Positions 1 through 64,000 of a stretch of 64,000 bases of DNA are shown here, piece by piece. Origin of the DNA: an uncultured Clostridia bacterium. Lineage in GTDB: Bacteria > Bacillota > Clostridia > Christensenellales > CAG-314. Under the pieces are notes generated by a model, which did not search any database, had not been told where the DNA came from, and saw only the letters and a list, made by a program, of their open reading frames with translations. The stretch lies in contig CANPXV010000001.1 in the NCBI GenBank assembly GCA_947586855.1, positions 81,350-145,349 on the forward strand, in the 5' to 3' direction. Both the position numbers and the translations under genes were made by a program. How positions within the stretch are numbered: the first letter of the stretch is position 1; each line of letters begins with the position of its first letter.

Positions 1-165
1 TTAGCTTGCCTCCTGTTTTTATTTTATGATTTTGTGTTGCCCACTACGCATCGGCGAGCGTTTGCGCCGAAACCGGGGACTTGGGGTAGTTGTATAAGGC
101 CGCCCGTGACGAATTTTTCCCCAAAAACACGTCCTCGGTTTCGGCCATTACACCGTCCACTCCCT

Positions 166-193
166 ATTTTAGATATTTTGTGCATTTTGTCAA
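166..193 (-). promoter_or_regulatory. candidate sigma70-type promoter firing leftwards toward a gene that starts outside the window
   Basis: Minus strand reads TTGACA (188-193), a 16-nt spacer, then TAAAAT (166-171). A GGAGG complement sits at 9-13, with no room for a start codon inside the window. Confidence 0.3.
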
Positions 194-372
194 CGATTTT
201 AAGTCGTTTTTAAGAATTTTAATAATGAACATTTGGGAAATTTTTATGCGATTGATTTTTTTGCAAAATGGACAAAATGGGGCATTTTGAAATATGAGTG
301 ATATCCTTTCAATATAAAAATATTACTTTTTGCACATTTTTATAACATATAACACGCATTATTCTGATGGCG

Positions 373-383
373 CCCCCCCCCCC
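373..383. repeat. homopolymer tract C11 (G11 on minus strand)
   Basis: Direct read: 11 consecutive c inside an A/T-rich stretch about 160 bp upstream of the integrase ATG. Confidence 0.95.
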
Positions 384-541
384 GATCGACATCGAATTTG
401 CGCAAAACCTTTAACTAATCTGAAAACAAATATAACGGGCTGCCCGCATCACTGCCTCACTTTTCCTCTTTCCTTAAAATTATCTCCATATGCACGCAAC
501 ATGGGGGAGTATAATGATAGATACATTTTTGGAGGTGCATC

Positions 542-1456
542 ATGTTGTATAAGGAATGGCTGAACGAGTGGTTGGAGGTGTACGTGAGGGCCTCCGCCAA
601 GGAAAGGACTTACAAAAAGTACCGTCAGCAGGTGCGCAAATACATTGTGCCGTCGCTGGGAGAATACGACACGGACGGTTTGTCGGCAGGGGTGCTGCAA
701 CGATTTTCGCTGTCGCTTGCGGGGTTGGGGCTATCCGCCAACACGGCAAACGGCATTTTGACGCTGCTGAAATCGTCCCTGACCAAGGCGGTGGCGTTGG
801 GTCTGGCGCAAGGCCACTTTTGCGAGGCCATCGTGCGCCCAAAAACACGGGCGGGCAAGGTGGGGTGTTTTAGCAAGGCAGAGCAGCTGCTCATAGAAAA
901 ATACGTTTTTGAGCACAACACGCCCTATCTGTTTGGAATTTTGCTTGGCCTGTACTGCGGATTGCGCATAGGCGAGCTGCTGGCGCTGACTTGGGAGGAT
1001 GTGGACTTTGAACGGGGCACGCTGAACATCACCAAAACTTGCAGAGACAGTTGGCAGGGTGGAAGTTACGTCAAGCTGCTGGATACCACCAAAACGCCCA
1101 GCTCGGAGCGATTGGTGCCGCTGCCAAGCGGGATAATGGCCCATCTGCGCACACTGAAACAGGCCGCCAAGTGCCCTTTTGTGGTGACGGGGCGCACGCC
1201 CTACGGCGCCGAGGTGAGATCCTACCAACGCACTTTTGCCGCCGTGCTGAAAAATCTCGGTCTGCCGCACAGAGGGTTTCACTCGCTGCGTCACACCTTT
1301 GCCACCCGTGCCTTGGAGGTGGGCATGGACATCAAAACGCTGGCGGAAATATTGGGGCACAAAAACGCCACCGTCACGCTGCAACGGTACGCCCACTCCC
1401 TGCTGGAACACAAGCAGGAAATGATGAACCGAGTGGGACAACTGCTGCAATATTAG
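542..1456 (+). CDS. tyrosine-type site-specific recombinase / phage-type integrase (304 aa)
   Basis: GGAGG at 531-535, 6 nt before the ATG. The C-terminal catalytic region reads HSLRHTFATRALEVG...LGHKNATVTLQRYAH (R..HxxR..Y pattern). The N-terminus is SAM-like (EWLNEWLEVY..). Confidence 0.85.
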   Translation: MLYKEWLNEWLEVYVRASAKERTYKKYRQQVRKYIVPSLGEYDTDGLSAGVLQRFSLSLAGLGLSANTANGILTLLKSSLTKAVALGLAQGHFCEAIVRPKTRAGKVGCFSKAEQLLIEKYVFEHNTPYLFGILLGLYCGLRIGELLALTWEDVDFERGTLNITKTCRDSWQGGSYVKLLDTTKTPSSERLVPLPSGIMAHLRTLKQAAKCPFVVTGRTPYGAEVRSYQRTFAAVLKNLGLPHRGFHSLRHTFATRALEVGMDIKTLAEILGHKNATVTLQRYAHSLLEHKQEMMNRVGQLLQY

Positions 1457-1509
1457 AGCCTGGGCAAGGGCGTGCATCACCAAGGTTGATGCGGACATGC
1501 GCAGACAAT

Positions 1510-1546
1510 AAAAAAAGACCCTGCCAAAAGGCAAGGCCTTGTTGTT
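1510..1546. terminator. bidirectional rho-independent terminator between the integrase and rpsR
   Basis: Stem ccctgcc/ggcaagg with an aaaa loop, flanked by an A7 run on one side and a T-rich run on the other. Confidence 0.6.
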
Positions 1547-1555
1547 TGGTTGATG

Positions 1556-1801
1556 TCAGTCCGCTACGTACGGAATCAAAGCCATCTGACGTGCACGCTT
1601 GATTGCCACTGCAAGCTCTCTTTGGTGATGAGCGCAGACGCCGGTCATACGGCGGGGCAAGATCTTGCCGCTTTCGGCCATGTATTTGCGCAGTTTGGCA
1701 ACGTCCTTGTAGTCGATGTGATCCAACTTTTCTACGCAAAAATTGCAAACCTTGCGGCGAGCGGGACTTCTCATAGGTCTTTTTACTTCTTTGTTTTCCA
1801 T
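1556..1801 (-). CDS. rpsR: 30S ribosomal protein S18
   Basis: 81 aa reading KVCNFC...[56 protein letters not shown] lies upstream. Confidence 0.95.
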
Positions 1802-1815
1802 TTTCTATTCTCCTT

Positions 1816-2223
1816 TCAGAAAGGCATATCGTCGTCATCAACAACTTTGAGGCTGTCGATGCTGGAATCCTTTGCGGCGGGGGCGCTTTGGCCCTGTTGC
1901 GGGGCGCTGCCTGCACGGGACAGGAACTCTACCTGCTCGGCACGGATATCAAACGTCTGACGACGCACGCCGTCACGCTCGTAGCTGCCCGTTTGGATGC
2001 TGCCTGTTACCGCTACCTGGCTGCCCTTTACAAGATACTTGACGCAGTTGGTGGCCAATGCGTCCCAAGTGATGATGTTGATGAAATCGGCACGGTTGTC
2101 CGCATCGCGCGAATAGCTGCGATTGACGGCAATGCTGAAACGGCAGTAGGTGTGGCCGCCCTCGGTGGGTGTGGATGCCTGTGGGTCTTGTGTTAGTCTA
2201 CCAATCAAAAATACTTTGTTCAT
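1816..2223 (-). CDS. ssb: single-stranded DNA-binding protein
   Basis: Start chosen at MNKVFLIGRLTQDP, with GGGGAG 6 nt upstream. OB-fold-like core, Gly/Gln/Ala-rich linker and acidic tail DDDDMPF. Confidence 0.93.
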   Translation of the reverse strand: MNKVFLIGRLTQDPQASTPTEGGHTYCRFSIAVNRSYSRDADNRADFINIITWDALATNCVKYLVKGSQVAVTGSIQTGSYERDGVRRQTFDIRAEQVEFLSRAGSAPQQGQSAPAAKDSSIDSLKVVDDDDMPF

Positions 2224-2242
2224 CTGTGTCTCCCCAATTGTT

Positions 2243-2527
2243 TTACTTTCTGACAATCAGAAAACGAATGACGGAATCTTGATTGATGCGCATCACACGT
2301 TCCAATTCCAGCGGCAGGCTTGCGGGCGCGGTAAAGTTGACAAGCACATAGTAACCTTCGGTTTTGTAGTTGATGGGATAGGCCAAACGCCTTGTGCCCC
2401 ATTTGTCTACGCTGTCAACAGTGCCGCCGTTGCCCGTGACAACTGCATTGAGCTTTTCCACAACGGCGTCCTTGGCCTCATCGGCAAGTTCGTTGTTGAG
2501 GATGTACAACAACTCGTAACTGTTCAT
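2243..2527 (-). CDS. rpsF: 30S ribosomal protein S6
   Basis: Start at MNSYELLYIL, with AAGGAGG upstream. Canonical rpsF-ssb-rpsR gene order. Confidence 0.93.
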   Translation of the reverse strand: MNSYELLYILNNELADEAKDAVVEKLNAVVTGNGGTVDSVDKWGTRRLAYPINYKTEGYYVLVNFTAPASLPLELERVMRINQDSVIRFLIVRK

Positions 2528-2607
2528 GCTGAAAAATACCTCCTTGTGGTCTGTTTGGCTGCGGTTCCTCCCCGCAGCAAGGGTTGCTCCATATTTGGGC
2601 AAAATAC

Positions 2608-2636
2608 ATTATATACGAATTATCCCGAAATTGCAA
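2608..2636 (-). promoter_or_regulatory. candidate promoter of the rpsF-ssb-rpsR operon
   Basis: Minus strand reads TTGCAA, a 17-nt spacer, then TATAAT. Confidence 0.5.
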
Positions 2637-2750
2637 GCGATTTTGAGACAAAAACGGTTTGGCAGCAAATGTTGGGATGTGACAGCGAAAATTGTGACGA
2701 AGCTCGACCCAAGCAGTACAATATATCAAATAAAAATCTTCCCAACCCGC

Positions 2751-2776
2751 CCCACCGGCGAGGTGCGGCGAGGTGC
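2751..2776. repeat. short hairpin-repeat motif CACCGGCGAGGTG plus a half copy
   Basis: Reads ccccaccggcgaggtgcggcgaggtgc. It belongs to the same family as the three tandem copies at 12071-12131, in the opposite orientation. Confidence 0.7.
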
Positions 2777-2782
2777 AAGGCG

Positions 2783-3442
2783 CTACCAAATTATCCGGCG
2801 ACCCTGCTGCTGCAAAAAGGCGTTGGCCTTCGTGAAATGTCTGCACCCGAAAAACCCATTGTAGGCGGACAGCGGACTTGGGTGCGCCGCCGTCAGCACC
2901 AGATGCTGCGGTGCGGTGACAAGCGCCTTTTTTGCATAGGCGTTGCGCCCCCACAGCAAAAATACCATGCCTCGGCTGCGGTTGTTGAGGTGCGCTATCA
3001 CGGCGTCGGTAAATATCTCCCAGCCCTTGTCCTTGTGAGAGTTGGGCTTGCCCTGCTCCACCGTCAGCACGGTGTTCATCAGCAGCACGCCCTGCTTGGC
3101 CCACGGGGTGAGGTCGCCGCCTGCGATTTGCGAGGGACGGCCCGTATCGGACTGTATCTCCGCAAAGATGTTGACCAGACTTTTGGGCACCTGTACCCCC
3201 TGCGGTACGGAAAAACACATGCCCATGGCCTGCCCAGGATTGTAGTAGGGGTCCTGCCCCAGAATGACCACGTTGACGTCGTCATAGGCGGTGTTGTCGA
3301 ATGCATTGAGTATCAGAGGTTTGGGCGGGTAGATACGCTTGGCGGCATATTCATGCACCAAAAAGCTCTTCAACTGTACAAAATAGGGCTTTGAAAACTC
3401 TTTCTTGAACATTTCGTCCCAACCGTTGTAGGAGCGTGTCAT
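2783..3442 (-). CDS. ung: uracil-DNA glycosylase (family 1)
   Basis: Start at MTRSYNGW (position 3442). Motifs GQDPYYNPGQAMG and HPSPLSAYNGFFG. The longer 343-aa ORF is treated as a spurious 5' extension. Confidence 0.93.
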   Translation of the reverse strand: MTRSYNGWDEMFKKEFSKPYFVQLKSFLVHEYAAKRIYPPKPLILNAFDNTAYDDVNVVILGQDPYYNPGQAMGMCFSVPQGVQVPKSLVNIFAEIQSDTGRPSQIAGGDLTPWAKQGVLLMNTVLTVEQGKPNSHKDKGWEIFTDAVIAHLNNRSRGMVFLLWGRNAYAKKALVTAPQHLVLTAAHPSPLSAYNGFFGCRHFTKANAFLQQQGRRIIW

Positions 3443-3840
3443 TGGTTTGCCTCCTTTGCGACGGGTTTTATGTGCAGGTCCCTTTCCGCACGGATCACGT
3501 CGCCATCGTGCAATGTGAGCACTTCGTTGTCGTTGTAATCTGCCACCACACCATTGTATTGCAGTGCAATTGCGCCCTCGGCCGAATGTATGACGTAGCT
3601 GCCTGCAGCAAGCGGTTTGCCCTCGCCCACGGCATAGGGGTGCAGCGCTGTCAACACAAAAAACTCGCCGTCGATGGCAATGGGCGCCGGTTGAGACGAG
3701 GCCTGCAAGCGCACAAATTTCTCCCGCTTCATATCCCTGTACATAACGACAAAGCGCACCGCCAGCCCGATTGTGGCCGCAGCGGCAATGGCCACTATCA
3801 CCCAGGGAAACCAATCCGAAAAACTTGTTGCAAACAGCAT
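3439..3840 (-). CDS. hypothetical single-pass membrane protein
   Basis: Start at MLFATSF, with GAGGTGG 5 nt upstream. N-terminal hydrophobic helix WFPWVIVAIAAAATIGLAV. Its stop overlaps the ung start (ATGA). Confidence 0.55.
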   Translation of the reverse strand: MLFATSFSDWFPWVIVAIAAAATIGLAVRFVVMYRDMKREKFVRLQASSQPAPIAIDGEFFVLTALHPYAVGEGKPLAAGSYVIHSAEGAIALQYNGVVADYNDNEVLTLHDGDVIRAERDLHIKPVAKEANQ

Positions 3841-3995
3841 GTGTGCCACCTCACCAAGATTTATCGACAAAATTATACACCACTTTGCTACCGTTGTCTA
3901 TCCCCCGACGGCACACCAAAGAGGCAAAACTTCGTTCTATCCGTTTGGCGCAGGCGCATTTGCCATTTTGATGGCATTGTTTTGCAAAATGCGTA

Positions 3996-4024
3996 TTGAC
4001 TTTGCCTGCGGCGTTTGCTAAAAT
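3996..4024 (+). promoter_or_regulatory. candidate promoter
   Basis: TTGACT, a 17-nt spacer, then TAAAAT, 36 nt before the ATG at 4060. Confidence 0.45.
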
Positions 4025-4059
4025 ATATACAGATAAATTTGTCTACACGGGAGGTTGTT

Positions 4060-4536
4060 ATGGATAGCCAACAGATCTACAAGAGAGCCCTTGCTGTGAT
4101 GGAGGAAAACTTTGGCCACGTGGTGGAAATGAGCGTCGGCTCGTCCGCAAACGGCACCGTGAGCGTGCGGGACGTAAACGCCGTCTATCGGGAGGGCAAA
4201 TTTTATGTGCTGAGCAGGCTGGGCAACTCGCTGATGAACCACATCGCCGTAAGCCCCGCCGTTGGGCTTTGCCACGGCTCTCACAATATGCACGGCAATG
4301 CACGCTCGCTGGGACATCCGCTGGACCCGCAAAATGCCGAGCTGCGCAAGATGCTGAAAAGGGAGTTTTCGCTCAACTACGACGAGTACGTGACCGAGCG
4401 CAACCCCGAAATGCGCATCGTGGAAATAACGCTGACCTCGGCCGAAACTTACACACGCTACCACCGCTACAAAATCGACTATGTGGCGCAAACGGCCGTG
4501 CGAGACCACACCGAGCCGCTGTTCCTCTATCGCTGA
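4060..4536 (+). CDS. small cytoplasmic protein, possibly of the pyridoxamine-5'-phosphate-oxidase-like FMN-binding split-barrel family
   Basis: GGGAGG 6 nt upstream of the ATG. 158 aa. The family call rests only on overall resemblance judged by eye. Confidence 0.5.
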   Translation: MDSQQIYKRALAVMEENFGHVVEMSVGSSANGTVSVRDVNAVYREGKFYVLSRLGNSLMNHIAVSPAVGLCHGSHNMHGNARSLGHPLDPQNAELRKMLKREFSLNYDEYVTERNPEMRIVEITLTSAETYTRYHRYKIDYVAQTAVRDHTEPLFLYR

Positions 4537-4566
4537 CCCCGACCCGACCATTGACCAACATCGAAT

Positions 4567-4599
4567 AAAAAACGGATTGAGCACTCAATCCGTTTTTTT
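4567..4599. terminator. bidirectional rho-independent terminator
   Basis: aaaaaACGGATTGAGcaCTCAATCCGTttttttt. Confidence 0.8.
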
Positions 4600-4715
4600 G
4601 GTGCACCATAAGGAGCTCGCAGTGGCTCTGCCACCAATGGAAGCGTAAGCGACCGCCATATCTAACCTTTGGATACAATTGTAAACGGGACTGAATTTTC
4701 TTCAGTCCCGCTGTT
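4599..4715 (-). other. tRNA-Arg-derived fragment block (copy A2): hairpin plus partial variable-loop/T-arm/acceptor look-alike ending TGGTGCACCA
   Basis: Minus strand reads AACAGC-GGGACTGAAgaaaaTTCAGTCCC-..CCAAAGGTTAG..GAGCTCCTTATGGTGCACCA. It shares CCAAAGGTTAG and GAGCTCCTTATGG with the tRNA-Arg genes but lacks a D arm and an anticodon arm. Confidence 0.5.
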
Positions 4716-4863
4716 TGGCGCGCCTTAAGGAGCTCGTGGACGGAGCGTAGCGCAGTCCCCAGGGATTGCTACGCACAGCGTCAATCCCGTCATATATTTC
4801 AGTCCCTCCTTGGGGTGCGCTTTTGCGAAAAGGCGACTTGGAATTTATCCAAGTCGCCTTCGC
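4716..4863 (-). other. 148-nt segment lying between the current 3' end of tRNA-Arg-1 and a displaced alternative 3' end (20-nt direct repeats at 4716-4735 and 4864-4883)
   Basis: GAGCTCCTTAAGGCGCGCCA (4716-4735) versus GAGCTCCTTATGGCGCGCCA (4864-4883). The displaced copy pairs 7/7 with the tRNA 5' acceptor GCGCCTT. The segment also contains a hairpin/T-run and structured helices. Confidence 0.45.
4830..4860 (-). terminator. terminator-like hairpin immediately 3' of tRNA-Arg-1
   Basis: Minus strand reads AAGGCGACTTGGA-taaat-TCCAAGTCGCCTT followed by TTCGC. Confidence 0.5.
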
Positions 4864-4940
4864 TGGCGCGCCATAAGGAGCTCGAATCCCTAACCTTTGG
4901 TTCCGTAGACCAACGCTCTATCCAATTGAGCTAAAGGCGC
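4864..4940 (-). tRNA. tRNA-Arg (anticodon ACG), copy 1, with one acceptor-stem mismatch
   Basis: Hand-folded cloverleaf: GCGCCTT-TA-GCTC-AATTGGATA-GAGC-G-TTGGT-CTACGGA-ACCAA-AGGTT-AGGGA-TTCGAGC-TCCTT-ATGGCGC-G-CCA. Acceptor position 6 is a T:T mismatch. Confidence 0.85.
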
Positions 4941-4976
4941 ATATATTAAGTTGTTTTTGCAAAGGTTGCTGCCTAT

Positions 4977-5090
4977 TGCACCCACAAGGAGCTCGCAGTG
5001 GCTCTGCCACCAAGGGAAGCGAAGCGACCGCCATATCTAACCTTTGGATACAATTGTAAACGGGACTGAATTTTCTTCAGTCCCGCTGTT
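4977..5090 (-). other. tRNA-Arg-derived fragment block (copy A1), paralogue of 4599-4715
   Basis: Same hairpin and same internal sequence as 4599-4715, apart from a 1-nt indel and a few substitutions. It ends in a degenerate GAGCTCCTTGTGGGTGCA. Confidence 0.5.
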
Positions 5091-5167
5091 TGGCGCGCCA
5101 TAAGGAGCTCGAATCCCTAACCTTTGGTTCCGTAGACCAACGCTCTATCCAATTGAGCTAATGGCGC
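5091..5167 (-). tRNA. tRNA-Arg (anticodon ACG), copy 2, with a perfect acceptor stem and encoded CCA
   Basis: Identical to copy 1 except for the 5' acceptor GCGCCAT, which pairs 7/7 with ATGGCGC. 77 nt. Confidence 0.92.
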
Positions 5168-5186
5168 AAAATCAATTTGCTAACAT

Positions 5187-5215
5187 ATTATACAGCTCGG
5201 CGGCAAAAATGTCAA
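5187..5215 (-). promoter_or_regulatory. consensus sigma70-type promoter for the tRNA-Arg cluster
   Basis: Minus strand reads TTGACA, a 17-nt spacer, then TATAAT, about 20 nt upstream of the tRNA 5' end. Confidence 0.6.
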
Positions 5216-5270
5216 CGATTTTGGGGCGGTTTGTAAAATGTCGGGCGAGGCCCCGTGCCAAACGTCTGTG

Positions 5271-6173
5271 CTATGCCCTATCCACAAACTGCGCCGCCAA
5301 AAAGCCCGCCACGGCACCGTCCCCCACGGCGGTGGCACACTGACGCACACTTTTGGTGCGGCAATCGCCTGCGGCAAAAATACCCTTGCGGCCGGTGAGG
5401 CAGTTTTCGCCCGCCACGATGTAGCCCTGCTCGTCCAATTCCACCAGGCTTGCAAAGGCCTCGTTGTGGGGTTGCTGCCCAATCGCCACAAACACGGCGT
5501 CGCAATCGATGTAGGTTATGGCGCCGTCGTCAGACTTGCAAACCACGCCCTTGACGCACTCGTCGCCCACAATCTCCGTGACGGCCACGCCCTGCGTCCA
5601 GACAACGCCCTGCGTCGCAAGCAGCCGCTGTTGCAGCTCCATATCGCAAAACAACCTGTCAAACAGGGTGACGAGGGTCACTTGCGAGCAAATTTCCGCC
5701 AGATACAGCGCATATTGCACGGCACTGTTGCCGTCGCCCACCACGCAGACGTGCTTGTCCTTGTAGAACGCACCGTCGCACACGGCGCAATAGCACACAC
5801 CCTTGCCCAAAAGGCGCTGCTCGCCCTCCACGCCCAGCTGTTTGTGCGTGACGCCCGTGGCCAGCACCACCGCACGGCACGGATAGGAGGCGTACTCCGT
5901 TGTGACCACAAAGCCGTTTTCGGCAGGCGCAACCGTGGCTGTGCCCATGTCAAAATCCACCCCGTGAGAGGTGGCCTGCTCAAACATTTTGTCGGCCAGC
6001 TGTGCGCCGCTCGTCTCCATGACGGAGGGGAAATTTTCCACCCTGGGGGCGATGGCTATCTGTCCGCCGAAAGCGTTGCTTTCCAGCAGCATAACCTTTT
6101 TGCCGGCACGGGCCGCATATAGCGAGGCGGTCAAACCCGCAGGTCCGCCGCCGATAACCACAATATCGTACAT
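5271..6173 (-). CDS. trxB: thioredoxin-disulfide reductase-like flavoprotein
   Basis: 300 aa with GGGPAG (FAD), a redox-active CAVC, and GDGNSAVQ (NADPH). It starts 9 nt after the nrdD stop. Confidence 0.88.
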   Translation of the reverse strand: MYDIVVIGGGPAGLTASLYAARAGKKVMLLESNAFGGQIAIAPRVENFPSVMETSGAQLADKMFEQATSHGVDFDMGTATVAPAENGFVVTTEYASYPCRAVVLATGVTHKQLGVEGEQRLLGKGVCYCAVCDGAFYKDKHVCVVGDGNSAVQYALYLAEICSQVTLVTLFDRLFCDMELQQRLLATQGVVWTQGVAVTEIVGDECVKGVVCKSDDGAITYIDCDAVFVAIGQQPHNEAFASLVELDEQGYIVAGENCLTGRKGIFAAGDCRTKSVRQCATAVGDGAVAGFLAAQFVDRA

Positions 6174-6182
6174 TTTTTGCCG

Positions 6183-8546
6183 TTATTTTGCGCTTTCGAT
6201 ATACTTGCGCACGTTGGACGCATTTTCGTATATCTTGTAGCTGTCGCCGTCGGCAACAACCAATGTGGGGGTAAGTTTGATCCGGAATTTTTGGGAAAGG
6301 TCGGCGTGCTGCATGGCGTTGATTTCCTCCACGTCCATGTTGGCCTTGTGCAGCATAAGCTCGGCCATCTTGCAGTTGGGGCAGTTGTCCTGCACAAACA
6401 GCAGCGGACGCAACAAGCAGGTCTGCGCCTTGGCTTCTTCCTTTTCGTGGGAGACAAGGCACTTCTTTTGCACGCTGTGCTCGGGCTGATAGGTCTTGCG
6501 ATCCTTCCACTCCTGCTGCTTGCCGTCGTTCCAATTTTGCACGGGGCGATAGTAGCCCGTTATGCGGCTGTACACCTCTGTCTTGGCGTGGCACTGAGGG
6601 CACTCGTACTGCTCGCCCGCAATGTAGCCGTGCTCGGGGCAGACAGAGTAGGTGGGGGACAGCGTGTAGTAGGGCAGACGATAGTTTTCGGCTATCGTGC
6701 GCACCAACTTCATTGCCGAACGCCAATCGGGCAGGCGCTCTCCCAAAAATCCGTGGAACACGGTGCCCGACGTATACAGCGTTTGCAGCTCATCCTGTAT
6801 ATCCAATGCATCAAAGATGTCGTAGGTGTAGCTGACAGGCAGGTGCGAGCTGTTGGTGTAGTAGGGGGTGCCGCCCTTTTTGCCGGCAAAGATCATGTCG
6901 GGATACAGCTTGGCGTCGTGTTTGGCCAAGCGATAAGCGGTCGACTCGGCCGGGGTGGCCTCCAAGTTGTACAGATCGCCGTATTTTTCCTGATAGTCGC
7001 TGAGTCGCTCTCTCATGTGGTTGAGCACCTTTTTGGTAAAGGCTTGCGCACGTGCGTCCGTCATGTCGCAGGCCAACCAGGCGGCATTGAGGCAGGCCTC
7101 GTTCATGCCCACAAGCCCGATGGTGGAAAAGTGGTTGTTGAATGTGCCCAGATAGCGCTTGGTGTAGGGATACAGCCCCGCCTCCATAAGCTGCGTGACG
7201 GTGGTACGCTTTATTTTGAGGGAGCGTGCGGCAATATCCATCATTTTGTCCAGCCGCTCAAAAAACTCCTTTTCGTCCTTGCTGAGGTAGGCGATACGGG
7301 GCATGTTGATCGTGACGACGCCGATACTGCCGGTGGACTCTCCGCTTCCGAAGAAGCCGCCGCTCTTTTTGCGAAGCTCTCTCAGATCCAGACGCAGACG
7401 GCAGCACATGCTGCGCACGTCGCTCGGCTCCATATCGCTGTTGATGTAGTTGCTGAAATAGGGCGTGCCGTACTTGGCTGTCATCTCAAACAGCAGCTTG
7501 TTGTTTTCTGTCTCGCTCCAATCGAAGTCCTTGGTGATGGAGTAGGTGGGGATGGGATATTGGAAGCCCCTGCCGTTGTAGTCGCCCTCTATCATGGTCT
7601 CGATGAAGGCCTTGTTCACCATGTCCATTTCCTTTTTGCAGTCCTTGTAGCGGAAGGGCATTTCCTTGCCGCCCACAATGCAGTGCAGCTCGGCCAGGTC
7701 GTTGGGCACAGTCCAATCCAGCGTGATGTTGCTGAATGGCGCCTGCGTGCCCCAACGGCTGGGGATATTGACGCCGTAGATGAAGGACTCGATACACTTT
7801 TTGGTCTCCTCGTAGGAGAGGTTGTCCGCCTTGACAAAGGGTGCAAGATAGGTATCGAAGGAGCTGAACGCCTGTGCGCCCGCCCACTCGTTGGCCATGA
7901 TACCGATAAAGTTGACCATCTGGTTGCACAGCGTGGCAAGGTGCTTGGCCGGTGCGGAGGTGATTTTGCTCGTCACGCCGCCAAGGCCCTCCTGAATGAG
8001 CTGTTTGAGGCTCCAACCGGCGCAGTAGCCGCTAAGCATGCCCAAGTCGTGCAGGTGGAGCGCACCGCTGCGATGCGCCTCGCCGATCTCCTCGTCGTAC
8101 ACCTCGCTGAGCCAATAGTTGGCCGTGATGGCGCCGCTGTTGGACAAAATGAGGCCGCCTACCGAATAGGTGACTGTGCTGTTCTCCTTGACGCGCCAAT
8201 CGGCAATTTTGAGGTAGTTGTCCACCACCGATTTGTAGTCCAAAAAGGTCTCGCCCGCACGACGAGCGTTCTCGTGCGATTTGCGGTACAAAATGTATGC
8301 CTTGGCAACGTCGGCATAGCCGGCCTGTATCAACACCGTCTCGGCGCTGTCCTGGATGTCCTCTACCGACACGATGCCGTCGGTAACTTTGTCCAGAAAG
8401 TCCGCAGTCACCTTCAACGCCAACATGTCGATGACGTCCTGCGTGTAGGGCTTGCCCGTGCCGTCGAAGGCCGCCTTGATAGCGTCGCTTATCTTGGAAA
8501 GTTTGAAGTCGATAACTTGTCCATTTCTCTTTTTTACACGATACAT
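6183..8546 (-). CDS. nrdD: anaerobic (class III) ribonucleoside-triphosphate reductase with a C-terminal thioredoxin/glutaredoxin-like extension
   Basis: ATP-cone-like N-terminus (RNGQVIDFKLSKISDAI). Zn ribbon CPEHG..CPQC. Glycyl-radical motif SRITGYYRPV. About 100 extra residues follow, carrying CPNC and LTPTLVV. Confidence 0.93.
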   Translation of the reverse strand: MYRVKKRNGQVIDFKLSKISDAIKAAFDGTGKPYTQDVIDMLALKVTADFLDKVTDGIVSVEDIQDSAETVLIQAGYADVAKAYILYRKSHENARRAGETFLDYKSVVDNYLKIADWRVKENSTVTYSVGGLILSNSGAITANYWLSEVYDEEIGEAHRSGALHLHDLGMLSGYCAGWSLKQLIQEGLGGVTSKITSAPAKHLATLCNQMVNFIGIMANEWAGAQAFSSFDTYLAPFVKADNLSYEETKKCIESFIYGVNIPSRWGTQAPFSNITLDWTVPNDLAELHCIVGGKEMPFRYKDCKKEMDMVNKAFIETMIEGDYNGRGFQYPIPTYSITKDFDWSETENNKLLFEMTAKYGTPYFSNYINSDMEPSDVRSMCCRLRLDLRELRKKSGGFFGSGESTGSIGVVTINMPRIAYLSKDEKEFFERLDKMMDIAARSLKIKRTTVTQLMEAGLYPYTKRYLGTFNNHFSTIGLVGMNEACLNAAWLACDMTDARAQAFTKKVLNHMRERLSDYQEKYGDLYNLEATPAESTAYRLAKHDAKLYPDMIFAGKKGGTPYYTNSSHLPVSYTYDIFDALDIQDELQTLYTSGTVFHGFLGERLPDWRSAMKLVRTIAENYRLPYYTLSPTYSVCPEHGYIAGEQYECPQCHAKTEVYSRITGYYRPVQNWNDGKQQEWKDRKTYQPEHSVQKKCLVSHEKEEAKAQTCLLRPLLFVQDNCPNCKMAELMLHKANMDVEEINAMQHADLSQKFRIKLTPTLVVADGDSYKIYENASNVRKYIESAK

Positions 8547-8617
8547 TTTGTCCTCCGTTTGCGCTCCGCTCTGCCGCAGTTTGGGCTGCCCCGCCCCGAG
8601 GGAGAGTGAGCCTTTAT

Positions 8618-8646
8618 ATTGTATTACAAAAAAAATCGTTTGTCAA
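8618..8646 (-). promoter_or_regulatory. candidate nrdD promoter
   Basis: Minus strand reads TTGACA, a 17-nt spacer, then TACAAT. A leader of about 65 nt ends in GGAGGACAAAATG. Confidence 0.5.
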
Positions 8647-8654
8647 CAGCTCAA

Positions 8655-8670
8655 ACACAATATATTGTGT
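8655..8670. promoter_or_regulatory. NrdR-box-like operator 1
   Basis: The perfect 16-bp palindrome ACACAATATATTGTGT matches the published NrdR box consensus acaCwAtATaTwGtgt. Confidence 0.65.
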
Positions 8671-8686
8671 TAGTTTTTCACTTTTG

Positions 8687-8702
8687 ACACAACATATAGT
8701 AT
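8687..8702. promoter_or_regulatory. NrdR-box-like operator 2 (imperfect)
   Basis: ACACAACATATAGTAT lies 32 bp centre-to-centre from box 1, which is the typical tandem-box spacing. Confidence 0.5.
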
Positions 8703-8756
8703 GTCAAACATACCGCTTTGTCTGTCATAGGCGGCGGAAAATGTTGCCGAAAATTG

Positions 8757-8790
8757 CAAAAAGAAAGCCGATCGTTTGTGCAAATCGGCT
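8757..8790 (-). terminator. rho-independent terminator after the M14 peptidase gene
   Basis: Minus strand reads AGCCGAT-ttgcacaaacg-ATCGGCT followed by TTCTTTTT. Confidence 0.6.
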
Positions 8791-8879
8791 TGTAAAATAC
8801 ATTTTGTTGCATTGTGTACAAAGATTGTCGAGCTGCGCACAACGCCTTCTGCCACCGCTGTCGACGTCAAAAACGGTTG

Positions 8880-9848
8880 TCACTCGAACAGGGTGTGCAG
8901 GTTGGTGCCGAAGAGGCGGCGGCGATCACGCACCACGCTGTTGAGCAGCTTGCGGGGCAAATCGAGGTTCTGGCGCAAAATCACCGACAGCTGGCTGTAC
9001 GGAAAGGGGTGCTCGAAGCGGTCACTGCCCACCTCGATGGTGTAGGCAGGTATTTTGAGGCATTGGATACACCAATCCTTGTAGCCGCCCACGCTGCCAC
9101 TAAGAGTCACAAGCGGATAACCTGTGTAGCGAGAGATGGCCTCGGCATAGCGTTTGTCTCGCTGGCGGCGGTGCCCCGTCTGGCCAAACTCCCAATAAAT
9201 TTCCTCCCCTTTGAGGTGGTAGCTAAGGGTGACGACGGGCTTGATAAGCAGCGTAAAATCCCTCAAAGCACGGCTTTCCGCAGCGGAAAAGGGTTGCCGT
9301 CCCACATAGTTGCAGGCCGAGCGGTAAAAGCCGTTTTGTGCGCCCTCCGCCCAATGTGCGTCGAAGTTGACGTTGATATCCACACCGTCGGCGTTGGCCT
9401 TCCACAGCGAAAAATCCGTGCCGCCGTTGACGGCCAGCAGGTTGCTTTTGCGTTGCTTGTCCGTCACAAAGCCCACGCCCTCCTGCGCCAGACGCACGCC
9501 GTCGGGGTTGGTCATGGGCACAAAATAGATGCCGCCGTCTATCGGAAGGCGGTTGTTTTTGACGAGGTGTTTGGCCAAACACACCACCAACAGCGCCGTG
9601 AGATGCTCTCGGGCGTGCATTGCGCCCTGCACTATCATATAGTTGCCGTTTTTGCGCCCCACAAAAATGTAGGGAATGCGCTGTTTGAGTTCGCTTTCGC
9701 CCACGGTGCCCGTTTCCACACCGTGACGGCAAAAAAGATCCACTTCTCTCAGCAAGTCGTCGTAGCGAAACAACCTCAGCCCCCTTGTCGAAGTAGTATA
9801 TGCGCCCCGCCCGCCAAAAAGTGACGTGCCTGCGACAAATTTGCCCAT
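8880..9848 (-). CDS. M14-family zinc carboxypeptidase (gamma-D-glutamyl-diaminopimelate peptidase-like)
   Basis: Motifs HAREH (HxxE) and MTNPDG. The start is uncertain: the ATG at 9848 has no clear SD, and the ATG at 9875 lies inside the upstream terminator hairpin. Confidence 0.8.
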   Translation of the reverse strand: MGKFVAGTSLFGGRGAYTTSTRGLRLFRYDDLLREVDLFCRHGVETGTVGESELKQRIPYIFVGRKNGNYMIVQGAMHAREHLTALLVVCLAKHLVKNNRLPIDGGIYFVPMTNPDGVRLAQEGVGFVTDKQRKSNLLAVNGGTDFSLWKANADGVDINVNFDAHWAEGAQNGFYRSACNYVGRQPFSAAESRALRDFTLLIKPVVTLSYHLKGEEIYWEFGQTGHRRQRDKRYAEAISRYTGYPLVTLSGSVGGYKDWCIQCLKIPAYTIEVGSDRFEHPFPYSQLSVILRQNLDLPRKLLNSVVRDRRRLFGTNLHTLFE

Positions 9849-9856
9849 TTTGCAAC

Positions 9857-9887
9857 AAAAAAAGTCAGCCGTCATATGCGGTTGACT
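9857..9887 (-). terminator. rho-independent terminator after tilS
   Basis: Minus strand reads AGTCAACCG-catatga-CGGCTGACT (one mismatch) followed by TTTTTTTG. Confidence 0.6.
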
Positions 9888-9921
9888 TGAAATGCGATAT
9901 GTGACCGACCGTGCGGGACAA

Positions 9922-11181
9922 TCAGTGGGCGTTGGGCAGCAATGACAGATAGTACACCTGTTTGTCGGTGCGCAGTTTGTCGGAAATTTCCACCCCCATC
10001 ACGGCCAAAACGTCGTTGCCGCACGCCAAAAGCAGCAGTTCGTTGCGCATGCGTTGGGGGATTTTTTTGTCGGTGAGATACCTGTTGAGGGGCTTGGTGC
10101 CGCCGCCGAATTTGGTAAACACGTCCCCCTGCCTGCGGGTGCGGAACACAGAGCCGCTCGGCACCTTGTCGGGGTCGATGCGCAAGCTATTTGGCAAAGG
10201 CTGCGTGCCGACGCTCACAGTGCCCAACGGCGTGACAGTGTTGCCCACGCCAAAGGGGATACAAAACGTCCACGTCTGCTTTTGCTGCGAGGGGCACACG
10301 GTAAGGCGGTCGTAGTCGTTGTAGACGGCCAAGCCAAAGGGCAGATCCAGCCGCTTGCCGCCCACGTTGCGGGATAGCGCCCAGATGGCGCAATAGTGCT
10401 TGTACTCCACGTCGCAATGCACGCCCAAACGGCCAAACACAAGGTCCAACAGGCGGCAGTCGCCCTCCGACACCAATTCCAGCGGAATGTGGGCGCCGTC
10501 CTCGTCGAACACCACCTGCTGCAACTGCTGCTCGGCAATGGCCGCAAGCCTGTCCTCGTCGGCGGCAATGTTGCGGGCAAAGCGCAAAATGTTCTGTTTG
10601 ACGCCGCCGTTGAGCTGCTGCAACAATGGCAGCACCTTGTGCCGCACAAAGTTGCGGGTGTAGTGCACGTCGTCGTTGGTGACGTCCTCCACGTAGTGCA
10701 CGTCGTGCTGCGTTGCATAGCGCAAGATATCCTGTCTGCTCCACCCAAGCAGCGGACGGAAATACTTGCCGCTGTGCTCCCTCATGCCGCAAGCACCCTT
10801 GGCACCGCTGCCCCTGATGATGTGCATAAGCACCGTTTCGGCGTTGTCGTCGGAGTTGTGCGCCAGGCAAACCTCGTCGCAGTCCAGCCCGTCCAGCACC
10901 CGATAGCGCAAAATGCGCGCGGCCGTCTCCACCGAGAGGTGTTGCTGTTGGGCAAAATCGGGCACGTCCACGCAGAAAATGCGGCACTCCACGCCCAGCT
11001 TGCGGCAGTAGTCGGCCACAAAATCGCAGTCGGACTGCGCCTCGGGGCGTATGCCGTGGTTTACCGTTGCAACAAAAAAGTCGGGTCGGGGCCGGGCATC
11101 GGCAAACAGGTGCAACATCACCATGCTGTCCACTCCGCCCGAAACGGCCAGCGCATATCGTTTGGAAGTTTCCGTTGTCAT
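9922..11181 (-). CDS. tilS: tRNA(Ile)-lysidine synthetase
   Basis: Start at MTTETSKRYALAVSGGVDS (PP-loop SGGxDS). The 612-aa ORF is treated as a spurious 5' extension running into rsmA. Confidence 0.9.
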   Translation of the reverse strand: MTTETSKRYALAVSGGVDSMVMLHLFADARPRPDFFVATVNHGIRPEAQSDCDFVADYCRKLGVECRIFCVDVPDFAQQQHLSVETAARILRYRVLDGLDCDEVCLAHNSDDNAETVLMHIIRGSGAKGACGMREHSGKYFRPLLGWSRQDILRYATQHDVHYVEDVTNDDVHYTRNFVRHKVLPLLQQLNGGVKQNILRFARNIAADEDRLAAIAEQQLQQVVFDEDGAHIPLELVSEGDCRLLDLVFGRLGVHCDVEYKHYCAIWALSRNVGGKRLDLPFGLAVYNDYDRLTVCPSQQKQTWTFCIPFGVGNTVTPLGTVSVGTQPLPNSLRIDPDKVPSGSVFRTRRQGDVFTKFGGGTKPLNRYLTDKKIPQRMRNELLLLACGNDVLAVMGVEISDKLRTDKQVYYLSLLPNAH

Positions 11182-12017
11182 CTCCACTCCTCTGCCTCGA
11201 TTGCTTGATACAGTTGGACAAAATCGGCCACGGACAGTTCTTCGCCTCGGCAATGCTCGTCCAGACCTATGCCGCAGATCAGCTGCGTCGCCCGTTGCTT
11301 GTCTACGCCAAAGCCCACCGAAAGGCAATTGGCAAGCAGCTTGCGCCGCATAGAAAAGGCCGCCTGCACCGTTTTGCGGAACAGCTTGCGGTCGGCAATA
11401 TCCCACATATCGTTGTCGATATCCAACCGCACCACTGCGCTGTCCACCTGCGGAGGCGGACAAAACAGCTGCCGCCCCAACACTCTGGTAAGCGTTGCGT
11501 TGCCGTGCGACTGCACCCCCACCGACAGTGCCCCGTACTGCTTGCCGCCGGGACGTGCCACAATGCGCTGCGCCACCTCGTACTGCACGGTAAGGGTGAG
11601 GCTGCGCACATCGGCCGCCTCGGCAAAGCGCATCACGATGGGGCTGGTGAGATAGTAGGGGATGTTGGCCACCACCTGATAGCTGCCGCCGCACATCTCG
11701 GCAATTTGCTCGTCCGAGTAGCGCATTATGTCGCCGAAAACCACCTGCACATTGGGGCAATCGGCCAGCGTGCGCTGCAAAACGGGCTGCAAACGGGGGT
11801 CGATCTCAAACGTGACCACCCGTTGGGCGTAGCGGCTGAGCATGCGGGTGAGCGTGCCTGCGCCCGTGCCGATTTCCAACACGACGCCCTGTATCTGCGC
11901 ATCACGGCAGATTTCGTCCAGCACGTGCTCGTCGGTCAAAAAATTTTGGCCGTACTTTTTGCTGAAACGGAATTGGCTGTCCCTGAGGAGCGTTTGAATG
12001 TCGTCTGAACGGTTCAT
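11178..12017 (-). CDS. rsmA: 16S rRNA (adenine1518/1519-N6)-dimethyltransferase
   Basis: Motifs FSKKYGQNFL, EIGTGAGTLT and ANIPYYLTSP. Its stop overlaps the tilS start (ATGA). Confidence 0.92.
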   Translation of the reverse strand: MNRSDDIQTLLRDSQFRFSKKYGQNFLTDEHVLDEICRDAQIQGVVLEIGTGAGTLTRMLSRYAQRVVTFEIDPRLQPVLQRTLADCPNVQVVFGDIMRYSDEQIAEMCGGSYQVVANIPYYLTSPIVMRFAEAADVRSLTLTVQYEVAQRIVARPGGKQYGALSVGVQSHGNATLTRVLGRQLFCPPPQVDSAVVRLDIDNDMWDIADRKLFRKTVQAAFSMRRKLLANCLSVGFGVDKQRATQLICGIGLDEHCRGEELSVADFVQLYQAIEAEEWR

Positions 12018-12023
12018 AACTGC

Positions 12024-12052
12024 ATTATACAATATTTTGCCCGATGTGTAAA
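12024..12052 (-). promoter_or_regulatory. candidate promoter placed only 6 nt upstream of the rsmA ATG
   Basis: Minus strand reads TTTACA, a 17-nt spacer, TATAAT, then GCAGTT-ATG. No Shine-Dalgarno is present. Confidence 0.5.
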
Positions 12053-12070
12053 GCGATGCGCCGCCTCGCA

Positions 12071-12131
12071 CACTTCGCCGCACCTCGCCGGCGGGGACAC
12101 CTCGCCGGTGAGGCCACCTCGCCGGTGGGGC
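12071..12131. repeat. tandem 17-nt hairpin repeats (cacctcgccggnggggn, three copies plus a partial one)
   Basis: Direct read: cacttcgccg / cacctcgccggcgggga / cacctcgccggtgaggc / cacctcgccggtggggc. Each copy can form a CACC-GGCGA-GGTG hairpin. Confidence 0.8.
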
Positions 12132-12288
12132 AAGTAGGGGTGGATATTCAATGACGAATGTGCGATTTTGCGAATAAATTTTTTACTCTGTGATATATGT
12201 TGCGGTGCAAAAACAATCAAAACTCAAACCAAAACGCTTTCAACCAAACTCCCGCAAACACTATGGGGCGCCGAGTCGGCTTGCAGAG

Positions 12289-12321
12289 CAAAAAAATTTG
12301 CGCCGAACAAACGCTCGGCGC
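12289..12321 (-). terminator. rho-independent terminator after the P-loop gene
   Basis: Minus strand reads GCGCCGA-gcgtttgt-TCGGCGC followed by AAATTTTTTTG. Confidence 0.55.
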
Positions 12322-12349
12322 ACTGTGCGATAAATATTTGCAGGCGGGA

Positions 12350-12760
12350 TCACTCCACGTGCCTTGCGATGAACGGGGGCAGCTCCTCTCGGGCGCCGCT
12401 GGCCGTGATGCAGAAATCCACGTTGTGTTCCTTGGAGATGACTTCCATGCCCTCATATAGCTCTTGCAGCTGCGATATGTTGCAATCCAGCAGGCGGGTG
12501 ATACCATCCATATAAATCTTTTCTATGTCAAAATTTGCGGCCAACATCCCCTTGATGAATGAGAGAATGTCGTGTTGGGTTTTCAGATCGTAGGCGGATG
12601 CGTCCACCAGACGTATGTTCCTGTGCAGGTCGTGCAGGCGGTGATTGCTGCGATCCATATAGACCACCACGCCCTTGGCGTCCTGCGCATATGTGTTGGC
12701 TTGCTCTACGATGATCTTTGTTTTGCCCGTTCCCTTGGCGCCGTAAATTACTTGTATCAA
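12350..12760 (-). CDS. small P-loop NTPase, function unknown
   Basis: Walker A GAKGTGKT and a Walker-B-like VVVYMD. Start assigned to the TTG at 12760, 9 nt after GGAGG. The upstream ATG extension is basic and of low complexity. Confidence 0.6.
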   Translation of the reverse strand: MIQVIYGAKGTGKTKIIVEQANTYAQDAKGVVVYMDRSNHRLHDLHRNIRLVDASAYDLKTQHDILSFIKGMLAANFDIEKIYMDGITRLLDCNISQLQELYEGMEVISKEHNVDFCITASGAREELPPFIARHVE

Positions 12761-12874
12761 TTGAGTGTTCCTCCGTTTTTTCTTTGGCGGAGACAATCTC
12801 CACCTGATACCTATTGTAACGTATTTGCCGACAAAATTCAATAGCTTTTGCAAATTTGAAAAGGCTTTTTTGCG

Positions 12875-13717
12875 TTAAATTTTGATATACATGGCGGGCA
12901 CAACGCCGCAACAGGTGGCGTCGAGGTTGATGACGTCCAACTTGCCCTGCATATCCACGCATTGCCCTGCCGCTACCGATGAGCGCAGCCACCAACGGCC
13001 GAATCCTCCGTGCATATCCACGCCCATACATTGTGCATAGGGAGAGGGGCGCAGCCGCAGCTTGGGCGAGGGGGTCGCGGGGGACAAATTTGCCGTCAGA
13101 GCGCAGTCGGGATCCCGCAGGTCCTGCTCGGAAAGGAGCAAAATGCGACGATCGGGCCGTGCGACGGCTTGATCGCTTAGCGGGCCGTTGGGGCCGACAA
13201 AGCAAATGCGCCGACGCTCCTCGTCGGAAAAAGCTTCCGAGAAAAACTCGCCGTTGAGCCATTGGGGCAACGTGGGCAGAGAGTCTGCCGAGTAGTGGCG
13301 ACTGTCCAATATCAGCTTGGACATGACCAGCGCCATGCCGTCCTGCCGACGCAAAATGCGCCAACCGACAGGCTCCCACCGAAACCAATGCACCAGCCCC
13401 TTTTTGTAGCCGTTGGCGCTTTGTCTCTCGGAGATATCCGCACCGACATAGCATGGGCGATACCTGTCGAAAAGCACGCCGCAATAACGCACGCCGTCCA
13501 ACGTCACATCGCAGTGGCGCATAAAGTTTTGGGGTTGGCCACCCACAAAAAAGCCGTAGTCCGTCCAAAAGTCGGGGCGGTCGTTTTGCCGCACAAAAGC
13601 GTTGAGACGGGCGATCGTCGATTCGTCCGCCACTCGGTTTTGCGGATAACTGCCCAAACGCACACCGTCCGCAGGCGTTTCGGGCAAATGGTGTTGAAAA
13701 TTTTCGTTTTGCTGCAT
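12875..13717 (-). CDS. DUF6273-like hypothetical protein
   Basis: 280 aa with W..L......ALVMSKLILD, LPQWLNGEFFSEAF, WWLRS and GVVPAMYI. This pattern recalls the DUF6273 family; the call was made by eye. Confidence 0.65.
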   Translation of the reverse strand: MQQNENFQHHLPETPADGVRLGSYPQNRVADESTIARLNAFVRQNDRPDFWTDYGFFVGGQPQNFMRHCDVTLDGVRYCGVLFDRYRPCYVGADISERQSANGYKKGLVHWFRWEPVGWRILRRQDGMALVMSKLILDSRHYSADSLPTLPQWLNGEFFSEAFSDEERRRICFVGPNGPLSDQAVARPDRRILLLSEQDLRDPDCALTANLSPATPSPKLRLRPSPYAQCMGVDMHGGFGRWWLRSSVAAGQCVDMQGKLDVINLDATCCGVVPAMYIKI

Positions 13718-13803
13718 AAAATCTACGAGAGGGCACCTTTAAGTGTGCAAGTTTTGGCGTTTAACGTGCAAAATTTGCATTTTTTTGCACAATTGTTGTG
13801 CCG

Positions 13804-14874
13804 TCAGTCCTCGGTGGCTTGCAGCTTCTTGGTCTGGTCGGCCAAGCGCAGCGCCTCCACCATCTCGCCGATGTCGCCGTTCATAAAGTTGTCGATAGAG
13901 TACAGCGTAAGCCCTATGCGGTGGTCGGTGACACGTCCCTGCGGAAAATTGTACGTGCGGATACGTTCGCTGCGATCCCCTGTGCCCACCTGCGATTTGC
14001 GCTCGGCAGCGTACTCGGCGTCGGCCTGCGATTGATAGAAATCGTACAGCTTGCTTTTGAGGATACTCATTGCACGCTCTCTGTTTTTGATCTGGCTGCG
14101 CTCGTCCTGACAGTTTACCACAATGCCCGTGGGCAGGTGTGTGATGCGGATGGCGCTCTCCGTTTTGTTGACGTGTTGGCCGCCCGCACCGCTGCTGCGG
14201 TAGGTGTCGATTTTGAGGTCCTTATCCAAAATTTCCAGCTCCACATCGGGCGCCTCGGGCAGCACCGCTACCGTGATGGTGCTGGTGTGTATGCGACCCT
14301 GACTTTCGGTATCGGGCACACGCTGCACGCGGTGGACGCCGCTTTCAAACTTAAATTTGCTGTATGCGCCGTCGCCCACCACCATAAAGCTGCCCTCTTT
14401 GAGGCCGCCAAGCTCGTTTTCTTCGATGTCGATTTCTTCGATTTTCCAGCGGTTTTTTTCCGCAAACATGTAGTACATACGGCGGATTTCGTTGGCAAAC
14501 AGCGCAGCTTCCTCGCCGCCGGCGCCCGCTCGTATCTCGATGATGACATTTTTGTCGTCGTTGGGGTCCTTTGGCAGCAACAGCACTTTCAATTGCTCGG
14601 TCAGCTCGTCCAGACGCTTTTTTTGCAGGGCGATATCCTCGTGCAGCAGCGCAAGCATTTCCTTGTCCGTCTCGGAGGCGGCGCCCTCTTCGTTGAGGGC
14701 CAGCTCCTGCTGCGTTTTGCGATACTCTCGGTAGCAATCCACAATGGGCGCAAGGTTGCTGTACTCCTTGACCAGCTTTTTCCAGCTGTTGTTGTCGGCG
14801 ATGACCTGCGGTTTGGAAATTTCCTCCGCAAGCCACTTGTGACGCTCGACGATCTTGTCCAATTTTTCTATCAT
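13804..14874 (-). CDS. prfA: peptide chain release factor 1
   Basis: Start at MIEKLDKI, with GGAG upstream. GGQ motif SGAGGQHVNKT. The RF1-type tripeptide position reads PDT in RVPDTESQGRIHTS. Confidence 0.95.
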   Translation of the reverse strand: MIEKLDKIVERHKWLAEEISKPQVIADNNSWKKLVKEYSNLAPIVDCYREYRKTQQELALNEEGAASETDKEMLALLHEDIALQKKRLDELTEQLKVLLLPKDPNDDKNVIIEIRAGAGGEEAALFANEIRRMYYMFAEKNRWKIEEIDIEENELGGLKEGSFMVVGDGAYSKFKFESGVHRVQRVPDTESQGRIHTSTITVAVLPEAPDVELEILDKDLKIDTYRSSGAGGQHVNKTESAIRITHLPTGIVVNCQDERSQIKNRERAMSILKSKLYDFYQSQADAEYAAERKSQVGTGDRSERIRTYNFPQGRVTDHRIGLTLYSIDNFMNGDIGEMVEALRLADQTKKLQATED

Positions 14875-14978
14875 AGTTTCTCCGTTGGGGGACATTGCGT
14901 TGTGTGCGCAGTGGATTTGCCCCACTGTTGCGCCGTCACGCAAATATTTGCTGAGTGTCGATCAGACCGCACGGGGTG

Positions 14979-16799
14979 CTACCGCCTGAGCTTGGCCACC
15001 ACAATGCGGTCGTTGCCGCCGTAGTCCTTGGATACCTGCACCTCGAAGCTATCGGCAAGCAGTTTGGACACGTCCTCGCCCTGATCGTAGCCGATTTCCA
15101 GCACAAGCACGCCGCCATTTGCCAGATGTTTGGGCGTTTCCTCCGCCAAAATGCGGTAAAAATCCAGCCCGTCGGCGCCGCCGTCCAAAGCCTCTTCCGG
15201 CTCGAACAGCCTCACGCTGTCGTCCAGAGTGGCCATATCCGCCGCCCTGATGTAGGGCGGGTTGCACACGATGACGTCGTAGCTGCCGTGCACGTCCTGG
15301 AACATGTTGGTGCTGACTATCTTCGCCTTGACGTTGTTGCGCTTGGCATTGCGCTTGGCCATGGCCAGAGGGGCGGGAAAGCGATCGGCAAGGGTAACCT
15401 TGCAGCCCTTTTCGCAAGAGGCCGTGATGCCCAGCACGCCGCTGCCGCAGCACATATCCAGCAGATTGGTATCCTTGTTGACGTATTTGAGCAGTTGCTC
15501 GCACACCAGCTCCGTTTCCAGACGGGGGATGAACACCATTTCATTCAGCTCAAAATCCCGCCCGTAAAACTGCGTGCGATTGACGGCATATTGCCAAGGC
15601 TCGCCGCTGTCCAGCTCGAAGGCGATTTTGTCCAGACGTATCGTCCAGCTGAAAGGTATCTTCACCTTGGGGTTGGACAGGTCGCTTTTGCCCAGATTGA
15701 GTATGGCGCAAAGCAGCCAATCCACGTCTCCCTTGACGCTATCCACCAACTTGGGGCACTTGGCCACCAGCTGACTGCGGAACTCGGCAAGGCCGATCGG
15801 TTGCGGAAAATGCTCCTCCGGCAATGTGGGGTCGGCGTCCATTTCCAGCACCTTGTTGAAGGCGGCAATTGCCACCAGGCACATCTCGTAGTCCGGCTCT
15901 CGGGTGGTGAGCTTCTGGAATTGCTTGCCCAGCCACTTCAACGGGCGAAACAGCACAAAATTGCTGCGTGCAAGCAACATCAGCACCTCGTAGCTGATAC
16001 CGGCTGTAAGGGGCAACAGCGCCAATTTGAGCAGCACCCTAAGCCACCAATTGCCGTCCGCCAAAAACAGCGTCCAGCCGCAAGCAGCGCACACCACGTC
16101 CAGCACCATCATCAGCACCACCGACAGCACCACCACAAACACGATGAAGCTTGTGCCGCAGCGGTCGTGATAGCGGCTGCACTTGCGGACATTTTCCACA
16201 GTCAGGTCCAGCCCCGCCTCGTAGCAGGCGATGGTTTTGTGCTCTGCCCCGTGGTACATAAACACCCGTTTGATATCCTTCATGCAGGAAATTGCCGCCA
16301 TATAGGCCGTAAGGACGCCGATTTTAAGCACGCCCTCCAACAGCGATTTGAGCCAGGCCCAGCGCAGATCCTCGGTGCCGATGCCCGCCACACTGAAAAT
16401 GCCCTTGGTGATATAGGTGGGGATGAGAATGAACAACGCCACCGCCAACAGCAATCCCATCAGCGTGGAGACAAACATCATCCAGCCCATGCCGTTGCCG
16501 TCGCCCTTGGTATCCACGTCCTCCACCATCACTTCGGCGCTTTTGCCGATGATTTTGACGCCCGACACCATCGAAATAAACAGGTTTACCACGCCCCGCA
16601 AAAATGGCACACGCCTGTACCAGGGCTTTTTGCTCGGCAGGCGGGTGGTATCCAGGCGAATGGTGCCCGTTTCGTCCAGGCAGGCCAACGCCATGCTGCT
16701 TTCGCCGCGCATCATGACGCCTTCCAACACGGCCTGACCGCCTATTTTAGTTTTACGTACCGATGTGGGACACACGTCGGCCTGATTTTTTTTACTCAT
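14979..16799 (-). CDS. prmC: fusion protein: N-terminal DUF1385 (YqhQ-like) membrane domain plus C-terminal release-factor glutamine methyltransferase PrmC
   Basis: N-terminus reads IGGQAVLEGVMMRG..FLRGVVNL followed by several TM helices. C-terminus reads PWQYAVNRTQFYG..IPRLETE, DMCCGSGVLG and the NPPY motif. Confidence 0.9.
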   Translation of the reverse strand: MSKKNQADVCPTSVRKTKIGGQAVLEGVMMRGESSMALACLDETGTIRLDTTRLPSKKPWYRRVPFLRGVVNLFISMVSGVKIIGKSAEVMVEDVDTKGDGNGMGWMMFVSTLMGLLLAVALFILIPTYITKGIFSVAGIGTEDLRWAWLKSLLEGVLKIGVLTAYMAAISCMKDIKRVFMYHGAEHKTIACYEAGLDLTVENVRKCSRYHDRCGTSFIVFVVVLSVVLMMVLDVVCAACGWTLFLADGNWWLRVLLKLALLPLTAGISYEVLMLLARSNFVLFRPLKWLGKQFQKLTTREPDYEMCLVAIAAFNKVLEMDADPTLPEEHFPQPIGLAEFRSQLVAKCPKLVDSVKGDVDWLLCAILNLGKSDLSNPKVKIPFSWTIRLDKIAFELDSGEPWQYAVNRTQFYGRDFELNEMVFIPRLETELVCEQLLKYVNKDTNLLDMCCGSGVLGITASCEKGCKVTLADRFPAPLAMAKRNAKRNNVKAKIVSTNMFQDVHGSYDVIVCNPPYIRAADMATLDDSVRLFEPEEALDGGADGLDFYRILAEETPKHLANGGVLVLEIGYDQGEDVSKLLADSFEVQVSKDYGGNDRIVVAKLRR

Positions 16800-16862
16800 A
16801 ATATCTCCATATCGGGCGGGAAACTGCGCCTTGTGCCGCAAGCCCCTACTCCGCTATTGTAT

Positions 16863-16891
16863 AGTATAGCAAAAAACAAACTTTTTTTCAA
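16863..16891 (-). promoter_or_regulatory. candidate promoter of the prmC-prfA unit
   Basis: Minus strand reads TTGAAA, a 17-nt spacer, then TATACT. Confidence 0.4.
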
Positions 16892-17073
16892 CTGTTTTGC
16901 AAGCGGCAAACGACAGGCTCCGTCCGTGCCGCATTTTGGACGGCAGTGCAAAAAGTCTCCTCTTATGCAAAAATACCCAAGCGCATTGTCGCCTGAGTAT
17001 TTTTGTGCGATTTTTCGTTGATGTGCGCAAGACTTATCGGCAAAAAAGAGCTTGCGCCGGACTTTGCCGCCGA

Positions 17074-17919
17074 CTACTTCACCGAGAAAACGGGCAGCAC
17101 GGCACCGTTGTACTGCGAAGAAATGTAGTCGTAGACTTCCTGACTGAACAGCGCTTCCAGCAGAGCCTTTGTTTTTTCCGTCTGCTCGTTGCCACGCTTG
17201 ACGGCGATGACATTGGCGTACAGTTGCGCTGCGTCACCCGAGGCATTTTCCACGGCCAAAGCGTCCTCGCTTGCGCTGAGACCCGCCTGCAAAGCATAGT
17301 TGCCGTTGATGACGGCCAGCGTTCCGTCGGGAGACTCCGCAAGTTGCGCAGTGATAGTTTCTGCCGCCACCGGGCTGATTTCGTTGCCTTTGTCGTCGGA
17401 AATGTCCTCCACCGTCAAGGTGTCGGTGGGCGTGACGCCCGATCTCAGCACGATAAAGCCCTCATCCTGCAACAAAAACAGCGCACGGGTAAGGTTGCTG
17501 CCGTCGTTGGGCACCAAAATGGTGCGTCCCGTCTTGACAAAACCCGCAGCGGCGTAGTCGGACTTGCTGACCCCTTCGCCGTACAGACCAAACGGTTCGT
17601 AGTGCACCTTGCCCACGGAGACCAAATCGGTGTGATAGTCGTGATTGAATGTGTCGAGGTAGGGCGTGTGTTGGAAGTAGTTGGCGTCCAGACTGCCTTC
17701 GTCCAGCGAGGTGTTGGGCGTGACGTAGTCGTCAAAAACCTTTATTTTCAACTTCCAGCCCTTCTCGGCCAGGTTGTCCTCGATAACCTGCAAAATTTCG
17801 CTGTGCGGCGTCTGACTTGCGCCGACGGTTATGGTGTGAGAGTTGTCGCAAGCGACAAACGCAAACAGCACGGAAAGTGCCAGCAGTGCGACCAAAATCA
17901 CGGTAAACAGTTTTTTCAT
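17074..17919 (-). CDS. metQ: MetQ/NlpA-family methionine-binding lipoprotein
   Basis: Signal peptide with lipobox FVAC. Family resemblance (TITVGASQTPHSEIL, DANYFQHTPYL). Confidence 0.88.
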   Translation of the reverse strand: MKKLFTVILVALLALSVLFAFVACDNSHTITVGASQTPHSEILQVIEDNLAEKGWKLKIKVFDDYVTPNTSLDEGSLDANYFQHTPYLDTFNHDYHTDLVSVGKVHYEPFGLYGEGVSKSDYAAAGFVKTGRTILVPNDGSNLTRALFLLQDEGFIVLRSGVTPTDTLTVEDISDDKGNEISPVAAETITAQLAESPDGTLAVINGNYALQAGLSASEDALAVENASGDAAQLYANVIAVKRGNEQTEKTKALLEALFSQEVYDYISSQYNGAVLPVFSVK

Positions 17920-17969
17920 AATTTTCTCCTTTTATCTTTTTTCGTTGAATTTATTGTGAGGATAGCCGC

Positions 17970-18701
17970 CTAAACCGCAGTTGGGTCGGTATCCGAATTT
18001 TCGTGCAAACGCTTGGATTTTTTGTTCAGGCGGAGGCGCTTGTCCACCTTGCGGGCAACAAACATGCCCAATTCTTGTATCACCTGCACTATCACCACCA
18101 TCAGCGCCACGCACAGCCAGATGACGTCCTGCGCATTGGAGGGGCGTGCCTTTGTGACGGCGATTGCCCCCAGCCCTCCGCCTGCGATGGTGCCGCTCAT
18201 GGCGGAGTAGCCCAAGATGGTGACGGTGGATATGACTGCGCCCACCACCAACGAGGGGCGAGCCTCGGGCAGGTACACCTTCCATATTATCTCGAAGGTG
18301 TTTGCCCCCATCGAGCGGGCCGCCTCGATGACGCCCTTGTCCACCTCTTTGAGGGAGGACTCTACCATGCGGGCCACATAGGGTGCGCTGGCCACCACCA
18401 ACATCAATATCATTGCTCCGTTGCCGATGCTTGTGCCAATCAGCGCACGAGACACGGGGATCAGCGCCACCATAAGTATGATAAAGGGTATGCTGCGGAA
18501 GATATTTACCAATATGCCCAACGTTTTGTTGAGCCAGGTTACGGGCGCAAGGCCGTCCCTATCCGTGACCACCAACACCACGCCGAGGGGCAAACCTATC
18601 ACATAGGCCAGCACCGCCGAGGCCGCCGTCATGTACAGCGTCTCTGCAATGCCCAGCCAAAATCCGCCCGAACTCCAAAGTTGCGTAAACAGTGTGCTCA
18701 T
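17970..18701 (-). CDS. metI: methionine ABC transporter permease
   Basis: Start at MSTLFTQLW (position 18701), overlapping the metN stop. Permease EAA-like region EAARSMGANTFEIIWKVYLPEARP. The 521-aa ORF is a spurious extension. Confidence 0.9.
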   Translation of the reverse strand: MSTLFTQLWSSGGFWLGIAETLYMTAASAVLAYVIGLPLGVVLVVTDRDGLAPVTWLNKTLGILVNIFRSIPFIILMVALIPVSRALIGTSIGNGAMILMLVVASAPYVARMVESSLKEVDKGVIEAARSMGANTFEIIWKVYLPEARPSLVVGAVISTVTILGYSAMSGTIAGGGLGAIAVTKARPSNAQDVIWLCVALMVVIVQVIQELGMFVARKVDKRLRLNKKSKRLHENSDTDPTAV

Positions 18702-19681
18702 ACTTCCTCCCTGTACGAAACATGCTTTTTGTCCAAAAATTGTTTTGCCTGCGCCGCCTTGTCGTCGGGCACGGTAAGCACCATATGCCCAAACGCACGG
18801 CCGTCGATATTTTTTGTGTCGGCATACAAAATGTTGACGGGTATGCGGCACTCCATTGCCAAGGCGGATATTATCGGCTCGTCCGACTGCTCTCCGTTGA
18901 ACACCAGCCGCAGCTTGACGCCCTCGCCGCCATCCAGCGAGCGGATAAGGTTGGGTATGATGAGCTGCTTGGCGATATCCGACTGCGGAAAGCTGAATAC
19001 CTCGCTGACGAGGCCCACCTCTGCAATGCGGCTGTTGTCGATGACGGCAACGTGGGTGCAGATGCTCTCCACCACACGCATTTCGTGCGTGATGACCACC
19101 ACCGTGACGCCCAAACGCCTGTTGATATCCTTGATGAGCTGCAAGATAGCGTCCGTAGTGGTGGGGTCCAATGCGCTTGTGGCCTCGTCGCACAGCACAT
19201 ACTTGGGACGAGTTGCCAACGCACGGGCAATGGCCACGCGCTGTTTTTGTCCGCCCGATAGCTGCGAGGGATAGGCCTTGGCCTTGTCCGACAGGCCCAC
19301 AAGGTCCAACAGCTCGGTCACACGGGCTTCGGCTTGCTCCTTGGGGGTCTTGTCCAGCTCCAACGGAAACCGCACGTTGGCCTCCACAGTGCGCTGCTCC
19401 AACAGGTTGAAGTTCTGAAACACCATGCCGATGTTGCGGCGCAGCTTCAACAGCTGCTTTTTGGACAGGGCCGTCACGTCCTCGCCGTCTATCACCACTT
19501 TGCCGCCCGTGGGGCGCTCCAACATGTTGATACACCTGACCAGCGTGCTTTTGCCCGCACCCGATAGCCCTATCACGCCGAAAATTGCGCCGTCGGGCAC
19601 CGTGAGATCAATGTGCTCCAACGCAACCGTTTCGCCGTCGGGCGAGGGGTAGCTTTTGCTGAGATCCAAAAGTTCTATCAT
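18698..19681 (-). CDS. metN: methionine ABC transporter ATP-binding protein (with a C-terminal NIL-like domain)
   Basis: Walker A GLSGAGKST, signature LSGGQKQR, Walker B YVLCDEATSALD. Confidence 0.93.
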   Translation of the reverse strand: MIELLDLSKSYPSPDGETVALEHIDLTVPDGAIFGVIGLSGAGKSTLVRCINMLERPTGGKVVIDGEDVTALSKKQLLKLRRNIGMVFQNFNLLEQRTVEANVRFPLELDKTPKEQAEARVTELLDLVGLSDKAKAYPSQLSGGQKQRVAIARALATRPKYVLCDEATSALDPTTTDAILQLIKDINRRLGVTVVVITHEMRVVESICTHVAVIDNSRIAEVGLVSEVFSFPQSDIAKQLIIPNLIRSLDGGEGVKLRLVFNGEQSDEPIISALAMECRIPVNILYADTKNIDGRAFGHMVLTVPDDKAAQAKQFLDKKHVSYREEV

Positions 19682-19863
19682 TTGTTTTCCTCAAAACAAC
19701 AAAAAAGCTCGGCTTGTAACCGAGCTAAGCGACAGTGCATTTGCCTCAAAACGCCATGGACAAAAGCCCGCACTTAGTTCGGGTGTTGCACATGCGCATG
19801 ACCATTTTGAGAGATACCTTTTTCATAGTTGCCTCTTGCCGAGAACGCTCGGCGACGATTTAT
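19682..19863 (-). promoter_or_regulatory. approximately 180-nt structured metNIQ leader (attenuator of unclassified type)
   Basis: The leader runs from a promoter to an intrinsic terminator just before the metN SD. It has alternative pairings and an embedded 26-codon Met/Cys-rich mini-ORF (19746-19826). Confidence 0.55.
19701..19726 (-). terminator. intrinsic terminator inside the metN leader
   Basis: Minus strand reads AGCTCGG-ttacaag-CCGAGCT followed by TTTTTTG, 20 nt before the metN ATG. Confidence 0.7.
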
Positions 19864-19869
19864 GCTACC

Positions 19870-19898
19870 ATTGTAGCAGTTGACGGGCGATTCGTCAA
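19870..19898 (-). promoter_or_regulatory. metNIQ promoter
   Basis: Minus strand reads TTGACG, a 17-nt spacer, then TACAAT. Confidence 0.6.
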
Positions 19899-20055
19899 GC
19901 AAATTTTGCCACTTTGTCCCTTTTGTTTGGGCGAGCGAACGGTGCGTTGCGGAGGGAGGGTCGCCTTGTTGCGAAAAATATGCGCAAAAAGCCGTCAAAT
20001 TGCACCAAAAAAGCCCTCAAATTGAACAAAAACGCCGTTTGGACGGGCAAAATCT

Positions 20056-20084
20056 TTGACAGCAGCGGCAATCTGCGCTATAAT
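20056..20084 (+). promoter_or_regulatory. consensus sigma70-type promoter of the yhhQ-like operon
   Basis: TTGACA, a 17-nt spacer, then TATAAT. Confidence 0.65.
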
Positions 20085-20193
20085 CGAACTATGCAATAGG
20101 ATGTTGTCCTTGCCTAAACCATCCGCATTGCACTCGCTTGGCGAGAGGCCCCGCACAATACGCAGGGCGCACTAAAAAACAAGGAGTTTTTTT
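20085..20193 (+). ncRNA. structured 5' leader, possible preQ1-type riboswitch (class not determined)
   Basis: A leader of about 100 nt with hairpins GGATG..CATCC, CTCGC-ttg-GCGAG and GCCC..GGGC. It ends in CACTAAAAAACAAGGAG, which abuts the SD. The downstream gene family is often preQ1-regulated. Confidence 0.3.
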
Positions 20194-20940
20194 ATGAAAA
20201 AAATCAAAAAATTTTTTGACGAATACCGCATTTTGTTGCGGTCAACGCCGTCGGTGGTTGTGTGCGTGTTTGTGCTGTCGGTGTTTGTGATGAATTTGCT
20301 TGCCAACAAAAGTATCAACCTCAATGTGGATTGGCTGGCCCTCGATTGCGGCATAATCGTATCCTGGGTGGCCTTTTTGTGCATGGACGTGCTTACCAAA
20401 CACTTTGGGCCAAAGGCGGCCACGATGTTGTCGTTGTTTGCCATTGCCGTCAATCTGCTGGGCTGTTTGGTGATGTTTGTTGCGGGCACAATCGGGGGAA
20501 CCTGGGGCGCCTTCTACGACTTTGGCGAGCAACCCGTGATAAACGATGCGCTGGACGCCACCATCAGCGGCACCTGGTACGTGGTGATGGGCAGCACGGT
20601 GGCATTTGTGGCCTCCGCCGTGATAAACAACTTTGCCAATTGGGGCGTGGGCAGGCTGTTTTGCAAGCGTCCCGACGGCTTTGGGGCGTATGTGTGCCGC
20701 ACGTATGTGTCCACGGCCGTGGCGCAATTTGCGGATAACCTGATTTTTGCGCTCATCGTCAGTCACTTCTTCTTCGATTGGAGCATTGTGCAGTGCCTCA
20801 CCTGCGCTGCGACGGGCATGGTGGCCGAGCTGCTGTGCGAGGCGATCTTTTCGCCGTTGGGCTTTGCGGTGTGCAGGCATTGGCAGCGGCAAAATGTGGG
20901 CAAACAATATCTTGACTACATATCCGAGGTGGAAAAATGA
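20194..20940 (+). CDS. yhhQ: VUT-family (DUF165, YhhQ-like) queuosine-precursor transporter
   Basis: 248-aa polytopic membrane protein. Resembles E. coli YhhQ around FLCMDVLTKHFGPKAA and STAVAQFADNLIFALIV. Confidence 0.8.
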   Translation: MKKIKKFFDEYRILLRSTPSVVVCVFVLSVFVMNLLANKSINLNVDWLALDCGIIVSWVAFLCMDVLTKHFGPKAATMLSLFAIAVNLLGCLVMFVAGTIGGTWGAFYDFGEQPVINDALDATISGTWYVVMGSTVAFVASAVINNFANWGVGRLFCKRPDGFGAYVCRTYVSTAVAQFADNLIFALIVSHFFFDWSIVQCLTCAATGMVAELLCEAIFSPLGFAVCRHWQRQNVGKQYLDYISEVEK

Positions 20941-21584
20941 AAGTTTTGATAACGGGCAGCAGCAAGGGCATAGGCAGGGCCGTTGCGCTTAGATTTTTGC
21001 AGGAAGGCCACCAAGTGACGGGCATAGACGTGCTGCCGTCGGCCATATCGCACCCGCACTACACCCACGTGACGGCGGATGTGGCTTGCGACCCGCTGCC
21101 GATAATTGACGGCGTGGAGATCCTCGTCAACAATGCGGGCGTGCAAAACAGCGGCAGGGATATAGCCGTCAACTTGCAGGGCGCCATGCGCATAACGGAG
21201 CAATACGGCGTGCAGCCCCACATCAAAAGCGTGGTGTTTGTGGCGTCGGCCAGCGCCAAAACGGGGTCGGAGTTCCCCGAATACGTTGCCTCCAAGGGCG
21301 GGCTGGTCAGCTACATGAAAAACGTTGCCCTGCGCATTGCCGAGTTCGGCGCAACAAGCAACAGCGTCTCCCCCGGGGGCGTCACCACCGACCTCAACGC
21401 ACCTGTGATGTCCGACCCCGACAAATGGGCGCAGATCATGGCGGAAACGCCCCTCAAAAAGTGGGCCTCTGCCGACGAAATTGCACAATGGGTCTACTTT
21501 TTGGCCGTCGTCAACCGCTCTATGACGGCGCAGGACGTCGTTGTGGATAACGGCGAAAGCGCCCGAGCTAAATTTATCTGGTAG
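20937..21584 (+). CDS. short-chain dehydrogenase/reductase family oxidoreductase
   Basis: TGSSKGIG (TGxxxGxG), NNAG, and YVASK (YxxxK). The start overlaps the yhhQ stop (ATGA). Confidence 0.85.
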   Translation: MKVLITGSSKGIGRAVALRFLQEGHQVTGIDVLPSAISHPHYTHVTADVACDPLPIIDGVEILVNNAGVQNSGRDIAVNLQGAMRITEQYGVQPHIKSVVFVASASAKTGSEFPEYVASKGGLVSYMKNVALRIAEFGATSNSVSPGGVTTDLNAPVMSDPDKWAQIMAETPLKKWASADEIAQWVYFLAVVNRSMTAQDVVVDNGESARAKFIW

Positions 21585-21693
21585 CGCCCCACGCCGCCCC
21601 GCCGCTTGCGTGGCACAGCCCATCGACCGCAAAAAAACGGCCGCAATATTGCTTACAAAAAGCGGCGATTTGTAATACCCCCAAAAAAACAGT

Positions 21694-21722
21694 TTGACAT
21701 ATATCTTGCAATAATTTATACT
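21694..21722 (+). promoter_or_regulatory. candidate promoter of the DegV-family gene
   Basis: TTGACA, a 17-nt spacer, then TATACT. Confidence 0.5.
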
Positions 21723-21794
21723 ATTGATGTATATGTTGGCGCAAATCTGCCATAAATCGCCAACTTTTTGCACAAACTGTTACCGGAGATAAAA

Positions 21795-22661
21795 ATGAAA
21801 GACTATTTGTTGTTTATGGACGTGTCGGGCGATGTGGACAAATCCCTTGTGGAGTCGGGCAAGATCGGGCTGATCCCCATGGAGTTTGTCATCAACGGAG
21901 AGATCCACAACTACACCGCCGACGAAAACGGCATGGACGCAGCGGAGTTTTACGACTTTGTGCGGCAAAAACTGCCCATGAGCACCACGCAAATATCCCC
22001 CGCCAAGTGGATGGAGTACTTTGAGCCATATCTGGCGCAGGGCCAAAGCGTGATGTGCCTGTGCCTCAGCAGCGGGCTGTCCAACAGTTACAACTCTGCA
22101 ATGGCCGCCGCCGAGGAGCTTAACAGTCGCTACCCCGACGCCAAGCTGGTGCCGGTGGATTCTCTGCGGGCAACGGGTATCAGCGGACTGATTGCCGAAC
22201 GTATGATCGCCAACAAGGACAACGGCCTTTCGATAGAGGAAAATCTGGCCGATTTGCAGCAATATCGGCACAAAACGCTGGCCTGCGCCTACGTTGACGA
22301 CCTCGACAGTTTGAAGCGGGGCGGCCGCATAAGCAAAACGGTGGCGTTTTTCGGCTCGCTGATGGACATCAAGCCGCTGATCCAGTTTAACGACGACGGC
22401 ACGCTTAGCGTGTGGGGCAAGCAAAAGGGCTATCGCAAGTCCATGGCCAACATGATACAGTACTATCTGGACCGCACCGACACAAGCAAGCTGTGCACCG
22501 TGTATATCACACACGCAAACGACGTCAACTACGCCAACGAGCTGGCCGAAAGGGTGCGCACGGCCAACCCCAATGTGGAGATAAAAATACAGCTGCTGTC
22601 CCCCATTATCGGCGTGCACCTTGGCCCCAGCGCCATGGTTTTGGGCTTTGTCGGCAAGTAA
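21795..22661 (+). CDS. DegV-family fatty-acid-binding protein
   Basis: Start at MKDYLLFMD, with GGAG upstream. Family pattern TTQISPAKW, SSGLSNSYNSA, DSLRATGISGL, RGGRIS. Confidence 0.9.
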   Translation: MKDYLLFMDVSGDVDKSLVESGKIGLIPMEFVINGEIHNYTADENGMDAAEFYDFVRQKLPMSTTQISPAKWMEYFEPYLAQGQSVMCLCLSSGLSNSYNSAMAAAEELNSRYPDAKLVPVDSLRATGISGLIAERMIANKDNGLSIEENLADLQQYRHKTLACAYVDDLDSLKRGGRISKTVAFFGSLMDIKPLIQFNDDGTLSVWGKQKGYRKSMANMIQYYLDRTDTSKLCTVYITHANDVNYANELAERVRTANPNVEIKIQLLSPIIGVHLGPSAMVLGFVGK

Positions 22662-22765
22662 CGATCCCCACCACCGCAACGCCAAATTGCCCTGATGGGG
22701 TGAAGGGTTGAGAAATGGGTGGAGAAAACATTGGCGAACCGAAAAAGTTGATAACAGAAAAAAGG

Positions 22766-22800
22766 AAACGGCGGAGCGAGTGCTCTGCCGTTTGTTGTTG
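22766..22800 (+). terminator. rho-independent terminator after the DegV-family gene
   Basis: AAACGGCGGAGC-gagt-GCTCTGCCGTTT followed by GTTGTTG. Confidence 0.6.
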
Positions 22801-22905
22801 TGATTTAGTGTTGATTTGTGTTTTGTTGTGATTTTATTGATTTTTTTTGTGATTTGTTGAGATTTTATTGATTTTTGATTTGTTTAGATTTTGAGGGTGA
22901 AAAAA
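22801..22905. repeat. T/G-rich low-complexity tract with an imperfect ~30-bp direct repeat
   Basis: TGATTT-type hexamers recur about 10 times. ttgtgattttattgat and ttgagattttattgat recur 30 bp apart. Confidence 0.7.
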
Positions 22906-22948
22906 ACGAGAGCCGCTGCGCTGGTGGGCGCAACGGCGTAGAACTCGT
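22899..22948 (-). terminator. rho-independent terminator after the 2,071-aa lipoprotein gene
   Basis: Minus strand has a long GC hairpin (ACGAG..GCCGTTGCGC-ccacca-GCGCAGCGGC..CTCGT) followed by TTTTTTT. Confidence 0.65.
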
Positions 22949-23024
22949 TTGTAAATTGCAGGGTTGCAAAGCTGATCGCTTGGCAAGCTACGTCAGATTT
23001 GCGAAAGTTGTTCGCTGGTCATGG

Positions 23025-26000
23025 TTAATGTGAGATAGCGTAGTCGCCGATATCCAGAATTGCTCCGAAGTAGGGCGCACCGGCGCTTCCCGATACAGCA
23101 CCTGCCGACAAGTAAATACATACCTTGTTGTTATAAGCGTCCGCAGATTTTCCCATCCAATTTGAGCCAATAAATGTTCTCTGATCTACATCACCCCACG
23201 ATTTTGCACTTGCGGTTACTTTACCTGCTGTCCCAACTTGACTATAATAAGTTGTTATTCCGCTCTCAGTCGGATAGATAGAGTTATCCAGGTCTGTCGC
23301 CAGCCAACTATCGCCCATTTGTGCAAACAACAGATATTTACTTCCGTCTTTTTGTGTTATCTTGCGAGCCGTAGTAGTCAGTGAGTTGTGCATTGCAAAG
23401 GTAACAGGATTGTCACCGTAATCAAAGGTTGTTTTACCCGCTACATCCAGCGTGACCTTATCCTTGCCGTTGATCAAATCGCCGGGGCTGCAAATCATGA
23501 CGGCAATGACATTGAGATATTGGTTTTTGTCCTTATCTGCCGTATTATCGCCCTGGAACGAATGCATTGTGCCGTCTGCTGCTTTGACCCAACGAACAGT
23601 TTTGCCGACCTTGTTGAACAGATCTGTTTCAAGTTTACCACGCAACAGAGAAACAAGTGCAGCTGCATTGTTGGCGTCGTACCAGCTTTCGGCACCGGTT
23701 GCATATGCTTCCAGACGGCATTTGTCCTTGACCGTCAGGGTGGGGCCGCCAGTATCTGCTGTATTATACACGCCGTCGTTTTCAACTCTTTCTCCGTCGC
23801 ACAGGATGAACAACGGGCCGCCGGAGCCGACCATGTCGCAATCTTCAATTACGATGTTGCCACGCCAGGTGTAGACCATGTTGGAGTAGGCGTCGTAGAT
23901 CTTGGAGTGGACAACGTTGAATGCAGTTTGGAGATTGCCATAGTTGTCACCCACGATTGCAGTGAAGAAGTTGTTGGCGTTGATATTTTCGAAGTCGATG
24001 CAAGCATAGGTGTTGGCAAGCATGATTCCGCCGGGGGCAAAGTAGATGGTCTTGCCCTGATCGTAGTAGTCCTTTTGCGGGGTGGAGCCCTTCATGGCGA
24101 TGTTCTTGACCGTGAAGTGGTTGTCCTTGTGACCACGTGTAGAGTCGTTTGTGCCTTCTTTTGTGTTAGACAACAGCTGGAATACGCTCCAATGGGGCAC
24201 AGGGTCGCCGACCTTGGTGCTTGTTTCGTAGTCCACCAAAACTTGCAGCAAACGTCCGCCACGTTCCAAAATGTGTGTGAGGCTGAAATAGTTGCCGGAA
24301 ACGCTCACTTTGCAGGTGGCATAGAAACCTTTTTGCATGTTGAGTCCCAAACCGGTGTCAGGCTGAGTTGCACCGTTGTTCGCAATATCTGCTTTGTGGT
24401 CGAGCACACGGCAGTAGCTATAATATCCGTGTTCGCCGCTTATGACGCCGCTGTTGTCGCCGTCCTTCAACGAGCCGATAAGTTTTTCCTGCTGACGAGG
24501 CCAGCCTGCAAGAGATTGATAAGCCGCATAGTACAGCGGGTCACCCTCTTGCCAGAAGAAATCTTGCGGCATCTGCGTGGGATCCAGGTCGATGTCGTTG
24601 TGGAGAATTACCCAATCGACATTGCCGACATACTCGTACAGATAATTTTCGTCCGCAGCAAGTTTGACGGGGCTTGCGCCTGCCGAAAGCGTAACCGAGC
24701 CATCGTCACTCTGCGTAGCAGTTGCGCCCCACAGCGGTGCCCAAACCTTCTTTTGCAGGTCGTTCATCACGGACAGACCACGTTGGTCGTAGACGTTGTA
24801 GCCGCCCTTGACAAGTTTGAACTCGGCTGTGACCTTGTTCTGTACAGAGGAAGGAATCGAGTAACCACTACTCGTATCGAGCGATACAGTGAGGCGAACA
24901 AATGTGCCGTCTGCGATATCCTCGAACTTGTAGGTGTTGTTGTCTACTTTTACCCAATCACTTGTGTTGCCGCGGGTGAGATTGTGTGTTTTGAGCGAAG
25001 AATTTTCAAACGTTTCGCTCTCTTTGCGGAACTCTACTGTGGCAGTTGTGGTCGGGTTGTAGTCGTAGACAGCGTCAGCACCTTGGGGCTTGATACGTGC
25101 GATGGGACGGAAGATAAACTTGTTGACCGTGCCCACCTCGTAGACTTGATTGAGCTTCTTGAAGTAACCAAGACTGTCGCCCGTGTTGGTGGAGCGTTGC
25201 TTGTAGCTGTTGTAGGAGTCGGGTGCGCTGAACGACATCACGAGACCTTTCAGAGCCTCCTTCGATTCACCAACCAAATACAGGTTGCCCGTGACGGGAG
25301 TGCTAAGGTCGTAGGTTTTGGAGCCATTGTACCAAGTGGTTGCCTTGGCAAGGAAGTTTTTGAGTGCTTCGCTCGACTGTGCAGCAGTATTGAGGCTGGT
25401 GCCACTGCTGATAACGAAGTTTTGGACCTCTCCATTGTAGCTGAGTGTAACCAAATAGGTCACGGTGTTGTCCGCAGTCCATTTTGCATACAAGTGGGTT
25501 TCTGCGGTTACCGTTTTGTTTTCCGTCCATGGGTTACCCCAATCGCCGCCGGTGCCATCCTTGTCCCACCATCCTGCAAAGATGTAGCCGTTGCGTTTGG
25601 GTGTGGGCGGATTGTATTCTCCACCATTGCTTACCTTTGTGGTAAATGTCTCGCTGGCCTCATTGTTGAAGTGCAAAGTGACATTGAATACGTTGCTTGC
25701 GCTTGCGTCTTCTGTCCATTGAGCATAGAGGAACAAGTCGCTATCGATGATGTAGTTTTTTACCTTCTGGGCATCTTCGTTGAGCACAATGGGCCACGGA
25801 GCATGCTTTCCGGAAACAAAGTGATACCAATAGCAGAACGGGTTGTCTGAGGACAAAATCTTTGAGGGATCAAGCAATGCGCCATGCGTGTAGCCGGCTC
25901 TGGTGACAGGTTGAGATTTTGTGTCCAAAATCATCTTAATTTTACCCGTAATTGCCCGCAAATCTCCTACAGCACCTTCTTCATTGCCGCCCAAGTATTT

Positions 26001-29000
26001 CTTGACTATGTCCGTAAGCTTCGCCTTTAAGACTTCTCCCAAATCCGACTCTCCCTCGGCATCATAGTAGTAGCCCAACGAACCCGGCGCCCACGGCCAA
26101 GCAGTTTGCACAAATGACTTAGCTTCATTACCTTTACCCAGGGTGTCGCCTTGTTCTTTGATTTTGTCCAAAATGCCGTTGTAGACCAAGTCATTGATAA
26201 ACGTGGCACCCGTGGGCACTTCTGCGCCAATATTGGGTTGGCCGTTGCCCAGAATGATGTTTACACGGACGGAGTGATTCCACTTGGCGTAGAGGGTGAT
26301 TGCGATCTCTGCGTTATCCGGTTTTGCCTCGATAGTTTCCTTTTTGGTGGCGTCGGTTTGGTTTTCTTTGTCGCTGTACCAACCGGCAAACACGTAGCCC
26401 TTCAATGTGGGGACGTGCTCGGAGAGGTCCACCACGGTGCCCCAATCGACAAACAAACGCTCGGACTCGTCCATCAGGTTGTAGTCCAAAACGATTGTGA
26501 CCGTGCGGACTTGCCAATGAGCGTAGAAGTACTTGTAGCCGGGAACGTCGCCGACAGAGTAGTTGCCGTCCTGGGCGTTGCCGCCGATTTGATCGTCGAA
26601 CCAGCCGAGGAATTTGTTACCCTTGGCAAATTCGGCGTAGTAGTCTGCTCGTTCGAGTTGCGACTTCACATCACTGATCGAGATTTGCTTGTTGACATCG
26701 ACAGTTACCGTGATGACATGGTAGGCTGTAACTTCACTGTCGACATCTTCGATACCGGTGGAGAAGTAGACGGTAACTTGGCCCACCCACTTGGCGTAGA
26801 GGGTGACGTTGGCGTTGCCGATTGTGACTTGGTTGTCGCTGAATTTGTGGCCTTCGGTGCAACTCTCGTCGGTGTACCAGCCGTCGAACTTGTAGTTTTC
26901 ACGATCGATAGTTTCGGGAATATTTACTTTCTCGCCGCTGTAAAGGCCCTTTTCGCTGCCGCTCTTGTCTGTTACAACAGTGTCGTCTTGGCCGTCGAAG
27001 TTCCAATCGAATGTGACGGTGTACTTTGTCAACTCGGAATAGCGAGCGTACAGGTTGACGTCGGTTTCGCCAACTGTTTGATTTGTCCACTGTTCGCCGG
27101 CGGACTCATCGGTGAACCAGCCGTCGAATTTGTAACCACGGTTGGGGGTTACTTGGGGCAGGGTGAGCGTGTCGCCCTGGTTGACGGTGACGTTGTCGCT
27201 GCCGCTCAAGGAGCCGTTGGTGCCCACATGATAGGTTACTTTGCGAGGTATGGAGGCCTCGTTCCACTTGGCATACAGCGTCATATCGGCTGTGACAGGC
27301 GTTGTGTTTTCCCACTTGGTGCCTTCTTCTGTCTTGCCGTCCTTGGTGTACCAGCCGGCAAACGTATATTGTTTGTTGTCGGACTCGGGACGGCTGACGT
27401 TGGCGGGCAGCGTGATAGTGCCGTTGATGTCTACCGTTTGAGAGTCGGGGCCGTCCTTGGCGCCCTCGTAGTTGAGGTCGAACTTGACTGTGACTTGCTG
27501 CACCCACTTGGCGTACAGGGTGGTGTTGCCCGTTGTGGTTGTTGTTGCGCTCCACTTGGTTGTGTCAAGGGCGTCGCCCGTCTTGGTGTACCAGCCGTCG
27601 AAGCGGTAGCCTTGACGAGTGGGGTCGGTGGGCCAATTGTTTGCGCCCAGAGATTGTCCCTTATCCACCGTTACGGGGTCGTGAGGGGTGCCATCTGCGC
27701 CGTTGAGGTCGAAGGTGACGGTTGCCGTCTCTACCCAGCGGGCGTAGAGCGTTTTGTCGGTGGCAATGGCCGTGTTGGCGGTGTATTGTGTGCCGCCCTC
27801 GGTTTGCTCGTCGTACCAACCCACAAAGCGGTGATTTGCCCAAGAAGGATCGGCAGGCCAATTCTGTCCGAGAGTTGCGCCCTCGTTGACTGTCTTTTCG
27901 AGGTTATCCGTACCGTTGCCGTTGTAGTCGAAGGTGACAGTGACGGTTTTGTGCGACCAGTGCGCATAGTAGGTGACGTTTTGCGTGACGGGCGTGTTGG
28001 CGTCAACTTGCGTGCCGTTTGTTCTGTCGGTAAACCAACCCGCAAAGGTGTAGTGCTCGGGGGCCTTGTCGGTGCCGGCGGGCAGCTTGTCGCCGAGGGT
28101 TGTGTGCTCGTCGATGTTGTCGAACACCACCACTACATTGTCGGGGTTTTGGCCTGCGGGATAGTTGTAGTTGAATGTGACTGTGGCCTTGGTGACAATC
28201 CATCTGGCGTACAGGTTGTAGGTGTTTTCCGTGGCCGGGGTGGTGGCAAGCCATTTGTCGCCCCATTGGCCGTCGGTTGTGCCGTTTTTGGTGTACCAAC
28301 CGTCAAAACGATAGCCTTCGCGAGCGTCGGGTGTGGGCAGCTTGTCGCCCAAAGATTGACCCTTTTCTACCTTGGCGCTGATATCGGTGTGATCGCCGTC
28401 ATCAAGATAGAAGAATTGGAAGTTGGAGTAAGCGATGGCCGTCCACTTTGCGTAGAGGTTGAGGTTGCCCGTGACAAGGTCGTCCTCGTCCCATTGCTCG
28501 CCCCAATCGTCGTCGGTGCCATCCTTGGTGTACCAACCGTCAAAGTGATAGTCCTCTCTGGTGGGCTCGGTGGGGAATGTTACCGTGCTGCCGGCGTCGA
28601 CAGTTTTGTGCTCGACCTGAGAGCCGTTGTTGAATGCAACGTCGAATTGAACTTTGGCATTTTCTGTCCAGCGGGCGTACAGGTGCAGGTTCTCGTTGAC
28701 GGTCATATCCGCCGTCCACTTGGTGCCCCAAGCGCTGTCCTCGGTGGAGGTGCCGCCGTTGACCGTGTACCAACCGCCAAACGTGTGGTTGGTGTAGCCG
28801 GGCGTGGTAAGCTGGATCTTGTTGCCCTTTTCCACGCTGTACGAGTAGTCCGCCGTGGCGCCGTCGTTATAGTGCAGGGTGACGGTTACCTGGTTGGAGG
28901 GCTGAACGTCCCTGACCTTGACGGTGATGTTTACAACGCAGGATTTGCCGCCGTAGGTGACGGTGTAGGACGTTGCGCCCTCTTTGGAAAGGTCGGCTGT

Positions 29001-29240
29001 GGTGTGTGTAGCACCCCACTCTTTTACCGTTTTGGTGACGGGGTCGCCTTCCTCGAAGGTAACTTTCAGTTTAAGATTGTCGTAATCAATTACATTGTTG
29101 TCGCCGAGATAGAACTCTGTCTGGGCGTCAACGACTTCGATCTTTGTGACAACCTCATCCTTGCTGCACGCCGCAATTGTGGGCAACACAAATGCGATGA
29201 GCATGACAAGCGCAATCAAAAGTGAAAGCCTTTTTTTCAT
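23025..29240 (-). CDS. 2,071-aa surface lipoprotein with 12 Listeria-Bacteroides-type repeats and a large non-repeat C-terminal region
   Basis: Signal peptide MKKRLSLLIALVMLIAFVLPTIAAC (lipobox IAAC). There are 12 modules of the type Y-x-F-x-G-W-[YF]-T...L-Y-A-[KR]-W. The last ~850 aa are non-repetitive. Confidence 0.9.
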   Translation of the reverse strand: MKKRLSLLIALVMLIAFVLPTIAACSKDEVVTKIEVVDAQTEFYLGDNNVIDYDNLKLKVTFEEGDPVTKTVKEWGATHTTADLSKEGATSYTVTYGGKSCVVNITVKVRDVQPSNQVTVTLHYNDGATADYSYSVEKGNKIQLTTPGYTNHTFGGWYTVNGGTSTEDSAWGTKWTADMTVNENLHLYARWTENAKVQFDVAFNNGSQVEHKTVDAGSTVTFPTEPTREDYHFDGWYTKDGTDDDWGEQWDEDDLVTGNLNLYAKWTAIAYSNFQFFYLDDGDHTDISAKVEKGQSLGDKLPTPDAREGYRFDGWYTKNGTTDGQWGDKWLATTPATENTYNLYARWIVTKATVTFNYNYPAGQNPDNVVVVFDNIDEHTTLGDKLPAGTDKAPEHYTFAGWFTDRTNGTQVDANTPVTQNVTYYAHWSHKTVTVTFDYNGNGTDNLEKTVNEGATLGQNWPADPSWANHRFVGWYDEQTEGGTQYTANTAIATDKTLYARWVETATVTFDLNGADGTPHDPVTVDKGQSLGANNWPTDPTRQGYRFDGWYTKTGDALDTTKWSATTTTTGNTTLYAKWVQQVTVKFDLNYEGAKDGPDSQTVDINGTITLPANVSRPESDNKQYTFAGWYTKDGKTEEGTKWENTTPVTADMTLYAKWNEASIPRKVTYHVGTNGSLSGSDNVTVNQGDTLTLPQVTPNRGYKFDGWFTDESAGEQWTNQTVGETDVNLYARYSELTKYTVTFDWNFDGQDDTVVTDKSGSEKGLYSGEKVNIPETIDRENYKFDGWYTDESCTEGHKFSDNQVTIGNANVTLYAKWVGQVTVYFSTGIEDVDSEVTAYHVITVTVDVNKQISISDVKSQLERADYYAEFAKGNKFLGWFDDQIGGNAQDGNYSVGDVPGYKYFYAHWQVRTVTIVLDYNLMDESERLFVDWGTVVDLSEHVPTLKGYVFAGWYSDKENQTDATKKETIEAKPDNAEIAITLYAKWNHSVRVNIILGNGQPNIGAEVPTGATFINDLVYNGILDKIKEQGDTLGKGNEAKSFVQTAWPWAPGSLGYYYDAEGESDLGEVLKAKLTDIVKKYLGGNEEGAVGDLRAITGKIKMILDTKSQPVTRAGYTHGALLDPSKILSSDNPFCYWYHFVSGKHAPWPIVLNEDAQKVKNYIIDSDLFLYAQWTEDASASNVFNVTLHFNNEASETFTTKVSNGGEYNPPTPKRNGYIFAGWWDKDGTGGDWGNPWTENKTVTAETHLYAKWTADNTVTYLVTLSYNGEVQNFVISSGTSLNTAAQSSEALKNFLAKATTWYNGSKTYDLSTPVTGNLYLVGESKEALKGLVMSFSAPDSYNSYKQRSTNTGDSLGYFKKLNQVYEVGTVNKFIFRPIARIKPQGADAVYDYNPTTTATVEFRKESETFENSSLKTHNLTRGNTSDWVKVDNNTYKFEDIADGTFVRLTVSLDTSSGYSIPSSVQNKVTAEFKLVKGGYNVYDQRGLSVMNDLQKKVWAPLWGATATQSDDGSVTLSAGASPVKLAADENYLYEYVGNVDWVILHNDIDLDPTQMPQDFFWQEGDPLYYAAYQSLAGWPRQQEKLIGSLKDGDNSGVISGEHGYYSYCRVLDHKADIANNGATQPDTGLGLNMQKGFYATCKVSVSGNYFSLTHILERGGRLLQVLVDYETSTKVGDPVPHWSVFQLLSNTKEGTNDSTRGHKDNHFTVKNIAMKGSTPQKDYYDQGKTIYFAPGGIMLANTYACIDFENINANNFFTAIVGDNYGNLQTAFNVVHSKIYDAYSNMVYTWRGNIVIEDCDMVGSGGPLFILCDGERVENDGVYNTADTGGPTLTVKDKCRLEAYATGAESWYDANNAAALVSLLRGKLETDLFNKVGKTVRWVKAADGTMHSFQGDNTADKDKNQYLNVIAVMICSPGDLINGKDKVTLDVAGKTTFDYGDNPVTFAMHNSLTTTARKITQKDGSKYLLFAQMGDSWLATDLDNSIYPTESGITTYYSQVGTAGKVTASAKSWGDVDQRTFIGSNWMGKSADAYNNKVCIYLSAGAVSGSAGAPYFGAILDIGDYAISH

Positions 29241-29319
29241 TGTTACTTTTTCTCCTTATAAGATTTTTGTAGTGTCTATATATAAACGCAAAACTTACGT
29301 TTTGGGCGTTTTGCCGACA

Positions 29320-29829
29320 TCAGTTGCCGAAGAAGTAGGGGCGCAGGTCGCTGCCGATGACGTTGATCCACAGATATGTGATTGCGCTGCCCGCCGCCTG
29401 ATCGGTGGCACTGTACTCCAAGCGGATGGAGCACAAATCGTCAGGGGCGATGTTTTTGAAGGTGATGGTGAACCGATCGTCCACCTCGAAATAGGGGCAA
29501 TCGTCGTGCTCGTAGGAGTCGCCGTAGAGAATCTTGATATCCACGTTTTTTTCGGTGGCGTCTGCCGGATTGAAACCGTATCCGACAAACACCGTCATGT
29601 TTTCCTCGTAGGGCAGGTAGATGGCCTTGCCGTTTTCCTCGTCCACCACTCTATTGATGAGGTCGCCCTGAAAATCGGGGTCTTTGAGGTTGGTGACGAT
29701 GGAATTGAAGTAGATTTCCTCGATGGGGATGCGTTCCTCGACGGGCACGCTGCGCATACCAAACAATCCCACCGCCAGCACGGAGCCGACAAACACTATG
29801 AAAACGATCAGGATGGTAGATTTTTTCAT
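29320..29829 (-). CDS. 169-aa hypothetical protein with an N-terminal membrane anchor
   Basis: GGAGGA 7 nt upstream. N-terminal helix ILIVFIVFVGSVLAVGLFG. Its ATG lies 3 nt after the permease stop. Confidence 0.7.
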   Translation of the reverse strand: MKKSTILIVFIVFVGSVLAVGLFGMRSVPVEERIPIEEIYFNSIVTNLKDPDFQGDLINRVVDEENGKAIYLPYEENMTVFVGYGFNPADATEKNVDIKILYGDSYEHDDCPYFEVDDRFTITFKNIAPDDLCSIRLEYSATDQAAGSAITYLWINVIGSDLRPYFFGN

Positions 29830-29832
29830 GCG

Positions 29833-31539
29833 TCAGTCCTCCACAAAGTACAGCTTGCAACGGGTGATATACAGGTATATCCTCACCGCAAGGAACACGA
29901 CCGCCACCGCCAAGGCCTTTACCAACGCCGCCATTGTGGGCGTCAGAGAGGAAATGACCAGGCCGCCGATATCGGATAGCAGATAGTACATCGCCGCAAA
30001 CAGCGCCGCCAGCAAAAAGCCTACCAGCGTTGCGTTGCGCTCGTTGGGACTGTCGAACTGCACACCAACCGTCTGGTATTGGTCGGCGTAGTTGTGCATG
30101 ACGTCCATTTCCGCACACCACAGCAGGTGCGCCTCGCCCACAAACAGCGTGATAAAGCACATTGCCGTGATCTCTTGCAGGGTGGCGCTATCCACGGCGC
30201 CGTGCCCTATCGACAGTGCCTCTATGTAGGCCACCTGCACCAATGCGGTGGACAAAAACACCGTCACCGCACGCACCGCTATGCGCCCAAACAACGTGTA
30301 GATGGGCTTTTGCGGACGGGTTTTGAGGATGTTGCGGGCTGCGCCCTCCCTGCTGTACACCGAGGCGAAGGCGTTGTTGAAGGCCAGCGTCATCACCAAC
30401 ATCACCAGCAAGCTGAATGTTTTGGTCATCACATAGCCGGAGTAGTTGGTGTTCATGGCCGCATACAGCCTGTTTTGGAAGAAGATGGCTATTGCGGGCA
30501 GCACCAGCTGCACAAAGCATCCCACAATGTAGGTTGTGCTGCGCATGTTCATCTGCAACGACTCTACAAAGGGAGAGATTTTGCGCTTGTGCACGTGGTT
30601 TTGCTTGGCCTTGACAGTGCGCTTGTCAAACTCGAACTGCTTGGAGGCCATCTTGATGAACATGGGCCTTGCGCAAAGGAATGATGCGCCGAGAAGTACC
30701 GTCAAGCCGGCAAAAAGCACGCCAAAGGTGGCAAAGGTTGCGCCCACAAAGATGTTGGAGGCGATCAGCAGCGTGCCGCCCACCATCATGGTGGTCAGGC
30801 GATAGTAGGGGTAGGAATACACAGAGAATTTTTGCAAAAAATCCTGTATCGCCACAAAAATGCTGCCCCATTGCCCCAAAATGTTGATGTTGTTGGGTAT
30901 CATGCCTATCAGGCGCACCAACAGAAAGGCTATCGTGCCCGCACCTGCCAACGCCAACACGGCCTGCAACCACTTGAAGCGTCCCACAAACACGCCCACA
31001 TACAGGGCGGGTATGGACAAGATGGCGGCAATGGCCACGGGCACCATCGATACAAACAAAAAGCACAACAGCAACCAGGGGTAGTAGTACCACACGGCGC
31101 CGTTTATCATGCCGTAGGCGATAAATATGGGCAACGTGAGGCCGATGTTCTTTTTTAGCTCGAAAATGTAGTACAGTATCAGCTTGGAGATGTACACGCA
31201 GGTGCTGCTGACGGGCAAGGTGAGCAGCACTTTGTTATCCGCCGTCATGTACAGCGTTTGCGTGAGGCCCACGGTGCAGGTGACAATGGACATCAGCTGG
31301 ATGACCGTGAACAAGATGTTGACTACCGAGTCGGGAATGACGCCCGACGGACGGAAGATGGACAACATGTTGCACACCATAAACAGCACAAAGAAGATGG
31401 CCACGGCCACCACCATTTTGATGATGGCCAGCACCACTTTGATGATGGTAGAACGCACGCTGCGGATAAAGGACAGATCCAACTTGTCCCGCAGCTGCAT
31501 CATCACAAGCGTTTTGAGATTGCGCAAATAGACTTTCAC
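29833..31539 (-). CDS. 568-aa polytopic membrane protein, putative permease partner of the upstream ABC ATPase
   Basis: GTG start overlapping the ABC gene stop (GTGA). Many hydrophobic segments throughout. No soluble domain recognised. Confidence 0.75.
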   Translation of the reverse strand: MKVYLRNLKTLVMMQLRDKLDLSFIRSVRSTIIKVVLAIIKMVVAVAIFFVLFMVCNMLSIFRPSGVIPDSVVNILFTVIQLMSIVTCTVGLTQTLYMTADNKVLLTLPVSSTCVYISKLILYYIFELKKNIGLTLPIFIAYGMINGAVWYYYPWLLLCFLFVSMVPVAIAAILSIPALYVGVFVGRFKWLQAVLALAGAGTIAFLLVRLIGMIPNNINILGQWGSIFVAIQDFLQKFSVYSYPYYRLTTMMVGGTLLIASNIFVGATFATFGVLFAGLTVLLGASFLCARPMFIKMASKQFEFDKRTVKAKQNHVHKRKISPFVESLQMNMRSTTYIVGCFVQLVLPAIAIFFQNRLYAAMNTNYSGYVMTKTFSLLVMLVMTLAFNNAFASVYSREGAARNILKTRPQKPIYTLFGRIAVRAVTVFLSTALVQVAYIEALSIGHGAVDSATLQEITAMCFITLFVGEAHLLWCAEMDVMHNYADQYQTVGVQFDSPNERNATLVGFLLAALFAAMYYLLSDIGGLVISSLTPTMAALVKALAVAVVFLAVRIYLYITRCKLYFVED

Positions 31540-33842
31540 CGATTGGCCTCCGCGTCCTTGCGACGTTTGCTGCGTTTCTCCTTGGAGGGCTTGGCGCCGC
31601 CCTCACCGCCTGATGTGCCGCCCTCGACGGGTATCGGCTCCACCTCGCTGCCGTTGATGACGGACATGTAGAATTGTTCCAGACTCTGGCCGGAGGCCTC
31701 CATCTCGTGCACGTCACGCACGCATTGGATCTGACCCTTGCGGATGATGGCTATGCGGTCGCAGATACGCTCCACCACGTCGATGATGTGGCTGCTGAAA
31801 AACACAATGTTGCCCGCCTCGGCGTGCTCCCTCATGCACTCCTTCACCTGAAAGATGCTGTTGGGGTCCAGACCGGTGAGCGGTTCGTCCAAGATCCACA
31901 CCTTGGGGTTGTGGATGAGCGCCGACATTATCGTAACTTTTTGCTTCATTCCGTGCGAGAAGGTGCGGATGGGGTTGTCCAGCGCAGCGGTCAGTTCAAA
32001 ACGCTCCGCCATGCGAGAAAGCCTCTCGTCACGATCCTGTTTGGACACCTCGTACAAATCGGCGATGTAGTTGATATACTCACGTGCTGTCAGCCGCTCG
32101 TACAGTGCGTAGTGGTCGGGCACAAAGCCTATTTGGCGCTTGGCCATGACGGATTGCGTTGCTACGTCGTAGCCGCACACCTCGATGGCACCCTCGGTGA
32201 TGGTCTGTATGCCCACGATGCTCTTGATGATGGTGGATTTGCCTGCGCCGTTGGGGCCCAAAAAGCCGTAAATCTCGCCGCCGCACACTTCCAGATCGGC
32301 GTCCTTGACGGCATAGACGTCACTGCTGCCGTAGCGCTTGGTAAATTTTTTGAGAACGAGTTTGTTTGCGTTTTCCATGTTCATTGGCTCCTCGATGCTT
32401 CTGCCTGCCAGCTTGACCTCCAAGGCAAGCCTGTCGGCATGTATTTTTTTGTTGCGTTCCACAATATCCAACCAGCCCGCAGCGGCGTTGTAGCCCAATT
32501 CGTAGATGAACCACATGCCGAACGCAAAGCCGTAGTACACAATAAGAAACAAAAACTGATACAGCGGATAGAAGATGAATTTCAGTTCTCCTATGCTGAA
32601 ACTCCACACAAAGTTGCGGGTGTCCCTTGCCCACTGACCAAGTTTGTCCACTATGAAGTCACTGTTGAGGAAGAAGTAGTCTACGCTGGCATTGTAGTTG
32701 GTAAACCAGGCGTTTACTATCAACATCAACACAAAGTACACCGAAAACCCTATCATGCTGTACTTGAATTCCTTCAAGCGGGGGCGGCGGAATATGCCCA
32801 GCCCCACCACCAACAGCGGCATAAAGAACGCTTGATAGTGGTTCATGTAGAACAGCCATATGCTGATGCCGAGAATGCTGATACCCTCGTTGTAGTTGGG
32901 CATTATCATCGCCAAAAATGCGCCCAACACGTTGATAAAGTAGGTAAAGTAGAAAAACTTTTTCCACTTGAATGTGAGGCACAGCGGCGTGATGTACATG
33001 GCGGTGTTGCACAAGTGCAAGGGCAGCGCCGTCACCCAGCTGGGGCCGAAGAAATCGGCAAAACGGTGGTAAAAACTGAAATTGAGCAGGCCCAGCCAGG
33101 CGTAGTACATCATGGCAAAACGCTTGGTGTCCATAGGCTTGTCTCTCAGCAGCACAAACAGCACGATGGGTATGATGATCGCAGGATACAGTATCATGCG
33201 GTGGTAGATGTTGAAATCGTGCGGGTTCATGGTAAACTTGTTCGGGTCGGACATCACCTGCAAGCCGTAGCTGGGGAATGCGGCAAACAGGCAGCCCACC
33301 ACCGCCAACGCAAACCATATCCACTCCTTTTTGCGCAAAATGACCTTGTCAAGATTGACAACGGTGTACACAACGCAGAAGCCCAAACCAAGGCCCGTTT
33401 CCAACCCGATAAGCATGGCTCGGACGTCAAACGTTTGCAGGGCCTCGCCGCCCGTGATGGCCAGCACGTGGCCGGGAAACATCACCGTGTTAAACACAAA
33501 TATGGGCAGCGCAACGTATGCGATCAGCGCAGGCAGCGTGCGCACCTTGAAGAAGGGCGCCAACACCACCAACATCTCCGCTGCGTAGGCAAACCACACC
33601 TGAAACAACGCCACCGTGATCAGCTCCTTGGAGCCGATAGTGTCGTTGGGTTGCCTGTTGATCATGTTGGCAATGACGTCCTGTCCCAACATATAGCGGA
33701 AGAACAACGCCGTCGCCAACAACAACGAAAATGTTTTTAGTGCGATGTTTAGTTTTGTCGGAAGTTTTTTGTTGAGCACCAACCCAACTGCGATAACCGC
33801 CGCAGCGCCTGCCGCACCGACCAGATAGTAGACTGCTGTCAT
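31536..33842 (-). CDS. 768-aa fusion of an N-terminal polytopic membrane domain (~470 aa) with a C-terminal ABC ATPase
   Basis: AAGGAGAGG SD. NBD motifs GPNGAGKST, FSHGMKQKV, VWILDEP and FFSSHI. Gly-rich then Lys/Arg-rich C-terminal tail. Confidence 0.9.
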   Translation of the reverse strand: MTAVYYLVGAAGAAAVIAVGLVLNKKLPTKLNIALKTFSLLLATALFFRYMLGQDVIANMINRQPNDTIGSKELITVALFQVWFAYAAEMLVVLAPFFKVRTLPALIAYVALPIFVFNTVMFPGHVLAITGGEALQTFDVRAMLIGLETGLGLGFCVVYTVVNLDKVILRKKEWIWFALAVVGCLFAAFPSYGLQVMSDPNKFTMNPHDFNIYHRMILYPAIIIPIVLFVLLRDKPMDTKRFAMMYYAWLGLLNFSFYHRFADFFGPSWVTALPLHLCNTAMYITPLCLTFKWKKFFYFTYFINVLGAFLAMIMPNYNEGISILGISIWLFYMNHYQAFFMPLLVVGLGIFRRPRLKEFKYSMIGFSVYFVLMLIVNAWFTNYNASVDYFFLNSDFIVDKLGQWARDTRNFVWSFSIGELKFIFYPLYQFLFLIVYYGFAFGMWFIYELGYNAAAGWLDIVERNKKIHADRLALEVKLAGRSIEEPMNMENANKLVLKKFTKRYGSSDVYAVKDADLEVCGGEIYGFLGPNGAGKSTIIKSIVGIQTITEGAIEVCGYDVATQSVMAKRQIGFVPDHYALYERLTAREYINYIADLYEVSKQDRDERLSRMAERFELTAALDNPIRTFSHGMKQKVTIMSALIHNPKVWILDEPLTGLDPNSIFQVKECMREHAEAGNIVFFSSHIIDVVERICDRIAIIRKGQIQCVRDVHEMEASGQSLEQFYMSVINGSEVEPIPVEGGTSGGEGGAKPSKEKRSKRRKDAEANR

Positions 33843-34022
33843 TTCCTCTCCTTGAATTTTGACATCAAAAAAATCCGCCTATCGCCCATATTAGTTTGGA
33901 CAATTGTACGGATTTAGTTGCACTACCGCCCACAAATTGCTGCAAGGCTTTGCCAAGGTGCGCACTTGAATGGATGTGCCCTTGACGGCGAGCCTGCCGT
34001 TTTGCATGCGGTACTATTTAGT

Positions 34023-34490
34023 TCAGGACAAAAAACAAACCTTGTGTCGGTAGGATACCGCCGCACAAAGTTTGTTGCTAACGCAAAAATCATCGCCGCA
34101 AACATATTTGCAGTTTGCACCGATGAATTGCGAACTATGCGCCGCATTGGACGACGTGATAACCCACGTCGAAACACACCACAGCGCAACAAAAATGAGA
34201 CCTAACAGGCTATATTGGGCATACCCCCCCCCGTGGCGAATTTGCTCAAACGCAAAAACTATGCCTCGCTCCAACAGGCGCACGGTTTGGGGCGTGACGA
34301 TGGACGAATTGTGCTCTACGTCCTTCATCACAAGGCTCAGCAACAACAGCAACAAAAACATAGCAAGAAAACTGACAGCCTTGCACAGGCAGCTGCCGAG
34401 TTTTTCTACCTTGATCTGCAATGATTGCGAGCGCTCGTTTTGGATTATGCGAGAGCCGTAAACAAATTTGTGCATTTTTGCCACGTCCAT
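34023..34490 (-). CDS. doubtful 155-codon ORF (two hydrophobic segments) containing a G9 tract
   Basis: It is the only sizeable ORF downstream of the 34610-34637 promoter. It has no SD and atypical composition, so it may not be coding. Confidence 0.2.
   Translation of the reverse strand: MDVAKMHKFVYGSRIIQNERSQSLQIKVEKLGSCLCKAVSFLAMFLLLLLLSLVMKDVEHNSSIVTPQTVRLLERGIVFAFEQIRHGGGYAQYSLLGLIFVALWCVSTWVITSSNAAHSSQFIGANCKYVCGDDFCVSNKLCAAVSYRHKVCFLS
34224..34232. repeat. homopolymer tract C9 (G9 on minus strand)
   Basis: Direct read: 9 consecutive c. On the minus strand this encodes HGGGY in the doubtful ORF. Confidence 0.95.
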
Positions 34491-34495
34491 TGCCG

Positions 34496-34579
34496 AAAAT
34501 TTGGGGGTTTGCCCTCAAACTTGGGGATTTTGACCTCAAATTCGGAAATTTGCGCCCAAATTCGAGATTTTTCTCCCCC
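34496..34579 (-). repeat. four phased direct repeats of 20-22 nt
   Basis: Minus strand reads GGGGGAGAAAAATCTCGAATTT / GGGCGCAAATTTCCGAATTT / GAGGTCAAAATCCCCAAGTTT / GAGGGCAAACCCCCAAATTTT, lying immediately downstream of the predicted TSS. Confidence 0.75.
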
Positions 34580-34609
34580 GAAAAGTTAAAATCACACTTT
34601 GACGACATA

Positions 34610-34637
34610 ATTATAAACCTTTTGTACAATTTGTCAA
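34610..34637 (-). promoter_or_regulatory. consensus sigma70-type promoter inside the coding-poor island
   Basis: Minus strand reads TTGACA, a 16-nt spacer, then TATAAT. Confidence 0.6.
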
Positions 34638-34934
34638 CAATTTAAGAGTATTTCAAGCATTTTTAACAGTGAACGTTTGCAGAATTTTTTCGCATTTGCA
34701 GCCGATATTCGACTTTTTGCGACAATTTTGTTATGTTTTCACCCTATCCGGCGGCCTGCGTTACCGTAACGGGGTGGGATTTTGGTGCATACGCCTCCGA
34801 AATCGCCCGTCGTCGCCGCCCGACCGCACACCGAAAGCCTCACCGACGCCGTTTGCGCTTGTGGCTGAATTTTACCTGTCATCAACCCCGCCGCCCTTGG
34901 ACGCTGCGAGCAAATAAACGTTCGGTTCTATAAT

Positions 34935-35057
34935 AAATGTCGAGGTACGAGAGCGATCAAAACAAAAAAACAAATGCTTCAACCATATATTGAGAGTGCA
35001 AACCTCTTTATGTTTTTTCTGTGAGAAATGTCGAGGCGCGGGACAATCAAAACAAAC
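34935..35057. repeat. pair of ~32-bp direct repeats 91 bp apart
   Basis: aaatgtcgaggtacgagagcgatcaaaacaaa (34935-34966) versus aaatgtcgaggcgcgggacaatcaaaacaaa (35026-35057). Confidence 0.5.
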
Positions 35058-35075
35058 ACTTCACCTGAATTTCGA

Positions 35076-35141
35076 GACTGCGGCCCATTTTGCCGCAGTC
35101 CCAAAACAAAAGGTGGAAGTGCACATTTGTACGCTTCCACC
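35076..35141 (-). terminator. tandem hairpins terminating the giant-gene/926-aa operon
   Basis: Minus strand reads GGTGGAAG-cgtacaaatgtgca-CTTCCACC followed by TTTTGTTTTGG. A second 9-bp hairpin follows: GACTGCGGC-aaaatgg-GCCGCAGTC. Confidence 0.65.
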
Positions 35142-35174
35142 TGACACAGCTTTACGCCGAGCTATTGGTTTTGG

Positions 35175-37955
35175 TTATTGTTTGTTGTCATCATCCAATT
35201 CGTCTTTTTCCGTTTCCTCGACGGTCTTGGATGTCACAAACAGACCGGGGGCAATTTCTATCGGGGCAGAGTTGTCTTCTTCTGTCTTGGCCTTGCCTTG
35301 GTCGAAAATAGCTTCGTCGGCGGCAAACTTGATGTCTCGCTTGGCAAGTCCTTTCTTTATCAGCTCCACAATGCCTTCGTAGGGCATGTAGTAGTCTTCT
35401 GCCTCTCGCTCGATACGCTCGATGCCCATCCGTTCCATTGCCATTGCAACAAGCTCAACTGCGTACTTGGCACGCTTGCCGCTCTTGATACGATACATGG
35501 CGGGGGTATCAAAGTTGGACGGAGTGTCGGAGACATCTTCCAGTTGATACTTGCTATCCACAAACTCTGTCACGTCCAACGGCAGGAAGAGGCACAGCGT
35601 CTTGCCGCGGAAGGACAATTTTGCAACGACGATCTTGCCCACCTTGAAGGTCTCGCGCTTCCAGCTCATGCGGCACTTGGACTTTTTGTAATTGAGTATC
35701 TCGTTCTTGATGTCGTTATACCAGAATTTGACATCATCTTCCGACTGGATCAACCTTGCGGTAAAGCTGCGATCGTAGCGCAATCTGCCGGCTTCCACCG
35801 ACTCCTCCTCGATGATGATGGGCTCGCGCTGCTTGCGCTCCTCCTCGGGCAGGGCAACAACGTTGATACGGTAGCCGACCGTTCTGTCCTGATACACTAC
35901 CGAAACAGTGGGAGAGCCTTCCTTGTCCATATCGGGCGGCAACACAGTGTAGTCCTGCACCTCCTCGGTGAAAGGCTCGGCATTGTAGCTGGCGGTAACC
36001 ACCAATCCGTCGTGATTGAGGGCGTCGCCCACAAAGAATTCCTTTTGCACGTTGTCGGTGTTGAGGGACAGCGAAACAAGCTCGCGAATCACCCGTTCGG
36101 GCACTTCGGGCACCTCGGTTGCGGCGACTTCTTTTTCCGTTTCCTCGACGGTCTTGGATGTCACAAACAGACCGGGGGCAATTTCTATCGGGGCAGAGTT
36201 GTCTTCTTCTGTCTTGGCCTTGCCTTGGTCGAAAATAGCTTCGTCGGCGGCAAACTTGATGTCTCGCTTGGCAAGTCCTTTCTTTATCAGCTCCACAATG
36301 CCTTCGTAGGGCATGTAGTAGTCTTCTGCCTCTCGCTCGATACGCTCGATGCCCATCCGTTCCATTGCCATTGCAACAAGCTCAACTGCGTACTTGGCAC
36401 GCTTGCCGCTCTTGATACGATACATGGCGGGGGTATCAAAGTTGGACGGAGTGTCGGAGACATCTTCCAGTTGATACTTGCTATCCACAAACTCTGTCAC
36501 GTCCAACGGCAGGAAGAGGCACAGCGTCTTGCCGCGGAAGGACAATTTTGCAACGACGATCTTGCCCACCTTGAAGGTCTCGCGCTTCCAGCTCATGCGG
36601 CACTTGGACTTTTTGTAATTGAGTATCTCGTTCTTGATGTCGTTATACCAGAATTTGACATCATCTTCCGACTGGATCAACCTTGCGGTAAAGCTGCGAT
36701 CGTATCGCAATCTGCCGGCCTCGACCGATTCTTCCTCGATGATGATGGGCTCGCGCTGCTTGCGCTCCTCCTCGGTGAGCTCGCTGACGGAAATTGTGTA
36801 GTATGCGGTTTGACCGTCAAATTTGACGGCAACTTCCTTGTCGCCCGCAACGGACATATCCGGCTTGATCACATAGCAACCGACCAACTCATTTTCGGCG
36901 GTGATATGGTCGTACAGCTGCTGATCGACAACGGCAAACTCCGCAACGGTTTCGCTTGTGGGGTCAAGATCGTATTGAGCGTTGATCACAAGGCCGTTAC
37001 AATCGAATTCATCGCCCTCAGTAAACTGACATCTTACGGCCGCAAGGTCCAAGGTGACGCCCACAAGTTTGCGCTCGGCAGGTTCTTCTTGCGGCTGAAC
37101 GTCCTCTTCTTTGGAGGAAACAACGATCATGTACATGGCCGATTTATCCTTGTAGCAAACAGTGACGGCAGGCTTGCCCTCTTGCGACAGGTCGGGAAGG
37201 ATGACATAGCAATCGTCGGTATCCTTTTCGGAAAGGGCAGCATACTCTTCCGCAGAGAGGAGGCTGAACTCGATAATAGTTTCGGCAAGGGGTTCCTCGC
37301 TGTAGTTGGCGGTAACCATCAGGCCGTCGCAATTGAACTCGTCGCCAACGACGAAATCCCGTTGCACCACTTCCAGATTGAGGTCCAACCCCACAAGAGT
37401 ACGCACGGAATCCGTTTCCTGCACGGGCGTCTCGACGACAACGGGTGCAACGACGGGTGCGGGAGCTTCTTCGTGCTCGCCCACGGAAATGACGTACAGC
37501 GCTTGCTGTCCCTGGTAGCACACCGTAACAGACACCTTGCCCTCGACGGATGTGTCGGGATAGAGCGCATAGCACACGTCCAGAGGGCCTTTTTCCTGAA
37601 GCATTTCCAGAGTTTCGGGTGTGAACACCGCCACCTTGGAGATAGGTTCGGACATGGGGTCCAGATTGTAGTTTGCCGTTACTACCAGCCCGTCGCAGTT
37701 GAACTGCTCGCCCACATCGAACGTGCGCTTGACCATGGATAGGTCGAGAGTCAGTCCGGTGAGTATACGTTCGCTGGGCTTGGTGTCGACGACGATTTTG
37801 TTGGTGCCGACACGCTTGATAAGTATTGCAAAGACAAGTACCATAAACATTATCAATGCAACTTGCACAATCAAAAGCCAAAACAGTGCGCTTTCGAGAG
37901 GCCAATCGAATTCCCAATTGAAGATCTTCATTTTGTCTGACAACAGATTAAACAT
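35175..37955 (-). CDS. 926-aa membrane-anchored protein: TM, three Ig-like (Big_3-like) modules, domain X, a fourth Ig-like module, domain X again
   Basis: N-terminal helix LFWLLIVQVALIMFMVLVFAILI. The ~95-aa modules follow L.G[LV].L....V...F..G[DE].F[ND]C.GL.VTA.Y...P. Two copies of a ~210-aa Lys/Glu-rich domain (RLRYDRSFTARLIQSEDDVKFWYNDIKNEILNYKK..). The start lies 20 nt after the giant ORF stop. Confidence 0.85.
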   Translation of the reverse strand: MFNLLSDKMKIFNWEFDWPLESALFWLLIVQVALIMFMVLVFAILIKRVGTNKIVVDTKPSERILTGLTLDLSMVKRTFDVGEQFNCDGLVVTANYNLDPMSEPISKVAVFTPETLEMLQEKGPLDVCYALYPDTSVEGKVSVTVCYQGQQALYVISVGEHEEAPAPVVAPVVVETPVQETDSVRTLVGLDLNLEVVQRDFVVGDEFNCDGLMVTANYSEEPLAETIIEFSLLSAEEYAALSEKDTDDCYVILPDLSQEGKPAVTVCYKDKSAMYMIVVSSKEEDVQPQEEPAERKLVGVTLDLAAVRCQFTEGDEFDCNGLVINAQYDLDPTSETVAEFAVVDQQLYDHITAENELVGCYVIKPDMSVAGDKEVAVKFDGQTAYYTISVSELTEEERKQREPIIIEEESVEAGRLRYDRSFTARLIQSEDDVKFWYNDIKNEILNYKKSKCRMSWKRETFKVGKIVVAKLSFRGKTLCLFLPLDVTEFVDSKYQLEDVSDTPSNFDTPAMYRIKSGKRAKYAVELVAMAMERMGIERIEREAEDYYMPYEGIVELIKKGLAKRDIKFAADEAIFDQGKAKTEEDNSAPIEIAPGLFVTSKTVEETEKEVAATEVPEVPERVIRELVSLSLNTDNVQKEFFVGDALNHDGLVVTASYNAEPFTEEVQDYTVLPPDMDKEGSPTVSVVYQDRTVGYRINVVALPEEERKQREPIIIEEESVEAGRLRYDRSFTARLIQSEDDVKFWYNDIKNEILNYKKSKCRMSWKRETFKVGKIVVAKLSFRGKTLCLFLPLDVTEFVDSKYQLEDVSDTPSNFDTPAMYRIKSGKRAKYAVELVAMAMERMGIERIEREAEDYYMPYEGIVELIKKGLAKRDIKFAADEAIFDQGKAKTEEDNSAPIEIAPGLFVTSKTVEETEKDELDDDNKQ
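35203..35848. repeat. intragenic duplication, copy 1 (C-terminal domain X)
   Basis: Positions 35203-35777 are identical base for base to 36130-36704 (575 bp). The next 71 bp carry 5 mismatches. The offset is exactly 927 bp (309 codons). Confidence 0.95.
36130..36775. repeat. intragenic duplication, copy 2 (internal domain X)
   Basis: See copy 1; aligned by direct reading of both stretches. Confidence 0.95.
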
Positions 37956-37975
37956 TTTTTTTACCTGCCTTTGTG

Positions 37976-40900
37976 TTATTTGGTTCTTTGTTTTTTATTC
38001 CCTTTGCGCCTACGGATAAATATCAGCGCAAATGTAAGGATTACAAATTGTGAAGCGTAGATCATCACATAGGTGGTGATATCCAGCCCATCGGGGAGGG
38101 ACAGCTTATTGATGACGTTTATCATAAAGCGTGTCATGGCTCCCTTCCAGTTGAGTGATTCGTCGACGATCACCTTGGCGTAGTAGGTGCCCTCGGGTGC
38201 GTTGATGATGTCGTCAAAGTCTGCCAAAACGGTCATCTCCGCATCCAGATAGTACTCTACCCTGGCGTTGCCCCACTTGGCGGTGGGCAGCTCGGCTTGT
38301 TCGATCGGGTCGCCCATGTCGATGTCGCCGTCGCCGGTGTACTGCTTGGTAAAGAAGTTGTCGGCTTGCTCTATCGCATACGTGCCAAACCCGCCTGCCG
38401 ATCCCTCGAACGTTACTGCGTAGTTGGGGTTGTCGGCTGTGCCACCTATCGCATAGACGCCAACATTGTGCAGCTCGTTATCGGCCAGACCGTCCAGCCA
38501 AACCACCCGCAATCTGATGTTGAGGTCGTCACCAGTCTGCAAGCCTTGCACCGCAGCGTAGGTGGGCTGTTTGAACTCGTCGCCGTACTTGACAGTGTTG
38601 TCGTTGATGTGGACTGTCACCGGTCTGGGCGTGATGATGTAGCTGCCATTTACTACGGTTACTTCGTAGCAATCGCTCACGGCGTCCTTGACGGTGTAGG
38701 TCAGCGTCATTGCGTAGGTGCCCACATACCAGATCCTGTTTTCGGCGCCAACTGCCACGGTCAGGTTGTCCGTCGTGATGTCGCCCGCCGTTACCAGTGC
38801 GTCGCCGCTCTTGCCTTCGGTGGAGCGAGCAAAGTGCAACAGGCTGTTGCCCAGAGTGTTGGGATCGACAAATGCGTCTCCGTACACCTGCGACACGTTG
38901 TCCACAGTGATGGTCACCTTGCGAGGCACAATGCGATACACGCTGTTTTCGTTGGAGTCGTCCTGCACGTCGTAGTTATCCCAAACGCTGCTCTGCACGG
39001 TGGGCTTGGTCACCTGCAACCTGTACTCGCCCACTTTGGTAAAGCCGCCCACAAGATTGGCATCGGCATAGGGATCGTCTATCCAAGTGTATTCGTAACC
39101 GAGGTTGTCGCCGTTGACCATTGCGGGGCCGCTCTTGCCGTTGGAGCGGTAGCTTGCGCCGTGCGGATCTATCGGGTCGCCGTACTCGCTTTCGCTATCG
39201 AAGGTAACAATGATCTGACGTTTTGTCACCTCGTACACGCCGGCCTGATCTGCCACTCTGTTACCGGGCAGGTCTCCGTTGTACTCTCCCGCAAAGGTGA
39301 TTGCGTAGTTGGGATTGTCGCTTGCCGTCACAATGATGGGATACTTGCCGACATGCGTCGTGCCGTCCACCGCTGCTCCGCTTGGCAACAGGGCTGTCAG
39401 CGTGATGTTGAGCTCGTCACCATTTACCAGCGCATTGCCGCCTGTGCGGCTCACCCGATAGGTGAGGGCCACAACATCGTCTCCGTATTCGGAAGAAGCG
39501 TTCTCTATCGTCACCGTTATCTTGCGAGGAGTGACGACATAGTTGCCTTCGACGGTTGTTACCTTATAGTTGGAGTTGGCAAACTCTGCTCTCAGACGGT
39601 AGCTGCCCGCAGGCGACGCCTTGTCTATGTCGCAGAACAGTGCGATGTCGTAGATGTCCTCTATCAGCACGGTTGCGTTGTCGCTGTTGGCAAATGTCGG
39701 GTGATGTGTGCGGGACGCAGTCCAATCCACGTTGTATTGAGTGCTGAACGGATGTTCTTCGCCGTACTCGCTGCTCTGCTCGTTCACTCGGATGGTTATC
39801 TCGCGAGGTACTACGTGCAGCGTTCCGCTGACGATATTGTTGACGTGATAGTTGCTATCGGCCAGGGTGTTTCTGTCCACGGTTATGCCGGCCGCATAGT
39901 CTTTTACAAACACGTTGTTGTCGATATCGGTGTACAACCCAAGCACAGTCACGATCAGGTCGTCTGTATAGGCAATGCCATCGCCGCTGACGCCGCCCGT
40001 ACGACTTGCTGTCCAACCTACGGTGTAGCCGAGGCTGGCGATAAAGTCGCCGTGCCTGTCGCCGTACTCGCTGCTTTGATCCAACACGGTGATGTCAATC
40101 TGGCGAGGAACAATTTCGTAGGTGGTTGTAAACACGCCGTCCAACACATAGTTGGGATTGTTGATGGTCGCCGTGACGGTGTAGCTGCCCACTTTGTTGG
40201 TGTGGCGGTTTGCGAGGATGACCTCGCTCAGATCAAAGGCGAAGCCGAGCACGTCGCGGGTCTCGCTGCCCGCCAGCTGGCTGACAAGCTCCCAACCAAG
40301 TTGGTCGGTGCGGTTGTCGCCGTACTCGCCCTGCGCCCCACTGACAGTTATTGCAATGGCCTTGGGGGTGACAGTGTAGATACCGGCCTTGCCGTTTTCT
40401 CCCATATAGTACTTGTCGCTGTTCCACTCGCCCGTCACAACGATGCTGTAGTTTTTGCCTATCTCGTGGTCGGCGGCGGTGTTGGTCAACATCATGATGA
40501 TGTACTCACCAACGGGGTCGTAGGCCTTGGCATCTTCCACAAGGGAGCCCGTTGCGGCGTTGCGCACCGCAAATGTGAAGAATGATGCGGGCGTGTCGCG
40601 ATTGATGTTGAACCAGGTCTCGTCCTTTGCCGTCCAGCCCATCACGATGTAGTTCATGGGCATTGTGGGACGATCCGTGCCGTACACTACCGATCTTGTC
40701 TGGATGTTGACGGCCAGCGGCCTTTGTGTAATGGTCAGTTTTGGATAGGTGTTCTGTGCATTGGGCTCGTTCCTGTCGGTGACGAAGGTGAGTTCGTAGT
40801 TGCCGTTGGCGTTATAAGAGCTGGCCAAGCGGTAGCCCGCAGCGCTCACCATGAGGTATCCCGTGGACGTGTAGTCCGCCTCACTTGCCGCAAGGGTTAT

Positions 40901-43900
40901 GCGGATCTTGACGTCGGCCAAATCGTCGGGGAAGATGGGCACAGTGGTAGCCTGCGCTTGCGCAGAGAATGTGCTGACGTCCTCGGGACGAGACGTGCTG
41001 TACGCCTGGCTGCCCAAATCTGCAAAGTTGAAGTCCTTGTTCTCCGGGTTGGCGCCGTACATATATTCCAGGTCGTGCACCGTAACCGTTACTTTGCGCT
41101 TGGTCACCGTGTACACGCCGGCGCATTTATCGTTGTCTGTGTTCTCGTCTGTGTCGCCGTTTTCATCCCATGTGCCGACAAAGTGCACAACGTAGTTGCC
41201 GTTCGCATAGGCACCTGTGATGGCGTAGTTGCCGACGGGACGTCTTGCCAAATTGTTGTCGTAGCCGGCAACGGAAAGTACGATGCGCAAATCTTCGCCT
41301 GCGGGCAGCAACTTCTTGCTTGCCTCGTCGATGGTCCAAGCGTCTTGGAGTGCGTTGACGTTGAGTTCGTCCTCGCCGTACTCTACAGTTTGATTGTGTA
41401 TCGTCACGGTGATATCCACCGCTTTGATCTCCACGTAGACAACTTTTGCATCAACGGTGTAGTTGCCGATATCGGCATTGCCATCGCTTTGCGTGTCGTA
41501 GTCCACAACGACAGCGATTTGATAGATTCCCACAGCCGAGATAGAGTAGATGGGGTTCCAATCGCCGTTTTGCCACAGCTTGATCTGATAGCCGTACTTG
41601 CCGTTGGCAACCTTGTCGCCGTCCTTCACGTCCTTGGTGTAGGGCGTGGGCAGGTGTTGATCGCCGTTGTAGTTGTAGTCGTACTTGACGCTACCCTCGT
41701 AGTCGCCGGTGGCTTGCGGAGTGCCTTCTGCCTGCCAATTCGCCGAGATGGACCTCTTGGTGATATTCACCACCGAGTAGACTTGGTCGAACTTGATGCT
41801 GATGTTGCCCGTGGACACAAAGGATATGCTGTACAGGCCGGCGTCCAGATAGCCGCCCGTGCTGGCGTTGTCGCTGGAGGCATTTACCGTGACGCTCACG
41901 GTGGTATCTTTGAGCAGGAACTCGATGACTTTTATGAGGACGCCGTCGTACAGGCCCTCGCTGCCGTCGATCGAGGCGATGACAACTTCGTCGGTGCTAA
42001 ACAGCCATTCCTTGACGGCTTGTTCCAACTCGGCAAAGGTGTGTGCGCCCGATTTTGTCTTGCCGCTGGCAAGATATGTGCCGTACAAGCTGGTAAAGGG
42101 GTTAAATCCCTCTTCGGAACTCTTCAACTTGACGGTGAGCTCTGCCTGCATGATGGTCAGGGTAAGCGTAAACTCAACATTGTTGTGATTGCCTACCGAG
42201 ACGCAAACCGTCACTGTCCACACGCCGAACCCGTCAACGGAGATTTTGTCTTCGGCCAGTGATTCTGCCGGTTCGCCGTTGAGTTTGAGATCCTTGTAGG
42301 TTATGGTGGCGTCGGCATACGTCATATCGCCGGCAAATGCCAGGTACTCGTCGGTGACGCTGAGCTCGAACGGGCTGCCGCGATACACTTCGGTTCTGTT
42401 CCACAGCGTTCCGCTGAACGTTTCGTGGCGGTCACTGTCGGCGGAACGATCCTTTTGCTGAACGTCGGCGGGGGTAATCGAGAACAACTCATTGCCTTCG
42501 GCGTTTTTACCATCGGCATTTACAAAGTTCACATTGTAGCACAGGTTCTTCAAGCGATAGTTGGGATCGGTTGTGTCGCCGATGCTCTCTCCCCAGTGTG
42601 CCAAAATCTCGTAATCTCCGGTGGGTACATACAGAGCCCCCGTTGTCGAGGTGGCTTTTAGAGAGAAGCTGAGGAATTGCTCGTGGCCGGTTACAAATTC
42701 TTTGCTGCCGTCGGCGTACTCCCAAGCGACGTCCATTGCGTTGTTGAGGCGCGCACCGTACTTCACCTCGTCGGAGGAGCCGTACACCTCGTTGCGAGCC
42801 TTCAATTTGATGGTGATCTCGCGCGGCTTGATTGTGTACTCGCCCCAAGTGTCTTCGGTAACTTCTTCGTAGTCTTTTGCGTTCTCACCAACAAACTTTG
42901 TAAAGGTTACTGCGTAGTTGTAGTTGTTGCATTGGCCGACGATGTCGTAGACGCCGCCGTACAGGCCGTTGCCGTCGTTGCCGTTGTCGGTATCGCGGGC
43001 GGTTGTGCGCTTGGTGAGCGTTACAAGCAGTTGAGACAAGTCTGTTATTGTGTTAACTCCGAACACGTTCCGCCATTCATCCGATGAGTACTCCGTGGTT
43101 TTTGTAACTTGGGTTTTGCCCTTTACCACAAACCAATAGTTCGTCGTACTGCTTGCGCTGGGGTTGTCACCGTAGATTGACGATTGCGGCCTGAGAACCA
43201 CCACGATCCTGCGTGCGTTGATCGTAAAAGTACCTGCTTTGCCGTCCAGCCAGCTGCCCGCAAATTCTACTTCGTAGTTGTCACTGATGCAGTTACCGTT
43301 GATGGCATAGGTTCCAACAGACGAGCCTGCTGTTGCTCCGGTTGAAAGATCAATTTTGATAACATCATCGGTGTCATTGCCCACTTTCCAACCTGTAGGC
43401 ATTGTGCAGGTAAATGCATTTTTGTCAATCGGCTCGCCGTACTCAATGCTCATGTCATTGATGGTGACCTTGATCGTCTTTTTGCGGATCGTGTAGATAC
43501 CCGCAATGTTGGCGTAGTGATCGTCGTCGGGATCGATACCGCCCGTGAAACTGCCCGTGTAAGTGGGCATGTTGTAGTTGGCGTTGTCGCCAGCGTTCGT
43601 CCAAGCGGTCACATAGATAGGATAGTTGCCTGCAGCGGGATAGTTGCCGTCGGCAACAGGCTTGTAGTTATCTTCTCCATCGAAGTAGTCGATAAGAGAT
43701 GTGAGCAATGTGAATTTGAGCACGTCGCCCGTCACATAACCGTCGCCCACTATGGTGTACAGTTTGTCTTGTTGACCTATGCTGTCCCATTGAACGTTCT
43801 CCAACTTGAGCTCGTCGCCGTAGGTGCTGTACTGTCCGCTTGCAATGTTGATGGTGATGTTGGCTTTGTCGATGGTTAGCGTGCCGTTTTGCGGCGTGAT

Positions 43901-46900
43901 AGAGTAGCTATTCTTGATCTCTTCACTTGCCGTGGAATTCTCTCGGGTGAGTTCTATCGTGTAAGAACCAACTTTGAGCGCACCACCTGTGCTGAGCTGG
44001 TTGCCGAGGTATGTCACGGAGAGGACAAAGCCCATCAAATCTTCATCGCCGTTTACAAATGCCCTGCCGCTGCTGTAGTTTGCGCTGGCAGTGTAACCCT
44101 TTTGATTGATCAACAGGAATTTGCCGCCGTCTTTGCTCAGGTTCTTGTATGTTCCGTATGTCGCACTGGTGTTGGTGACGATAACCGAAACCTGACGAGG
44201 CTGCACGGTAAACACGCCCACGCGATTTGCGTATTCGCTTCCGCTGGGATAGAGTTCCTTGCCCGTCCACTCGCCTGTGAACGTGAAGTTGTAGTTGGTG
44301 AGAATACTGTTATCTGCTGTTGTACCCTTGCGCATTGCATTGATTGCGCTGCCGGTGATGGGATACTTGCCGGCATAGGACAGCGTGCCGCTATTATCCG
44401 GTTTCTCTCCGCCGTAAGCTGTGGTCACCAGCGAGAATGTTACAGACAGGTCATCCCTGAAGATCTCCCCCGTGAGGCCGCTTGCCAGCGATAACGTGTA
44501 GGCGGGGTTGTCGCCCTCGAAAGTTTGCAACAGGGCATATTCCTCACCGTAGACGCCGCTTTGGTTCTTGATGTTGACGTACACTGTGCGCACCGTCACA
44601 AAGAAGTAACCGTGGTTGGCTTTGCGCAGGTCGTCGCTGATGGGCGAGCTGTAACCCCACATCGCTTCGCCAACAGAGGTGCTGCTCTTGCTGAAGTCTT
44701 GGGGGAACTCTGCCGCCGCAGCATCACCATCGGGCAACGTGGTGCGAACTACTGTCACGTTGTAGTTTTTGTTGCCGACAGTGTATTGGAGTTCGTATGC
44801 GCCGCGAGGACGTACTGTGTAGTTTTTACCTGTGTTGTCAACGTAGTTTGTCAAAGACAACGTAATACCGAGGTTGTCGCCGGCTTTGAGGCCGTAGTAC
44901 TTGATGCCGTCTATTTCTGTTTCGTCCAGCACATCCCAGTCGTAGCCCTGGACAGATGTAACGTTGATTGTTTCTCCGTACACTGCCCACTGGTTGTGGA
45001 TAACAATGCGGATGTTGCGCTGGTTGATTGTGTACACACCGGCTTTTCCGTCGTTGTCATTATTGCCGTCGGTATCGCCTTCTTTATCCCAATTACCCTC
45101 AAACTTCACTTCATAGTCAATGCAGTTAGCAGAACCTGTGATTGCGTAAGTATCCACGCCGTTTTTGCCTGCGCTGAGGCCCTGACGGGTAAGCGTTATA
45201 CCCAGCAAAGTGCGGTCATCACCGGTTGCAAGACCCGTGCCTGCCGCCACAAGGGCAATGCCTCTGCCTGCGGTCTCTCCCTCAACCGTGTAGGTGAGGT
45301 CTGCTTCTTGCTCGCCGTAGACGCTTTCCTTGTTGTCGATTGTGACCGTCACGGGGCGAGGATTTACAACATACGTGGCCTTACTGCTATTGTCGCTTAC
45401 GATTTGGTAGTTGCCCGCCTTGGCGCCCGCAAGCTTGATGGTAAACTGATAGCCGCCCTTCTTGACGCGCAGGTGCTCGGTTTCGGAGTACATTGCGCCC
45501 GTGATGGAGATGGCAAACGAAACGTCGTCACCGTCGACCTTCCACTCGGAGCTGCTGCCCGTGGTGCGGGTCGTTGTGATTGCGGGCAGAGTTTCCTCAT
45601 CGCCGTAGATGATTGAGTGGCTCTTCACATCAATGTTGAGCTTGCGCGGGGTGATTGTGTAGGTGCCTGCCACAAATTTCACGTTGTAGTTGTCGTTATC
45701 CTTGGCGCCTGCTGTGAGTGTGGCAGTGATAGGATAGCTGTTGGCGTCGGAGCCTTTCTCGGCGCTGACGCTCATGACGATCTCAAGCTCGTCGCCTGCA
45801 ACGAGGTTGCCGCCAGTCACTTGCCAGCCCCAATCGCTCTTCAGTTCGTCGCCGTATTCGCTTGTGAGATTATCTTTGTTGGTGCCGAGCGTTACGGTGA
45901 TCTTTTTGGTAGTCACAATGTACGTACCCGCAACCAGGTTGAGATATGTGCCATCCTCAGTGCTATCCCAGTCGCCCTTCTTGCCGCCTTCCGTCCAGGA
46001 GCCGACAAAGCGGATCTTGTAGTTGCCGATAACTTCCTCGTATCCGCCATTTATGCTACCCCAGATTGGGTAGGATCCGGCTTTGAGGTGTTTAGACGTG
46101 CTTTGGTGGGCGCCGTTGCTGAGAATTTCAAGTTTGATAGCCTTTGCGAATGTAGCCTTGTCGAAATCCAGGATTGCAGCATTGCGCAAAGTGGGGTCGG
46201 TCACCTCTGCCTCATACGCAGGTGTCGCCAAATCGTTGCCGTACAACGTGGAGCCCGGCGTGATGTTGATGGTGATGGAACGCACTCCGACGGCAAATGT
46301 GCCGTAGTCGCGGTCGCCGCGAATTCCCGTAAAGGTGATTGTGTAGTTCTTGACCGTTTCGTTGTCTGACTCAACAACGCTGCCGGTGATATTGTAGTTG
46401 CCTGCGCACAGATAATTCGTGCCGTTTCCACGGTAGGAGGGGCCTTCGATTTTCAGTTTTACGGCATCCTTGATAGCTGCGAGGTCCTCAGGAACAATTC
46501 TGCCGTTCAGATCCTGCCAAGAGAGTGCCTTGTTCGCATCTTCCTCGGTCGTCTCGCCATAGAAGCCGCTTTCATCGTCGATGGTGAGAGTAACCTCTTT
46601 CGGCGTGATTGTGAACTGGCCGCAAACCTTGACGTCTTTGTCTTCGTCACCCTCAACTTGCGGGCGAGCAAGCGATCCCACCACGGTGATTTCGTATTCG
46701 TCGGTGTAAACCACAAGCTGGCCGGCCTCGTTGAGTTTGACCGTGTCGCTCAATGGCGTTTTTTCACTGTCGAAGATGATGTCTTCGCTGCGTTTGATAA
46801 CAATATGTATTGCATAGGAACCAACATCCTTGGCGCCGGAAACTCTCACGGACACATCCATGACAGGCAGGCCATCACCTGTAACAAATGTTACGGTGTT

Positions 46901-49900
46901 GTTGTCGCGGTCGTTGGTGACTCTCTCTGTCCAGTTGACGTTTTTGCTGTTATCAAGCTCTTGCTCTGTGCCGTCGTAGGGCTTGGAGATGTCTGTGATG
47001 GTGATGGTGATTGCGCGCTTGGAAACCTCGAACACGCCGGCTTTGTCCTTGTGTTCGTCCTCGCCTTTCCAGTCGCCCGTAAAGGTCACCATGTAGTTTT
47101 TGTTTTTCCAGTCTCCCGTGATAGCACATCTGCCGGTGTTGTGTGCACCGCTGGATATGTACACCAGTGTGAGGTCGACCCCCAAAGAGTCGCTGGATAT
47201 CACATAGTTACCTTTGGTTATGTTGTCCTTGCTGATACCGTCCTCGTTTGTGAAGCGCTCGATGTACCAGCCGTTTTCGCCGAGCCCGGATCCCTGCAAC
47301 TTGTTGAGGTTGGTGTAGGTGAGTCCGCCAAACACGCCGCCTTGGTTGTTGATGTGAACCGTCAACGGACGCGGTGTGATAAAGTACAGGGCGTAGGGGT
47401 TGTTGGTGTGCGCACCAAAGCCCACTTTGTTCAGCTCGGACTCTGTTTGACGCTCGTTCTTGGCGGCCTTGTCCGTATCGTAGTTGGCACCATAGAAGGT
47501 TACCGTGTAGTTGCTGTCGTTGCTCCAGCCGGCGGTGATGTGGTGTTGCGCCACGTCGTTGCCGCCTTCCTTTGCAAGCGTTATGCGTAGGTCGTCGCCC
47601 GCCACCACTGTGACGTTATCGTCGCCGGCGATCTTGCCGTTGTGGTAAATTGTGTAGTTGAGCGTCTCCGTCGGGTTGAGCGCCGCCAGATCCTCGCCGT
47701 AGACAGATGTGAGGTTGTTGATGATCACCACCAGATCCCTCGGCTTGACAGTAAACACTGCGTAGCCACTGTAGCTGACGGTGTAGTTGATCTTGATGTC
47801 TTCGTCGGCGTCCTTTCTCCATTTGCCGTCGGCGGAGTAGCTGTTGGCAGCCTTGGCCTCGCCCGTCAGATACAGTTCGATTGCCTGTGCAAACAATTCC
47901 TGATCGGCGGCCAGCACTCCGGTGTCGCCGGATTCCGTATTGGCTGTCCAGTAGCCATTGCCGTCAAATTTATTTACTTTTCTGCTCTTGTCGGCAAAGT
48001 CGTTACGCCAGTCTTGGCCGTTGTATTCGGCGTAGCGTTGCGAGCTGACCGTCACTGTGACTTCGCGCGGCTTGATGGTAAATTGACCGTTTTGTATGCG
48101 CTCGATTGTGTAGTTGCCCTCGGCTGCGCCCTCAATCTTGCCGACAATGTTGTAGGTGCCGGCGTTCCACTTGGCGGTGCTGTTTTCAATCGAGAGCGTG
48201 ATTTTGAAGTTTTCTTCGTCGCCTGCGAGAATGGCAGGCGCACTGCCGTTGAGTACGTTTTGGGCAATCCAAGCGTTTGCAAGCATTCCGTCTTGCGATC
48301 CTTTTTGTTTCAATGCGGGTGCTTGGTCTTTGCCCTTGTAGAAGTCTTCCTGATTGGCCACAAGGATCCCGATACGGCGAGGATAGATGCGGTAACCGTT
48401 GGTTACGTTGTACGTTGTGCCTTCCTGCGTGCCGCTCATCGGGTGGGCGGCGAGATCTTCTGCCGTGACATTGCCCTCACTGGGCCTGATGGAGCTGTTG
48501 TCCACCTCGAAGGTGAGCAGGTAGTTCTCGTTGTTGTAGGTGACGGTGAGACCGTACCAACCCGCATTGAGCTGTCCGCTGCCGGCATTGAAGTTGCCTT
48601 CTGCATATACAATGGCTATCGTGATTTCCAGGCTGTCGCGCTCCAACACTTGATACGTGCTTTCATCTGCAACTCTCCAAGCAATGTTTTGTGCAGAGCT
48701 GACGCCTACGCCGTTGGGGTGATCACGCAAGCCTGCCGGATGTTGGAAACCACCATATACGCCGCTTTGGGCAAGTATCACGATTGTGACCGGGCGCTGG
48801 GTGATCTCGTAGCCGTTTTCCGCTCCCTCGAAGGTCACGTTGTAGTTGTCGTTTTTGTAGCTTGCGCTGATGTTGTACTTGCCGACAGTGTTGGCGCCCT
48901 CTTTCTCTTTGGCAAGGGTGACGTTCAACGAGGCCTTGTCGTCGCCGTCGGCAAACTCGGAACCTGCTTTCAGACCCCAGTCGCTCTCGGTGAAGCTGTG
49001 GATAGCCTCGCCATATACCGTGGATTGAGACTTCACCACCACCGTGATTTCCTTGGCAGTGATTTCGTAGATACCGGCTTGCTTGTTGTTTTCGTCGTTG
49101 CCGACCCAGTTACCGGTAAAGGTCACTTCGTAGTTGCCGAGATTGTTTCCTGCGGTGACTTCGGCTTTGATTGCATATTTGCCAACCTCCCAGTCGCCTT
49201 CGTTGACAATGGTCAGCTCGATTGCAAACGCAGTTCTGTCGCCTTTCGTTGCGAACTCGGAGCCTTCGGCAAGTTTCCAATAGTCGCCATTTTGCTTTGC
49301 CTCGTGCGCGTTTTTCAAACCGGTGTAGACATTGCCAAGTTGGTCGGCGATTTCGACAACGAGTTTACGAGCGGTAATACTGTATGCGCCTTCCTCGTTT
49401 TGGAAGTCGATGTCGTAATTGTCGTTGTGCCAATCGCCCACAAGATCGTAGGTGCCCTTGTTGACATTGTGGTTTTCGTCGCGGCTTATCGTGATGTTGA
49501 GACTTTCAGCCGTGTCACCCTTGGCAAGGGCAACATTGCCGCTTGCACTGTTGGTGGCAACACCCACCGTGAACAAATTGTCTTCGGGTGTGCCTGCCGT
49601 GCCGTCATAGGTGTGCGTTTGTGCATTGAGCGAAACGGTTATCTTGCGCTTTACAATTTGCAACACGCCCTCAGCCTTGCCGGTGAGTTTGCCTTCGGCG
49701 GCACTCGACATAGAAATTTTTTTGGTCGACGTCTTGAAGGTTACCACGTAGTTGGGGTTATCCGTGTAGGTGACAAGCAGGTTGTATGTGCCAACCTTGA
49801 CACAACCCGTTACGGGGTCGCTTGTATTGTAGTCATCGTTTTGGAAGGTGCCAAGAGACAGCACGATTGTCAGCGTTTCGATATCCAAAATGCCGTTGCC

Positions 49901-52900
49901 GTCGACTGATTTGTCGGAAATATCTTTCCAGTTTACATTGGTCAGGCTGCTAACGATAATTTCATCGCCGTAAACTTGCTGTTGAACCTGAATTTCCACC
50001 GTGACATTGCGCTGTTTTACAGTGTAGGTGCCGGCGGTGCCGTCGTCAACGCCGAACTTGTTGCCCGCATTGGATTCGTTGCTCCAGTTGCCCGTCCAAA
50101 CCACAACTTTGTAGTCGGAGTTGTTGCAAACGCCCGTGATGGGGTATGCGCCCGCCTTGAATGCGTCTATGTGCGTGTTGAGCAGGGTGATTTGCAGGTC
50201 GTCGCCGTCAACTTTGGCGTTGCCTTCTTTGTAGGTGCTTGAGTCGTGCAACGTCGCCACCCAATCGGTGTCTTCAACATTGGCAAGCGTCACAGCCTGA
50301 CTGTTGTAGAAACTTTCTTGGTCGTTGATTTTCACTGTGATGAGTCTCTGCGTGATAGCAAACACTGCGTCGGTCGTCACATAGGTGATGTTGTAGTTGT
50401 TGTTTGCGACTTTGCTCGTAAACGTGTACGTGAGAGCATACTCGCCAACATGGACGTTTGTGGCGTCTGTGCGGCTCAACGTGAATGTGGCAAAGTAATT
50501 GACGTCCTTGCTGTCGTTGCGGTCGTAAATCTTACCTTTGCTGACGTACCAGTTAGCGTACTTGCCTTCTTCGTTGGTGCCTTGTACGGAGAGAATCGTA
50601 CCCGTTTCGCCGTCGTACTCGTGGGTTTGACGGGTGATAGTGATTTCCAACTCTGCGGGGTTGATGGTAAATACGCCTGCACCGTTAGTGTAGCTGCCAA
50701 TCACGATGTCGGTGTAATGGTCGGGCAAAGCGCCGTCGGTATCCACTACCCAATTGCCGCTGAACACCACTTCGTAGTTGCCGCTGTCGTTGTCCGTGCC
50801 AAGTTTGCCAACAAGGTAGTACCTGCCTGCATCGATGGGGCTTTCTGCCGTGGAGATAGTTATATCCAGTTTGTCGGCAAGGTCGCCCTCGCCCATGATA
50901 GCCGAACCTGCGGCGTTGAGTGCAGATACTGCCGCCCATTTGTCCTGAGCGGGATTGTCGCCATCAAGGGTGCCGCACGGCGTTCCGTCGTAGGTGGCGG
51001 ATTGGTCGAGGATGTTGATCAGGATCTGACGCTTGCTCACGTAGAACAGGTTGTCAATTGTTGTTTTGCCGTCGGCAAATGCGGGCTCACCTGCTTTGTG
51101 AGACGTCAGTTCTGCATATTCGGGCAAGGTGAGGTTGCTGTTGTCGCCTGTGAATGTGACAATATAGTTGCTGTTGTCGCAGGTGATTTCCAGCGCATAC
51201 CAACCAACTTTGAGGTTGCCGCTTGTGGATTTGTTTGTCGACTCGGCAAGCTTGATTGTGATGTTGAGATTGTCCGAACCCACAAGGCCGCTATCTTCAT
51301 CGGGAGACTCCACGTCGTACTCCGTCGACAAAACGCTGGGCGTTGTGCCGTACACGCCCGTTTGCGCCTTGATGGTTACTTCCACCGGGCGAGGGGTTAT
51401 GCTGTACGCAGTGTTGGATTCGTTCTCCACCGACAATTCGTAGTCGTGGTTGTCCCAACTATCCAACGATATCTTGTAGTTGCCGGCGCCGGTGCCACCG
51501 ACTTTGGACAAAACAAGGACCAGGGCAGTGTCGATATCGACTCCGTCCAATTTGTTGTCTTTGAACAGCTCGGCAAGCACGCCCGACACATCGGTAAACA
51601 CCCAAGCCTCACCATATTTGACGTTGAGCTCGGTCGGCTCGCTGCCGTTGTAGACAGATGTTTGCTCGTTCAGAGTGATTTGCACCGCCAGCGGGTTGAT
51701 TGTGTAGGTGCCTGCCTTGTTGAGATGTTCGTCTGCACCGCTCCAGCTACCGTTGAAGGTGACTGTGTAGTTATTTTTGGATGTGCCTGTCACTTCGCCC
51801 GTGATGGCGTATTTGCCGGCATGCCACTCGTTGGCGCCGTTGACTATCGAAAGCGTGATGTCGAATTTTGTCTTGTTGGGGTCGCCGCCGCTCTTATCGG
51901 CATCGACAAGCCCCTCAACGCTCCAACCGCCTTCTTTAGCGATATATTCTTCAAAATTCTTGCCTGCAAAGTCGCGGCTGTCGTCGTTGATGGTGACTGT
52001 GACGGCTTTGGGGTTGATTGTGTAGGTGCCGGCTTCGCCCTTGTGTTCTGCACCATCCCAGTTGCCCGTGAAGTCGATGTCGTAGTTGCCGTTTGTGTAG
52101 GTCGCCGTGATAGGATATTTGCCAGCATTGACGCCCGTGGCGGAAAATGTGATGCCGAGGTTATCCACACCTCTGACCAAAGCCGAACCAGAGTCGTTGG
52201 CTGCACTGTTGCCTACCGTGTAGTCGCCTGTTCCGAAAGTTTTGCCGCCAATGTCGGTGCCGTCGTATGTGCCGGACTTGTCATTGATGGTGACTGTAAT
52301 TTGACGAGGTTCCACCACGAAGGCTTGTTGCAACGTAAAGCTGCCGTCTACAGACGAAATAGCGTAGTCAGACCTTCCCGTGAAGGATGTTTCGTCATAG
52401 GTAAATGTGATGTTGTAATTTTTGTTTGCAGTAAAGGTTATCGTTACGTCGTAACCGATGATGTCGGAAGTAATTTCGGCACCATTGCGTTTGACTAACA
52501 GATAGTAACTTTGGAAGTAATCGTCGCCACTCGCGACAAGGTTTACTGTAAAGGTAAGGTTTTCACCAGTGACAAGGTTGCCGGAAACCAATTTCCAGCC
52601 GACGTTGCGAGTGATGTCGTAGTTGGTGCCGCTTGTGGCACGTTCCGAACCGTAAACCGCTGTCTGACGCATAAACGCCACTGTGAGATCTACGGCAGTG
52701 ACAGTGTAGACGCCCGCATTGCCGAAAACGGTAAACTCGCCCGCCTTTTCGTCGCTGGGAACGGACTCCCAACCGCCACTGAACACAAAGTTGTAGTTTT
52801 CTGCGTCGTTGTTGACGTTGTCGCTTATCGGCGTGCCGACGATAGGATATTTACCTACGCCCCAGGTGCCTGCAAGGTTGGTGCTGACGTTCCGTGCAAT

Positions 52901-55900
52901 GTGCAACTTATCGCCATCAACAATACCCGTGATACCCGTAGATGTGGATTCGAGCGTGGGACGCTGACCGGTGTAAGCGCCGCTTTCATCACCCAAAACG
53001 TATGTGATGGTCTTAGCCGTGACGGTGTAGGTGCCTGTTTCGCGGGTGATATTGTAGTTGGCACGTGCGGGAAGCTCTTCGTCGTTGATGGGTTTCAATT
53101 CAAGCGTATATACGCCCACCTTGATGTTGCCCGAAGTGCTCTTGGGCGGTTCTGTCTTGAACCTGACCTCGCCCAACTCTTTGAAGGCATCTACGTCTTC
53201 GGAGTAGTAACCGTCTCCGCTTGCCGTCCAGCCAATGGATTTCGCTGTATAGGGTGTGCCGTACACGACCGAAGTACTGTCGGGAGTGACGGTAACGTTA
53301 CGTTTTGTTATCTCGAGAGTTGCAGCTTCGCTTGTGTAAGTTGCTCCACCGTAAGAAACTTCGTATTTGCCATTAGGATCGCGAACATTTGTAAATTCGG
53401 TTTCACCTTGTACCACAATTTCGTAGTTGTCGGTTGCCTCTTCGCGCCCTTTGAATCCGTCGCCAAGTTCGTCTTCATCAGTCATTATGCGTGCGTAAAC
53501 GTAGCACTTAACCGAGTCGGCGACGGAGATGCCCGCTTCATACGGTTTGCCTGTGCCGGTGGCAGAGTCGTAATACCAAATGCCGATCACAACCGAAATC
53601 ATGTCGCCGTTTACAAGTGCCAAGCCGTTGCCATTGACAACGCCGCTTGCCCGCCAGTGGGTGCCGTGGGTGTTATCCAAAACCAATTCTTGGTGACCGC
53701 CTACAGTTACAACCTTTGCGTCATTGGGCAACTCGCCGTATTTAACCGATACGCTATACAGGTTGATGTAGATGATACGTTTTTCGATGTTGACAGCTTT
53801 TTTTGCTGTAACAACTCCATCTCCGTTGGGAGAGAGTTCTGTAGACGTGACGATCTCGCCATTGTTTTTCGTCCAATAATCGCTATCCCACAAGAACGTA
53901 ACTTCGTAGTTGTCGTTTTTGCACGATGCGGTGATATCTCCGTACTCGCCAACGTGCGTCAGATTGTCAGCCGTCGTGTCAAATCGGATATCCAACAAGT
54001 CACTACTGAGAATTGTGTTGGGGTTGAGTCTGCCGACAAGTTTGTCTTGTAAATCGCCGTAATCGGGTGTGTATGCGCCTTCTTTAAGTCGCCAAGCCGT
54101 GTTGCGTGCGGTGGAAAGGTTGGGCTTTTCGCCATATACGCTACTTTGACCGAGAATTTCCACCTCGATCTTGCGTTTGACAATGTTGTATGTGCCCGCA
54201 TGCTCCGCATAGGGCAAATCGTCGCCATACGAGCCACTGCCCTGCCAAGATCCTTTTAGCGTGAAGTCGTAGTTGCTGTTGCTGTACGTTACGTAAATTG
54301 CGTATGTGCCAACATCTCTGCCCAAATCTTTGAACAGATTGATGTTGAGCGTGCTCACGTCTCCGACAAGAGCTTTAATGCCCTCCTTGCCGTAATATAC
54401 GCTTTCCTCGGCAAGACTCAATGTCCAGCCGATACCTTGTTCCTTGTTGATATACTCCGACTCGCCGTAGATGGCGTATTGGTCGTTGATAGTGACAACT
54501 ACCTTGCGCGGAGTGATCTGTACGCAGTTGGATGTGCCTTCGAAAGTGACATTGTAGTCGGAGTTTGTAGCGCTTGCCAATACGGAATACAAAGTGACAG
54601 TTGTTCCTGCGTCCTTGCTAAGCTTGATGCCGAGCATTTCAAGCGTGTCGTCCAACTTGTCATCGGACAACTTTTTGACTAATTCGACCGTGCCGAACAC
54701 GTCTTTCAAAGTCCACTGTTTACCAACGTACTCTTTGCCAAAGGCAAGTATGTCGGTGTGATCCTTTCCGTCGTATTCGTAGGTCATCACGTCGGGGTTG
54801 ATTGTGAGCGTGATTTGCTTTTTGCTGACGGTGTAGGTACCCGCTTTGCCTTGGTAGTCGTCCTCGCCGGCCCAACTGCCGCCAAACGTGACATCGTAGT
54901 TGTTGCAAACCTGCGTTGTGTCGTGCGTAGTGTCAAAATTGCCCACCACGCGATAGCTGTTGGCGTGCAGATAACCGCTTGTGGCAATATCCGATGCGTT
55001 GTCGTACTGCACTGCAAAGCTGATGCACTTTGCAAGGGCCTCAAGATCGGCGGACAAAATTGCGCTGCCTGCGTAGTCAGAGGTTGCGTTCCAGGCGCTT
55101 TGTGCACTCAACTCGGCGTTGATTGCGTCCAAGGCCTTTTCGCCGTAGGTGCTGCCCGTATCGATGGGCGTGACGGTGATCTTGCGCTTGTTGACGGTGT
55201 AAACGCCTGCGTGGCCGCTGTACTCGCCACTCATGGGGGCGTCTTTCACTTGATAGCTGCCGTCGCCCGACCACTCGCCCTTGAAGTAGAACTCGTAGTT
55301 GGGGTTGAGCTCGCTACCGTCCACCACTATGGCATAGCCGCCATCCTTAACTTTGAGGACGCTGCTTGTGCCCGTGTAGCCATCAGCGGCAATCTTGAGC
55401 TTGACGCCGAGGTTCTCGTTTTTGTAGTGAGCCGTTCCCGTCCAGTTCTTCGTCAACGTGTAGCTTGTATAGGCGGACTCGTCCTCCACCACGCTCCAGA
55501 CGTAGCCGAGCACATCGTTGATATCCAGCGCCTCGCCGTAGTCGGACGACTTGTCGCCGATGTTGATGATGATGTGGCGCTTGGTGATCTCGTAGCCTTT
55601 CTCCGTTCCCTCAAAGGTCACATCGTAGTTGTTGTTGGAATAGGTGGGTACAAGGTTGTAGGTGCCCACATCGGCGCCCAAATCCTTGGTGATTTTGATT
55701 TGAAGGTCATCTTTTACGCCCTTTCCGGACGGCGTGACGATAGCTTGCGCACCCTCGACATCCTTATATTTGCTGTCGGAACTCAATTTTGCAGTCCAGT
55801 TTTCGCCCTCTGCTTCGCCGACAGGCTCGCCCTCGCCGTAGACGGAAGTTTGCTTGTTCAACGTCACGGTAATTTTGCGTTGGGTGATTTGCACGGCGTT

Positions 55901-58900
55901 AACTCCGCCTTCAAAGCTGACGATGTAGCTGCCGCTTTCTGTGTAGGCGCCCGTGACAGTGTAGGGGCCAACGTCGACGCCGGGAGCCTTGGTCAACCTG
56001 ACGCCGAGAATATCCTCTTTGTCGCCGGTAGCAAGGGTGCTACCGTCCTTCAACTCCCACGTCAACTCTTCTGCGGTGGGTTCTTCGCCGTTGTACTCGT
56101 GCTCGATGTGGTCTATCGTGATGGTGATTTCGCGAGGCGTCACGGTGAAGGTGCCGGCGTGCTCTTTGTACGGGGTGTCGGCGTCGATAGCGAAACCGCT
56201 GTCCGAGCCATAATTGCCTGCGCCGTCAAAAGTGCCCGCAAGCGTTATCTTGTATTGAGCGCCCACAGTATAGTTGTAGTCGTCTTGCGTCTCACCACCG
56301 ATGTAATATTTGGCGTTCGTGGCGGAAACATCGAATTTTGCAATGATAGCATAGCTACCCGCATTGAGCCACTTGTTGGAGCCCTTGCTCCAATTGTCGT
56401 TGTGGACAATGGAAAGGGTGATGCCGCCAAACAAAATATTCTTGTCTGCAGCAAGAATGGCCGCACCGGTATAACCTTTATCAACGGTGTAGCTATGTTG
56501 GAGCAAAGTATCTTTGGCAAGCATTTGGCCAAGCTGTATGGCGTTTTGATCGTAGTCGCCGTATTGAGCGGACAAATTGCCGATAGTAAGAACGATCTCG
56601 CGCTCGGTCACAGTGTAGGTGCCCGCTTTGCCGTTGTAGTCGTCCGAGCCCGTCCAAGCGCCCACAAAGGTGATGTTGTAGTCGTCTGTGGACGCAAGGG
56701 ATATGCTGTGGTCGGTTATCGAATAGGTGCCGACAAGCAAATTGCCGTCCTGTTTTGCGCTGTATTTGCCACCGTTGATGCCAAGGCTGATACCAAGGCT
56801 ATCGGTACGGTAAACGACATAGTGTTTGGGATCGCTCTCCGAACTGTCCCAATCTTCCTGCCAGTTCCAAACGAACTTATGTGATGTTGCGTAGTCTCCA
56901 TATTTGGACGGATCGACGAGCGACCAACCGATGTTTTCAACACTACTTAGGGCGTCGGCCTCTCCATAGACGGCGCTTCGGTTTTCGATGCGGACGATGA
57001 TGTTGCGCGCAGCAATTACAAACGTGCCGGTCAGTTCACCGCTGAAGTTGCCGCTTGCCGCTATGGTTGCGGTAGCCTCGCCCGCATGAGTATTGTTGTT
57101 GTAACCTGTTATCTTGAACAAGTCGTCATTCAACTCAACTTCATTTTCTTCGGTTGCGCCCCGTTTGAAGGTAATGGTCTTTTCGCCAACGGTCACTCTG
57201 ACTTCCGTGATCTCGTTGGTGATAGCAGTACCCGTGTACACCCTTTCGGGTATGGAAACTTCAACTTTCTTTACATTTTCATCGTTGATATCCAACGGCG
57301 TGATCTGGAACTGTTGCGAACGCGTTGCCTCGCCATAGGAGTCGAATGCGAAGTTGTGGTTGGAAAGGGTCACCGCAACGTTGTAAAAACCAACATCAAC
57401 AGGCTTTTTATTGTCGCCAAGTTTTGCGCTCGTGCTGCTGGTGGTATAGCTGAGAGTATACTTGCCGATCTTGCTGTCGACATCCAACCCCTCGATAGCG
57501 TTTACAAGAGAGAACTTGACTGCCGGTTCTTGCTCCAAGGCGTTGTACACTTTCGGCTCAAAGCTATCCAAGGATACCACGGCAGGATTGATGGTGAATG
57601 TGCAATCCATTGTGCTGGATGACTTGCCCTGTTGATAGAACTCAAAGTTTGCGTGGTCGAAGGACGCCTGATATTTGTAACTGCCAATATGGCTGGGGCC
57701 GGCTTCATTCCACACCACGTCACAGAACACACCCTCCAACTTGGCCTGGAAAGCCCCATAGTCCTTGAGCGGTTCGCCGTCGTACGTAAATTGATCGTCG
57801 GTCAAATCCCCGCCGAACTTTACCACCAAAGTGTGGCCATCGGGGGTTGTGTATGTTATCAGGTAGCCTATCTGGGCAACCTTTGTGCCGTCCACAGCGC
57901 TGAACGTCAAGGTCCAGGCGCCAATGCCGCCGTAGTCGGTTGATTTGCCGCCATTGCCAAAGAAGTGCGTTTTGCCGTCGTAGGTTGCGCTGGTTAGGCC
58001 CTGTGTTGCGTACACGCGAAGCGGAGTTATCTCAAATTGTCCCGTTGTGGAGTCGGAATAGGCAGGTTTGTTCTCGTCCCAAGCCGCAGAGCGGAATTGG
58101 AAGTTTTTGAGATCGTCGCCCTTCAATGTGACGGTTACATCGTACTTGCCGGCATAGTAGGGCTTGTCGTTTTTCAGTTGAGCGTTAGGAGTTTCAGTGT
58201 TCGGCCGCATCAACGTCTGACTACCACTCACTGCGTAGGACAGTGTGTATTGCGTGGGCGTGATGCTGTTGCCGTCCAAATTGGTAAAGCGTATGACGGC
58301 GTCTTGCTCATTGCGATTGTAGGTCTTGGATGAAGGTGCATCCAATGCTACCGTAGCCTTGCCGACGGTAAACTCCACAACATAGTTGTCGGTGTAGTTT
58401 CCTTTGCCCGTCACCAAGATGCGATATTTGCCGGCATTGTTTATCGCTGCCGTACGAGTAGCAGTCCACGTGCCGTCATCTCCTTGCATAAAGTAAGACA
58501 ATGAGTAGTCGGCATTGGCGATCATGACGACTTGGTCAAATCCGGAGGGATTGTAGTTGAACGCAACGTTGACGGCTTGCCAACCACCGTTGTACACAAG
58601 CGTGATGCCAGACAGCAAAGTTTCTTCGATTTCGCCATCGTTTTGTTCTGCGAAGTCATTGTCTTGTACGTTGCTGGCTTTGCCCAAACTCTTGGCCGAT
58701 ATCTCAAACGTCAGCGAAATTGTTCCGCTGTAGTTGTTGGCGCCGGTGATGGTTACGGTAGCCTTGGTTCCGTTGGAGGCATTGAGGTTGTCCCTGTAGG
58801 CCAAAGTGTAGTCGCCTTTGGAGCCCGTAACTCTTGTGAGCGCCTTGCCACCGTACAATACGTTTTCGATAGGTTCCCAGTTGGACGCTATGTATCTGTA

Positions 58901-61900
58901 AATACCGGTGATAATTGCGCCGTCAAGCTTGACACCCGCATCACTGCCCGTGGAGTCGGCATAAAACTCAAATGTGAGTTGTTCGTCTGTCAACACCAGC
59001 TCTTTGGCGTTGATGTTGTACACTATCGTCGTGCTGTAACCGCCAGTAGACAGGCAGAAGTTGCCTGTCTCTTTGAGAGAGATGTGCACGGTGTACTTGC
59101 CGACGTTTTTGTAATCGTCGGATCTTTTTTTAACTTCTTCGCTTGTTGTAGCACTGCCACTCCAACCGGAGTACTCGAATTGAGCATAGTAGTTGCCGGC
59201 AGTGAGTAATGTCTCTTGTCCGACGGGTTCGCGATTTTCGGGAAGAGCGTTGTTGCCGCTGTTGTTGTTAAACCACACCCACAGACGGTGTTCTGTTCCG
59301 TCGTAGGGAATTTGCAGTGCGTCACCCGCAAGAGGCGTGTTGCCCGTCGGATCTGTGACGCTATCAAACAGATAGGGCGTGAGGGATGCCTGCGCAATCT
59401 CGAAGGTGAACACTTCCATTATCACGCAATGGCAATCGTCGTGGTAGCAGTCAGGTCTGAGCGCTGCGTCGGGTTCTTGGCCGCCGCTTATCTCGTAGTT
59501 GCAGTTGTCCAACACCAATTTGAGGGTAAATTTGCCCGCATTGGTAAAGGCTTCGCGCAATTGCTGAATTTCGTCAGAGTGCGAGGAAGTTGCGTCTTCG
59601 GTGTATGTCACACGACCTTCGGCATCGTATCCAAAGTGAATGTGTTTGTGAGTAGACGCCTCTCCCGAGGAGCTGTCACATTCGGGCGTACATGCGCCAA
59701 AGTGGACAAAGTTGCCTGTTTCCTGTCCCGTTGTGTAGTGGAACACAAGGAAGGGCGCACCCGCAAATGCGGCAGTTTGTCCCTTGTCGTCGCCCTGCTC
59801 GGGATAGCGTGTGCCGTCGGCTTTGAGATAGTAGCCCTGCGTGTCCATGCGATAGACATACAGCACATAGGGCACGTCTGCCACTTCGGCATTGCCCCTG
59901 AGGTTGTTGAATTTGATTGCAAGGGCGTCGTTGGTGTGACGTCCCTGACGAGCCACAGCCTTGCCTTTGTCGCTGTCTTTGACTGTGTAGTCGTAGTCGA
60001 ACACAACGTTGCGGACCTGCTGCGTAAGCAGGATATCCAATTGCTCGATTGTGTAGTCTGTGCTGTAATACGTGCCCGCAGCAAAGTTTGTGTTGTTTGC
60101 TACTGTGACTTCGTGTTTGAGAGCGTCTGTTTTACCCTTGGTGAGGGCGTCGTTGTCAACAGCGCCGTCTGCAACGGGATAGCCGGTGATGATTTGAACG
60201 TCCCCACCATCGTAATTAAAGTTTTGCCCTTTTGCGTGGGGGCCGACAAACTCAAAGTTGCCCTGTGCGTCGCCAAGCAGCACCACATGCGCCTTGTAAA
60301 CGTCCGCATAGCTGGGCAAGCCGAGGAAGTTGCCATCGGCATACGCCATAGCGACGGTTTGCCACTTGTTGGTGGCAACAAACCAGTAGCCCCACTCGGG
60401 ATCTCCATCGCCGTTGACGGGGACGGCCGTGCCGCCGCTTGCATTGCGGAAAGTAATCGTGGGCAACTGAATGGCACGGTTGAAGGTGACGGGGTCGATG
60501 TTGACTATGGAAACCTTGGCCCTCTGCACCTGCACGTTGGATACATAGGCACCCTTAAAGTTGCCTTGCCCCACTGCCACAACGCAATAGTTGCCGGCAG
60601 CCTCGATTTTGTCCACCTTGGTGTAGCCATCGAGGCCCTCCTTGTAGTACGCAAGAGTGTAGCCCGTGTTGTTTATCAATACGTAATCACCTTGCTCCTC
60701 GCCGCGGTCAAGAGTGTATCTCGGTGCAAAGGAGAAGGTCTCTTTGTTGTAGGTGAGCGTCTCGGAGAGGTTGACAACGGAAATATCTTTGTCGTTGTCG
60801 CCCATGGTGAGGGTGTCGTCCGCCGTGCTTGTGCCAAGCGAACGGGGCGAAACGGTAAACTCTTTGGTGATTGTGCCTTGATAGTCGTTGCGGCCGCTGA
60901 TTTGTATCTGGGCGGTGCCTGCGTTGGTGTTGTTGGAGTAGTTGACGTTGTAGTCGGTACTTGCATCAAGCGATTTTTCGCTCTCGCCAAACATTACGCT
61001 TACGCCTGTCAACGGAGTGATGGGCAAACCATTGAAGTAGAAACTGCCCGTGATGTTTCCACCGACGTAGCTGCCGCCGTTCAGCGTCAGGTCAAGCGTG
61101 GAGTCCTTGCTGATATCGTGCGGGTTGATGACGAAGTTGGAAAGCACGCTTGTTGTGCCGGAGGAATCGAACTGGAAGTTGCCGTCTTTGAGGTGCGCCA
61201 CAAGTTGGTAGGTGCCTGCGTGGATAAACGAGTCTCCATCCGACGACCAGCCGTTATAAGTAAACGTCAGCCAAAATTCGTTGTCTCCCTCTGTGTAACC
61301 ATCTGCGGAACGGGTAGGCAAAACATCCTCATTGGCGCCAATGGCGTTGGTGAGGGTGATTTGCAGTGTGCCGACAGCGTTGAGCGCCTTTTTGTGCGGC
61401 TGACCGTCAAATCCATATGACGAACTGCCCCAGCCAATGATGACTGTGGCTTTTGTGATGACAAACGTGCGGGTGACGGAATCGGCGCCGTCCGCTGCGT
61501 CATCGACAATGTAGTTGATCTTTTGATCGTCCGAGAAGGTTACGGTAACGGTGTATTCGCCCGCATTGAGCGGCTTGCCGGTGCTGCCGAGTTTGGCGTT
61601 GTCGCCGTTTTCCGCATACGTAAGGTTGTGCCCTTCTGCCGGGATGCCGCTGCCGTTGGTAACGCTGACAGTCGCATCCTGCTCTTTCCCGTTGTACACA
61701 ACACTGTTCGGTGCAGATACAATCAGTTTGTCGGGGGTGATTTTGTAATTATACTCCTGCGGCTTAACCGTGTAGTCGTTGGCGGCAGATCCGTTGAGTG
61801 TAATTGAAAGTACGTATTCGCCTGCATTCAGCAATTTATCCACAGATTGCGATACCGAGCCGTTGCGAGGCGTGTATTGGATGGACAGGCTGTAACCATT

Positions 61901-64000
61901 GTCGGCGTCCGATGCAGGCATCACACCGCTGGGGTTGGGGCTGCCCGTGGCCAAACCGACCAGGCTGCCGATATCCCTTGCCGAGCCCGTGTACGTCCAT
62001 TCGGTGGAGGTGGCATAGTTGTTGAAGTTCAAAGCGGCTTGTTGTACTACAAGATTGCCCTCTTTGCCGATTGCAATGTCGTCGTTTTTGGTGTCGACGG
62101 TGTAGATATCGGTGTCAGCCACCTTGACAAAACGATAGTTGTTTGTGATTTGAGCGCTACTGCCGTTTTTCAGCGTAATGGTAAACGTGTAGCTGCCCGC
62201 ATGCCACAGCTCGTTTTGGTGAGTGTTGTTGTCAAACGAAACGTTGGCCTGCCATTTTGTTATATCTATCTGATAGTCGCTGTTGGTAAGCAGGTTTTTG
62301 CCGTGGTCAGTAACGGCAATATCCAACGACAACATCGTCGTGGGATCGTATGCGTCGTTGCGGAACACCATATTCTTGTAGGTATCGGACAGCTTGACGG
62401 TCAACTCGGCAGGGTTGATTGCAAAAACTGTGCCAACGGGGGCCGATTTGCCACCCAGACCATCTGCAGTGCCGCTCCAACTTGCATTCCAGGTGATTTG
62501 TACATCACCTGTTTCTACCGTGTAGTTTTCACCCGCAACAAACTGTATGTTGTTGGTGGCGTTGAAGCCTTGCAGGGCGACGATCAGCACATAATAGCCC
62601 GCATCCACCGCCTCGGTTGCGCCAAGGCCGCTGTCGGTCGTGTCGATACGATAGGTCACGCGATAACCGTGAACGTTTTTATTGCCGTCATACGCTTGCG
62701 GCACCCAAGACTCGCCGTTGACGGCATTGACGATTTCGAAATATGTGTCAAAGAATTTTGCGCTCTTGTCCGTGCCGTCGTAGTAGAACACATCGGTGGG
62801 GGCGTCGCCTTGCAATGCCACCCGCACCTGCGCCTTGTTGATGACAAACTCTATTTCCGCATAGGATGCTGACACGTTTTTCCAACCGTGATCGGTTCCA
62901 AACTTGTCGCCTTCGGCGTATTCGGCCTCGTCTATTGTATCTACAATTTTGAAGTTTTGTGCGCCATAACTGCGCAGCTCAAAACGATAGGTGTAGGTTC
63001 CTGCGGCGGTAAGAGCGCCCACCGCCGAGCCGTCCAGGGTAAATTGACGCACCGACCAATCGTTGCTGGAGGGGCCACTGCCTTGTCCGCCCCAAATCTG
63101 CAATGCGGCACGGCTGCCGTGATCCTCAAAAATATCCACGGCAACAAGCCCCGGCTCCGTTTGTTCGTTGCCGTGCTTAAATTCTGTCGCATAGTCATAT
63201 TTCGGGCCGCGATAGTACACGTTGCGGTCCACGTCTGTCGACAGCACCAATTCTGCCGGCAAAATGGTAAAGTGGCTGGTGTACTGAGCGTTGTTGCTCC
63301 TGTCGGGCTCCAACCAAGTATAGTTGTCTGTATATTTCTCCCCTATCGTCAGAGGCACGCTGTACGTCCCTGCAAACCAGTAGTTTTCGGGATTTGCCAG
63401 ATCGTCCTTGGCGTTTTTAGAGAAGTAGGTGCCGCTGCCGGCAGGGCTGCCAATGGTGTACAAACCCTCAACCAACAAGTTGTTGTAGAAGCTGATTTTT
63501 TGCTCGTCGCTGGCAAAAGCCGGCTCGTTTTCGCCCGAGGGCACCACAATCGACGCCGCCGTACCAACATACGTTTTTATCGTTGCGTTCGTTATCTCCG
63601 TGCCAAAATACAGGTCCTTAAATGTTGGCGGAGTAAGCTCCAGCTTGTTGATAATGATGCGTGCGCTGAGGTATCCTTTATGTTCTTTGCTGTATTCGCC
63701 CGCATTGCTGTTGTTGATGAGCGTAACTGAGTAGTCTTTGTTGATTTGCGCTGTGTCGTCGCTGCTCAAACGCACATAGATTTCGTAGTTGCCCGCCTTT
63801 ACGTCTGATGTGCTAAAACCGGGCACATAAAACGGTATTGCGCCATCAATGCTATCCGCAACAAACAATCCGCCGTTGGCAGGTTGGTTAGCGGCCAAAG
63901 CCACTTTTATCGTTTCGTACGCTTGCGCACCGTAGTACGTCCAGGTGTAAGTTTCCAGACCGTTGAGGCGAGAGGGCGAAAGCTCCTCTTCCTTGCCGCT
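37976..64000 (-). CDS. giant MBG-like repeat surface protein, 5'-partial (at least 8,674 codons in the window; N-terminus lies beyond position 64000)
   Basis: Uninterrupted frame from the window edge to the TAA at 37976-37978. The track start at 63904 is a GTG, and the 32 codons upstream of it contain no stop. More than 50 modules of ~100-120 aa with the signature [TNK][PK][RK].[IV].[IV]...YG[ED]...GD.L...VG.Y.I...NY.[IV].F. C-terminal TM YVMIYASQFVILTFALIFI followed by RRRKGNKKQRTK. Confidence 0.9.
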   Translation of the reverse strand, partial: SGKEEELSPSRLNGLETYTWTYYGAQAYETIKVALAANQPANGGLFVADSIDGAIPFYVPGFSTSDVKAGNYEIYVRLSSDDTAQINKDYSVTLINNSNAGEYSKEHKGYLSARIIINKLELTPPTFKDLYFGTEITNATIKTYVGTAASIVVPSGENEPAFASDEQKISFYNNLLVEGLYTIGSPAGSGTYFSKNAKDDLANPENYWFAGTYSVPLTIGEKYTDNYTWLEPDRSNNAQYTSHFTILPAELVLSTDVDRNVYYRGPKYDYATEFKHGNEQTEPGLVAVDIFEDHGSRAALQIWGGQGSGPSSNDWSVRQFTLDGSAVGALTAAGTYTYRFELRSYGAQNFKIVDTIDEAEYAEGDKFGTDHGWKNVSASYAEIEFVINKAQVRVALQGDAPTDVFYYDGTDKSAKFFDTYFEIVNAVNGESWVPQAYDGNKNVHGYRVTYRIDTTDSGLGATEAVDAGYYVLIVALQGFNATNNIQFVAGENYTVETGDVQITWNASWSGTADGLGGKSAPVGTVFAINPAELTVKLSDTYKNMVFRNDAYDPTTMLSLDIAVTDHGKNLLTNSDYQIDITKWQANVSFDNNTHQNELWHAGSYTFTITLKNGSSAQITNNYRFVKVADTDIYTVDTKNDDIAIGKEGNLVVQQAALNFNNYATSTEWTYTGSARDIGSLVGLATGSPNPSGVMPASDADNGYSLSIQYTPRNGSVSQSVDKLLNAGEYVLSITLNGSAANDYTVKPQEYNYKITPDKLIVSAPNSVVYNGKEQDATVSVTNGSGIPAEGHNLTYAENGDNAKLGSTGKPLNAGEYTVTVTFSDDQKINYIVDDAADGADSVTRTFVITKATVIIGWGSSSYGFDGQPHKKALNAVGTLQITLTNAIGANEDVLPTRSADGYTEGDNEFWLTFTYNGWSSDGDSFIHAGTYQLVAHLKDGNFQFDSSGTTSVLSNFVINPHDISKDSTLDLTLNGGSYVGGNITGSFYFNGLPITPLTGVSVMFGESEKSLDASTDYNVNYSNNTNAGTAQIQISGRNDYQGTITKEFTVSPRSLGTSTADDTLTMGDNDKDISVVNLSETLTYNKETFSFAPRYTLDRGEEQGDYVLINNTGYTLAYYKEGLDGYTKVDKIEAAGNYCVVAVGQGNFKGAYVSNVQVQRAKVSIVNIDPVTFNRAIQLPTITFRNASGGTAVPVNGDGDPEWGYWFVATNKWQTVAMAYADGNFLGLPSYADVYKAHVVLLGDAQGNFEFVGPHAKGQNFNYDGGDVQIITGYPVADGAVDNDALTKGKTDALKHEVTVANNTNFAAGTYYSTDYTIEQLDILLTQQVRNVVFDYDYTVKDSDKGKAVARQGRHTNDALAIKFNNLRGNAEVADVPYVLYVYRMDTQGYYLKADGTRYPEQGDDKGQTAAFAGAPFLVFHYTTGQETGNFVHFGACTPECDSSSGEASTHKHIHFGYDAEGRVTYTEDATSSHSDEIQQLREAFTNAGKFTLKLVLDNCNYEISGGQEPDAALRPDCYHDDCHCVIMEVFTFEIAQASLTPYLFDSVTDPTGNTPLAGDALQIPYDGTEHRLWVWFNNNSGNNALPENREPVGQETLLTAGNYYAQFEYSGWSGSATTSEEVKKRSDDYKNVGKYTVHISLKETGNFCLSTGGYSTTIVYNINAKELVLTDEQLTFEFYADSTGSDAGVKLDGAIITGIYRYIASNWEPIENVLYGGKALTRVTGSKGDYTLAYRDNLNASNGTKATVTITGANNYSGTISLTFEISAKSLGKASNVQDNDFAEQNDGEIEETLLSGITLVYNGGWQAVNVAFNYNPSGFDQVVMIANADYSLSYFMQGDDGTWTATRTAAINNAGKYRILVTGKGNYTDNYVVEFTVGKATVALDAPSSKTYNRNEQDAVIRFTNLDGNSITPTQYTLSYAVSGSQTLMRPNTETPNAQLKNDKPYYAGKYDVTVTLKGDDLKNFQFRSAAWDENKPAYSDSTTGQFEITPLRVYATQGLTSATYDGKTHFFGNGGKSTDYGGIGAWTLTFSAVDGTKVAQIGYLITYTTPDGHTLVVKFGGDLTDDQFTYDGEPLKDYGAFQAKLEGVFCDVVWNEAGPSHIGSYKYQASFDHANFEFYQQGKSSSTMDCTFTINPAVVSLDSFEPKVYNALEQEPAVKFSLVNAIEGLDVDSKIGKYTLSYTTSSTSAKLGDNKKPVDVGFYNVAVTLSNHNFAFDSYGEATRSQQFQITPLDINDENVKKVEVSIPERVYTGTAITNEITEVRVTVGEKTITFKRGATEENEVELNDDLFKITGYNNNTHAGEATATIAASGNFSGELTGTFVIAARNIIVRIENRSAVYGEADALSSVENIGWSLVDPSKYGDYATSHKFVWNWQEDWDSSESDPKHYVVYRTDSLGISLGINGGKYSAKQDGNLLVGTYSITDHSISLASTDDYNITFVGAWTGSDDYNGKAGTYTVTEREIVLTIGNLSAQYGDYDQNAIQLGQMLAKDTLLQHSYTVDKGYTGAAILAADKNILFGGITLSIVHNDNWSKGSNKWLNAGSYAIIAKFDVSATNAKYYIGGETQDDYNYTVGAQYKITLAGTFDGAGNYGSDSGFAIDADTPYKEHAGTFTVTPREITITIDHIEHEYNGEEPTAEELTWELKDGSTLATGDKEDILGVRLTKAPGVDVGPYTVTGAYTESGSYIVSFEGGVNAVQITQRKITVTLNKQTSVYGEGEPVGEAEGENWTAKLSSDSKYKDVEGAQAIVTPSGKGVKDDLQIKITKDLGADVGTYNLVPTYSNNNYDVTFEGTEKGYEITKRHIIINIGDKSSDYGEALDINDVLGYVWSVVEDESAYTSYTLTKNWTGTAHYKNENLGVKLKIAADGYTGTSSVLKVKDGGYAIVVDGSELNPNYEFYFKGEWSGDGSYQVKDAPMSGEYSGHAGVYTVNKRKITVTPIDTGSTYGEKALDAINAELSAQSAWNATSDYAGSAILSADLEALAKCISFAVQYDNASDIATSGYLHANSYRVVGNFDTTHDTTQVCNNYDVTFGGSWAGEDDYQGKAGTYTVSKKQITLTINPDVMTYEYDGKDHTDILAFGKEYVGKQWTLKDVFGTVELVKKLSDDKLDDTLEMLGIKLSKDAGTTVTLYSVLASATNSDYNVTFEGTSNCVQITPRKVVVTINDQYAIYGESEYINKEQGIGWTLSLAEESVYYGKEGIKALVGDVSTLNINLFKDLGRDVGTYAIYVTYSNSNYDFTLKGSWQGSGSYGDDLPYAEHAGTYNIVKRKIEVEILGQSSVYGEKPNLSTARNTAWRLKEGAYTPDYGDLQDKLVGRLNPNTILSSDLLDIRFDTTADNLTHVGEYGDITASCKNDNYEVTFLWDSDYWTKNNGEIVTSTELSPNGDGVVTAKKAVNIEKRIIYINLYSVSVKYGELPNDAKVVTVGGHQELVLDNTHGTHWRASGVVNGNGLALVNGDMISVVIGIWYYDSATGTGKPYEAGISVADSVKCYVYARIMTDEDELGDGFKGREEATDNYEIVVQGETEFTNVRDPNGKYEVSYGGATYTSEAATLEITKRNVTVTPDSTSVVYGTPYTAKSIGWTASGDGYYSEDVDAFKELGEVRFKTEPPKSTSGNIKVGVYTLELKPINDEELPARANYNITRETGTYTVTAKTITYVLGDESGAYTGQRPTLESTSTGITGIVDGDKLHIARNVSTNLAGTWGVGKYPIVGTPISDNVNNDAENYNFVFSGGWESVPSDEKAGEFTVFGNAGVYTVTAVDLTVAFMRQTAVYGSERATSGTNYDITRNVGWKLVSGNLVTGENLTFTVNLVASGDDYFQSYYLLVKRNGAEITSDIIGYDVTITFTANKNYNITFTYDETSFTGRSDYAISSVDGSFTLQQAFVVEPRQITVTINDKSGTYDGTDIGGKTFGTGDYTVGNSAANDSGSALVRGVDNLGITFSATGVNAGKYPITATYTNGNYDIDFTGNWDGAEHKGEAGTYTINPKAVTVTINDDSRDFAGKNFEEYIAKEGGWSVEGLVDADKSGGDPNKTKFDITLSIVNGANEWHAGKYAITGEVTGTSKNNYTVTFNGSWSGADEHLNKAGTYTINPLAVQITLNEQTSVYNGSEPTELNVKYGEAWVFTDVSGVLAELFKDNKLDGVDIDTALVLVLSKVGGTGAGNYKISLDSWDNHDYELSVENESNTAYSITPRPVEVTIKAQTGVYGTTPSVLSTEYDVESPDEDSGLVGSDNLNITIKLAESTNKSTSGNLKVGWYALEITCDNSNYIVTFTGDNSNLTLPEYAELTSHKAGEPAFADGKTTIDNLFYVSKRQILINILDQSATYDGTPCGTLDGDNPAQDKWAAVSALNAAGSAIMGEGDLADKLDITISTAESPIDAGRYYLVGKLGTDNDSGNYEVVFSGNWVVDTDGALPDHYTDIVIGSYTNGAGVFTINPAELEITITRQTHEYDGETGTILSVQGTNEEGKYANWYVSKGKIYDRNDSKDVNYFATFTLSRTDATNVHVGEYALTYTFTSKVANNNYNITYVTTDAVFAITQRLITVKINDQESFYNSQAVTLANVEDTDWVATLHDSSTYKEGNAKVDGDDLQITLLNTHIDAFKAGAYPITGVCNNSDYKVVVWTGNWSNESNAGNKFGVDDGTAGTYTVKQRNVTVEIQVQQQVYGDEIIVSSLTNVNWKDISDKSVDGNGILDIETLTIVLSLGTFQNDDYNTSDPVTGCVKVGTYNLLVTYTDNPNYVVTFKTSTKKISMSSAAEGKLTGKAEGVLQIVKRKITVSLNAQTHTYDGTAGTPEDNLFTVGVATNSASGNVALAKGDTAESLNITISRDENHNVNKGTYDLVGDWHNDNYDIDFQNEEGAYSITARKLVVEIADQLGNVYTGLKNAHEAKQNGDYWKLAEGSEFATKGDRTAFAIELTIVNEGDWEVGKYAIKAEVTAGNNLGNYEVTFTGNWVGNDENNKQAGIYEITAKEITVVVKSQSTVYGEAIHSFTESDWGLKAGSEFADGDDKASLNVTLAKEKEGANTVGKYNISASYKNDNYNVTFEGAENGYEITQRPVTIVILAQSGVYGGFQHPAGLRDHPNGVGVSSAQNIAWRVADESTYQVLERDSLEITIAIVYAEGNFNAGSGQLNAGWYGLTVTYNNENYLLTFEVDNSSIRPSEGNVTAEDLAAHPMSGTQEGTTYNVTNGYRIYPRRIGILVANQEDFYKGKDQAPALKQKGSQDGMLANAWIAQNVLNGSAPAILAGDEENFKITLSIENSTAKWNAGTYNIVGKIEGAAEGNYTIERIQNGQFTIKPREVTVTVSSQRYAEYNGQDWRNDFADKSRKVNKFDGNGYWTANTESGDTGVLAADQELFAQAIELYLTGEAKAANSYSADGKWRKDADEDIKINYTVSYSGYAVFTVKPRDLVVIINNLTSVYGEDLAALNPTETLNYTIYHNGKIAGDDNVTVVAGDDLRITLAKEGGNDVAQHHITAGWSNDSNYTVTFYGANYDTDKAAKNERQTESELNKVGFGAHTNNPYALYFITPRPLTVHINNQGGVFGGLTYTNLNKLQGSGLGENGWYIERFTNEDGISKDNITKGNYVISSDSLGVDLTLVYISSGAHNTGRCAITGDWKNKNYMVTFTGDWKGEDEHKDKAGVFEVSKRAITITITDISKPYDGTEQELDNSKNVNWTERVTNDRDNNTVTFVTGDGLPVMDVSVRVSGAKDVGSYAIHIVIKRSEDIIFDSEKTPLSDTVKLNEAGQLVVYTDEYEITVVGSLARPQVEGDEDKDVKVCGQFTITPKEVTLTIDDESGFYGETTEEDANKALSWQDLNGRIVPEDLAAIKDAVKLKIEGPSYRGNGTNYLCAGNYNITGSVVESDNETVKNYTITFTGIRGDRDYGTFAVGVRSITINITPGSTLYGNDLATPAYEAEVTDPTLRNAAILDFDKATFAKAIKLEILSNGAHQSTSKHLKAGSYPIWGSINGGYEEVIGNYKIRFVGSWTEGGKKGDWDSTEDGTYLNLVAGTYIVTTKKITVTLGTNKDNLTSEYGDELKSDWGWQVTGGNLVAGDELEIVMSVSAEKGSDANSYPITATLTAGAKDNDNYNVKFVAGTYTITPRKLNIDVKSHSIIYGDEETLPAITTTRTTGSSSEWKVDGDDVSFAISITGAMYSETEHLRVKKGGYQFTIKLAGAKAGNYQIVSDNSSKATYVVNPRPVTVTIDNKESVYGEQEADLTYTVEGETAGRGIALVAAGTGLATGDDRTLLGITLTRQGLSAGKNGVDTYAITGSANCIDYEVKFEGNWDKEGDTDGNNDNDGKAGVYTINQRNIRIVIHNQWAVYGETINVTSVQGYDWDVLDETEIDGIKYYGLKAGDNLGITLSLTNYVDNTGKNYTVRPRGAYELQYTVGNKNYNVTVVRTTLPDGDAAAAEFPQDFSKSSTSVGEAMWGYSSPISDDLRKANHGYFFVTVRTVYVNIKNQSGVYGEEYALLQTFEGDNPAYTLSLASGLTGEIFRDDLSVTFSLVTTAYGGEKPDNSGTLSYAGKYPITGSAINAMRKGTTADNSILTNYNFTFTGEWTGKELYPSGSEYANRVGVFTVQPRQVSVIVTNTSATYGTYKNLSKDGGKFLLINQKGYTASANYSSGRAFVNGDEDLMGFVLSVTYLGNQLSTGGALKVGSYTIELTRENSTASEEIKNSYSITPQNGTLTIDKANITINIASGQYSTYGDELKLENVQWDSIGQQDKLYTIVGDGYVTGDVLKFTLLTSLIDYFDGEDNYKPVADGNYPAAGNYPIYVTAWTNAGDNANYNMPTYTGSFTGGIDPDDDHYANIAGIYTIRKKTIKVTINDMSIEYGEPIDKNAFTCTMPTGWKVGNDTDDVIKIDLSTGATAGSSVGTYAINGNCISDNYEVEFAGSWLDGKAGTFTINARRIVVVLRPQSSIYGDNPSASSTTNYWFVVKGKTQVTKTTEYSSDEWRNVFGVNTITDLSQLLVTLTKRTTARDTDNGNDGNGLYGGVYDIVGQCNNYNYAVTFTKFVGENAKDYEEVTEDTWGEYTIKPREITIKLKARNEVYGSSDEVKYGARLNNAMDVAWEYADGSKEFVTGHEQFLSFSLKATSTTGALYVPTGDYEILAHWGESIGDTTDPNYRLKNLCYNVNFVNADGKNAEGNELFSITPADVQQKDRSADSDRHETFSGTLWNRTEVYRGSPFELSVTDEYLAFAGDMTYADATITYKDLKLNGEPAESLAEDKISVDGFGVWTVTVCVSVGNHNNVEFTLTLTIMQAELTVKLKSSEEGFNPFTSLYGTYLASGKTKSGAHTFAELEQAVKEWLFSTDEVVIASIDGSEGLYDGVLIKVIEFLLKDTTVSVTVNASSDNASTGGYLDAGLYSISFVSTGNISIKFDQVYSVVNITKRSISANWQAEGTPQATGDYEGSVKYDYNYNGDQHLPTPYTKDVKDGDKVANGKYGYQIKLWQNGDWNPIYSISAVGIYQIAVVVDYDTQSDGNADIGNYTVDAKVVYVEIKAVDITVTIHNQTVEYGEDELNVNALQDAWTIDEASKKLLPAGEDLRIVLSVAGYDNNLARRPVGNYAITGAYANGNYVVHFVGTWDENGDTDENTDNDKCAGVYTVTKRKVTVTVHDLEYMYGANPENKDFNFADLGSQAYSTSRPEDVSTFSAQAQATTVPIFPDDLADVKIRITLAASEADYTSTGYLMVSAAGYRLASSYNANGNYELTFVTDRNEPNAQNTYPKLTITQRPLAVNIQTRSVVYGTDRPTMPMNYIVMGWTAKDETWFNINRDTPASFFTFAVRNAATGSLVEDAKAYDPVGEYIIMMLTNTAADHEIGKNYSIVVTGEWNSDKYYMGENGKAGIYTVTPKAIAITVSGAQGEYGDNRTDQLGWELVSQLAGSETRDVLGFAFDLSEVILANRHTNKVGSYTVTATINNPNYVLDGVFTTTYEIVPRQIDITVLDQSSEYGDRHGDFIASLGYTVGWTASRTGGVSGDGIAYTDDLIVTVLGLYTDIDNNVFVKDYAAGITVDRNTLADSNYHVNNIVSGTLHVVPREITIRVNEQSSEYGEEHPFSTQYNVDWTASRTHHPTFANSDNATVLIEDIYDIALFCDIDKASPAGSYRLRAEFANSNYKVTTVEGNYVVTPRKITVTIENASSEYGDDVVALTYRVSRTGGNALVNGDELNITLTALLPSGAAVDGTTHVGKYPIIVTASDNPNYAITFAGEYNGDLPGNRVADQAGVYEVTKRQIIVTFDSESEYGDPIDPHGASYRSNGKSGPAMVNGDNLGYEYTWIDDPYADANLVGGFTKVGEYRLQVTKPTVQSSVWDNYDVQDDSNENSVYRIVPRKVTITVDNVSQVYGDAFVDPNTLGNSLLHFARSTEGKSGDALVTAGDITTDNLTVAVGAENRIWYVGTYAMTLTYTVKDAVSDCYEVTVVNGSYIITPRPVTVHINDNTVKYGDEFKQPTYAAVQGLQTGDDLNIRLRVVWLDGLADNELHNVGVYAIGGTADNPNYAVTFEGSAGGFGTYAIEQADNFFTKQYTGDGDIDMGDPIEQAELPTAKWGNARVEYYLDAEMTVLADFDDIINAPEGTYYAKVIVDESLNWKGAMTRFMINVINKLSLPDGLDITTYVMIYASQFVILTFALIFIRRRKGNKKQRTK

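Follow-up and report, generated by a model that had tools for sequence, protein, structure and literature searches.

The question raised by this locus is how a bacterial tRNA gene can come to carry an acceptor stem that is not fully paired, with the strand that would complete it lying further downstream at the end of a partial copy of the same tRNA. The window (the whole stretch of 64,000 nucleotides, or 64 kb, from an uncultured Clostridia bacterium that was analysed) contains such a gene for tRNA-Arg(ACG). The first-pass annotation explained the arrangement by a T-loop-targeted insertion which brought its own tRNA 3' end and displaced the original one, with tRNA-derived RNAs as another option. 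We propose, with somewhat better than even confidence, that the locus belongs with E. coli tyrT/rtT as a tRNA-linked repeat array, one which recombination between the copies of the tRNA end has rearranged.

The features of the locus are listed in Table 1. The array runs on the minus strand in the order promoter, tRNA A, B1, tRNA B, hairpin, X, B2 and terminator, and its modules are on the tRNA strand, with B1 between both tRNAs and X and B2 between tRNA B and the terminator. The consensus promoter noticed at first pass was recovered (12/12 at 5215-5187) as the sole promoter-like site within 4300-5500, and the promoter block is also kept in the syntenic locus L049 and in L031, L074 and L090. 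The array has this one promoter and one strong terminator, and the terminator hairpin is conserved in all conspecific contigs. We infer that the array is transcribed from the single promoter, and the tRNAs and modules may be co-transcribed. The hairpin behind tRNA B (hpX) is a weak terminator because its U-run is short. The presence of two identical copies of the GGGACTGAA...TTCAGTCCC hairpin (hp1) was confirmed, and their position is that of the terminator-like hairpins found after every module in the relatives. No tandem array was found in the window by TRF, and the array is not arranged head-to-tail.

Table 1. Features of the tRNA-Arg(ACG) array, in order of transcription (positions are those of the window).
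Feature	Position	Strand	Remarks
Sigma-70-type promoter TTGACA-17-TATAAT, for the whole array	5187-5215	-	12/12 consensus match
tRNA-Arg(ACG) A	5091-5167	-	ARAGORN; Rfam RF00005, 61.4 bits; perfect stem GCGCCAT/ATGGCGC; CCA encoded
hp1 copy 1, CGGGACTGAAG-AAAAT-TCAGTCCCG	5061-5085	-	directly after a tRNA-type 3' end
B1 core, remnant of L 3' half	4977-5047	-	75-76% identical to the L halves of L034/L090/L111
Spacer ending in TTAATATAT	4941-4976	-	precedes tRNA B; ..AATAT|GCGCC junction common to relatives
tRNA-Arg(ACG) B	4864-4940	-	ARAGORN; Rfam RF00005, 58.4 bits; 5' strand GCGCCTT, 3' strand ATGGCGC
hpX, AAGGCGACTTGGA/TCCAAGTCGCCTT	4830-4860	-	13-bp hairpin 3' of tRNA B; orthologous to post-tRNA hairpins in L017, L031, L090
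X module, 105 nt	4716-4820	-	ends in a copy of the tRNA last 20 nt, GAGCTCCTTAAGGCGCGCCA (4716-4735)
X 5' segment, GCGCACCCCAAGGAG	4806-4820	-	complementary to a tRNA-type 3' end
X central hairpin, GGGATTG..CAATCCC	4762-4788	-	conserved
hp1 copy 2	4686-4710	-	identical to copy 1
B2 core, second L 3'-half remnant, ends in GAGCTCCTTATGGTGCACCA	4599-4672	-	84-88% identical to L034/L090/L111
Intrinsic terminator, AAAAAACGGATTGAG-CA-CTCAATCCGTTTTTT	4567-4598	.	bidirectional; shared with a convergent 158-aa ORF

The two 77-nt tRNA genes described earlier were both called Arg(acg) by ARAGORN and were above the RF00005 threshold of 29 in Rfam. They lie 227 nt apart and are identical at 76 of 77 positions, and neither program called a tRNA in X or in the B blocks. 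The acceptor stem is perfect in the upstream copy, as had been reported; in the downstream copy the 5' strand of a T6 allele faces the 3' strand of a T67 allele, giving the T6:T67 mismatch (U6:U67). Of 103 related tRNA-Arg genes, tRNA B alone departs from a standard pair at 6:67, which the other 102 have. A sequencing error is excluded as its source: both strands of the stem are identical in the conspecific contigs L001, L010 and L121, which represent other samples but apparently the strain of the window itself. The proposal that AAGGCGC is the natural partner of GCGCCTT was borne out, GCGCCTT/AAGGCGC being the tRNA-Arg(ACG) allele in 12 related species, and both putative parental acceptor alleles of tRNA B occur in the clade. 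From the composition of its stem, tRNA B is probably a chimera of two alleles.

The direct repeat noted 148 nt downstream of the tRNA 3' end is real, GAGCTCCTTAAGGCGCGCCA at its 4716-4735 copy matching 4864-4883 at 19 of 20 positions. What is repeated is the last 17-20 nt of the tRNA, comprising the T-stem 3' strand, the acceptor 3' strand, G73 and CCA. With up to 3 mismatches allowed, the 17-mer CTCCTTATGGCGCGCCA has four copies in the 64 kb, all inside the locus, with 0.10 expected; the copies are exact in the two tRNAs and have 1 mismatch in X and 2 mismatches in B2, and the end of B1 is more degenerate. The block duplication of ~115 nt seen at first pass likewise holds, with 99% identity over 90 nt (4647-4736 and 5022-5111) and 95% over 40 nt (4606-4645 and 4982-5021), the duplicated blocks being dispersed at a spacing of 375/376.

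Homologues of the X module were found in L017 (2 copies), L031, L046, L049, L090 (2 copies) and L111 at 103-117 bits. In at least 7 sister species the same tRNA is followed by X, and L049 is fully syntenic with the window (nrdD-trxB, the same promoter, tRNA, hairpin and X). Two competing 7-bp helices had been proposed downstream of tRNA B. One of them, GGGATTG/CAATCCC, is invariant in 9/9 homologues; the other, GCGTAGC/GCTACGC, was rejected, as relatives read GCTATGC, GCTTCGC or GCCACGC. A second hairpin of X is GGAC..GTCC. In the 9 closely related sequences aligned, 93.4% of the cells of the fold are paired and 2 pairs have compensatory changes. The duplex between the 5' and 3' ends of X was estimated at -19.2 kcal/mol compared with -13.4 in controls. 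Structural support for X is modest. A covariance model of X matched distant units only weakly (15-27 bits), which ruled out a broad alignment for assessing covariation.

X was also considered as a small protein gene. In the window it has AAGGAGG, 11 nt, an ATG, 22 codons and a TAA made by the A67 variant. Three of 7 species lack the ATG (ATT in L017, ATA in L046 and ATC in L031), and L049, L090 and L111 have a 2-nt indel that changes the reading frame. With neither the start codon nor the frame kept across the homologues, this candidate was rejected.

Each B block consists of the hairpin and the 3' half of a long tRNA-like gene, L, which is full-length in sister genomes and has a D-loop and an ACG anticodon arm identical to those of the real tRNA. 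The B1 core contains CCAAAGGTTAG (tRNA positions about 39-50), a 42-nt T-loop replacement and then GAGCTCCTTGTGGGTGCA, without CCA, and is 86% identical to B2. Among strains that share 98% identity elsewhere, B2 is hypervariable. The B blocks may be decaying remnants of L 3' halves. For X, the earlier option of tRNA-derived RNAs comes closer to the evidence. L might conceivably be a tRNA with introns; the complementarity of its two inserts holds in L034 and L111 and not clearly in L090, and no bacterial mechanism for this is known to us.

The tail-array architecture is a lineage-wide feature of gut Christensenellales-like Clostridia. About 25 related species share the usual layout of the family, in which the tRNA is succeeded by a hairpin, then a body, then a repeat of that tRNA's tail, and they carry 1-4 downstream units, each closed by a copy of the 3' strand of the tRNA concerned; 19 of these loci, each with 1-4 tail-ended units, are additional to the X homologues. 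The units can be near-identical and in head-to-tail tandem, as in L022 (a 172-nt unit in 2.4 copies at 97%) and also in L029, L075 and L086. The tail copies track the acceptor-stem allele of the tRNA beside them: the first tail copy equals the cognate acceptor 3' strand in 14 of 17 loci, compared with 3.9 by permutation (p<=1e-4). Such tracking of the cognate allele can arise from gene conversion alone, without RNA function. Among TrxB relatives at 79% identity (L004-L009), nrdD-trxB is kept and no tRNA-Arg was found downstream.

Between strains of one species, the array differs exactly at the repeats. L120 and L122, which are 98% identical to the window, show at the position of X an intact tRNA body whose 3' end reads AAGGCGC. 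Immediately after this tRNA come the same hairpin, B block and terminator as in the window, and the two arrangements part at the 20-nt repeat. Both are short Logan contigs that prove the junction of the tRNA body, AAGGCGC and the start of hp1, and their link to the terminal B block runs through sequence that is repeated in the window strain. Because the tRNA of L120 and L122 carries AAGGCGC, the AAGGCGC of the window is collinear with a real tRNA 3' end in this species. Since the two contigs carry a tRNA body at the position of X, a repeat-bounded presence/absence polymorphism of 148 nt, which the first-pass annotation had asked for, does exist. X is at the same site in sister species, and therefore a deletion between the repeats explains L120 and L122 equally well.

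We propose that the spacer and trailer of one tRNA-Arg(ACG) operon have been built from tRNA-derived modules (X and two truncated L copies), every one of which ends with the last 17-20 nt of the tRNA. These tail copies, along with the identical tRNA cores, would give unequal crossing-over, deletion and gene conversion the homology they need, and recombination between them could have produced both the 138-nt B duplication and the 148-nt presence/absence polymorphism of X. In tRNA B, the 5' part of a T6:A67 allele would have been joined to the 3' end of an A6:T67 allele, and the AAGGCGC after X would be the leftover tail of the T6:A67 allele. This history of tRNA B is one of several possible, and the 148-nt indel may have occurred in either direction. 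As happens with rtT, the tRNA-type ends and the complementary 5' segment of X may also let tRNA-maturation enzymes free an X RNA of ~105 nt.

A different explanation, which we regard as possible but doubtful, is that the modules are functional tRNA mimics that bind or titrate factors specific for tRNA-Arg, such as ArgRS, enzymes of CCA addition or 3' processing, or a toxin that cleaves tRNA-Arg. X, the alpha-type units and L would all show an acceptor/T-stem-like helix with NCCA, to which L adds the D-loop and the ACG anticodon arm that it retains from the real tRNA. Conservation is indeed confined to the 3' strand of the acceptor/T minihelix and NCCA, and modules persist over many species, but the module bodies across relatives are mosaic with rapid turnover, and the B cores vary strongly among 98%-identical strains and have lost the CCA. 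Many first units have a complementary segment at their 5' end, and in L094 this segment and the unit's own 3' copy show a double compensatory change; the alpha-type fold, a closing stem with three hairpins, has compensatory changes in 8 of 30 pairs; and the invariant central hairpin of X has one covarying pair. On the other hand, the closing helix is missing from many later units in relatives and has three mismatches in the X of the window. The mode of action of E. coli rtT is still unknown (10.1101/2024.07.17.603846).

A wider claim, to which we give only tentative and rather low credence, is that gut Christensenellales-like Clostridia have an undescribed superfamily of tRNA-Arg(ACG)-derived structured RNAs, made up of X, the alpha-type cloverleaf-like units and the long L genes with a replaced T-loop. 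Such RNAs would be co-transcribed with the tRNA, end in the acceptor/T minihelix strand and CCA, co-evolve with the acceptor allele, be matured by the tRNA-processing machinery and act as mimics or regulators of tRNA-Arg. In Rfam searches, at the gathering score and at E<=10, the window locus matched the two tRNAs with chance matches to RefA5 and mir-988, and 18 related loci matched tRNA only.

That the locus consists of integration scars is unlikely. Under this explanation, a T-loop-targeting tyrosine integrase brought its own tRNA 3' end with an element since reduced to 128 nt, AAGGCGC is the displaced original end, the B blocks are older att remnants, and the matching attP in a phage or ICE would read GAGCTCCTTATGGCGCGCCA, beside hairpin-X. 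The att identity blocks of tRNA-targeting integrases start in the T-loop and extend to CCA, as does the repeat here. Integration of mobile elements is the usual explanation for tRNA gene fragments (10.1101/2022.07.05.498093). The 148-nt polymorphism is bounded by repeats with the distal copy keeping the allele that matches the tRNA 5' strand, but the supposed insert is orthologous and syntenic in sister species, and its 128 nt (hairpin and X body) contain no conserved ORF, integrase or cargo. A phage-type integrase gene does lie 3.1 kb from the array (542-1456), and as first noted housekeeping genes lie in between; the two are parted by rpsF-ssb-rpsR, a uracil-DNA glycosylase gene and two hypothetical genes. 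A GC scan around the integrase gave no clear anomaly and no evident compositional island, and the 64-kb window has no further att copy. Among 105 loci, the only candidate for a distant att partner is in L075, a 45-nt tRNA 3' fragment 6.2 kb from its tRNA with no integrase between them. An accessory module adjoins the arrays of L034, L046 and L111; most arrays in relatives are located between housekeeping genes without an integrase. Their near-identical tandem units fit amplification and not serial integration, and E. coli tyrT shows the same pattern with no integrase between the copies.

The search for an attP-bearing element that the annotation had suggested yielded none in viral collections, phages and metagenomes for the exact patterns tested, whose sensitivity is limited. 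In IMG/VR, the X pattern had 0 viral matches and the B pattern 2 chance matches inside coding sequence; in JGI metagenomes, X had 2 chance matches and B had 0; the B pattern had 0 matches in GTDB genomes; and only tRNA genes were matched by blastn against phages (INPHARED). Of the proposed T-loop insertion, the pairing of AAGGCGC with GCGCCTT as natural partners, the collinearity of AAGGCGC with a real tRNA end and the 148-nt polymorphism stand. A recent foreign integration is not supported, the 128-nt segment being kept after the same tRNA in the sister species, and the locus probably does not come from a recent phage insertion. It is very improbable that collapsed or mis-joined repeats in a metagenome-assembled genome made the mismatch and the block order: repeats of 90 to 138 nt do break short-read assemblies (L001, L011 and L120-L125 end inside repeats, and L123 and L125 have an alternative join), but L010 spans tRNA A, B1, tRNA B, X and the start of B2, and L121 spans the terminator, B2, X and tRNA B, each from another sample and identical to the window.

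To our knowledge, tRNA-linked repeats like rtT are known essentially from enterobacteria, and their function has been unclear since the first description. Here the same architecture recurs independently beside a different tRNA and in a distant phylum, where about 25 species have it with several module types. The copies that follow the allele and the differences between strains offer a comparative system for separating selected RNAs from by-products of recombination, and for asking how sequence passes between tandem tRNA alleles; tRNA B has the look of a chimera that has yet to be repaired or lost. A superfamily as outlined above, if it existed, would give the Firmicutes their own counterpart of rtT, one that has a function. 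For annotation, a short piece of tRNA tail next to a tRNA gene should not on its own be taken as a sign of phage or ICE integration.

Three known systems can be compared with the window. With the partial tRNA genes at phage and ICE attL/attR sites and with gene-free att-flanked elements it shares direct repeats of the tRNA 3' part from the T-loop and a presence/absence polymorphism bounded by repeats. It differs from them in having only 128 nt between the repeats, without integrase or cargo, in a segment that is syntenic in sister species, and in the near-identical tandem units of its relatives. Like tandem tRNA duplicates subject to concerted evolution or to chimera formation through unequal crossing-over, it has near-identical tRNAs, with tRNA B mixing two alleles, but recombination here would also act on modules that are not tRNAs and have nothing of the tRNA except its tail. 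The third system, E. coli tyrT-tyrV-rttR, whose features we read directly from the E. coli sequence, differs from the window in several respects. Its tRNA is tRNA-Tyr, and that of the window is tRNA-Arg(ACG) in a different phylum; neither sequence nor covariance model links the two loci, and the RtT family (RF00391) has no match in 4500-5300 at the gathering score or at E<=10. The modules of the window are heterogeneous (X and two truncated L halves), whereas tyrT has three near-identical tandem units; the window has no conserved small ORF equivalent to tpr, and one of its tRNA copies has an acceptor mismatch. The likeness lies in the architecture. rttR is one repeated unit of the tyrT operon (PMC3318445). 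The 19-nt tail of tRNA-Tyr occurs there in 6 exact copies, one in the tyrT-tyrV spacer and three in the 178-bp repeats, and rttR ends exactly on a tail copy, its unit holding a segment complementary to that copy. In both tyrT-tyrV-rttR and the window, two tandem copies of one tRNA stand behind one promoter, and the last 19-20 nt of the tRNA, from the T-loop to CCA, are repeated in the spacer and the trailer.

The two tRNA-Arg(ACG) genes reported in the first-pass annotation (here tRNA A and tRNA B) were called by both ARAGORN and Rfam, which found no other tRNA in the array, and they stand behind a fully consensus promoter. The table shows the layout, in which all array features lie on the minus strand; X is the 105-nt module after tRNA B, B1 and B2 are the cores of the duplicated block, hp1 and hpX are hairpins, and L is a long tRNA-Arg-like gene of related loci. 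Every repeat listed earlier was recovered in the window. The 64-kb window has four copies of a 17-mer from the tRNA tail (its last 17-20 nt), all of them inside the array, against a chance expectation of 0.1. The earlier observation is confirmed; its interpretation, in which a T-loop-targeted insertion brought its own tRNA 3' end and displaced the original AAGGCGC end, is partly supported. Positions 5271-8546 (-) encode the anaerobic ribonucleotide reductase NrdD, then a thioredoxin-reductase-like flavoprotein, a pair kept in all relatives examined; the C-terminal glutaredoxin-like match of NrdD is weak (PF00462, 21.0 bits, below the cut-off of 22.9).

Coordinates of the array features, the nearby integrase and the intact L genes (window positions unless a related locus is named)
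Feature	Position	Strand	Remark
Promoter TTGACA-17-TATAAT	5215-5187	-	12/12; sole promoter-like site in 4300-5500
tRNA-Arg(ACG) A	5167-5091	-	acceptor stem GCGCCAT/ATGGCGC
Hairpin hp1, first copy	5085-5061	-	
B1 core	5047-4977	-	then 36-nt spacer before tRNA B
tRNA-Arg(ACG) B	4940-4864	-	acceptor stem GCGCCTT/ATGGCGC
Hairpin hpX	4860-4830	-	
Module X	4820-4716	-	3' end = GAGCTCCTTAAGGCGCGCCA
Hairpin hp1, second copy	4710-4686	-	
B2 core	4672-4599	-	3' end = GAGCTCCTTATGGTGCACCA
Bidirectional terminator	4598-4567		closes array
Tyrosine integrase, phage-type	542-1456	+	phrog_1, PF00589
L gene	L111:150-307	+	
L gene	L034:2076-2232	+	
L gene	L090:5848-6006	-	

The tRNA core, searched against GTDB genomes, retrieved 105 loci, every one from uncultured gut Clostridia around Christensenellales (e.g. 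Borkfalkia, Stercoripulliclostridium and Limihabitans). Keying the search to the tail of the tRNA in each species gave 19 loci with 1-4 downstream tail copies at a spacing of 105-200 nt; a rabbit-gut clade, in which the copies are more degenerate, is additional to these. A second, allele-agnostic search found 32 tail copies in 17 loci. In 14 of these 17, the first copy was identical to the acceptor 3' strand of its cognate tRNA (permutation mean 3.9, p<=1e-4); the window is among the three exceptions, since the copy in X agrees with tRNA B's 5' strand, not its 3' strand. Near-identical tandem units are frequent in relatives (e.g. a 172-nt unit in L022, 2.4 copies, 97%), and the unit bodies differ from clade to clade. 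One type of body, here called alpha, has a closing stem and three hairpins, with compensatory changes in 8 of 30 pairs. In L094, two stretches both read GTAC in place of GCGC, one following the first hairpin and the other in the 3' copy of the same unit, preserving the pairing; later units in relatives often have no complementary partner segment. No Rfam family matched the relatives' modules, alpha-type units included. Across these genomes, the tail-copy array architecture is a family trait.

Several relatives show further arrangements. Alpha-type units of about 100 nt, with tRNA-like acceptor/D-arm sequence at the start and the tRNA tail at the end, lie within about 600 nt downstream of the tRNA in L029, L043, L075, L086, L097 and L102. 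In L075 (oriented coordinates 1604-8000), a 45-nt tRNA-Arg 3' fragment reaching from anticodon loop to CCA also lies 6.2 kb past the tRNA, and another alpha-type array comes after it; the interval encodes a 1380-aa repeat-rich protein with a putative membrane-anchor-like C-terminal segment and a 189-aa ORF, neither integrase-like by appearance. In L042 (1-760, +, and 1317-1961, -), three tandem tRNA-Arg copies 172 nt apart have GCGCCCT and an insert of about 45 nt instead of the normal 5' acceptor strand, receive no ARAGORN call, and are followed by an X copy split by about 160 nt; downstream lies an ORF for a putative serine recombinase, judged by the look of its N-terminus (MTKTYAYARVSSRDQ). 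L034, L046 and L111 have in common a module of about 1.1 kb directly after the array (about 200-1600 nt downstream), flanked by two ins1/F5-type fragments. The module contains TTGACAAATATATTT repeats and two ORFs, one for a small membrane protein and one of 153 aa with a putative helix-turn-helix-like N-terminus. This could be a small cassette, mobile or accessory, with tRNA-like fragments as its boundaries.

Homologues of X were found in L017 and L090 (two copies each), L031, L046, L049 and L111, each after a tRNA and a hairpin and without exception in rabbit-gut MAGs; they scored 103-117 bits under a model built from these same homologues. L049 is syntenic with the window: in both, nrdD-trxB and a shared promoter precede tRNA, hairpin and X. 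Judged from these sequences, X is a conserved module and probably not a recent insert. Among nine closely related sequences, the central hairpin of X is invariant but for one covarying pair, and the second hairpin has a G-C to U-A switch. Pairing covers 93.4% of cells in the X alignment, and 2 of 500 shuffles reached its covariation score (0.092 vs 0.055 in shuffles). These nine sequences give modest support for a conserved fold. The first 15 nt of X nearly match the reverse complement of a tRNA-type tail, and the 5' segment can pair with X's own 3' tail copy (-19.2 kcal/mol vs -13.4 for controls). X in the window (4736-4803, -) also has a strong Shine-Dalgarno sequence (AAGGAGG), 11 nt, and an ATG opening a 22-codon ORF, the TAA stop of which is made by the same A that sets this tail copy apart. 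A coding role of X was rejected because three species lack the ATG and the frame is broken by a 2-nt indel in others.

The 'unrelated insert' inside the B blocks (42 nt) turned out to be homologous to the T-loop replacement in the L gene. L is about 158 nt long, is intact in three relatives, and has an insert of about 45 nt after position 7 and about 43 nt in place of the T-loop, while its D arm and ACG anticodon arm are identical to those of genuine tRNA. ARAGORN made no call on the L genes; that of L111 reached 29.5 bits with the Rfam tRNA model via an alternative acceptor stem made by the two inserts. Identity to the 3' halves of the three L genes was 84-88% for the B2 core and 75-76% for the B1 core, and hp1 is located where terminator-like hairpins follow every module in relatives. 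Compared with conspecific contigs L120, L122 and L124, the B core at 4599-4672 has many substitutions between flanks of about 98% identity, and the core ends lose CCA; the L122 core is nearer to sister-species L genes (GGTTAGGGAGAGCAGTCGC) than the window version is. Despite its folding z-scores (-4.5 to -5.1, dominated by hp1), B is in our view probably a decaying remnant, because its cores are hypervariable between strains and CCA is lost.

The T:T acceptor mismatch of tRNA B is real, as the same bases occur in contigs from other samples; the window is identical to L001, L010 (ERZ27249236) and L121 over tRNA A, B1, tRNA B, X and B2. Among 103 tRNA-Arg(ACG) genes with a common 42-nt core (102 species representatives and the window), the bases paired at 6:67 are C:G in 43, A:T in 25, T:A in 20 and G:C in 14, and T:T is confined to tRNA B. 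GCGCCTT/AAGGCGC is a natural tRNA-Arg(ACG) allele of 12 species, and A6 is also present in conspecific contig L011. Six further assemblies, in which contigs encode an identical 158-aa ORF beyond the array's downstream end, served to compare strains. The window strain itself is represented by L121, with identical sequence; L120 is 98.2% identical to the window over 3.7 kb and L122 98.0% over 2.0 kb. The latter two run terminator, B, hp1, GGCGCGCCTTAAGGAGCTCG, then AATCCCTAACCTTTGG, with an intact tRNA body with the AAGGCGC strand exactly where the window enters the X body. This junction means that the species has a 148-nt presence/absence difference limited by the 20-nt repeat, which bears out the repeat-bounded polymorphism on which the first-pass annotation had staked its model. 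In the conspecific Logan contigs L123 and L125 (99.95% identical), B2-hp1 (window 4599-4736) is joined to a T67-tailed tRNA body, not to X, either by a real deletion between 138-nt repeats or by a short-read mis-join through a 90-nt repeat.

We propose that two tRNA alleles stand in tandem in the species, A6:T67 (first gene) and T6:A67 (L120/L122 type), and that unequal crossing-over, repeat-mediated deletion and gene conversion could interconvert the observed arrangements, because all modules carry the tail and the tRNA cores do not differ. A crossover in the tRNA core between both alleles would create the T6/T67 chimera, then hpX-X, and a deletion from the X tail copy to the tail of the T6:A67 tRNA would leave X ending in AAGGCGC before hp1-B. 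Two complementary differences arising as independent point mutations have a chance of roughly 1 in 60 (1/20 positions, 1/3 bases). Loss or reshuffling is tentatively favoured over fresh insertion because X is syntenic in sister species.

The repeat here starts in the T-loop, a trait shared with the att identity blocks of tRNA-targeting integrases, and an ancient integrase-mediated event could conceivably have made the first duplication. Integration is also the main account of tRNA fragments in the literature (10.1101/2022.07.05.498093). However, the segment between the repeats holds no gene, which together with the conservation and synteny of X in sister species argues against a recent T-loop-targeted insertion. 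The window has no tail copy beyond the array, the arrays of relatives are mostly between housekeeping genes, and a distant tRNA fragment (45 nt) is present in L075 only, with no integrase between it and the tRNA. The B and X patterns were not found in viral or phage sequences. As stated before, housekeeping genes part the integrase from the array; the interval carries rpsF-ssb-rpsR, a gene for uracil-DNA glycosylase and two hypothetical genes, and no clear compositional anomaly surrounds the integrase. The integrase directly adjoins the rpsF-ssb-rpsR operon (region 1550-2600), and no att repeat for it was identified in the window.

The array has its closest known counterpart in E. coli tyrT-tyrV-rttR, the K-12 sequence of which we read directly. 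The 19-nt tRNA-Tyr tail AATCCTTCCCCCACCACCA has six copies there, in both tRNAs, once in the inter-tRNA spacer and three times in the 178-bp repeats (3.1 copies, 95%); the rttR 3' end falls exactly on a tail copy, and the unit includes GGGGAAGGAT, complementary to the tRNA-Tyr tail. The rtT unit of E. coli, too, has a tiny overlapping ORF (tpr); the X ORF of the window is not conserved in relatives. Although the layout is common to both loci, the window has no sequence or model similarity to RF00391, and its modules are heterogeneous, unlike the E. coli tyrT units. Taken together, the sequence comparisons point to a variant of this known type, a tRNA-linked repeat array in Clostridia, in which one tRNA is probably a chimera, module X is conserved, and two halves of a long tRNA-like gene are probably decaying.

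Follow-up and report, generated by a model that had tools for sequence, protein, structure and literature searches.

A class III ribonucleotide reductase fused to a thioredoxin-fold domain, with a thioredoxin reductase-like operon partner, in gut Clostridia

In a 64-kb stretch of DNA from an uncultured Clostridia bacterium (hereafter the window), a class III ribonucleotide reductase (RNR) gene, nrdD, continues in frame into a thioredoxin-fold domain and is followed by a gene for a low-Mr, thioredoxin reductase (TrxR)-like flavoprotein (Table 1). We consider it fairly probable that this locus is a two-gene operon under NrdR control, encoding a thiol-dependent class III RNR of the NrdD2 type that carries its own reductant.

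Table 1. Features of the nrdD locus in window coordinates.
Feature	Position	Strand	Detail
nrdD::redoxin fusion gene	6183..8546	(-)	787 aa + stop codon
ATP-cone domain	8271..8540	(-)	residues 3-92; PF03477, 7.7e-21
Class III RNR catalytic barrel + glycyl-radical domain	6489..8186	(-)	residues 121-686; Pfam NRDD
Cys175	8022-8024	(-)	active-site residue of NrdD
Met380-Cys381-Cys382 finger loop	7401-7409	(-)	NrdD key residues
Glu529	6960-6962	(-)	NrdD active-site Glu
Gly664 in SRITGYYRP	6555-6557	(-)	glycyl-radical motif of NrdD
Variable, low-confidence linker	6408..6488	(-)	residues 687-713 (~27 aa); AF2 and homologue comparison
Thioredoxin-fold domain	6186..6407	(-)	residues 714-787 (74 aa); predicted topology b1-a1-b2-a2-b3-b4-a3
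C722-P-N-C725	6372-6383	(-)	redoxin CPNC motif
T759-P760-T761	6267-6269 (P760)	(-)	cis-Pro-type redoxin motif
TrxR-like flavoprotein gene, low-Mr type	5271..6173	(-)	300 aa
GGGPAG	6135-6152	(-)	residues 8-13; FAD GxGxxG motif
CAVC	5778-5789	(-)	residues 129-132; redox-active CxxC
GDGNSA	5721-5738	(-)	residues 146-151; GxGxxA motif
TLFDRLF	5649-5669	(-)	2'-phosphate motif position, HRRxxxR replaced
Ribosome-binding site GGAGG	8552..8556	(-)	5 nt 5' of nrdD ATG; direct reading
Sigma-70-like promoter TTGACA-17-TACAAT	8618..8646	(-)	11/12 consensus positions; consensus match only
Proximal NrdR box	8655..8670	(-)	perfect palindrome ACACAATATATTGTGT; 0 mismatches to ACACWATATATWGTGT
Distal NrdR box	8687..8702	(-)	2 mismatches to ACACWATATATWGTGT

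The window protein is a class III RNR, scoring above the curated-model cut-offs of NCBIfam NF006126 (1113.6 bits, cut-off 548) and TIGR02487 (516 bits, cut-off 326) and matching PF13597 (NRDD) at 3e-190. Its best solved-structure match is NrdD of Thermotoga maritima (9e-40). Cys175, the finger loop (SMCCRLR), NLEATPAE, and the glycyl-radical motif SRITGYYRP are invariant in 81/81 fused homologues; the heptamer around Cys175 reads TGYCAGW in seventy-nine of them and SGYCAGW in two. Upstream of the glycyl-radical motif lies a Cys/His Zn site (C636, H639, C649, C652).

NrdD2 enzymes are defined by a third Cys, adjoining the thiyl Cys of the finger loop, and an active-site Glu, which is Glu438 in Neisseria bacilliformis and Glu495 in T. 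maritima (Wei et al. 2014, as summarized in PMC4493059); Glu495 is the proposed proton donor (PMC9669993). In our alignments Glu529 of NLEATPAE falls on Glu495 (in NIEQVPAE), and SMCCRLR falls on SCCR 328-331 of T. maritima. The formate-type structures have L (8p23) or Y (9d3x and 1h78) at the Glu529 position. Judged by these residues, the active site is of the NrdD2 type and would be compatible with a redoxin. The finger-loop Met of MCCR supports formate chemistry in E. coli NrdD, and Burnim et al. (2022) state that enzymes combining MCCR with the Glu could use formate or thioredoxin (both PMC9669993). Because the finger loop keeps Met380, which is likewise invariant among the eighty-one fused homologues, formate use is still compatible with the sequence. 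The catalytic core answers the preliminary description's suggestion of a redoxin-dependent enzyme in two ways: the NrdD2-type Cys and Glu are present, but the formate-linked Met is also kept.

The nrdD frame extends 101 aa beyond ...KDRKTY (residue 686), and this C-terminal extension is a conserved thioredoxin-fold domain of a short, CPxC, glutaredoxin-like kind. AF2 predicts a minimal Trx fold (pLDDT ~90 across residues 715-787), in which CxxC stands at the start of helix 1 and the cis-Pro ahead of strand 3. The top Foldseek matches of the predicted domain are thioredoxins (E down to 6e-5, probability 1.00, TM normalized to target 0.5-0.72), including the Trx from the B. subtilis RNR complex, and a domain profile searched against the PDB finds P. 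furiosus PDO (8.5e-9) and Grx (2.1e-8). CPNC is kept in 76/81 fused homologues and, summed over its ten commonest variants, the cis-Pro motif xPT in at least 79/81. Family models score the domain at or under their cut-offs: when the C-terminal 105 aa were scanned alone, Glutaredoxin PF00462 gave 25.2 bits (cut-off 22.9) and Thioredoxin_2 gave 27.0 (cut-off 27), and in the full-length scan PF00462 gave 21.0 bits, under its 22.9 cut-off. Inspection by eye did not reveal the Grx glutathione-site motif GG-x-DD in the domain. The redoxin fold proposed in the preliminary description is thus borne out by structure prediction, profile search, and motif conservation alike, while its label 'NrdH-like' is not. 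We rejected an NrdH-redoxin identity, since the TIGR02194 score of 17.8 bits does not reach the 85.75 cut-off, CPNC stands where NrdH has C[VM]QC, and WSGFRP is missing.

The linker between the two folds is of low confidence in the AF2 model, with block-mean pLDDT of 49 and 45 over model residues 1-20 (NrdD 688-707); model residues 7-19 form the only run with pLDDT below 50. Across homologues it is 21-49 aa long and unconserved in sequence, and in about one-third of fusion members this tether carries an acidic CxC/CxxC pair.

The TrxB-like flavoprotein is encoded 9 nt downstream of the fusion, as originally described, and it has the FAD motif GxGxxG (GGGPAG), the redox-active CxxC (CAVC), and GxGxxA (GDGNSA), with a Pyr_redox_2 match at 2.9e-47. 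What it lacks is the HRRxxxR of NADPH-dependent TrxRs. In three independent pairwise alignments to solved TrxRs, TLFDRLF falls opposite HRRDELR, and in the window flavoprotein and its clade the His and all three Arg are substituted. Among fifty-five partner reductases from loci with the fusion, CxxC is conserved in every one (55/55) and HRRxxxR is missing in 43/55: twelve have HRRxxFR, thirty-four have Q[ND][LM]xxxT, and nine have T[LMW][FLM]. The window flavoprotein scores 294 bits against the TrxR model TIGR01292 (cut-off 343), and an HRR-type partner scores 347. By overall similarity it is nearest to canonical NADPH-dependent TrxRs (S. aureus 4gcm, 2.8e-60, 207 bits), ahead of the ferredoxin-dependent FFTR 6gna (5.8e-33, 118 bits) and of PDB 5nii, which we take to be DvTRi (7.8e-27, 98 bits).

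Missing GxGxxA and HRRxxxR motifs have served to call non-NADPH TrxRs (PMC10880999, PMC5627308). The FFTR-type class is marked by loss of both, by clustering with FFTRs, and by reduction by ferredoxin, whereas the window protein has lost HRRxxxR alone. Because this 2'-phosphate-binding motif is gone, NADPH is probably not the donor, and because GxGxxA is kept, the protein may still bind a pyridine dinucleotide. The candidate donors are NADH and the low-potential carriers ferredoxin and flavodoxin.

Upstream of nrdD, two palindromic boxes stand 32 bp apart from start to start, with a spacer of 16 bp. This agrees in both consensus and spacing with the operator rule for NrdR (two 16-bp palindromic boxes, 14-17 bp apart, upstream of an RNR gene; PMC12051234), and the spacer also fits the narrower 15-16 bp rule given there, so the tandem NrdR boxes of the preliminary description hold. 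At three or fewer mismatches the window contains only three box matches against 0.44 expected, and 0/100 shuffles reach three. In related loci, 131/165 box-like matches fall within the 4.6 per cent of sequence that directly precedes nrdD or nrdG. The -35 hexamer of the sigma-70-like promoter starts 8 bp downstream of the proximal box. No nrdG was found in the window with an HMM built from forty-five NrdG2 genes of related loci, in keeping with the first reading of the locus, and tblastn with approximate E. coli queries found no match to nrdG or nrdR there.

A survey for NrdD-redoxin fusions found the fusion in 80/80 of the best genome loci. Among these eighty the carriers include Lachnospiraceae, Oscillospiraceae, Borkfalkia, and Lentisphaerae, spanning at least two phyla (Bacillota and Lentisphaerota). 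The arrangement is therefore widespread and common in gut anaerobes, and no peculiarity of this locus. A TrxR-like gene on the same strand follows nrdD at a distance of up to about 250 bp, or overlaps its stop by a few codons, in 49/80 loci, and fifty-five ORF sets have such a gene nearby; it is a conserved operon partner of fused nrdD. The link is not obligatory: in about 25/80 loci, most of them from Lachnospiraceae, no TrxR-like gene adjoins the fusion. An NrdG2 gene (219 bits against TIGR02495, cut-off 131) directly precedes nrdD in about 42-45 of the eighty related loci, and apart from fused nrdD, TrxR-like, and NrdG2 no gene family recurs at these loci. Within the 150 best representatives, fragments with the fused domain have only RITGYYRP or RVTGYYRA as glycyl-radical motif, and none has a formate-type motif. 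At one locus (L081) a stand-alone redoxin copy precedes a TrxR-like gene, and no NrdD lies upstream of it.

Current annotation calls the fusion proteins 'ribonucleoside triphosphate reductase' only. The sole prior mention that we found in the literature is a row in a 2018 table, listed without analysis: a 'Glutaredoxin:NrdD' entry of subclass NrdDd from Lachnospiraceae bacterium TWA4 (WP_082039398.1; Table S1 of PMC6187632), which may well belong to the same fusion family. We found no report in the accessible literature on the spread of the fusion, its operon partner, or the partner's motif variants.

Set beside the domains, motifs, predicted fold, conservation, and operator that we observed, the electron-transfer steps and the identity of the donor are what we infer. 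Turnover would leave Cys175 disulfide-bonded to one of the cysteines in the Met-Cys-Cys finger loop, with Glu529 as the likely proton relay. The 74-aa CPNC domain, held on its flexible linker of ~27 aa after the glycyl-radical domain, would reduce this active-site disulfide, either within the same subunit or in the partner, and the CAVC/FAD flavoprotein would then re-reduce the CPNC domain, drawing probably not on NADPH but on NADH, ferredoxin, or flavodoxin. NrdG, required for installing the glycyl radical, and NrdR, which would repress the operon through the two boxes, are presumably both encoded elsewhere in the lineage.

The fused redoxin might instead serve activation or maintenance, keeping the glycyl-radical/Zn-ribbon cysteines reduced for NrdG while formate acts as the turnover reductant. 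Thioredoxin has been reported in such a role for E. coli NrdD (a 2001 study, as cited in PMC4390871), only ~27 residues separate the redoxin domain from the end of the glycyl-radical domain with its Zn site, and the invariant Met380 would suit formate. We nevertheless think this rather unlikely: every backbone on which the fusion was seen has the extra Cys and Glu529, which thiol-dependent turnover requires, and none of the 150 best representatives combines the fusion with a formate-type glycyl-radical motif, while an operon-dedicated reductase suggests stoichiometric electron flux over occasional repair. Little credence attaches to a looser association, in which redoxin and flavoprotein are a module for oxidative stress or for disulfide repair in general, protecting for example an oxygen-sensitive enzyme in gut anaerobes, and are merely co-located or co-regulated with nrdD. 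Clostridia do have several specialized Trx systems, among them stress- and spore-related ones (PMC10880999), and the pair at L081 exists without NrdD; but covalent fusion to NrdD in 80/80 loci from at least two phyla argues for a substrate-specific role, and NrdR is a regulator of dNTP pools, not a redox regulator.

There is also the chain exactly as first proposed, from NADPH through TrxB and the fused redoxin to NrdD, with an ordinary NADPH-dependent TrxR. Its fused redoxin, NrdD2-type active site, and conserved reductase partner stand; NADPH as the donor is not supported. The closeness to canonical NADPH-dependent TrxRs, the kept GxGxxA, and the HRRxxFR of 12/55 orthologous partners speak for it. 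The chain is nevertheless quite improbable, since the window protein and its clade have TLFDRLF in place of HRRxxxR, a motif whose loss is the published mark of non-NADPH enzymes (PMC10880999, PMC5627308), and since the TIGR01292 score is sub-threshold.

A thiol-dependent enzyme with its own reductant bears on the reductant of class III RNRs with MCCR and Glu, an explicit open question in Burnim et al. (2022): the fused redoxin and conserved operon reductase are strong genomic evidence for a thiol route in this clade, and the layout suggests an enzyme with its own electron delivery instead of reliance on formate. Among the gut Clostridia of humans and animals the clade is abundant, and the nrdD-redoxin layout is frequent in gut anaerobes yet hardly described. 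Because carriers have been cultured (Roseburia lenta NSJ-9, Pseudobutyrivibrio sp. YE44, and [Eubacterium] hominis), an experimental system is at hand, and the three partner motif classes, two of them without the NADPH site, make a natural series on donor-specificity shifts of TrxR-like proteins in anaerobes. More tentatively, it is possible that this large gut-anaerobe clade internalized its reductant and that in most lineages, the present one among them, the dedicated partner was rewired off NADPH through independent HRR to TLF and HRR to QNL changes, putting dNTP synthesis on NADH or low-potential ferredoxin/flavodoxin, with the tether CxC/CxxC of about one-third of members perhaps acting like a shuttle. 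If so, these cysteines would bring back in class III, by convergence, a device that class I and II enzymes have in their C-terminal shuttle cysteines.

Among known systems, the NrdD2 enzymes of N. bacilliformis and T. maritima are fed by Trx, TrxR, and NADPH (Wei et al. 2014, as cited in PMC9669993, PMC4390871, and PMC4493059). As described there, they share with the window enzyme the double-Cys finger loop, the active-site Glu, and an expected dithiol reductant. They differ in having SCCR in place of MCCR, a general cellular Trx in trans in place of a redoxin in cis after the glycyl-radical domain, and an NADPH-dependent TrxR in place of an operon-encoded reductase without the 2'-phosphate motif. 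NrdD3 of Methanosarcina barkeri, served by an NrdH-like redoxin and a ferredoxin:disulfide reductase (Wei et al. 2015, as cited in PMC5704485), is likewise a class III RNR with a dedicated small redoxin and a non-NADPH reductase; according to that account, however, it has no Glu, its redoxin is separate, and its reductase is of the Fe-S FTR type instead of a flavoprotein. The Grx::ATP-cone::NrdB protein of Facklamia ignava also joins a redoxin to an RNR component, and its Grx is an efficient reductant of the RNR, but there the enzyme is class I, the redoxin is joined to the N-terminus of the radical-generating subunit, and reduction depends on glutathione (PMC6187632).

For the reductase, the clostridial and cyanobacterial FFTRs and Desulfovibrio TRi have the same TrxR fold, FAD, CxxC, and loss of HRRxxxR (PMC10880999, PMC5627308). 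The window flavoprotein is nearer to canonical TrxRs, keeps GxGxxA, and has TLFDxLF (QNLxxLT in sister clades) where TRi has TQ/NGK, and its loss of HRRxxxR therefore looks independent of theirs. AhpF/AhpC and the NrdH/TrxB system of class Ib RNRs follow the same plan of a TrxR-type flavoprotein that reduces a dedicated Trx-fold module serving one client enzyme. The motifs of NrdH, which works with class Ib enzymes, are unlike those of the window redoxin, and in AhpF it is the reductase that carries the fused Trx-fold module, whereas in the window the client enzyme carries it.

The window's NrdD scores 1113.6 bits on NCBIfam model NF006126 (cut-off 548), and its closest solved structure is T. 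maritima NrdD (4coi/4u3e, about 9e-40). When the two are aligned, the finger loop S-M380-C381-C382-R lies opposite T. maritima SCCR (328-331), and Glu529 (in NLEATPAE) lies opposite Glu495, the proton-donor column in Burnim et al. (PMC9669993). In this column the three formate-type structures have Leu (P. copri 8p23) or Tyr (9d3x; T4 1h78). Cys175 is the conserved strand-A cysteine. Aurelius et al. give a third Cys plus Glu as the definition of the thiol-dependent subtype NrdD2, with Met also present in some NrdD2 (PMC4493059). Both defining residues are found in the window enzyme, which by this definition makes it an NrdD2; it is a member of the MCCR-plus-Glu majority, and the sequence permits a thiol route rather than proving one.

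After KDRKTY (ending at residue 686) the protein continues for 101 further residues, including C722-P-N-C725 and T-P760-T. On its own, this tail scores 25.2 bits with Glutaredoxin (cut-off 22.9) and 27.0 bits with Thioredoxin_2 (cut-off 27), both marginal matches. Among 81 fused homologues, CPNC is kept in seventy-six and an xPT cis-Pro motif in at least seventy-nine (ten commonest variants counted). The conserved block reads LF..x.CPNCK...L....(I)xY..(I/V)(D/N)A......L...(F/Y)(G)(I/V)..(A/T)PTLV(V)....N(A/V)SN(I/V)(R/K)K(Y/F), and the linker joining KDRKTY to it is variable in sequence and 21 to 49 aa long. Against the PDB, a profile of twenty-eight tails (alignment A1) matched P. furiosus protein disulfide oxidoreductase (8.5e-9), a glutaredoxin (2.1e-8) and small thioredoxins. 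AlphaFold2, run from the same alignment, predicted b1-a1-b2-a2-b3-b4-a3 for residues 715-787 (pLDDT about 90), with low confidence where the linker begins (block-mean pLDDT 49 and 45 over model residues 1-20). Foldseek ranked thioredoxins and KaiB, a Trx-like fold, at the top (E down to 6e-5), among them 9bxs_E, the thioredoxin chain in a B. subtilis RNR complex. By its predicted structure and profile matches, the C-terminal domain is a genuine thioredoxin fold. The preliminary description was therefore right to call the tail a thioredoxin/glutaredoxin-type domain, while its narrower label, 'NrdH-like', fails (TIGR02194 17.8 bits vs a cut-off of 85.75).

Coordinates of the nrdD unit, its domains and neighbouring sites (window positions unless residues are stated)
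Feature	Position	Strand	Details
nrdD::redoxin ORF	6183..8546	(-)	787 aa
ATP-cone	NrdD residues 3-92		Pfam, 7.7e-21
NRDD	NrdD residues 121-686		full-length Pfam match, 3e-190
TrxR-like flavoprotein ORF	5271..6173	(-)	300 aa
NrdR box	8655-8670		perfect match
NrdR box	8687-8702		2 mismatches; 16-bp spacer to the 8655-8670 box
Promoter-like site TTGACA-17-TATAAT	5215..5187	(-)	12/12 consensus match, ahead of the tRNA-Arg pair
tRNA-Arg(ACG) x2	4864-4940 and 5091-5167	(-)	directly downstream of the TrxR-like gene

A protein search gave 120 best clusters at 74-95% identity, almost all 785-800 aa long and named just 'ribonucleoside triphosphate reductase', many with precomputed Grx or Trx Pfam matches. 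A scan across genomes, one for each species, turned up at least 588 NrdD relatives, and the best eighty loci were analysed. All eighty carry the fusion tail, with alignments extending to residue 781-787. A word-indexed search with the 102-aa tail alone (twelve fragments) had made the fusion look rare, an impression overturned by searching with the full-length protein and by scanning genomes. As a source of the fusion, an assembly or frameshift artefact was rejected, given that it is in frame in 80/80 best loci and about 120 protein clusters. Hosts among the best loci include Lachnospiraceae (Roseburia lenta NSJ-9, Pseudobutyrivibrio sp. YE44, Blautia), [Eubacterium] hominis, Oscillospiraceae, Acutalibacteraceae, Ca. 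Borkfalkia, Faecalibacterium-labelled bins and Lentisphaerae/Victivallales. The closest locus among the matches listed is from a rabbit-gut Clostridia MAG (L001, 94%). Fragments with the redoxin domain in a representative search have only RITGYYRP or RVTGYYRA as glycyl-radical motif, and the fusion was seen only on backbones whose active site is of the NrdD2 type.

MAGs labelled 'Corallococcus sp.' (locus L005, JAMPAB010000001.1; proteins P0057 and P0067) contain an 85%-identical copy of the Clostridia-type operon. Corallococcus is a myxobacterial genus, and this taxon label looks wrong. Two fused NrdDs, P0239 (1041 aa) and P0253 (1314 aa), have by eye one or two large intein-like insertions, one of which splits the P0239 finger loop between MCC and CRLRL.

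In the window, a 9-nt gap (cggcaaaaa, 6174-6182) separates the nrdD TAA from the ATG of the TrxR-like gene. In contrast to nrdD, which has GGAGG, the TrxR-like gene has no Shine-Dalgarno-like sequence in this gap, which suggests translational coupling to nrdD. TilS and M14 peptidase genes lie on the upstream side and two tRNA-Arg genes and a UDG-family gene on the downstream side; since these flanking genes are unrelated, the nrdD/TrxR-like unit is bicistronic. The promoter-like site before the tRNA-Arg genes marks where the nrdD operon ends. Across the related loci, a same-strand TrxR-like gene follows nrdD in forty-nine of eighty, at most about 250 bp away or sharing a few codons with the end of nrdD, and an NrdG2 activase precedes nrdD in about 42-45 (TIGR02495 201-219 bits, cut-off 131). 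Clustering of neighbouring ORFs in the best eighty loci yielded NrdD, TrxR-like and NrdG as the only recurrent families, and no conserved fourth gene (ferredoxin, flavodoxin) was found around the operon in related loci. At about twenty-five of the eighty, for the most part from Lachnospiraceae, no reductase gene adjoins the fusion; in these organisms, either a general TrxR must be in service or the domain must have another role.

Split versions, with a stand-alone redoxin beside an unfused nrdD, were also sought, and four short candidate matches were inspected. L082-L084 were actually NrdD C-terminal fragments (frameshifts or contig ends). The sole true stand-alone redoxin, on a 501-nt metagenome contig (L081), is 74 aa long (167-391, MLFGTKTCPNCK...) and has a TrxR-like gene 7 nt on, at 399-500, with no NrdD-like sequence upstream within the contig. 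Two short metagenome proteins (P0152, P0162) join the first ~50 TrxR-like residues to a redoxin domain and may be assembly chimeras or recombination of the two adjacent genes.

Two further claims of the preliminary description, tandem NrdR boxes ahead of nrdD and a missing nrdG, were borne out. The window has three NrdR-box matches at up to three mismatches (0.44 expected), and the placement of the pair recurs in related loci: 131 of 165 box-like matches at the eighty loci lie immediately upstream of nrdD or nrdG, in regions that make up 4.6% of the sequence. The established NrdR site consists of two 16-bp palindromes, spaced mostly 15-16 bp apart (PMC12051234). A promoter-like TTGACA-17-TACAAT lies 8 bp downstream of the 8655-8670 box, and S. 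pneumoniae nrdHEF has a similar layout, where the two hexamers lie on the downstream side of box 2 (PMC12051234). The third match (8536-8551, three mismatches) overlaps the nrdD start codon and has an equivalent in L001 (5996); it is probably due to chance, but could be an auxiliary site. As for nrdG, it is not adjacent to nrdD in the window's clade (L001-L005), and an HMM from forty-five NrdG2 sequences found no match in the 64-kb window.

The TrxR-like protein matches Pyr_redox_2 (2.9e-47) and has the motifs GGGPAG, CAVC and GDGNSA. Its top matches overall are canonical low-Mr TrxRs (4gcm, 2.8e-60), and it is far weaker against FFTR (6gna, 5.8e-33). The match to PDB 5nii, an entry titled just 'Thioredoxin reductase' that we take to be DvTRi, is also much weaker (7.8e-27). 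In three pairwise alignments VTLVTLFDRLF lies opposite V...HRRD..R, the motif for the NADPH 2'-phosphate, which leaves neither the His nor any of the three Arg. Two groups have used a missing HRRxxxR as their criterion for non-NADPH TrxRs (PMC10880999; PMC5627308). We compared fifty-five partner reductases (TrxR-like genes downstream of nrdD, L001-L077): twelve have HRRxxFR, thirty-four have Q[ND][LM]xxxT with GGGNSALQE kept, and nine, including the window, its clade and Borkfalkia, have T[LMW][FLM]D/E.LF with GD[G/A]NSA. TIGR01292 scores (cut-off 343) follow the same order, at 347 for one HRR-type, 327 for one Q-type and 294 for the window protein. The three motif classes suggest that NADPH specificity was lost repeatedly at one orthologous operon position. 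'GDG' was dismissed as a sign of a degenerate dinucleotide site, as GxGxxA accepts any residue at position 2; Q at position 8 is seen in HRR-type partners too. Since GxGxxA is kept, there is room for some dinucleotide, e.g. NADH, as donor. Judged by its motifs, the partner is not a standard NADPH enzyme, and its donor is not assignable from sequence.

The analysis shows the identities of domains and motifs, the predicted fold, a conserved fusion and gene order, and the operator. As the most likely mechanism for electron transfer, we infer a route in which a Cys175-Cys381/382 disulfide, formed at each turnover, would be reduced by the tethered CPNC domain, which would be recharged by the CAVC/FAD flavoprotein; the flavin would take its electrons from a donor that, in this lineage, is unlikely to be NADPH. 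This mechanism gains support because the operon linkage is conserved, because the fusion seems confined to NrdD2-type active sites and, by analogy, because in Facklamia ignava a Grx carried on NrdB was shown to work as reductant (PMC6187632).

Alternatively, the redoxin could activate or maintain the neighbouring glycyl-radical/Zn domain while formate acts as turnover reductant. An activation role for thioredoxin with E. coli NrdD is among the reports cited in PMC4390871, and we consider such a role unlikely for the fused domain. We think it somewhat less probable again that redoxin and reductase form a general stress or repair module, although one stand-alone pair does exist (L081). Similarly little weight goes to the plain chain of the preliminary description, from NADPH through TrxB and the fused redoxin to NrdD: with TLFDRLF in place of HRRxxxR and a TIGR01292 score below the cut-off, NADPH did not hold up as the donor.

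Thiol-dependent class III RNRs and redoxin fusions to other RNR components are already known. A full-text search for a redoxin-NrdD fusion or nrdD-trxB operon, with Wei et al. 2014 and 2015 outside its scope, found only one row of a 2018 supplementary table ('Glutaredoxin:NrdD', Lachnospiraceae bacterium TWA4, WP_082039398.1, NrdDd; PMC6187632). The criterion of that survey was the gathering score of Pfam Grx, a level that most NrdD-fused domains barely reach. To what is known, the analysis adds a variant in which a redoxin is fused in cis to the C-terminus of NrdD2 and is conserved along with a dedicated TrxR-like partner, whose NADPH site has often been lost. For an RNR specialist, a cis-fused redoxin on NrdD is no conceptual surprise. 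The fusion speaks directly to the question of formate vs thioredoxin for MCCR-type enzymes, and its cultured carriers offer a way of testing this.

A close Cys pair (CxC, CxxC or CC) is found in twenty-six of the eighty linkers (L006-L009, L013-L015, L019, L027, L030, L031, L034, L038, L039, L041, L045, L050, L051, L053, L060, L062, L070, L074, L075 and others), in an acidic stretch about ten residues before the Trx domain; it is absent from the window. An adjacent TrxR-like gene is present at 24/26 of these loci (Fisher p = 8e-4). The linker pair is reminiscent of the shuttle cysteines at the C-terminus of class I and II RNRs.

Follow-up and report, generated by a model that had tools for sequence, protein, structure and literature searches.

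The closest described relatives of the locus analysed here come from several families and systems. To our knowledge, YwaF-type proteins are widespread in bacteria and none of them has a known activity, LhaT being the only characterised bacterial enzyme of the ATGY superfamily, which includes TMEM164, YwaF and YpjA/LhaT. In human TMEM164, the catalytic dyad C123/H181 lies on helices 2 and 4 of a six-helix core, and a Cys nucleophile corresponds to the TMEM164 transferase state, the superfamily also including the hydrolases AIG1/ADTRP (bioRxiv 10.1101/2022.07.06.498872). LhaT (YpjA) is an N-acetyltransferase that modifies lipoproteins at the external side of the membrane with the help of a lipid-linked acetyl donor, whose passage across the membrane was left open (PMC12345273). 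Among transporters, the nearest systems are the ABC-2/type V-like exporters (DrrAB, NodIJ, TarGH, ABCA), with a separate polytopic permease gene translationally coupled to that of the ATPase, and EcsAB from Bacillus, an ABC transporter found alongside the intramembrane enzyme RasP. MprF, a lysyl-phosphatidylglycerol synthase fused to a flippase, unites a lipid-modifying enzyme and lipid translocation on one polypeptide, although its enzyme works in the cytoplasm and its flippase does not belong to the ABC proteins. In Firmicutes and Mollicutes, lipoprotein N-termini are modified by non-Lnt enzymes, such as LnsAB, Lit, Lnb and LhaT. Acholeplasma laidlawii lipoproteins are N-acylated despite the lack of an lnt homologue, according to Serebryakova 2011 as cited in PMC4398514. 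Literature searches on YwaF, bacterial TMEM164, ATGY, PF16949 and Christensenellales ABC transporters or lipoproteins turned up no description of the fusion or of the gene cassette presented below.

The locus lies in a window of 64,000 nucleotides, the whole stretch of DNA analysed, from an uncultured Clostridia bacterium of the Christensenellales, and all its features are on the minus strand. Reading of the open reading frames reveals four tightly packed genes encoding 768, 568, 169 and 2,071 aa. The TGA stop of the 768-aa fusion gene (31536-33842) shares a GTGA with the GTG start of the 568-aa permease gene (29833..31539) at the junction ...AATCGGTGAAAGTC..., the permease gene is followed by the gene for a 169-aa anchored protein (29320..29829) through TGA-CGC-ATG, a 3-nt gap, and 79 nt separate the latter from the 2,071-aa lipoprotein gene (23025..29240). 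Direct reading of the sequence bears out the overlap, the gap and the lipoprotein as last gene of the unit, all of them reported in a first-pass annotation of this DNA. Since public assemblies contain gene calls for precisely these products of 768, 568 and 169 aa, and many homologues occur elsewhere in the same order, the gene models are not chance reading frames. The operon likely starts at a promoter-like site (TTGACA-16-TATAAT, 12/12, 34610..34637, from a consensus scan only), 5' of a small upstream ORF, and likely ends at a terminator-like hairpin with a T-run some 85 nt past the lipoprotein stop (22912..22937, a pattern match only). Rfam recognises two tRNAs and nothing else in the window, and has no match within the operon.

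The fusion protein carries PF14808 (TMEM164) and PF00005 on one polypeptide, an architecture common to more than 100 homologues. Its first ~470 residues, initially annotated as the membrane domain of a transporter, form 13 helices, the last six of which constitute a TMEM164/YwaF (ATGY) core (residues 236-450, 32493..33137) delimited by PF14808 and an AF2 model. That initial assignment does not hold in view of the PF14808 match (66 bits for a cut-off of 25, E 4.5e-18, aligning residues 221-404 with positions 15-198 of the 217-position profile) and of a conserved Cys/His dyad. The core helices of the AF2 model (237-258, 277-291, 294-313, 326-347, 356-380 and 426-450) align with full-length PF14808 proteins of 231-248 aa, and the split and stand-alone relatives introduced below reach 68-81 bits against the same profile. 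As in the rest of the ATGY superfamily, the nucleophile would be found in helix 2 of a six-helix core and the histidine in helix 4: alignment and AF2 place Cys278 (codon 33009-33011), the putative catalytic residue, where core helix 2 reaches its outer end, and His335 (codon 32838-32840) within core helix 4, on the outer half. Both residues are invariant in every aligned fused, split, stand-alone and canonical 235-aa PF14808 protein, with a spacing of 57 residues versus 58 for C123/H181 of human TMEM164. Besides the dyad, ~40 other positions of the membrane domain are invariant over 37 proteins with identities down to 58%. With the nucleotide-binding domain (NBD) set inside, the positive-inside count of loop K+R is 16.0 inside versus 6.2 outside; because the NBD is necessarily cytoplasmic and loop K+R alternates, Cys278 falls at the outer end of its helix, and the Cys278/His335 pair is predicted to reside in the outer-leaflet half of the membrane. 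Judging from sequence, this is a TMEM164/YwaF-family enzyme-like domain, a putative membrane lipid acyltransferase. The 470-aa domain family is small, with 267 representatives at 50% identity among 1.84 billion proteins.

Compared with canonical ATGY members, which are stand-alone proteins of ~235 aa, the fusion adds a C-terminal ABC ATPase and seven N-terminal helices. This extension (residues 1-235, 33138..33842), defined by hydropathy and AF2 (pLDDT mostly >90), is predicted to have its N-terminus outside, and its alignment columns show R49, W83, the membrane-embedded E148 and H214/R215 to be invariant. It has no match in Pfam and PDB sequence searches, and its being a second copy of the ATGY core was ruled out (E 0.79). 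Searches of PDB sequences with the membrane domain, by single sequence and by profile, gave nothing useful, the only PDB matches across membrane domain, permease and lipoprotein C-terminal module being an Ig domain and composition-driven cytochrome oxidase helices. The fusion model reaches a pTM of 0.62, so the arrangement of its domains is uncertain.

The last membrane helix runs on into a long cytoplasmic, K/R-rich linker helix that leads to the NBD (residues 451-493, 32364..32492), with the AF2 helix 426-478 spanning the border between membrane and linker. The NBD (residues 494-735, 31638..32363; PF00005, E 2e-28) contains the Walker A motif GPNGAGKST (529-537), the signature SHGMKQ (629-634), VWILDEP (648-654) and SSHI (683-686). 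The catalytic E653 of Walker B, the D-loop TGLDP and H685 of the H-loop are all invariant in the alignment, and likewise D576-H577, which occupy the usual site of the Q-loop Gln. The protein ends in a Gly-rich and then Lys/Arg-rich tail, GGTSGGEGGAKPSKEKRSKRRK (residues 736-768 plus stop, 31536..31637), variable among relatives and predicted to be disordered (pLDDT <50). The four motifs and the tail had been quoted in the first-pass annotation, and all are found in the sequence. Its view of the NBD as DrrA/ABC-2-like also stands, since the top NCBIfam match is the DrrA subfamily (E 2e-60), albeit below the cut-off, and so does its remark that such NBDs are normally separate polypeptides, as exemplified by the stand-alone ATPase of the split version of the cassette, 49-56% identical. 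The nearest solved NBD sequences are those of ABCA3/4/7/1, followed by bacterial ABC-2 ATPases. NCBIfam scores remain under the respective cut-offs (DrrA 204.6/312; GldA 199.5/403; galliderm_ABC 147.6/310; NodI 140/521), so that no characterised drug or bacteriocin-immunity system was matched at the curated NCBIfam threshold, and membership in GldAFG, DrrAB or lantibiotic immunity systems was rejected on these thresholds or on missing partners. The NBD sequence, closest to DrrA/GldA models and to ABCA NBDs, and the separate, translationally coupled permease gene are shared with ABC-2/type V-like exporters, whereas the sub-threshold NCBIfam scores, the type of permease and the enzyme-like membrane domain carried by the ATPase set this system apart.

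The 568-aa protein, previously described as a second permease, is in fact the only recognisable one. It matches PF16949 ('ABC_tran_2') with 48.6 bits against a cut-off of 25.7, over its first half only, and 22 of the 23 members of its family match this profile as well; we know of no characterised or solved member of PF16949. Two conserved K/R-rich cytoplasmic segments (1-36 and 292-342) each open one half of the protein, and from these charge and conservation patterns we infer that the permease is built of two halves, even though comparing them by hhalign gave no significant internal duplication (E 0.44). Its extracellular loops are short by hydropathy, with no FtsX/MacB-type periplasmic domain or Pfam match, and PDB sequence searches, single and by profile, returned nothing useful. 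There is no match to LolC/E/FtsX-type families, nor to EcsB (PF05975) at E up to 5 for this permease and at E up to 1 for the 23 members. Without an EcsB match or a third Ecs-like gene, EcsAB membership was rejected: contrary to EcsAB/RasP, there is neither EcsB nor EcsC here, and the enzyme is covalently fused and of acyltransferase type rather than a protease. The NCBI name of the Acholeplasma oculi orthologue is 'EcsA'.

The 169-aa protein has a single hydrophobic anchor, located N-terminally, and one extracellular Ig-like (Big_2-like) domain, as recognised by hydropathy and HMM. At the other end of the unit, a two-helix protein (34023..34475; 150 aa in the public gene call, 155 aa counted from an ATG at 34490) with a conserved extreme C-terminal tail, ...SYRHKVCFLS, is encoded by a probable fifth gene. 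In about half of the loci (some 35 of 70), the fusion gene is directly preceded by a similar ORF, ending in ...[YF][KR]xx[VI]xFL[S/A/N] or ...K[F/L]LC, which was not found in the split and Mollicute versions of the cassette; the two-helix protein is probably part of the conserved unit. The 2,071-aa product is recognised as a lipoprotein by its lipobox LPTIAA-C25 (pattern-based; signal MKKRLSLLIALVMLIAFVLPTIAA-C25), and carries a membrane-proximal Ig-like domain, 11 Flg_new (Listeria-Bacteroides) repeats identified with Pfam, and a conserved C-terminal module of ~740 aa (residues ~1331-2071, 23025-25250). A lipobox-like motif is present in 60 of 64 cassette partners and in both Mollicute partners.

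The fusion is encoded by at least 240 GTDB species, mainly Christensenellales, and in essentially all of the 80 species loci the genes for the fusion, the permease, the small Ig-like anchored protein and the lipoprotein follow one another in this order. The proposal that these genes form one unit, lipoprotein included, is borne out by the presence 3' of the fusion gene of the permease (72 of 72 loci with enough sequence), the small anchored protein (63 of 70, most of the misses being ORF-picking artefacts) and the lipoprotein (57 of 58). The search for the same cassette elsewhere also located it in Mollicutes, namely in Acholeplasmatales/Izemoplasmatales, including the cultured Acholeplasma oculi. 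There, homologues of the permease (full-length, E 1e-69 to 1e-94, a range that includes the split form) and of the 169-aa protein (E 5e-8) are retained, and the fourth gene of A. oculi and of an Izemoplasmatales-like MAG encodes a protein with a lipobox and Flg_new repeats; this gene is complete in the MAG, and there it includes the homologous C-terminal module (E 1e-14, filters off). In a split cassette found in metagenomes, the membrane-domain gene is directly followed by the ATPase gene, then by those of the homologous permease and of a 300-aa anchored protein, which the family HMM of the 169-aa protein finds with E 2e-11 to 2e-6 and whose L095 representative matches Pfam Big_2. The lipoprotein C-module was not detected in this split form. 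There are also many stand-alone 13-helix relatives with no ABC genes nearby, whose neighbourhoods provide no functional hint. The flanks of the cassette are housekeeping genes that vary with the clade (metG, tilS, M14 peptidase, rsmA, ssb/rpsR/rpsF, hydrogenase subunits, cysK), with no biosynthetic, bacteriocin, or conserved glycosyltransferase or sugar-nucleotide genes beside it, and the 8,642-aa and 926-aa neighbours in the window are not conserved with it across loci. Locus L152 has a UDP-galactopyranose mutase gene immediately upstream, and GT2 and GH3 genes nearby.

The reading that we tentatively prefer, while granting it somewhat less than an even chance, is that of one operon-encoded membrane complex, in which an ATP-driven floppase for a lipid or acyl donor is combined with an outer-leaflet Cys-His transacylase acting on, or with, the cognate lipoprotein. 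Its members would be the small two-helix protein, the fusion protein, the permease, the anchored Ig-like protein and the lipoprotein. The two-half PF16949 permease would be energised by two NBD copies from the fusion protein, which would bring two 13-helix TMEM164/YwaF-type domains beside it in the membrane. The ABC part would spend ATP on flopping a lipid, or a lipid-linked acyl donor or acceptor, from the inner leaflet into the outer one, or on its extraction from the membrane, and Cys278 of the fused domain would take the acyl group as a thioester and pass it on to an acceptor at the external side. For this acceptor, the lipid anchor or the N-terminus of the co-encoded surface lipoprotein would be the most economical candidate, with the small Ig-like protein as an extracellular adaptor. 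The coupling of the membrane domain to the ABC part is suggested by the GTGA overlap, the occurrence of the fusion in two distant lineages and the gene adjacency in the split form; a lipid-type transporter, by an NBD whose nearest solved relatives are ABCA phospholipid transporters and then ABC-2 ATPases, with DrrA as top NCBIfam match; and a membrane-associated target rather than peptidoglycan, by the retention of the cassette in Mollicutes, which have no wall. More generally, the probable role of the cassette is the remodelling of lipids or lipid anchors at the external side of the membrane.

This complex would resemble LhaT in the outer-leaflet site, predicted here and proposed for LhaT, and in the lipoprotein, which is here genetically linked, although LhaT, a member of the separate DUF1405 branch, lacks a linked transporter. 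The likeness to the Lnt-less systems LnsAB, Lit, Lnb and LhaT would lie in an acyltransferase-like gene, which here sits in a lipoprotein operon, but an ABC transporter is a component of none of them. The likeness to MprF is a functional analogy only, with no sequence relationship; contrary to MprF, the enzyme here is predicted to be intramembrane and outward-facing, and translocation would be driven by ATP. On the other hand, a dedicated machine serving one lipoprotein would be unusual. As no C-module was found in the split cassette, the lipoprotein may work with the complex without serving as its substrate; as the superfamily includes the hydrolases AIG1/ADTRP, hydrolysis could take place instead of transfer; and the stand-alone 13-helix relatives indicate that the enzyme needs no transporter intrinsically. 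In its most far-reaching form, namely a so far unrecognised system of ATP-powered extracytoplasmic acylation in which a lipid acyl donor is flopped by the ABC part and surface lipoproteins are acylated, at the N-terminus or the anchor, by the fused Cys-His ATGY enzyme, this reading is quite unlikely.

The C-module of the lipoprotein may hint at a different pathway. Pfam and PDB sequence searches found no relative of it, and its AF2 model (pTM 0.89) gave in Foldseek marginal beta-helix (pectate-lyase-like) matches to pectate lyase, isopullulanase and alginate epimerase (best E 1e-3, TM 0.15-0.2), too marginal for the name of lyase, which was withheld. Being its sole structural hints, these polysaccharide-active folds would fit a glycolipid or lipoglycan pathway, in which the ABC-2-like part would flip or export a lipid-anchored glycan as in TarGH or Wzm-Wzt, the ATGY domain would O-acylate or trans-acylate this glycan outside, and the beta-helix-like module would bind or trim it. 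Type V/ABC-2 exporters commonly carry lipid-linked polymers, an activity that the NBD lineage fits, acholeplasmas are known for their membrane lipoglycans, and L152 has the UDP-galactopyranose mutase, GT2 and GH3 neighbours. However, the glf neighbour appears in one locus only, the flanks are otherwise variable, housekeeping and devoid of conserved glycosyltransferase or sugar-nucleotide genes, and the Foldseek matches are as marginal as stated, which leaves this pathway unlikely.

Foldseek of the whole, untrimmed fusion model, where NBD matches swamped the list, had as top match EcsA of the RasP-EcsA model, that is, an ABC ATPase together with an intramembrane enzyme. Together with the conserved lipoprotein partner and the hydrolases of the ATGY superfamily (bioRxiv 10.1101/2022.07.06.498872), this would agree with a role in lipoprotein release or turnover, in which an AIG1/ADTRP-like esterase would deacylate the lipoprotein anchor or a membrane lipid and the ABC part would extract the product, either by Lol-like extraction or shedding or by product clearance as proposed for EcsAB/RasP. 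We regard this as quite unlikely, given that dozens of other NBDs match at least as well as EcsA does, the permease matches neither EcsB nor LolC/E/FtsX-type families, and a Cys nucleophile is the TMEM164 (transferase) state. Slightly less likely still is an ordinary ABC-2 exporter of a small molecule, peptide or antibiotic, with the N-terminal domain as an accessory or regulatory anchor and an unrelated lipoprotein. The sub-threshold matches of the NBD to DrrA, lantibiotic-protection and NodI models would suit it, and the uncharacterised PF16949 would allow a drug or peptide substrate. Nevertheless, a passive anchor would not be so constrained as to keep the dyad and ~40 membrane positions invariant over 37 proteins, the dyad being also kept in far more distant relatives; moreover, the cassette is surrounded by housekeeping genes and accompanied by neither biosynthetic nor bacteriocin genes, and both the lipoprotein and the anchored protein persist from Clostridia to Mollicutes. 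Least likely of all is FtsEX- or MacB-like mechanotransmission, with ATP hydrolysis changing the conformation of the anchored protein to switch a C-module activity and the ATGY domain sensing the lipid state of the membrane, since, even though the extracellular partners (the anchored Ig-like protein and the large lipoprotein) are always co-encoded and the conserved Asp, Glu, His and Arg positions of the C-module are compatible with an enzyme, the permease has short loops with no FtsX/MacB-type periplasmic domain or Pfam match and the NBD has no link to the type VII family.

Returning to the transacylase complex, the fused and split forms represent a strong "Rosetta stone" hint that TMEM164/YwaF-type members can work with an active lipid transporter, a hint kept from gut Christensenellales to wall-less Mollicutes and always beside the same kind of surface lipoprotein. 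The cassette, present in the cultured Acholeplasma oculi, offers a compact genetic system in which extracytoplasmic acylation, the remodelling of lipoprotein anchors and the function of PF16949 permeases could be studied. If the acylation reading is true, it would give the bacterial YwaF branch its first function, provide Acholeplasma-type Mollicutes and some Clostridia with their missing Lnt-independent N-acyltransferase, and show a route by which high-energy acyl donors cross the membrane. Remodelling of lipoprotein anchors would, in turn, bear on the recognition of gut commensals by TLR2.

The four genes lie in a row on the minus strand, and the ORF calls return the coordinates of the first-pass annotation: the gene for the fusion protein (768 aa; 31536-33842), the permease gene (568 aa; 29833-31539), the gene for the small anchored protein (169 aa; 29320-29829), and the lipoprotein gene (2,071 aa; 23025-29240). 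The junctions are as tight as had been described. The stop codon TGA of the fusion gene shares bases with the GTG start of the permease gene in a GTGA overlap (…CGGTGAAAG…), and 3 nt separate the permease and 169-aa genes, where the sequence reads TGA-CGC-ATG; the start of the lipoprotein gene is preceded by a 79-nt gap. On the same strand, a promoter-like site with perfect consensus (34637-34610) stands 5' of a small upstream ORF and a terminator-like hairpin (22937-22912) stands 3' of the lipoprotein gene, both as pattern matches only. Identical 768-, 568- and 169-aa products are annotated in public assemblies. The protein features initially read from the sequence were also found: all the ATPase motifs are present in the fusion protein, whose tail is Gly-rich and then basic, the 169-aa protein has a single membrane anchor, and the 2,071-aa product is a lipoprotein with the lipobox LPTIAA-C25.

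What did not hold is the reading of the ~470-aa membrane part as a transporter domain. Pfam instead places a TMEM164 domain (PF14808) at residues 221-404 of the fusion protein (66 bits; cut-off 25) and ABC_tran at residues 513-655, and the match to PF16949 falls on the 568-aa protein. The AlphaFold2 model, built with 37 homologues as input (mean pLDDT 80; above 90 across most of residues 1-200), contains thirteen membrane helices and a disordered tail, the last membrane helix being prolonged as far as the nucleotide-binding domain (NBD; helix 426-478). Helices 8-13 (residues 236-450) are the six-helix TMEM164/YwaF core. Residues 1-235 form a seven-helix extension with no relatives detectable by sequence and profile searches, and with no similarity to the core. 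A membrane-embedded glutamate in helix 5 of this extension, E148 (LETGLG; 33399-33401), is invariant, and its counterpart in unfused relatives lies in the motif LEL. With the NBD set inside, the mean Lys+Arg content per loop is 16.0 for those predicted inside vs 6.2 for those predicted outside; since the NBD must be cytoplasmic and loop charge alternates, the N-terminus would lie outside.

TMEM164 and YwaF belong, together with AIG1/ADTRP, GPC1 and YpjA, to the ATGY superfamily, whose members are marked by a nucleophile (Cys, Ser or Thr) in the second core helix and an invariant His in the fourth, C123 and H181 in human TMEM164 (bioRxiv 10.1101/2022.07.06.498872). The fusion protein has Cys278 at the start of core helix 2 (LPLHLCN) and His335 on core helix 4 (NHYQAFFMP), 57 residues apart. 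Both are invariant in the alignment of 37 fused proteins, as is the Cys/His pair in 14 unfused relatives of 450-500 aa and in canonical proteins of 231-248 aa, which match PF14808 over their full length (E 1e-22 to 1e-44). From the deduced topology, both residues would sit in the outer-leaflet half of the membrane.

The NBD carries the full set of catalytic motifs, with the usual Q-loop Gln replaced by an invariant Asp-His (D576-H577; 32112-32117); Asp-His is also present at this position in ATPases encoded separately from the membrane domain. Its best curated matches, DrrA and GldA, are all under their cut-offs, and the solved relatives closest by sequence are ABCA phospholipid transporters, followed by bacterial ABC-2 ATPases. 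Regarding membership of known systems, no curated equivalog threshold was reached for DrrA, GldA, lantibiotic protection or NodI, and EcsAB was rejected on the absence of an EcsB-type permease. The permease itself falls into the uncharacterised family PF16949, which 22 of 23 tested relatives match as well, and PDB sequence and profile searches found no solved relative. Family-averaged hydropathy and charge reveal a conserved basic N-terminal segment (residues 1-36) and a second, very basic one (residues 292-342), with about six hydrophobic stretches after each of them, which suggests two halves in one chain; a profile comparison of half against half was not significant.

The same cassette recurs elsewhere, with its gene order kept in related loci. 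Across GTDB, sampled at one genome per species, at least 240 species encode the fusion; the best 80 all come from Clostridia MAGs of gut or rumen origin, most of which carry the label Christensenellales, Christensenellaceae or Borkfalkia. The grouping of the other three genes into one unit with the fusion, proposed in the first-pass annotation, is borne out in loci with enough sequence: downstream of the fusion gene come the permease (72/72), the small anchored protein (63/70) and the lipoprotein (57/58), and most misses of the small protein stem from ORF selection, since its gene is recovered by BLAST. The flanks consist of housekeeping genes that vary between clades. Two loci, L052 and L067, have tandem cassettes (both complete in L052, at 1201-8000 and 9902-16579; L067 likewise), whose two fusion proteins share only about 37-39% and 51-52% identity with that of the window; these copies are therefore old paralogues, not recent ones.

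The 470-aa membrane domain defines a small family, with 267 representatives at 50% identity in a set of 1.84 billion proteins, and is found both fused and unfused. In eight metagenome loci, the unfused gene is directly followed by a separate gene for an ATPase 49-56% identical to the window NBD, and the four that are long enough continue with a full-length permease homologue (E 1e-69 to 1e-78) and also have an anchored Ig-like protein after the ATPase. The neighbourhoods of other unfused relatives contained no ABC genes. The fused form extends to Acholeplasmatales and Izemoplasmatales, among them the cultured Acholeplasma oculi, in the order fusion, PF16949 permease (E 1e-88 to 1e-94 with the Clostridial profile), 148-aa anchored protein, and lipobox protein with Flg_new repeats (2,050 aa or 3,317 aa). 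Mollicutes have no cell wall, so a membrane-associated target is indicated for the system.

The 169-aa protein consists of an N-terminal anchor and a single Ig-like domain, and the profile of its family detects the 300-aa anchored proteins of the split loci, whose representative in one of them (L095) matches Pfam Big_2. In the lipoprotein, the lipobox is followed by a membrane-proximal Ig-like domain, eleven Flg_new repeats and a C-terminal module of ~740 aa. This module is the part conserved across all cassette lipoproteins, most of which have only ~770-900 aa in related loci, and in the Mollicute locus with a complete fourth gene the C-terminal region matches it (E 1e-14, filters off). Pfam and PDB sequence searches found no relatives of the module; its model is confident (pTM 0.89) but yields only marginal Foldseek matches, to beta-helix enzymes acting on polysaccharides (best E 1e-3, TM 0.15-0.2).

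A probable fifth gene (34023-34475, minus strand), ~180 nt upstream of the fusion gene, encodes a two-helix protein of ~150 aa with a conserved extreme C-terminal tail (…YRHKVCFLS), and in roughly half of the related loci (about 35 of 70) a comparable ORF with a related tail precedes the fusion gene. These proteins diverge widely in sequence but share related tails, which in one clade have the form …[Y/F][K/R]xx[V/I]xFL[S/A/N] and in a second …K[F/L]LC. A cytoplasmic location is predicted for the tail, which may serve in NBD docking or in regulation. The leader between the promoter-like site and this ORF (34500-34590, minus strand) has three imperfect tandem units of ~17 nt (cgaatttgggcgcaaa / cgaatttgaggtcaaaa / ccaagtttgagggcaaac) and no Rfam match.

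Directly 5' of the operon region, an 8,642-aa ORF (37976-63904, minus strand) encodes a giant surface protein composed of numerous repeat modules of ~100 aa; at its C-terminal end, a hydrophobic anchor precedes a basic tail (…FALIFIRRRKGNKKQRTK). A 926-aa anchored protein with Big_3-like domains (35175-37955, minus strand) is also annotated, as the same product, on two further public contigs. Its gene contains a perfect direct repeat of 575 nt (35203-35777 and 36130-36704, 927 nt apart) that duplicates about 190 aa exactly; this repeat either arose by very recent duplication or is an assembly artefact. Neither neighbour is conserved beside the cassette in related loci. In the low-coordinate half of the window, two tRNA genes lie at 4867-4940 and 5094-5167 (minus strand), and the remainder is made up of housekeeping genes (tilS, an M14 peptidase, prfA, a prmC-like gene, methionine ABC importer parts).

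The domain families, the conserved dyad, the translationally coupled genes, a fusion present in two lineages, the split form and the constant lipoprotein and anchored partners lead us to infer that the cassette products form one complex. In it, two fusion subunits would power the permease, which would put two outward-facing Cys-His acyl-enzyme sites next to the transport pathway. Its most likely job would be to supply the fused transacylase, by ATP-driven flop or extraction, with a lipid or a lipid-linked acyl donor or acceptor, with the anchor or N-terminus of the co-encoded lipoprotein as the simplest acceptor. The precedent is LhaT, a YpjA-type ATGY enzyme that N-acetylates lipoproteins outside the cell with acetyl-heptaprenylglycerol as donor, whose route across the membrane is explicitly left unresolved (PMC12345273). 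According to work cited in PMC4398514, Acholeplasma laidlawii N-acylates its lipoproteins without an lnt gene; the present cassette was seen in A. oculi.

Among the rivals, the complex may export and acylate a lipid-linked glycan, with the beta-helix-like module as glycan-processing partner. In one Mollicute-type MAG (L152), a UDP-galactopyranose mutase gene (7606-8733) lies directly 5' of the fusion gene, and a GT2 and a GH3 gene are found in the vicinity; this single locus hints at a possible glycolipid link. An esterase coupled to extraction, releasing lipoproteins, is another rival. A plain ABC-2 exporter with a passive membrane anchor is disfavoured by the invariant Cys/His dyad, and FtsEX-like mechanotransmission by a permease with no extracytoplasmic domain.

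All the parts belong to known families, namely ATGY/TMEM164-YwaF, ABC ATPases, PF16949, and lipoproteins with Ig and Flg_new repeats. The names given to the fusion in databases are "YwaF family protein", "ABC-2 type transport system ATP-binding protein" and "EcsA". Full-text literature searches found no paper on the fusion or the cassette. Thus, the fusion of an enzyme to a transporter, within a conserved four- to five-gene cassette, represents a previously undescribed arrangement with a putative function in supplying a membrane transacylase.
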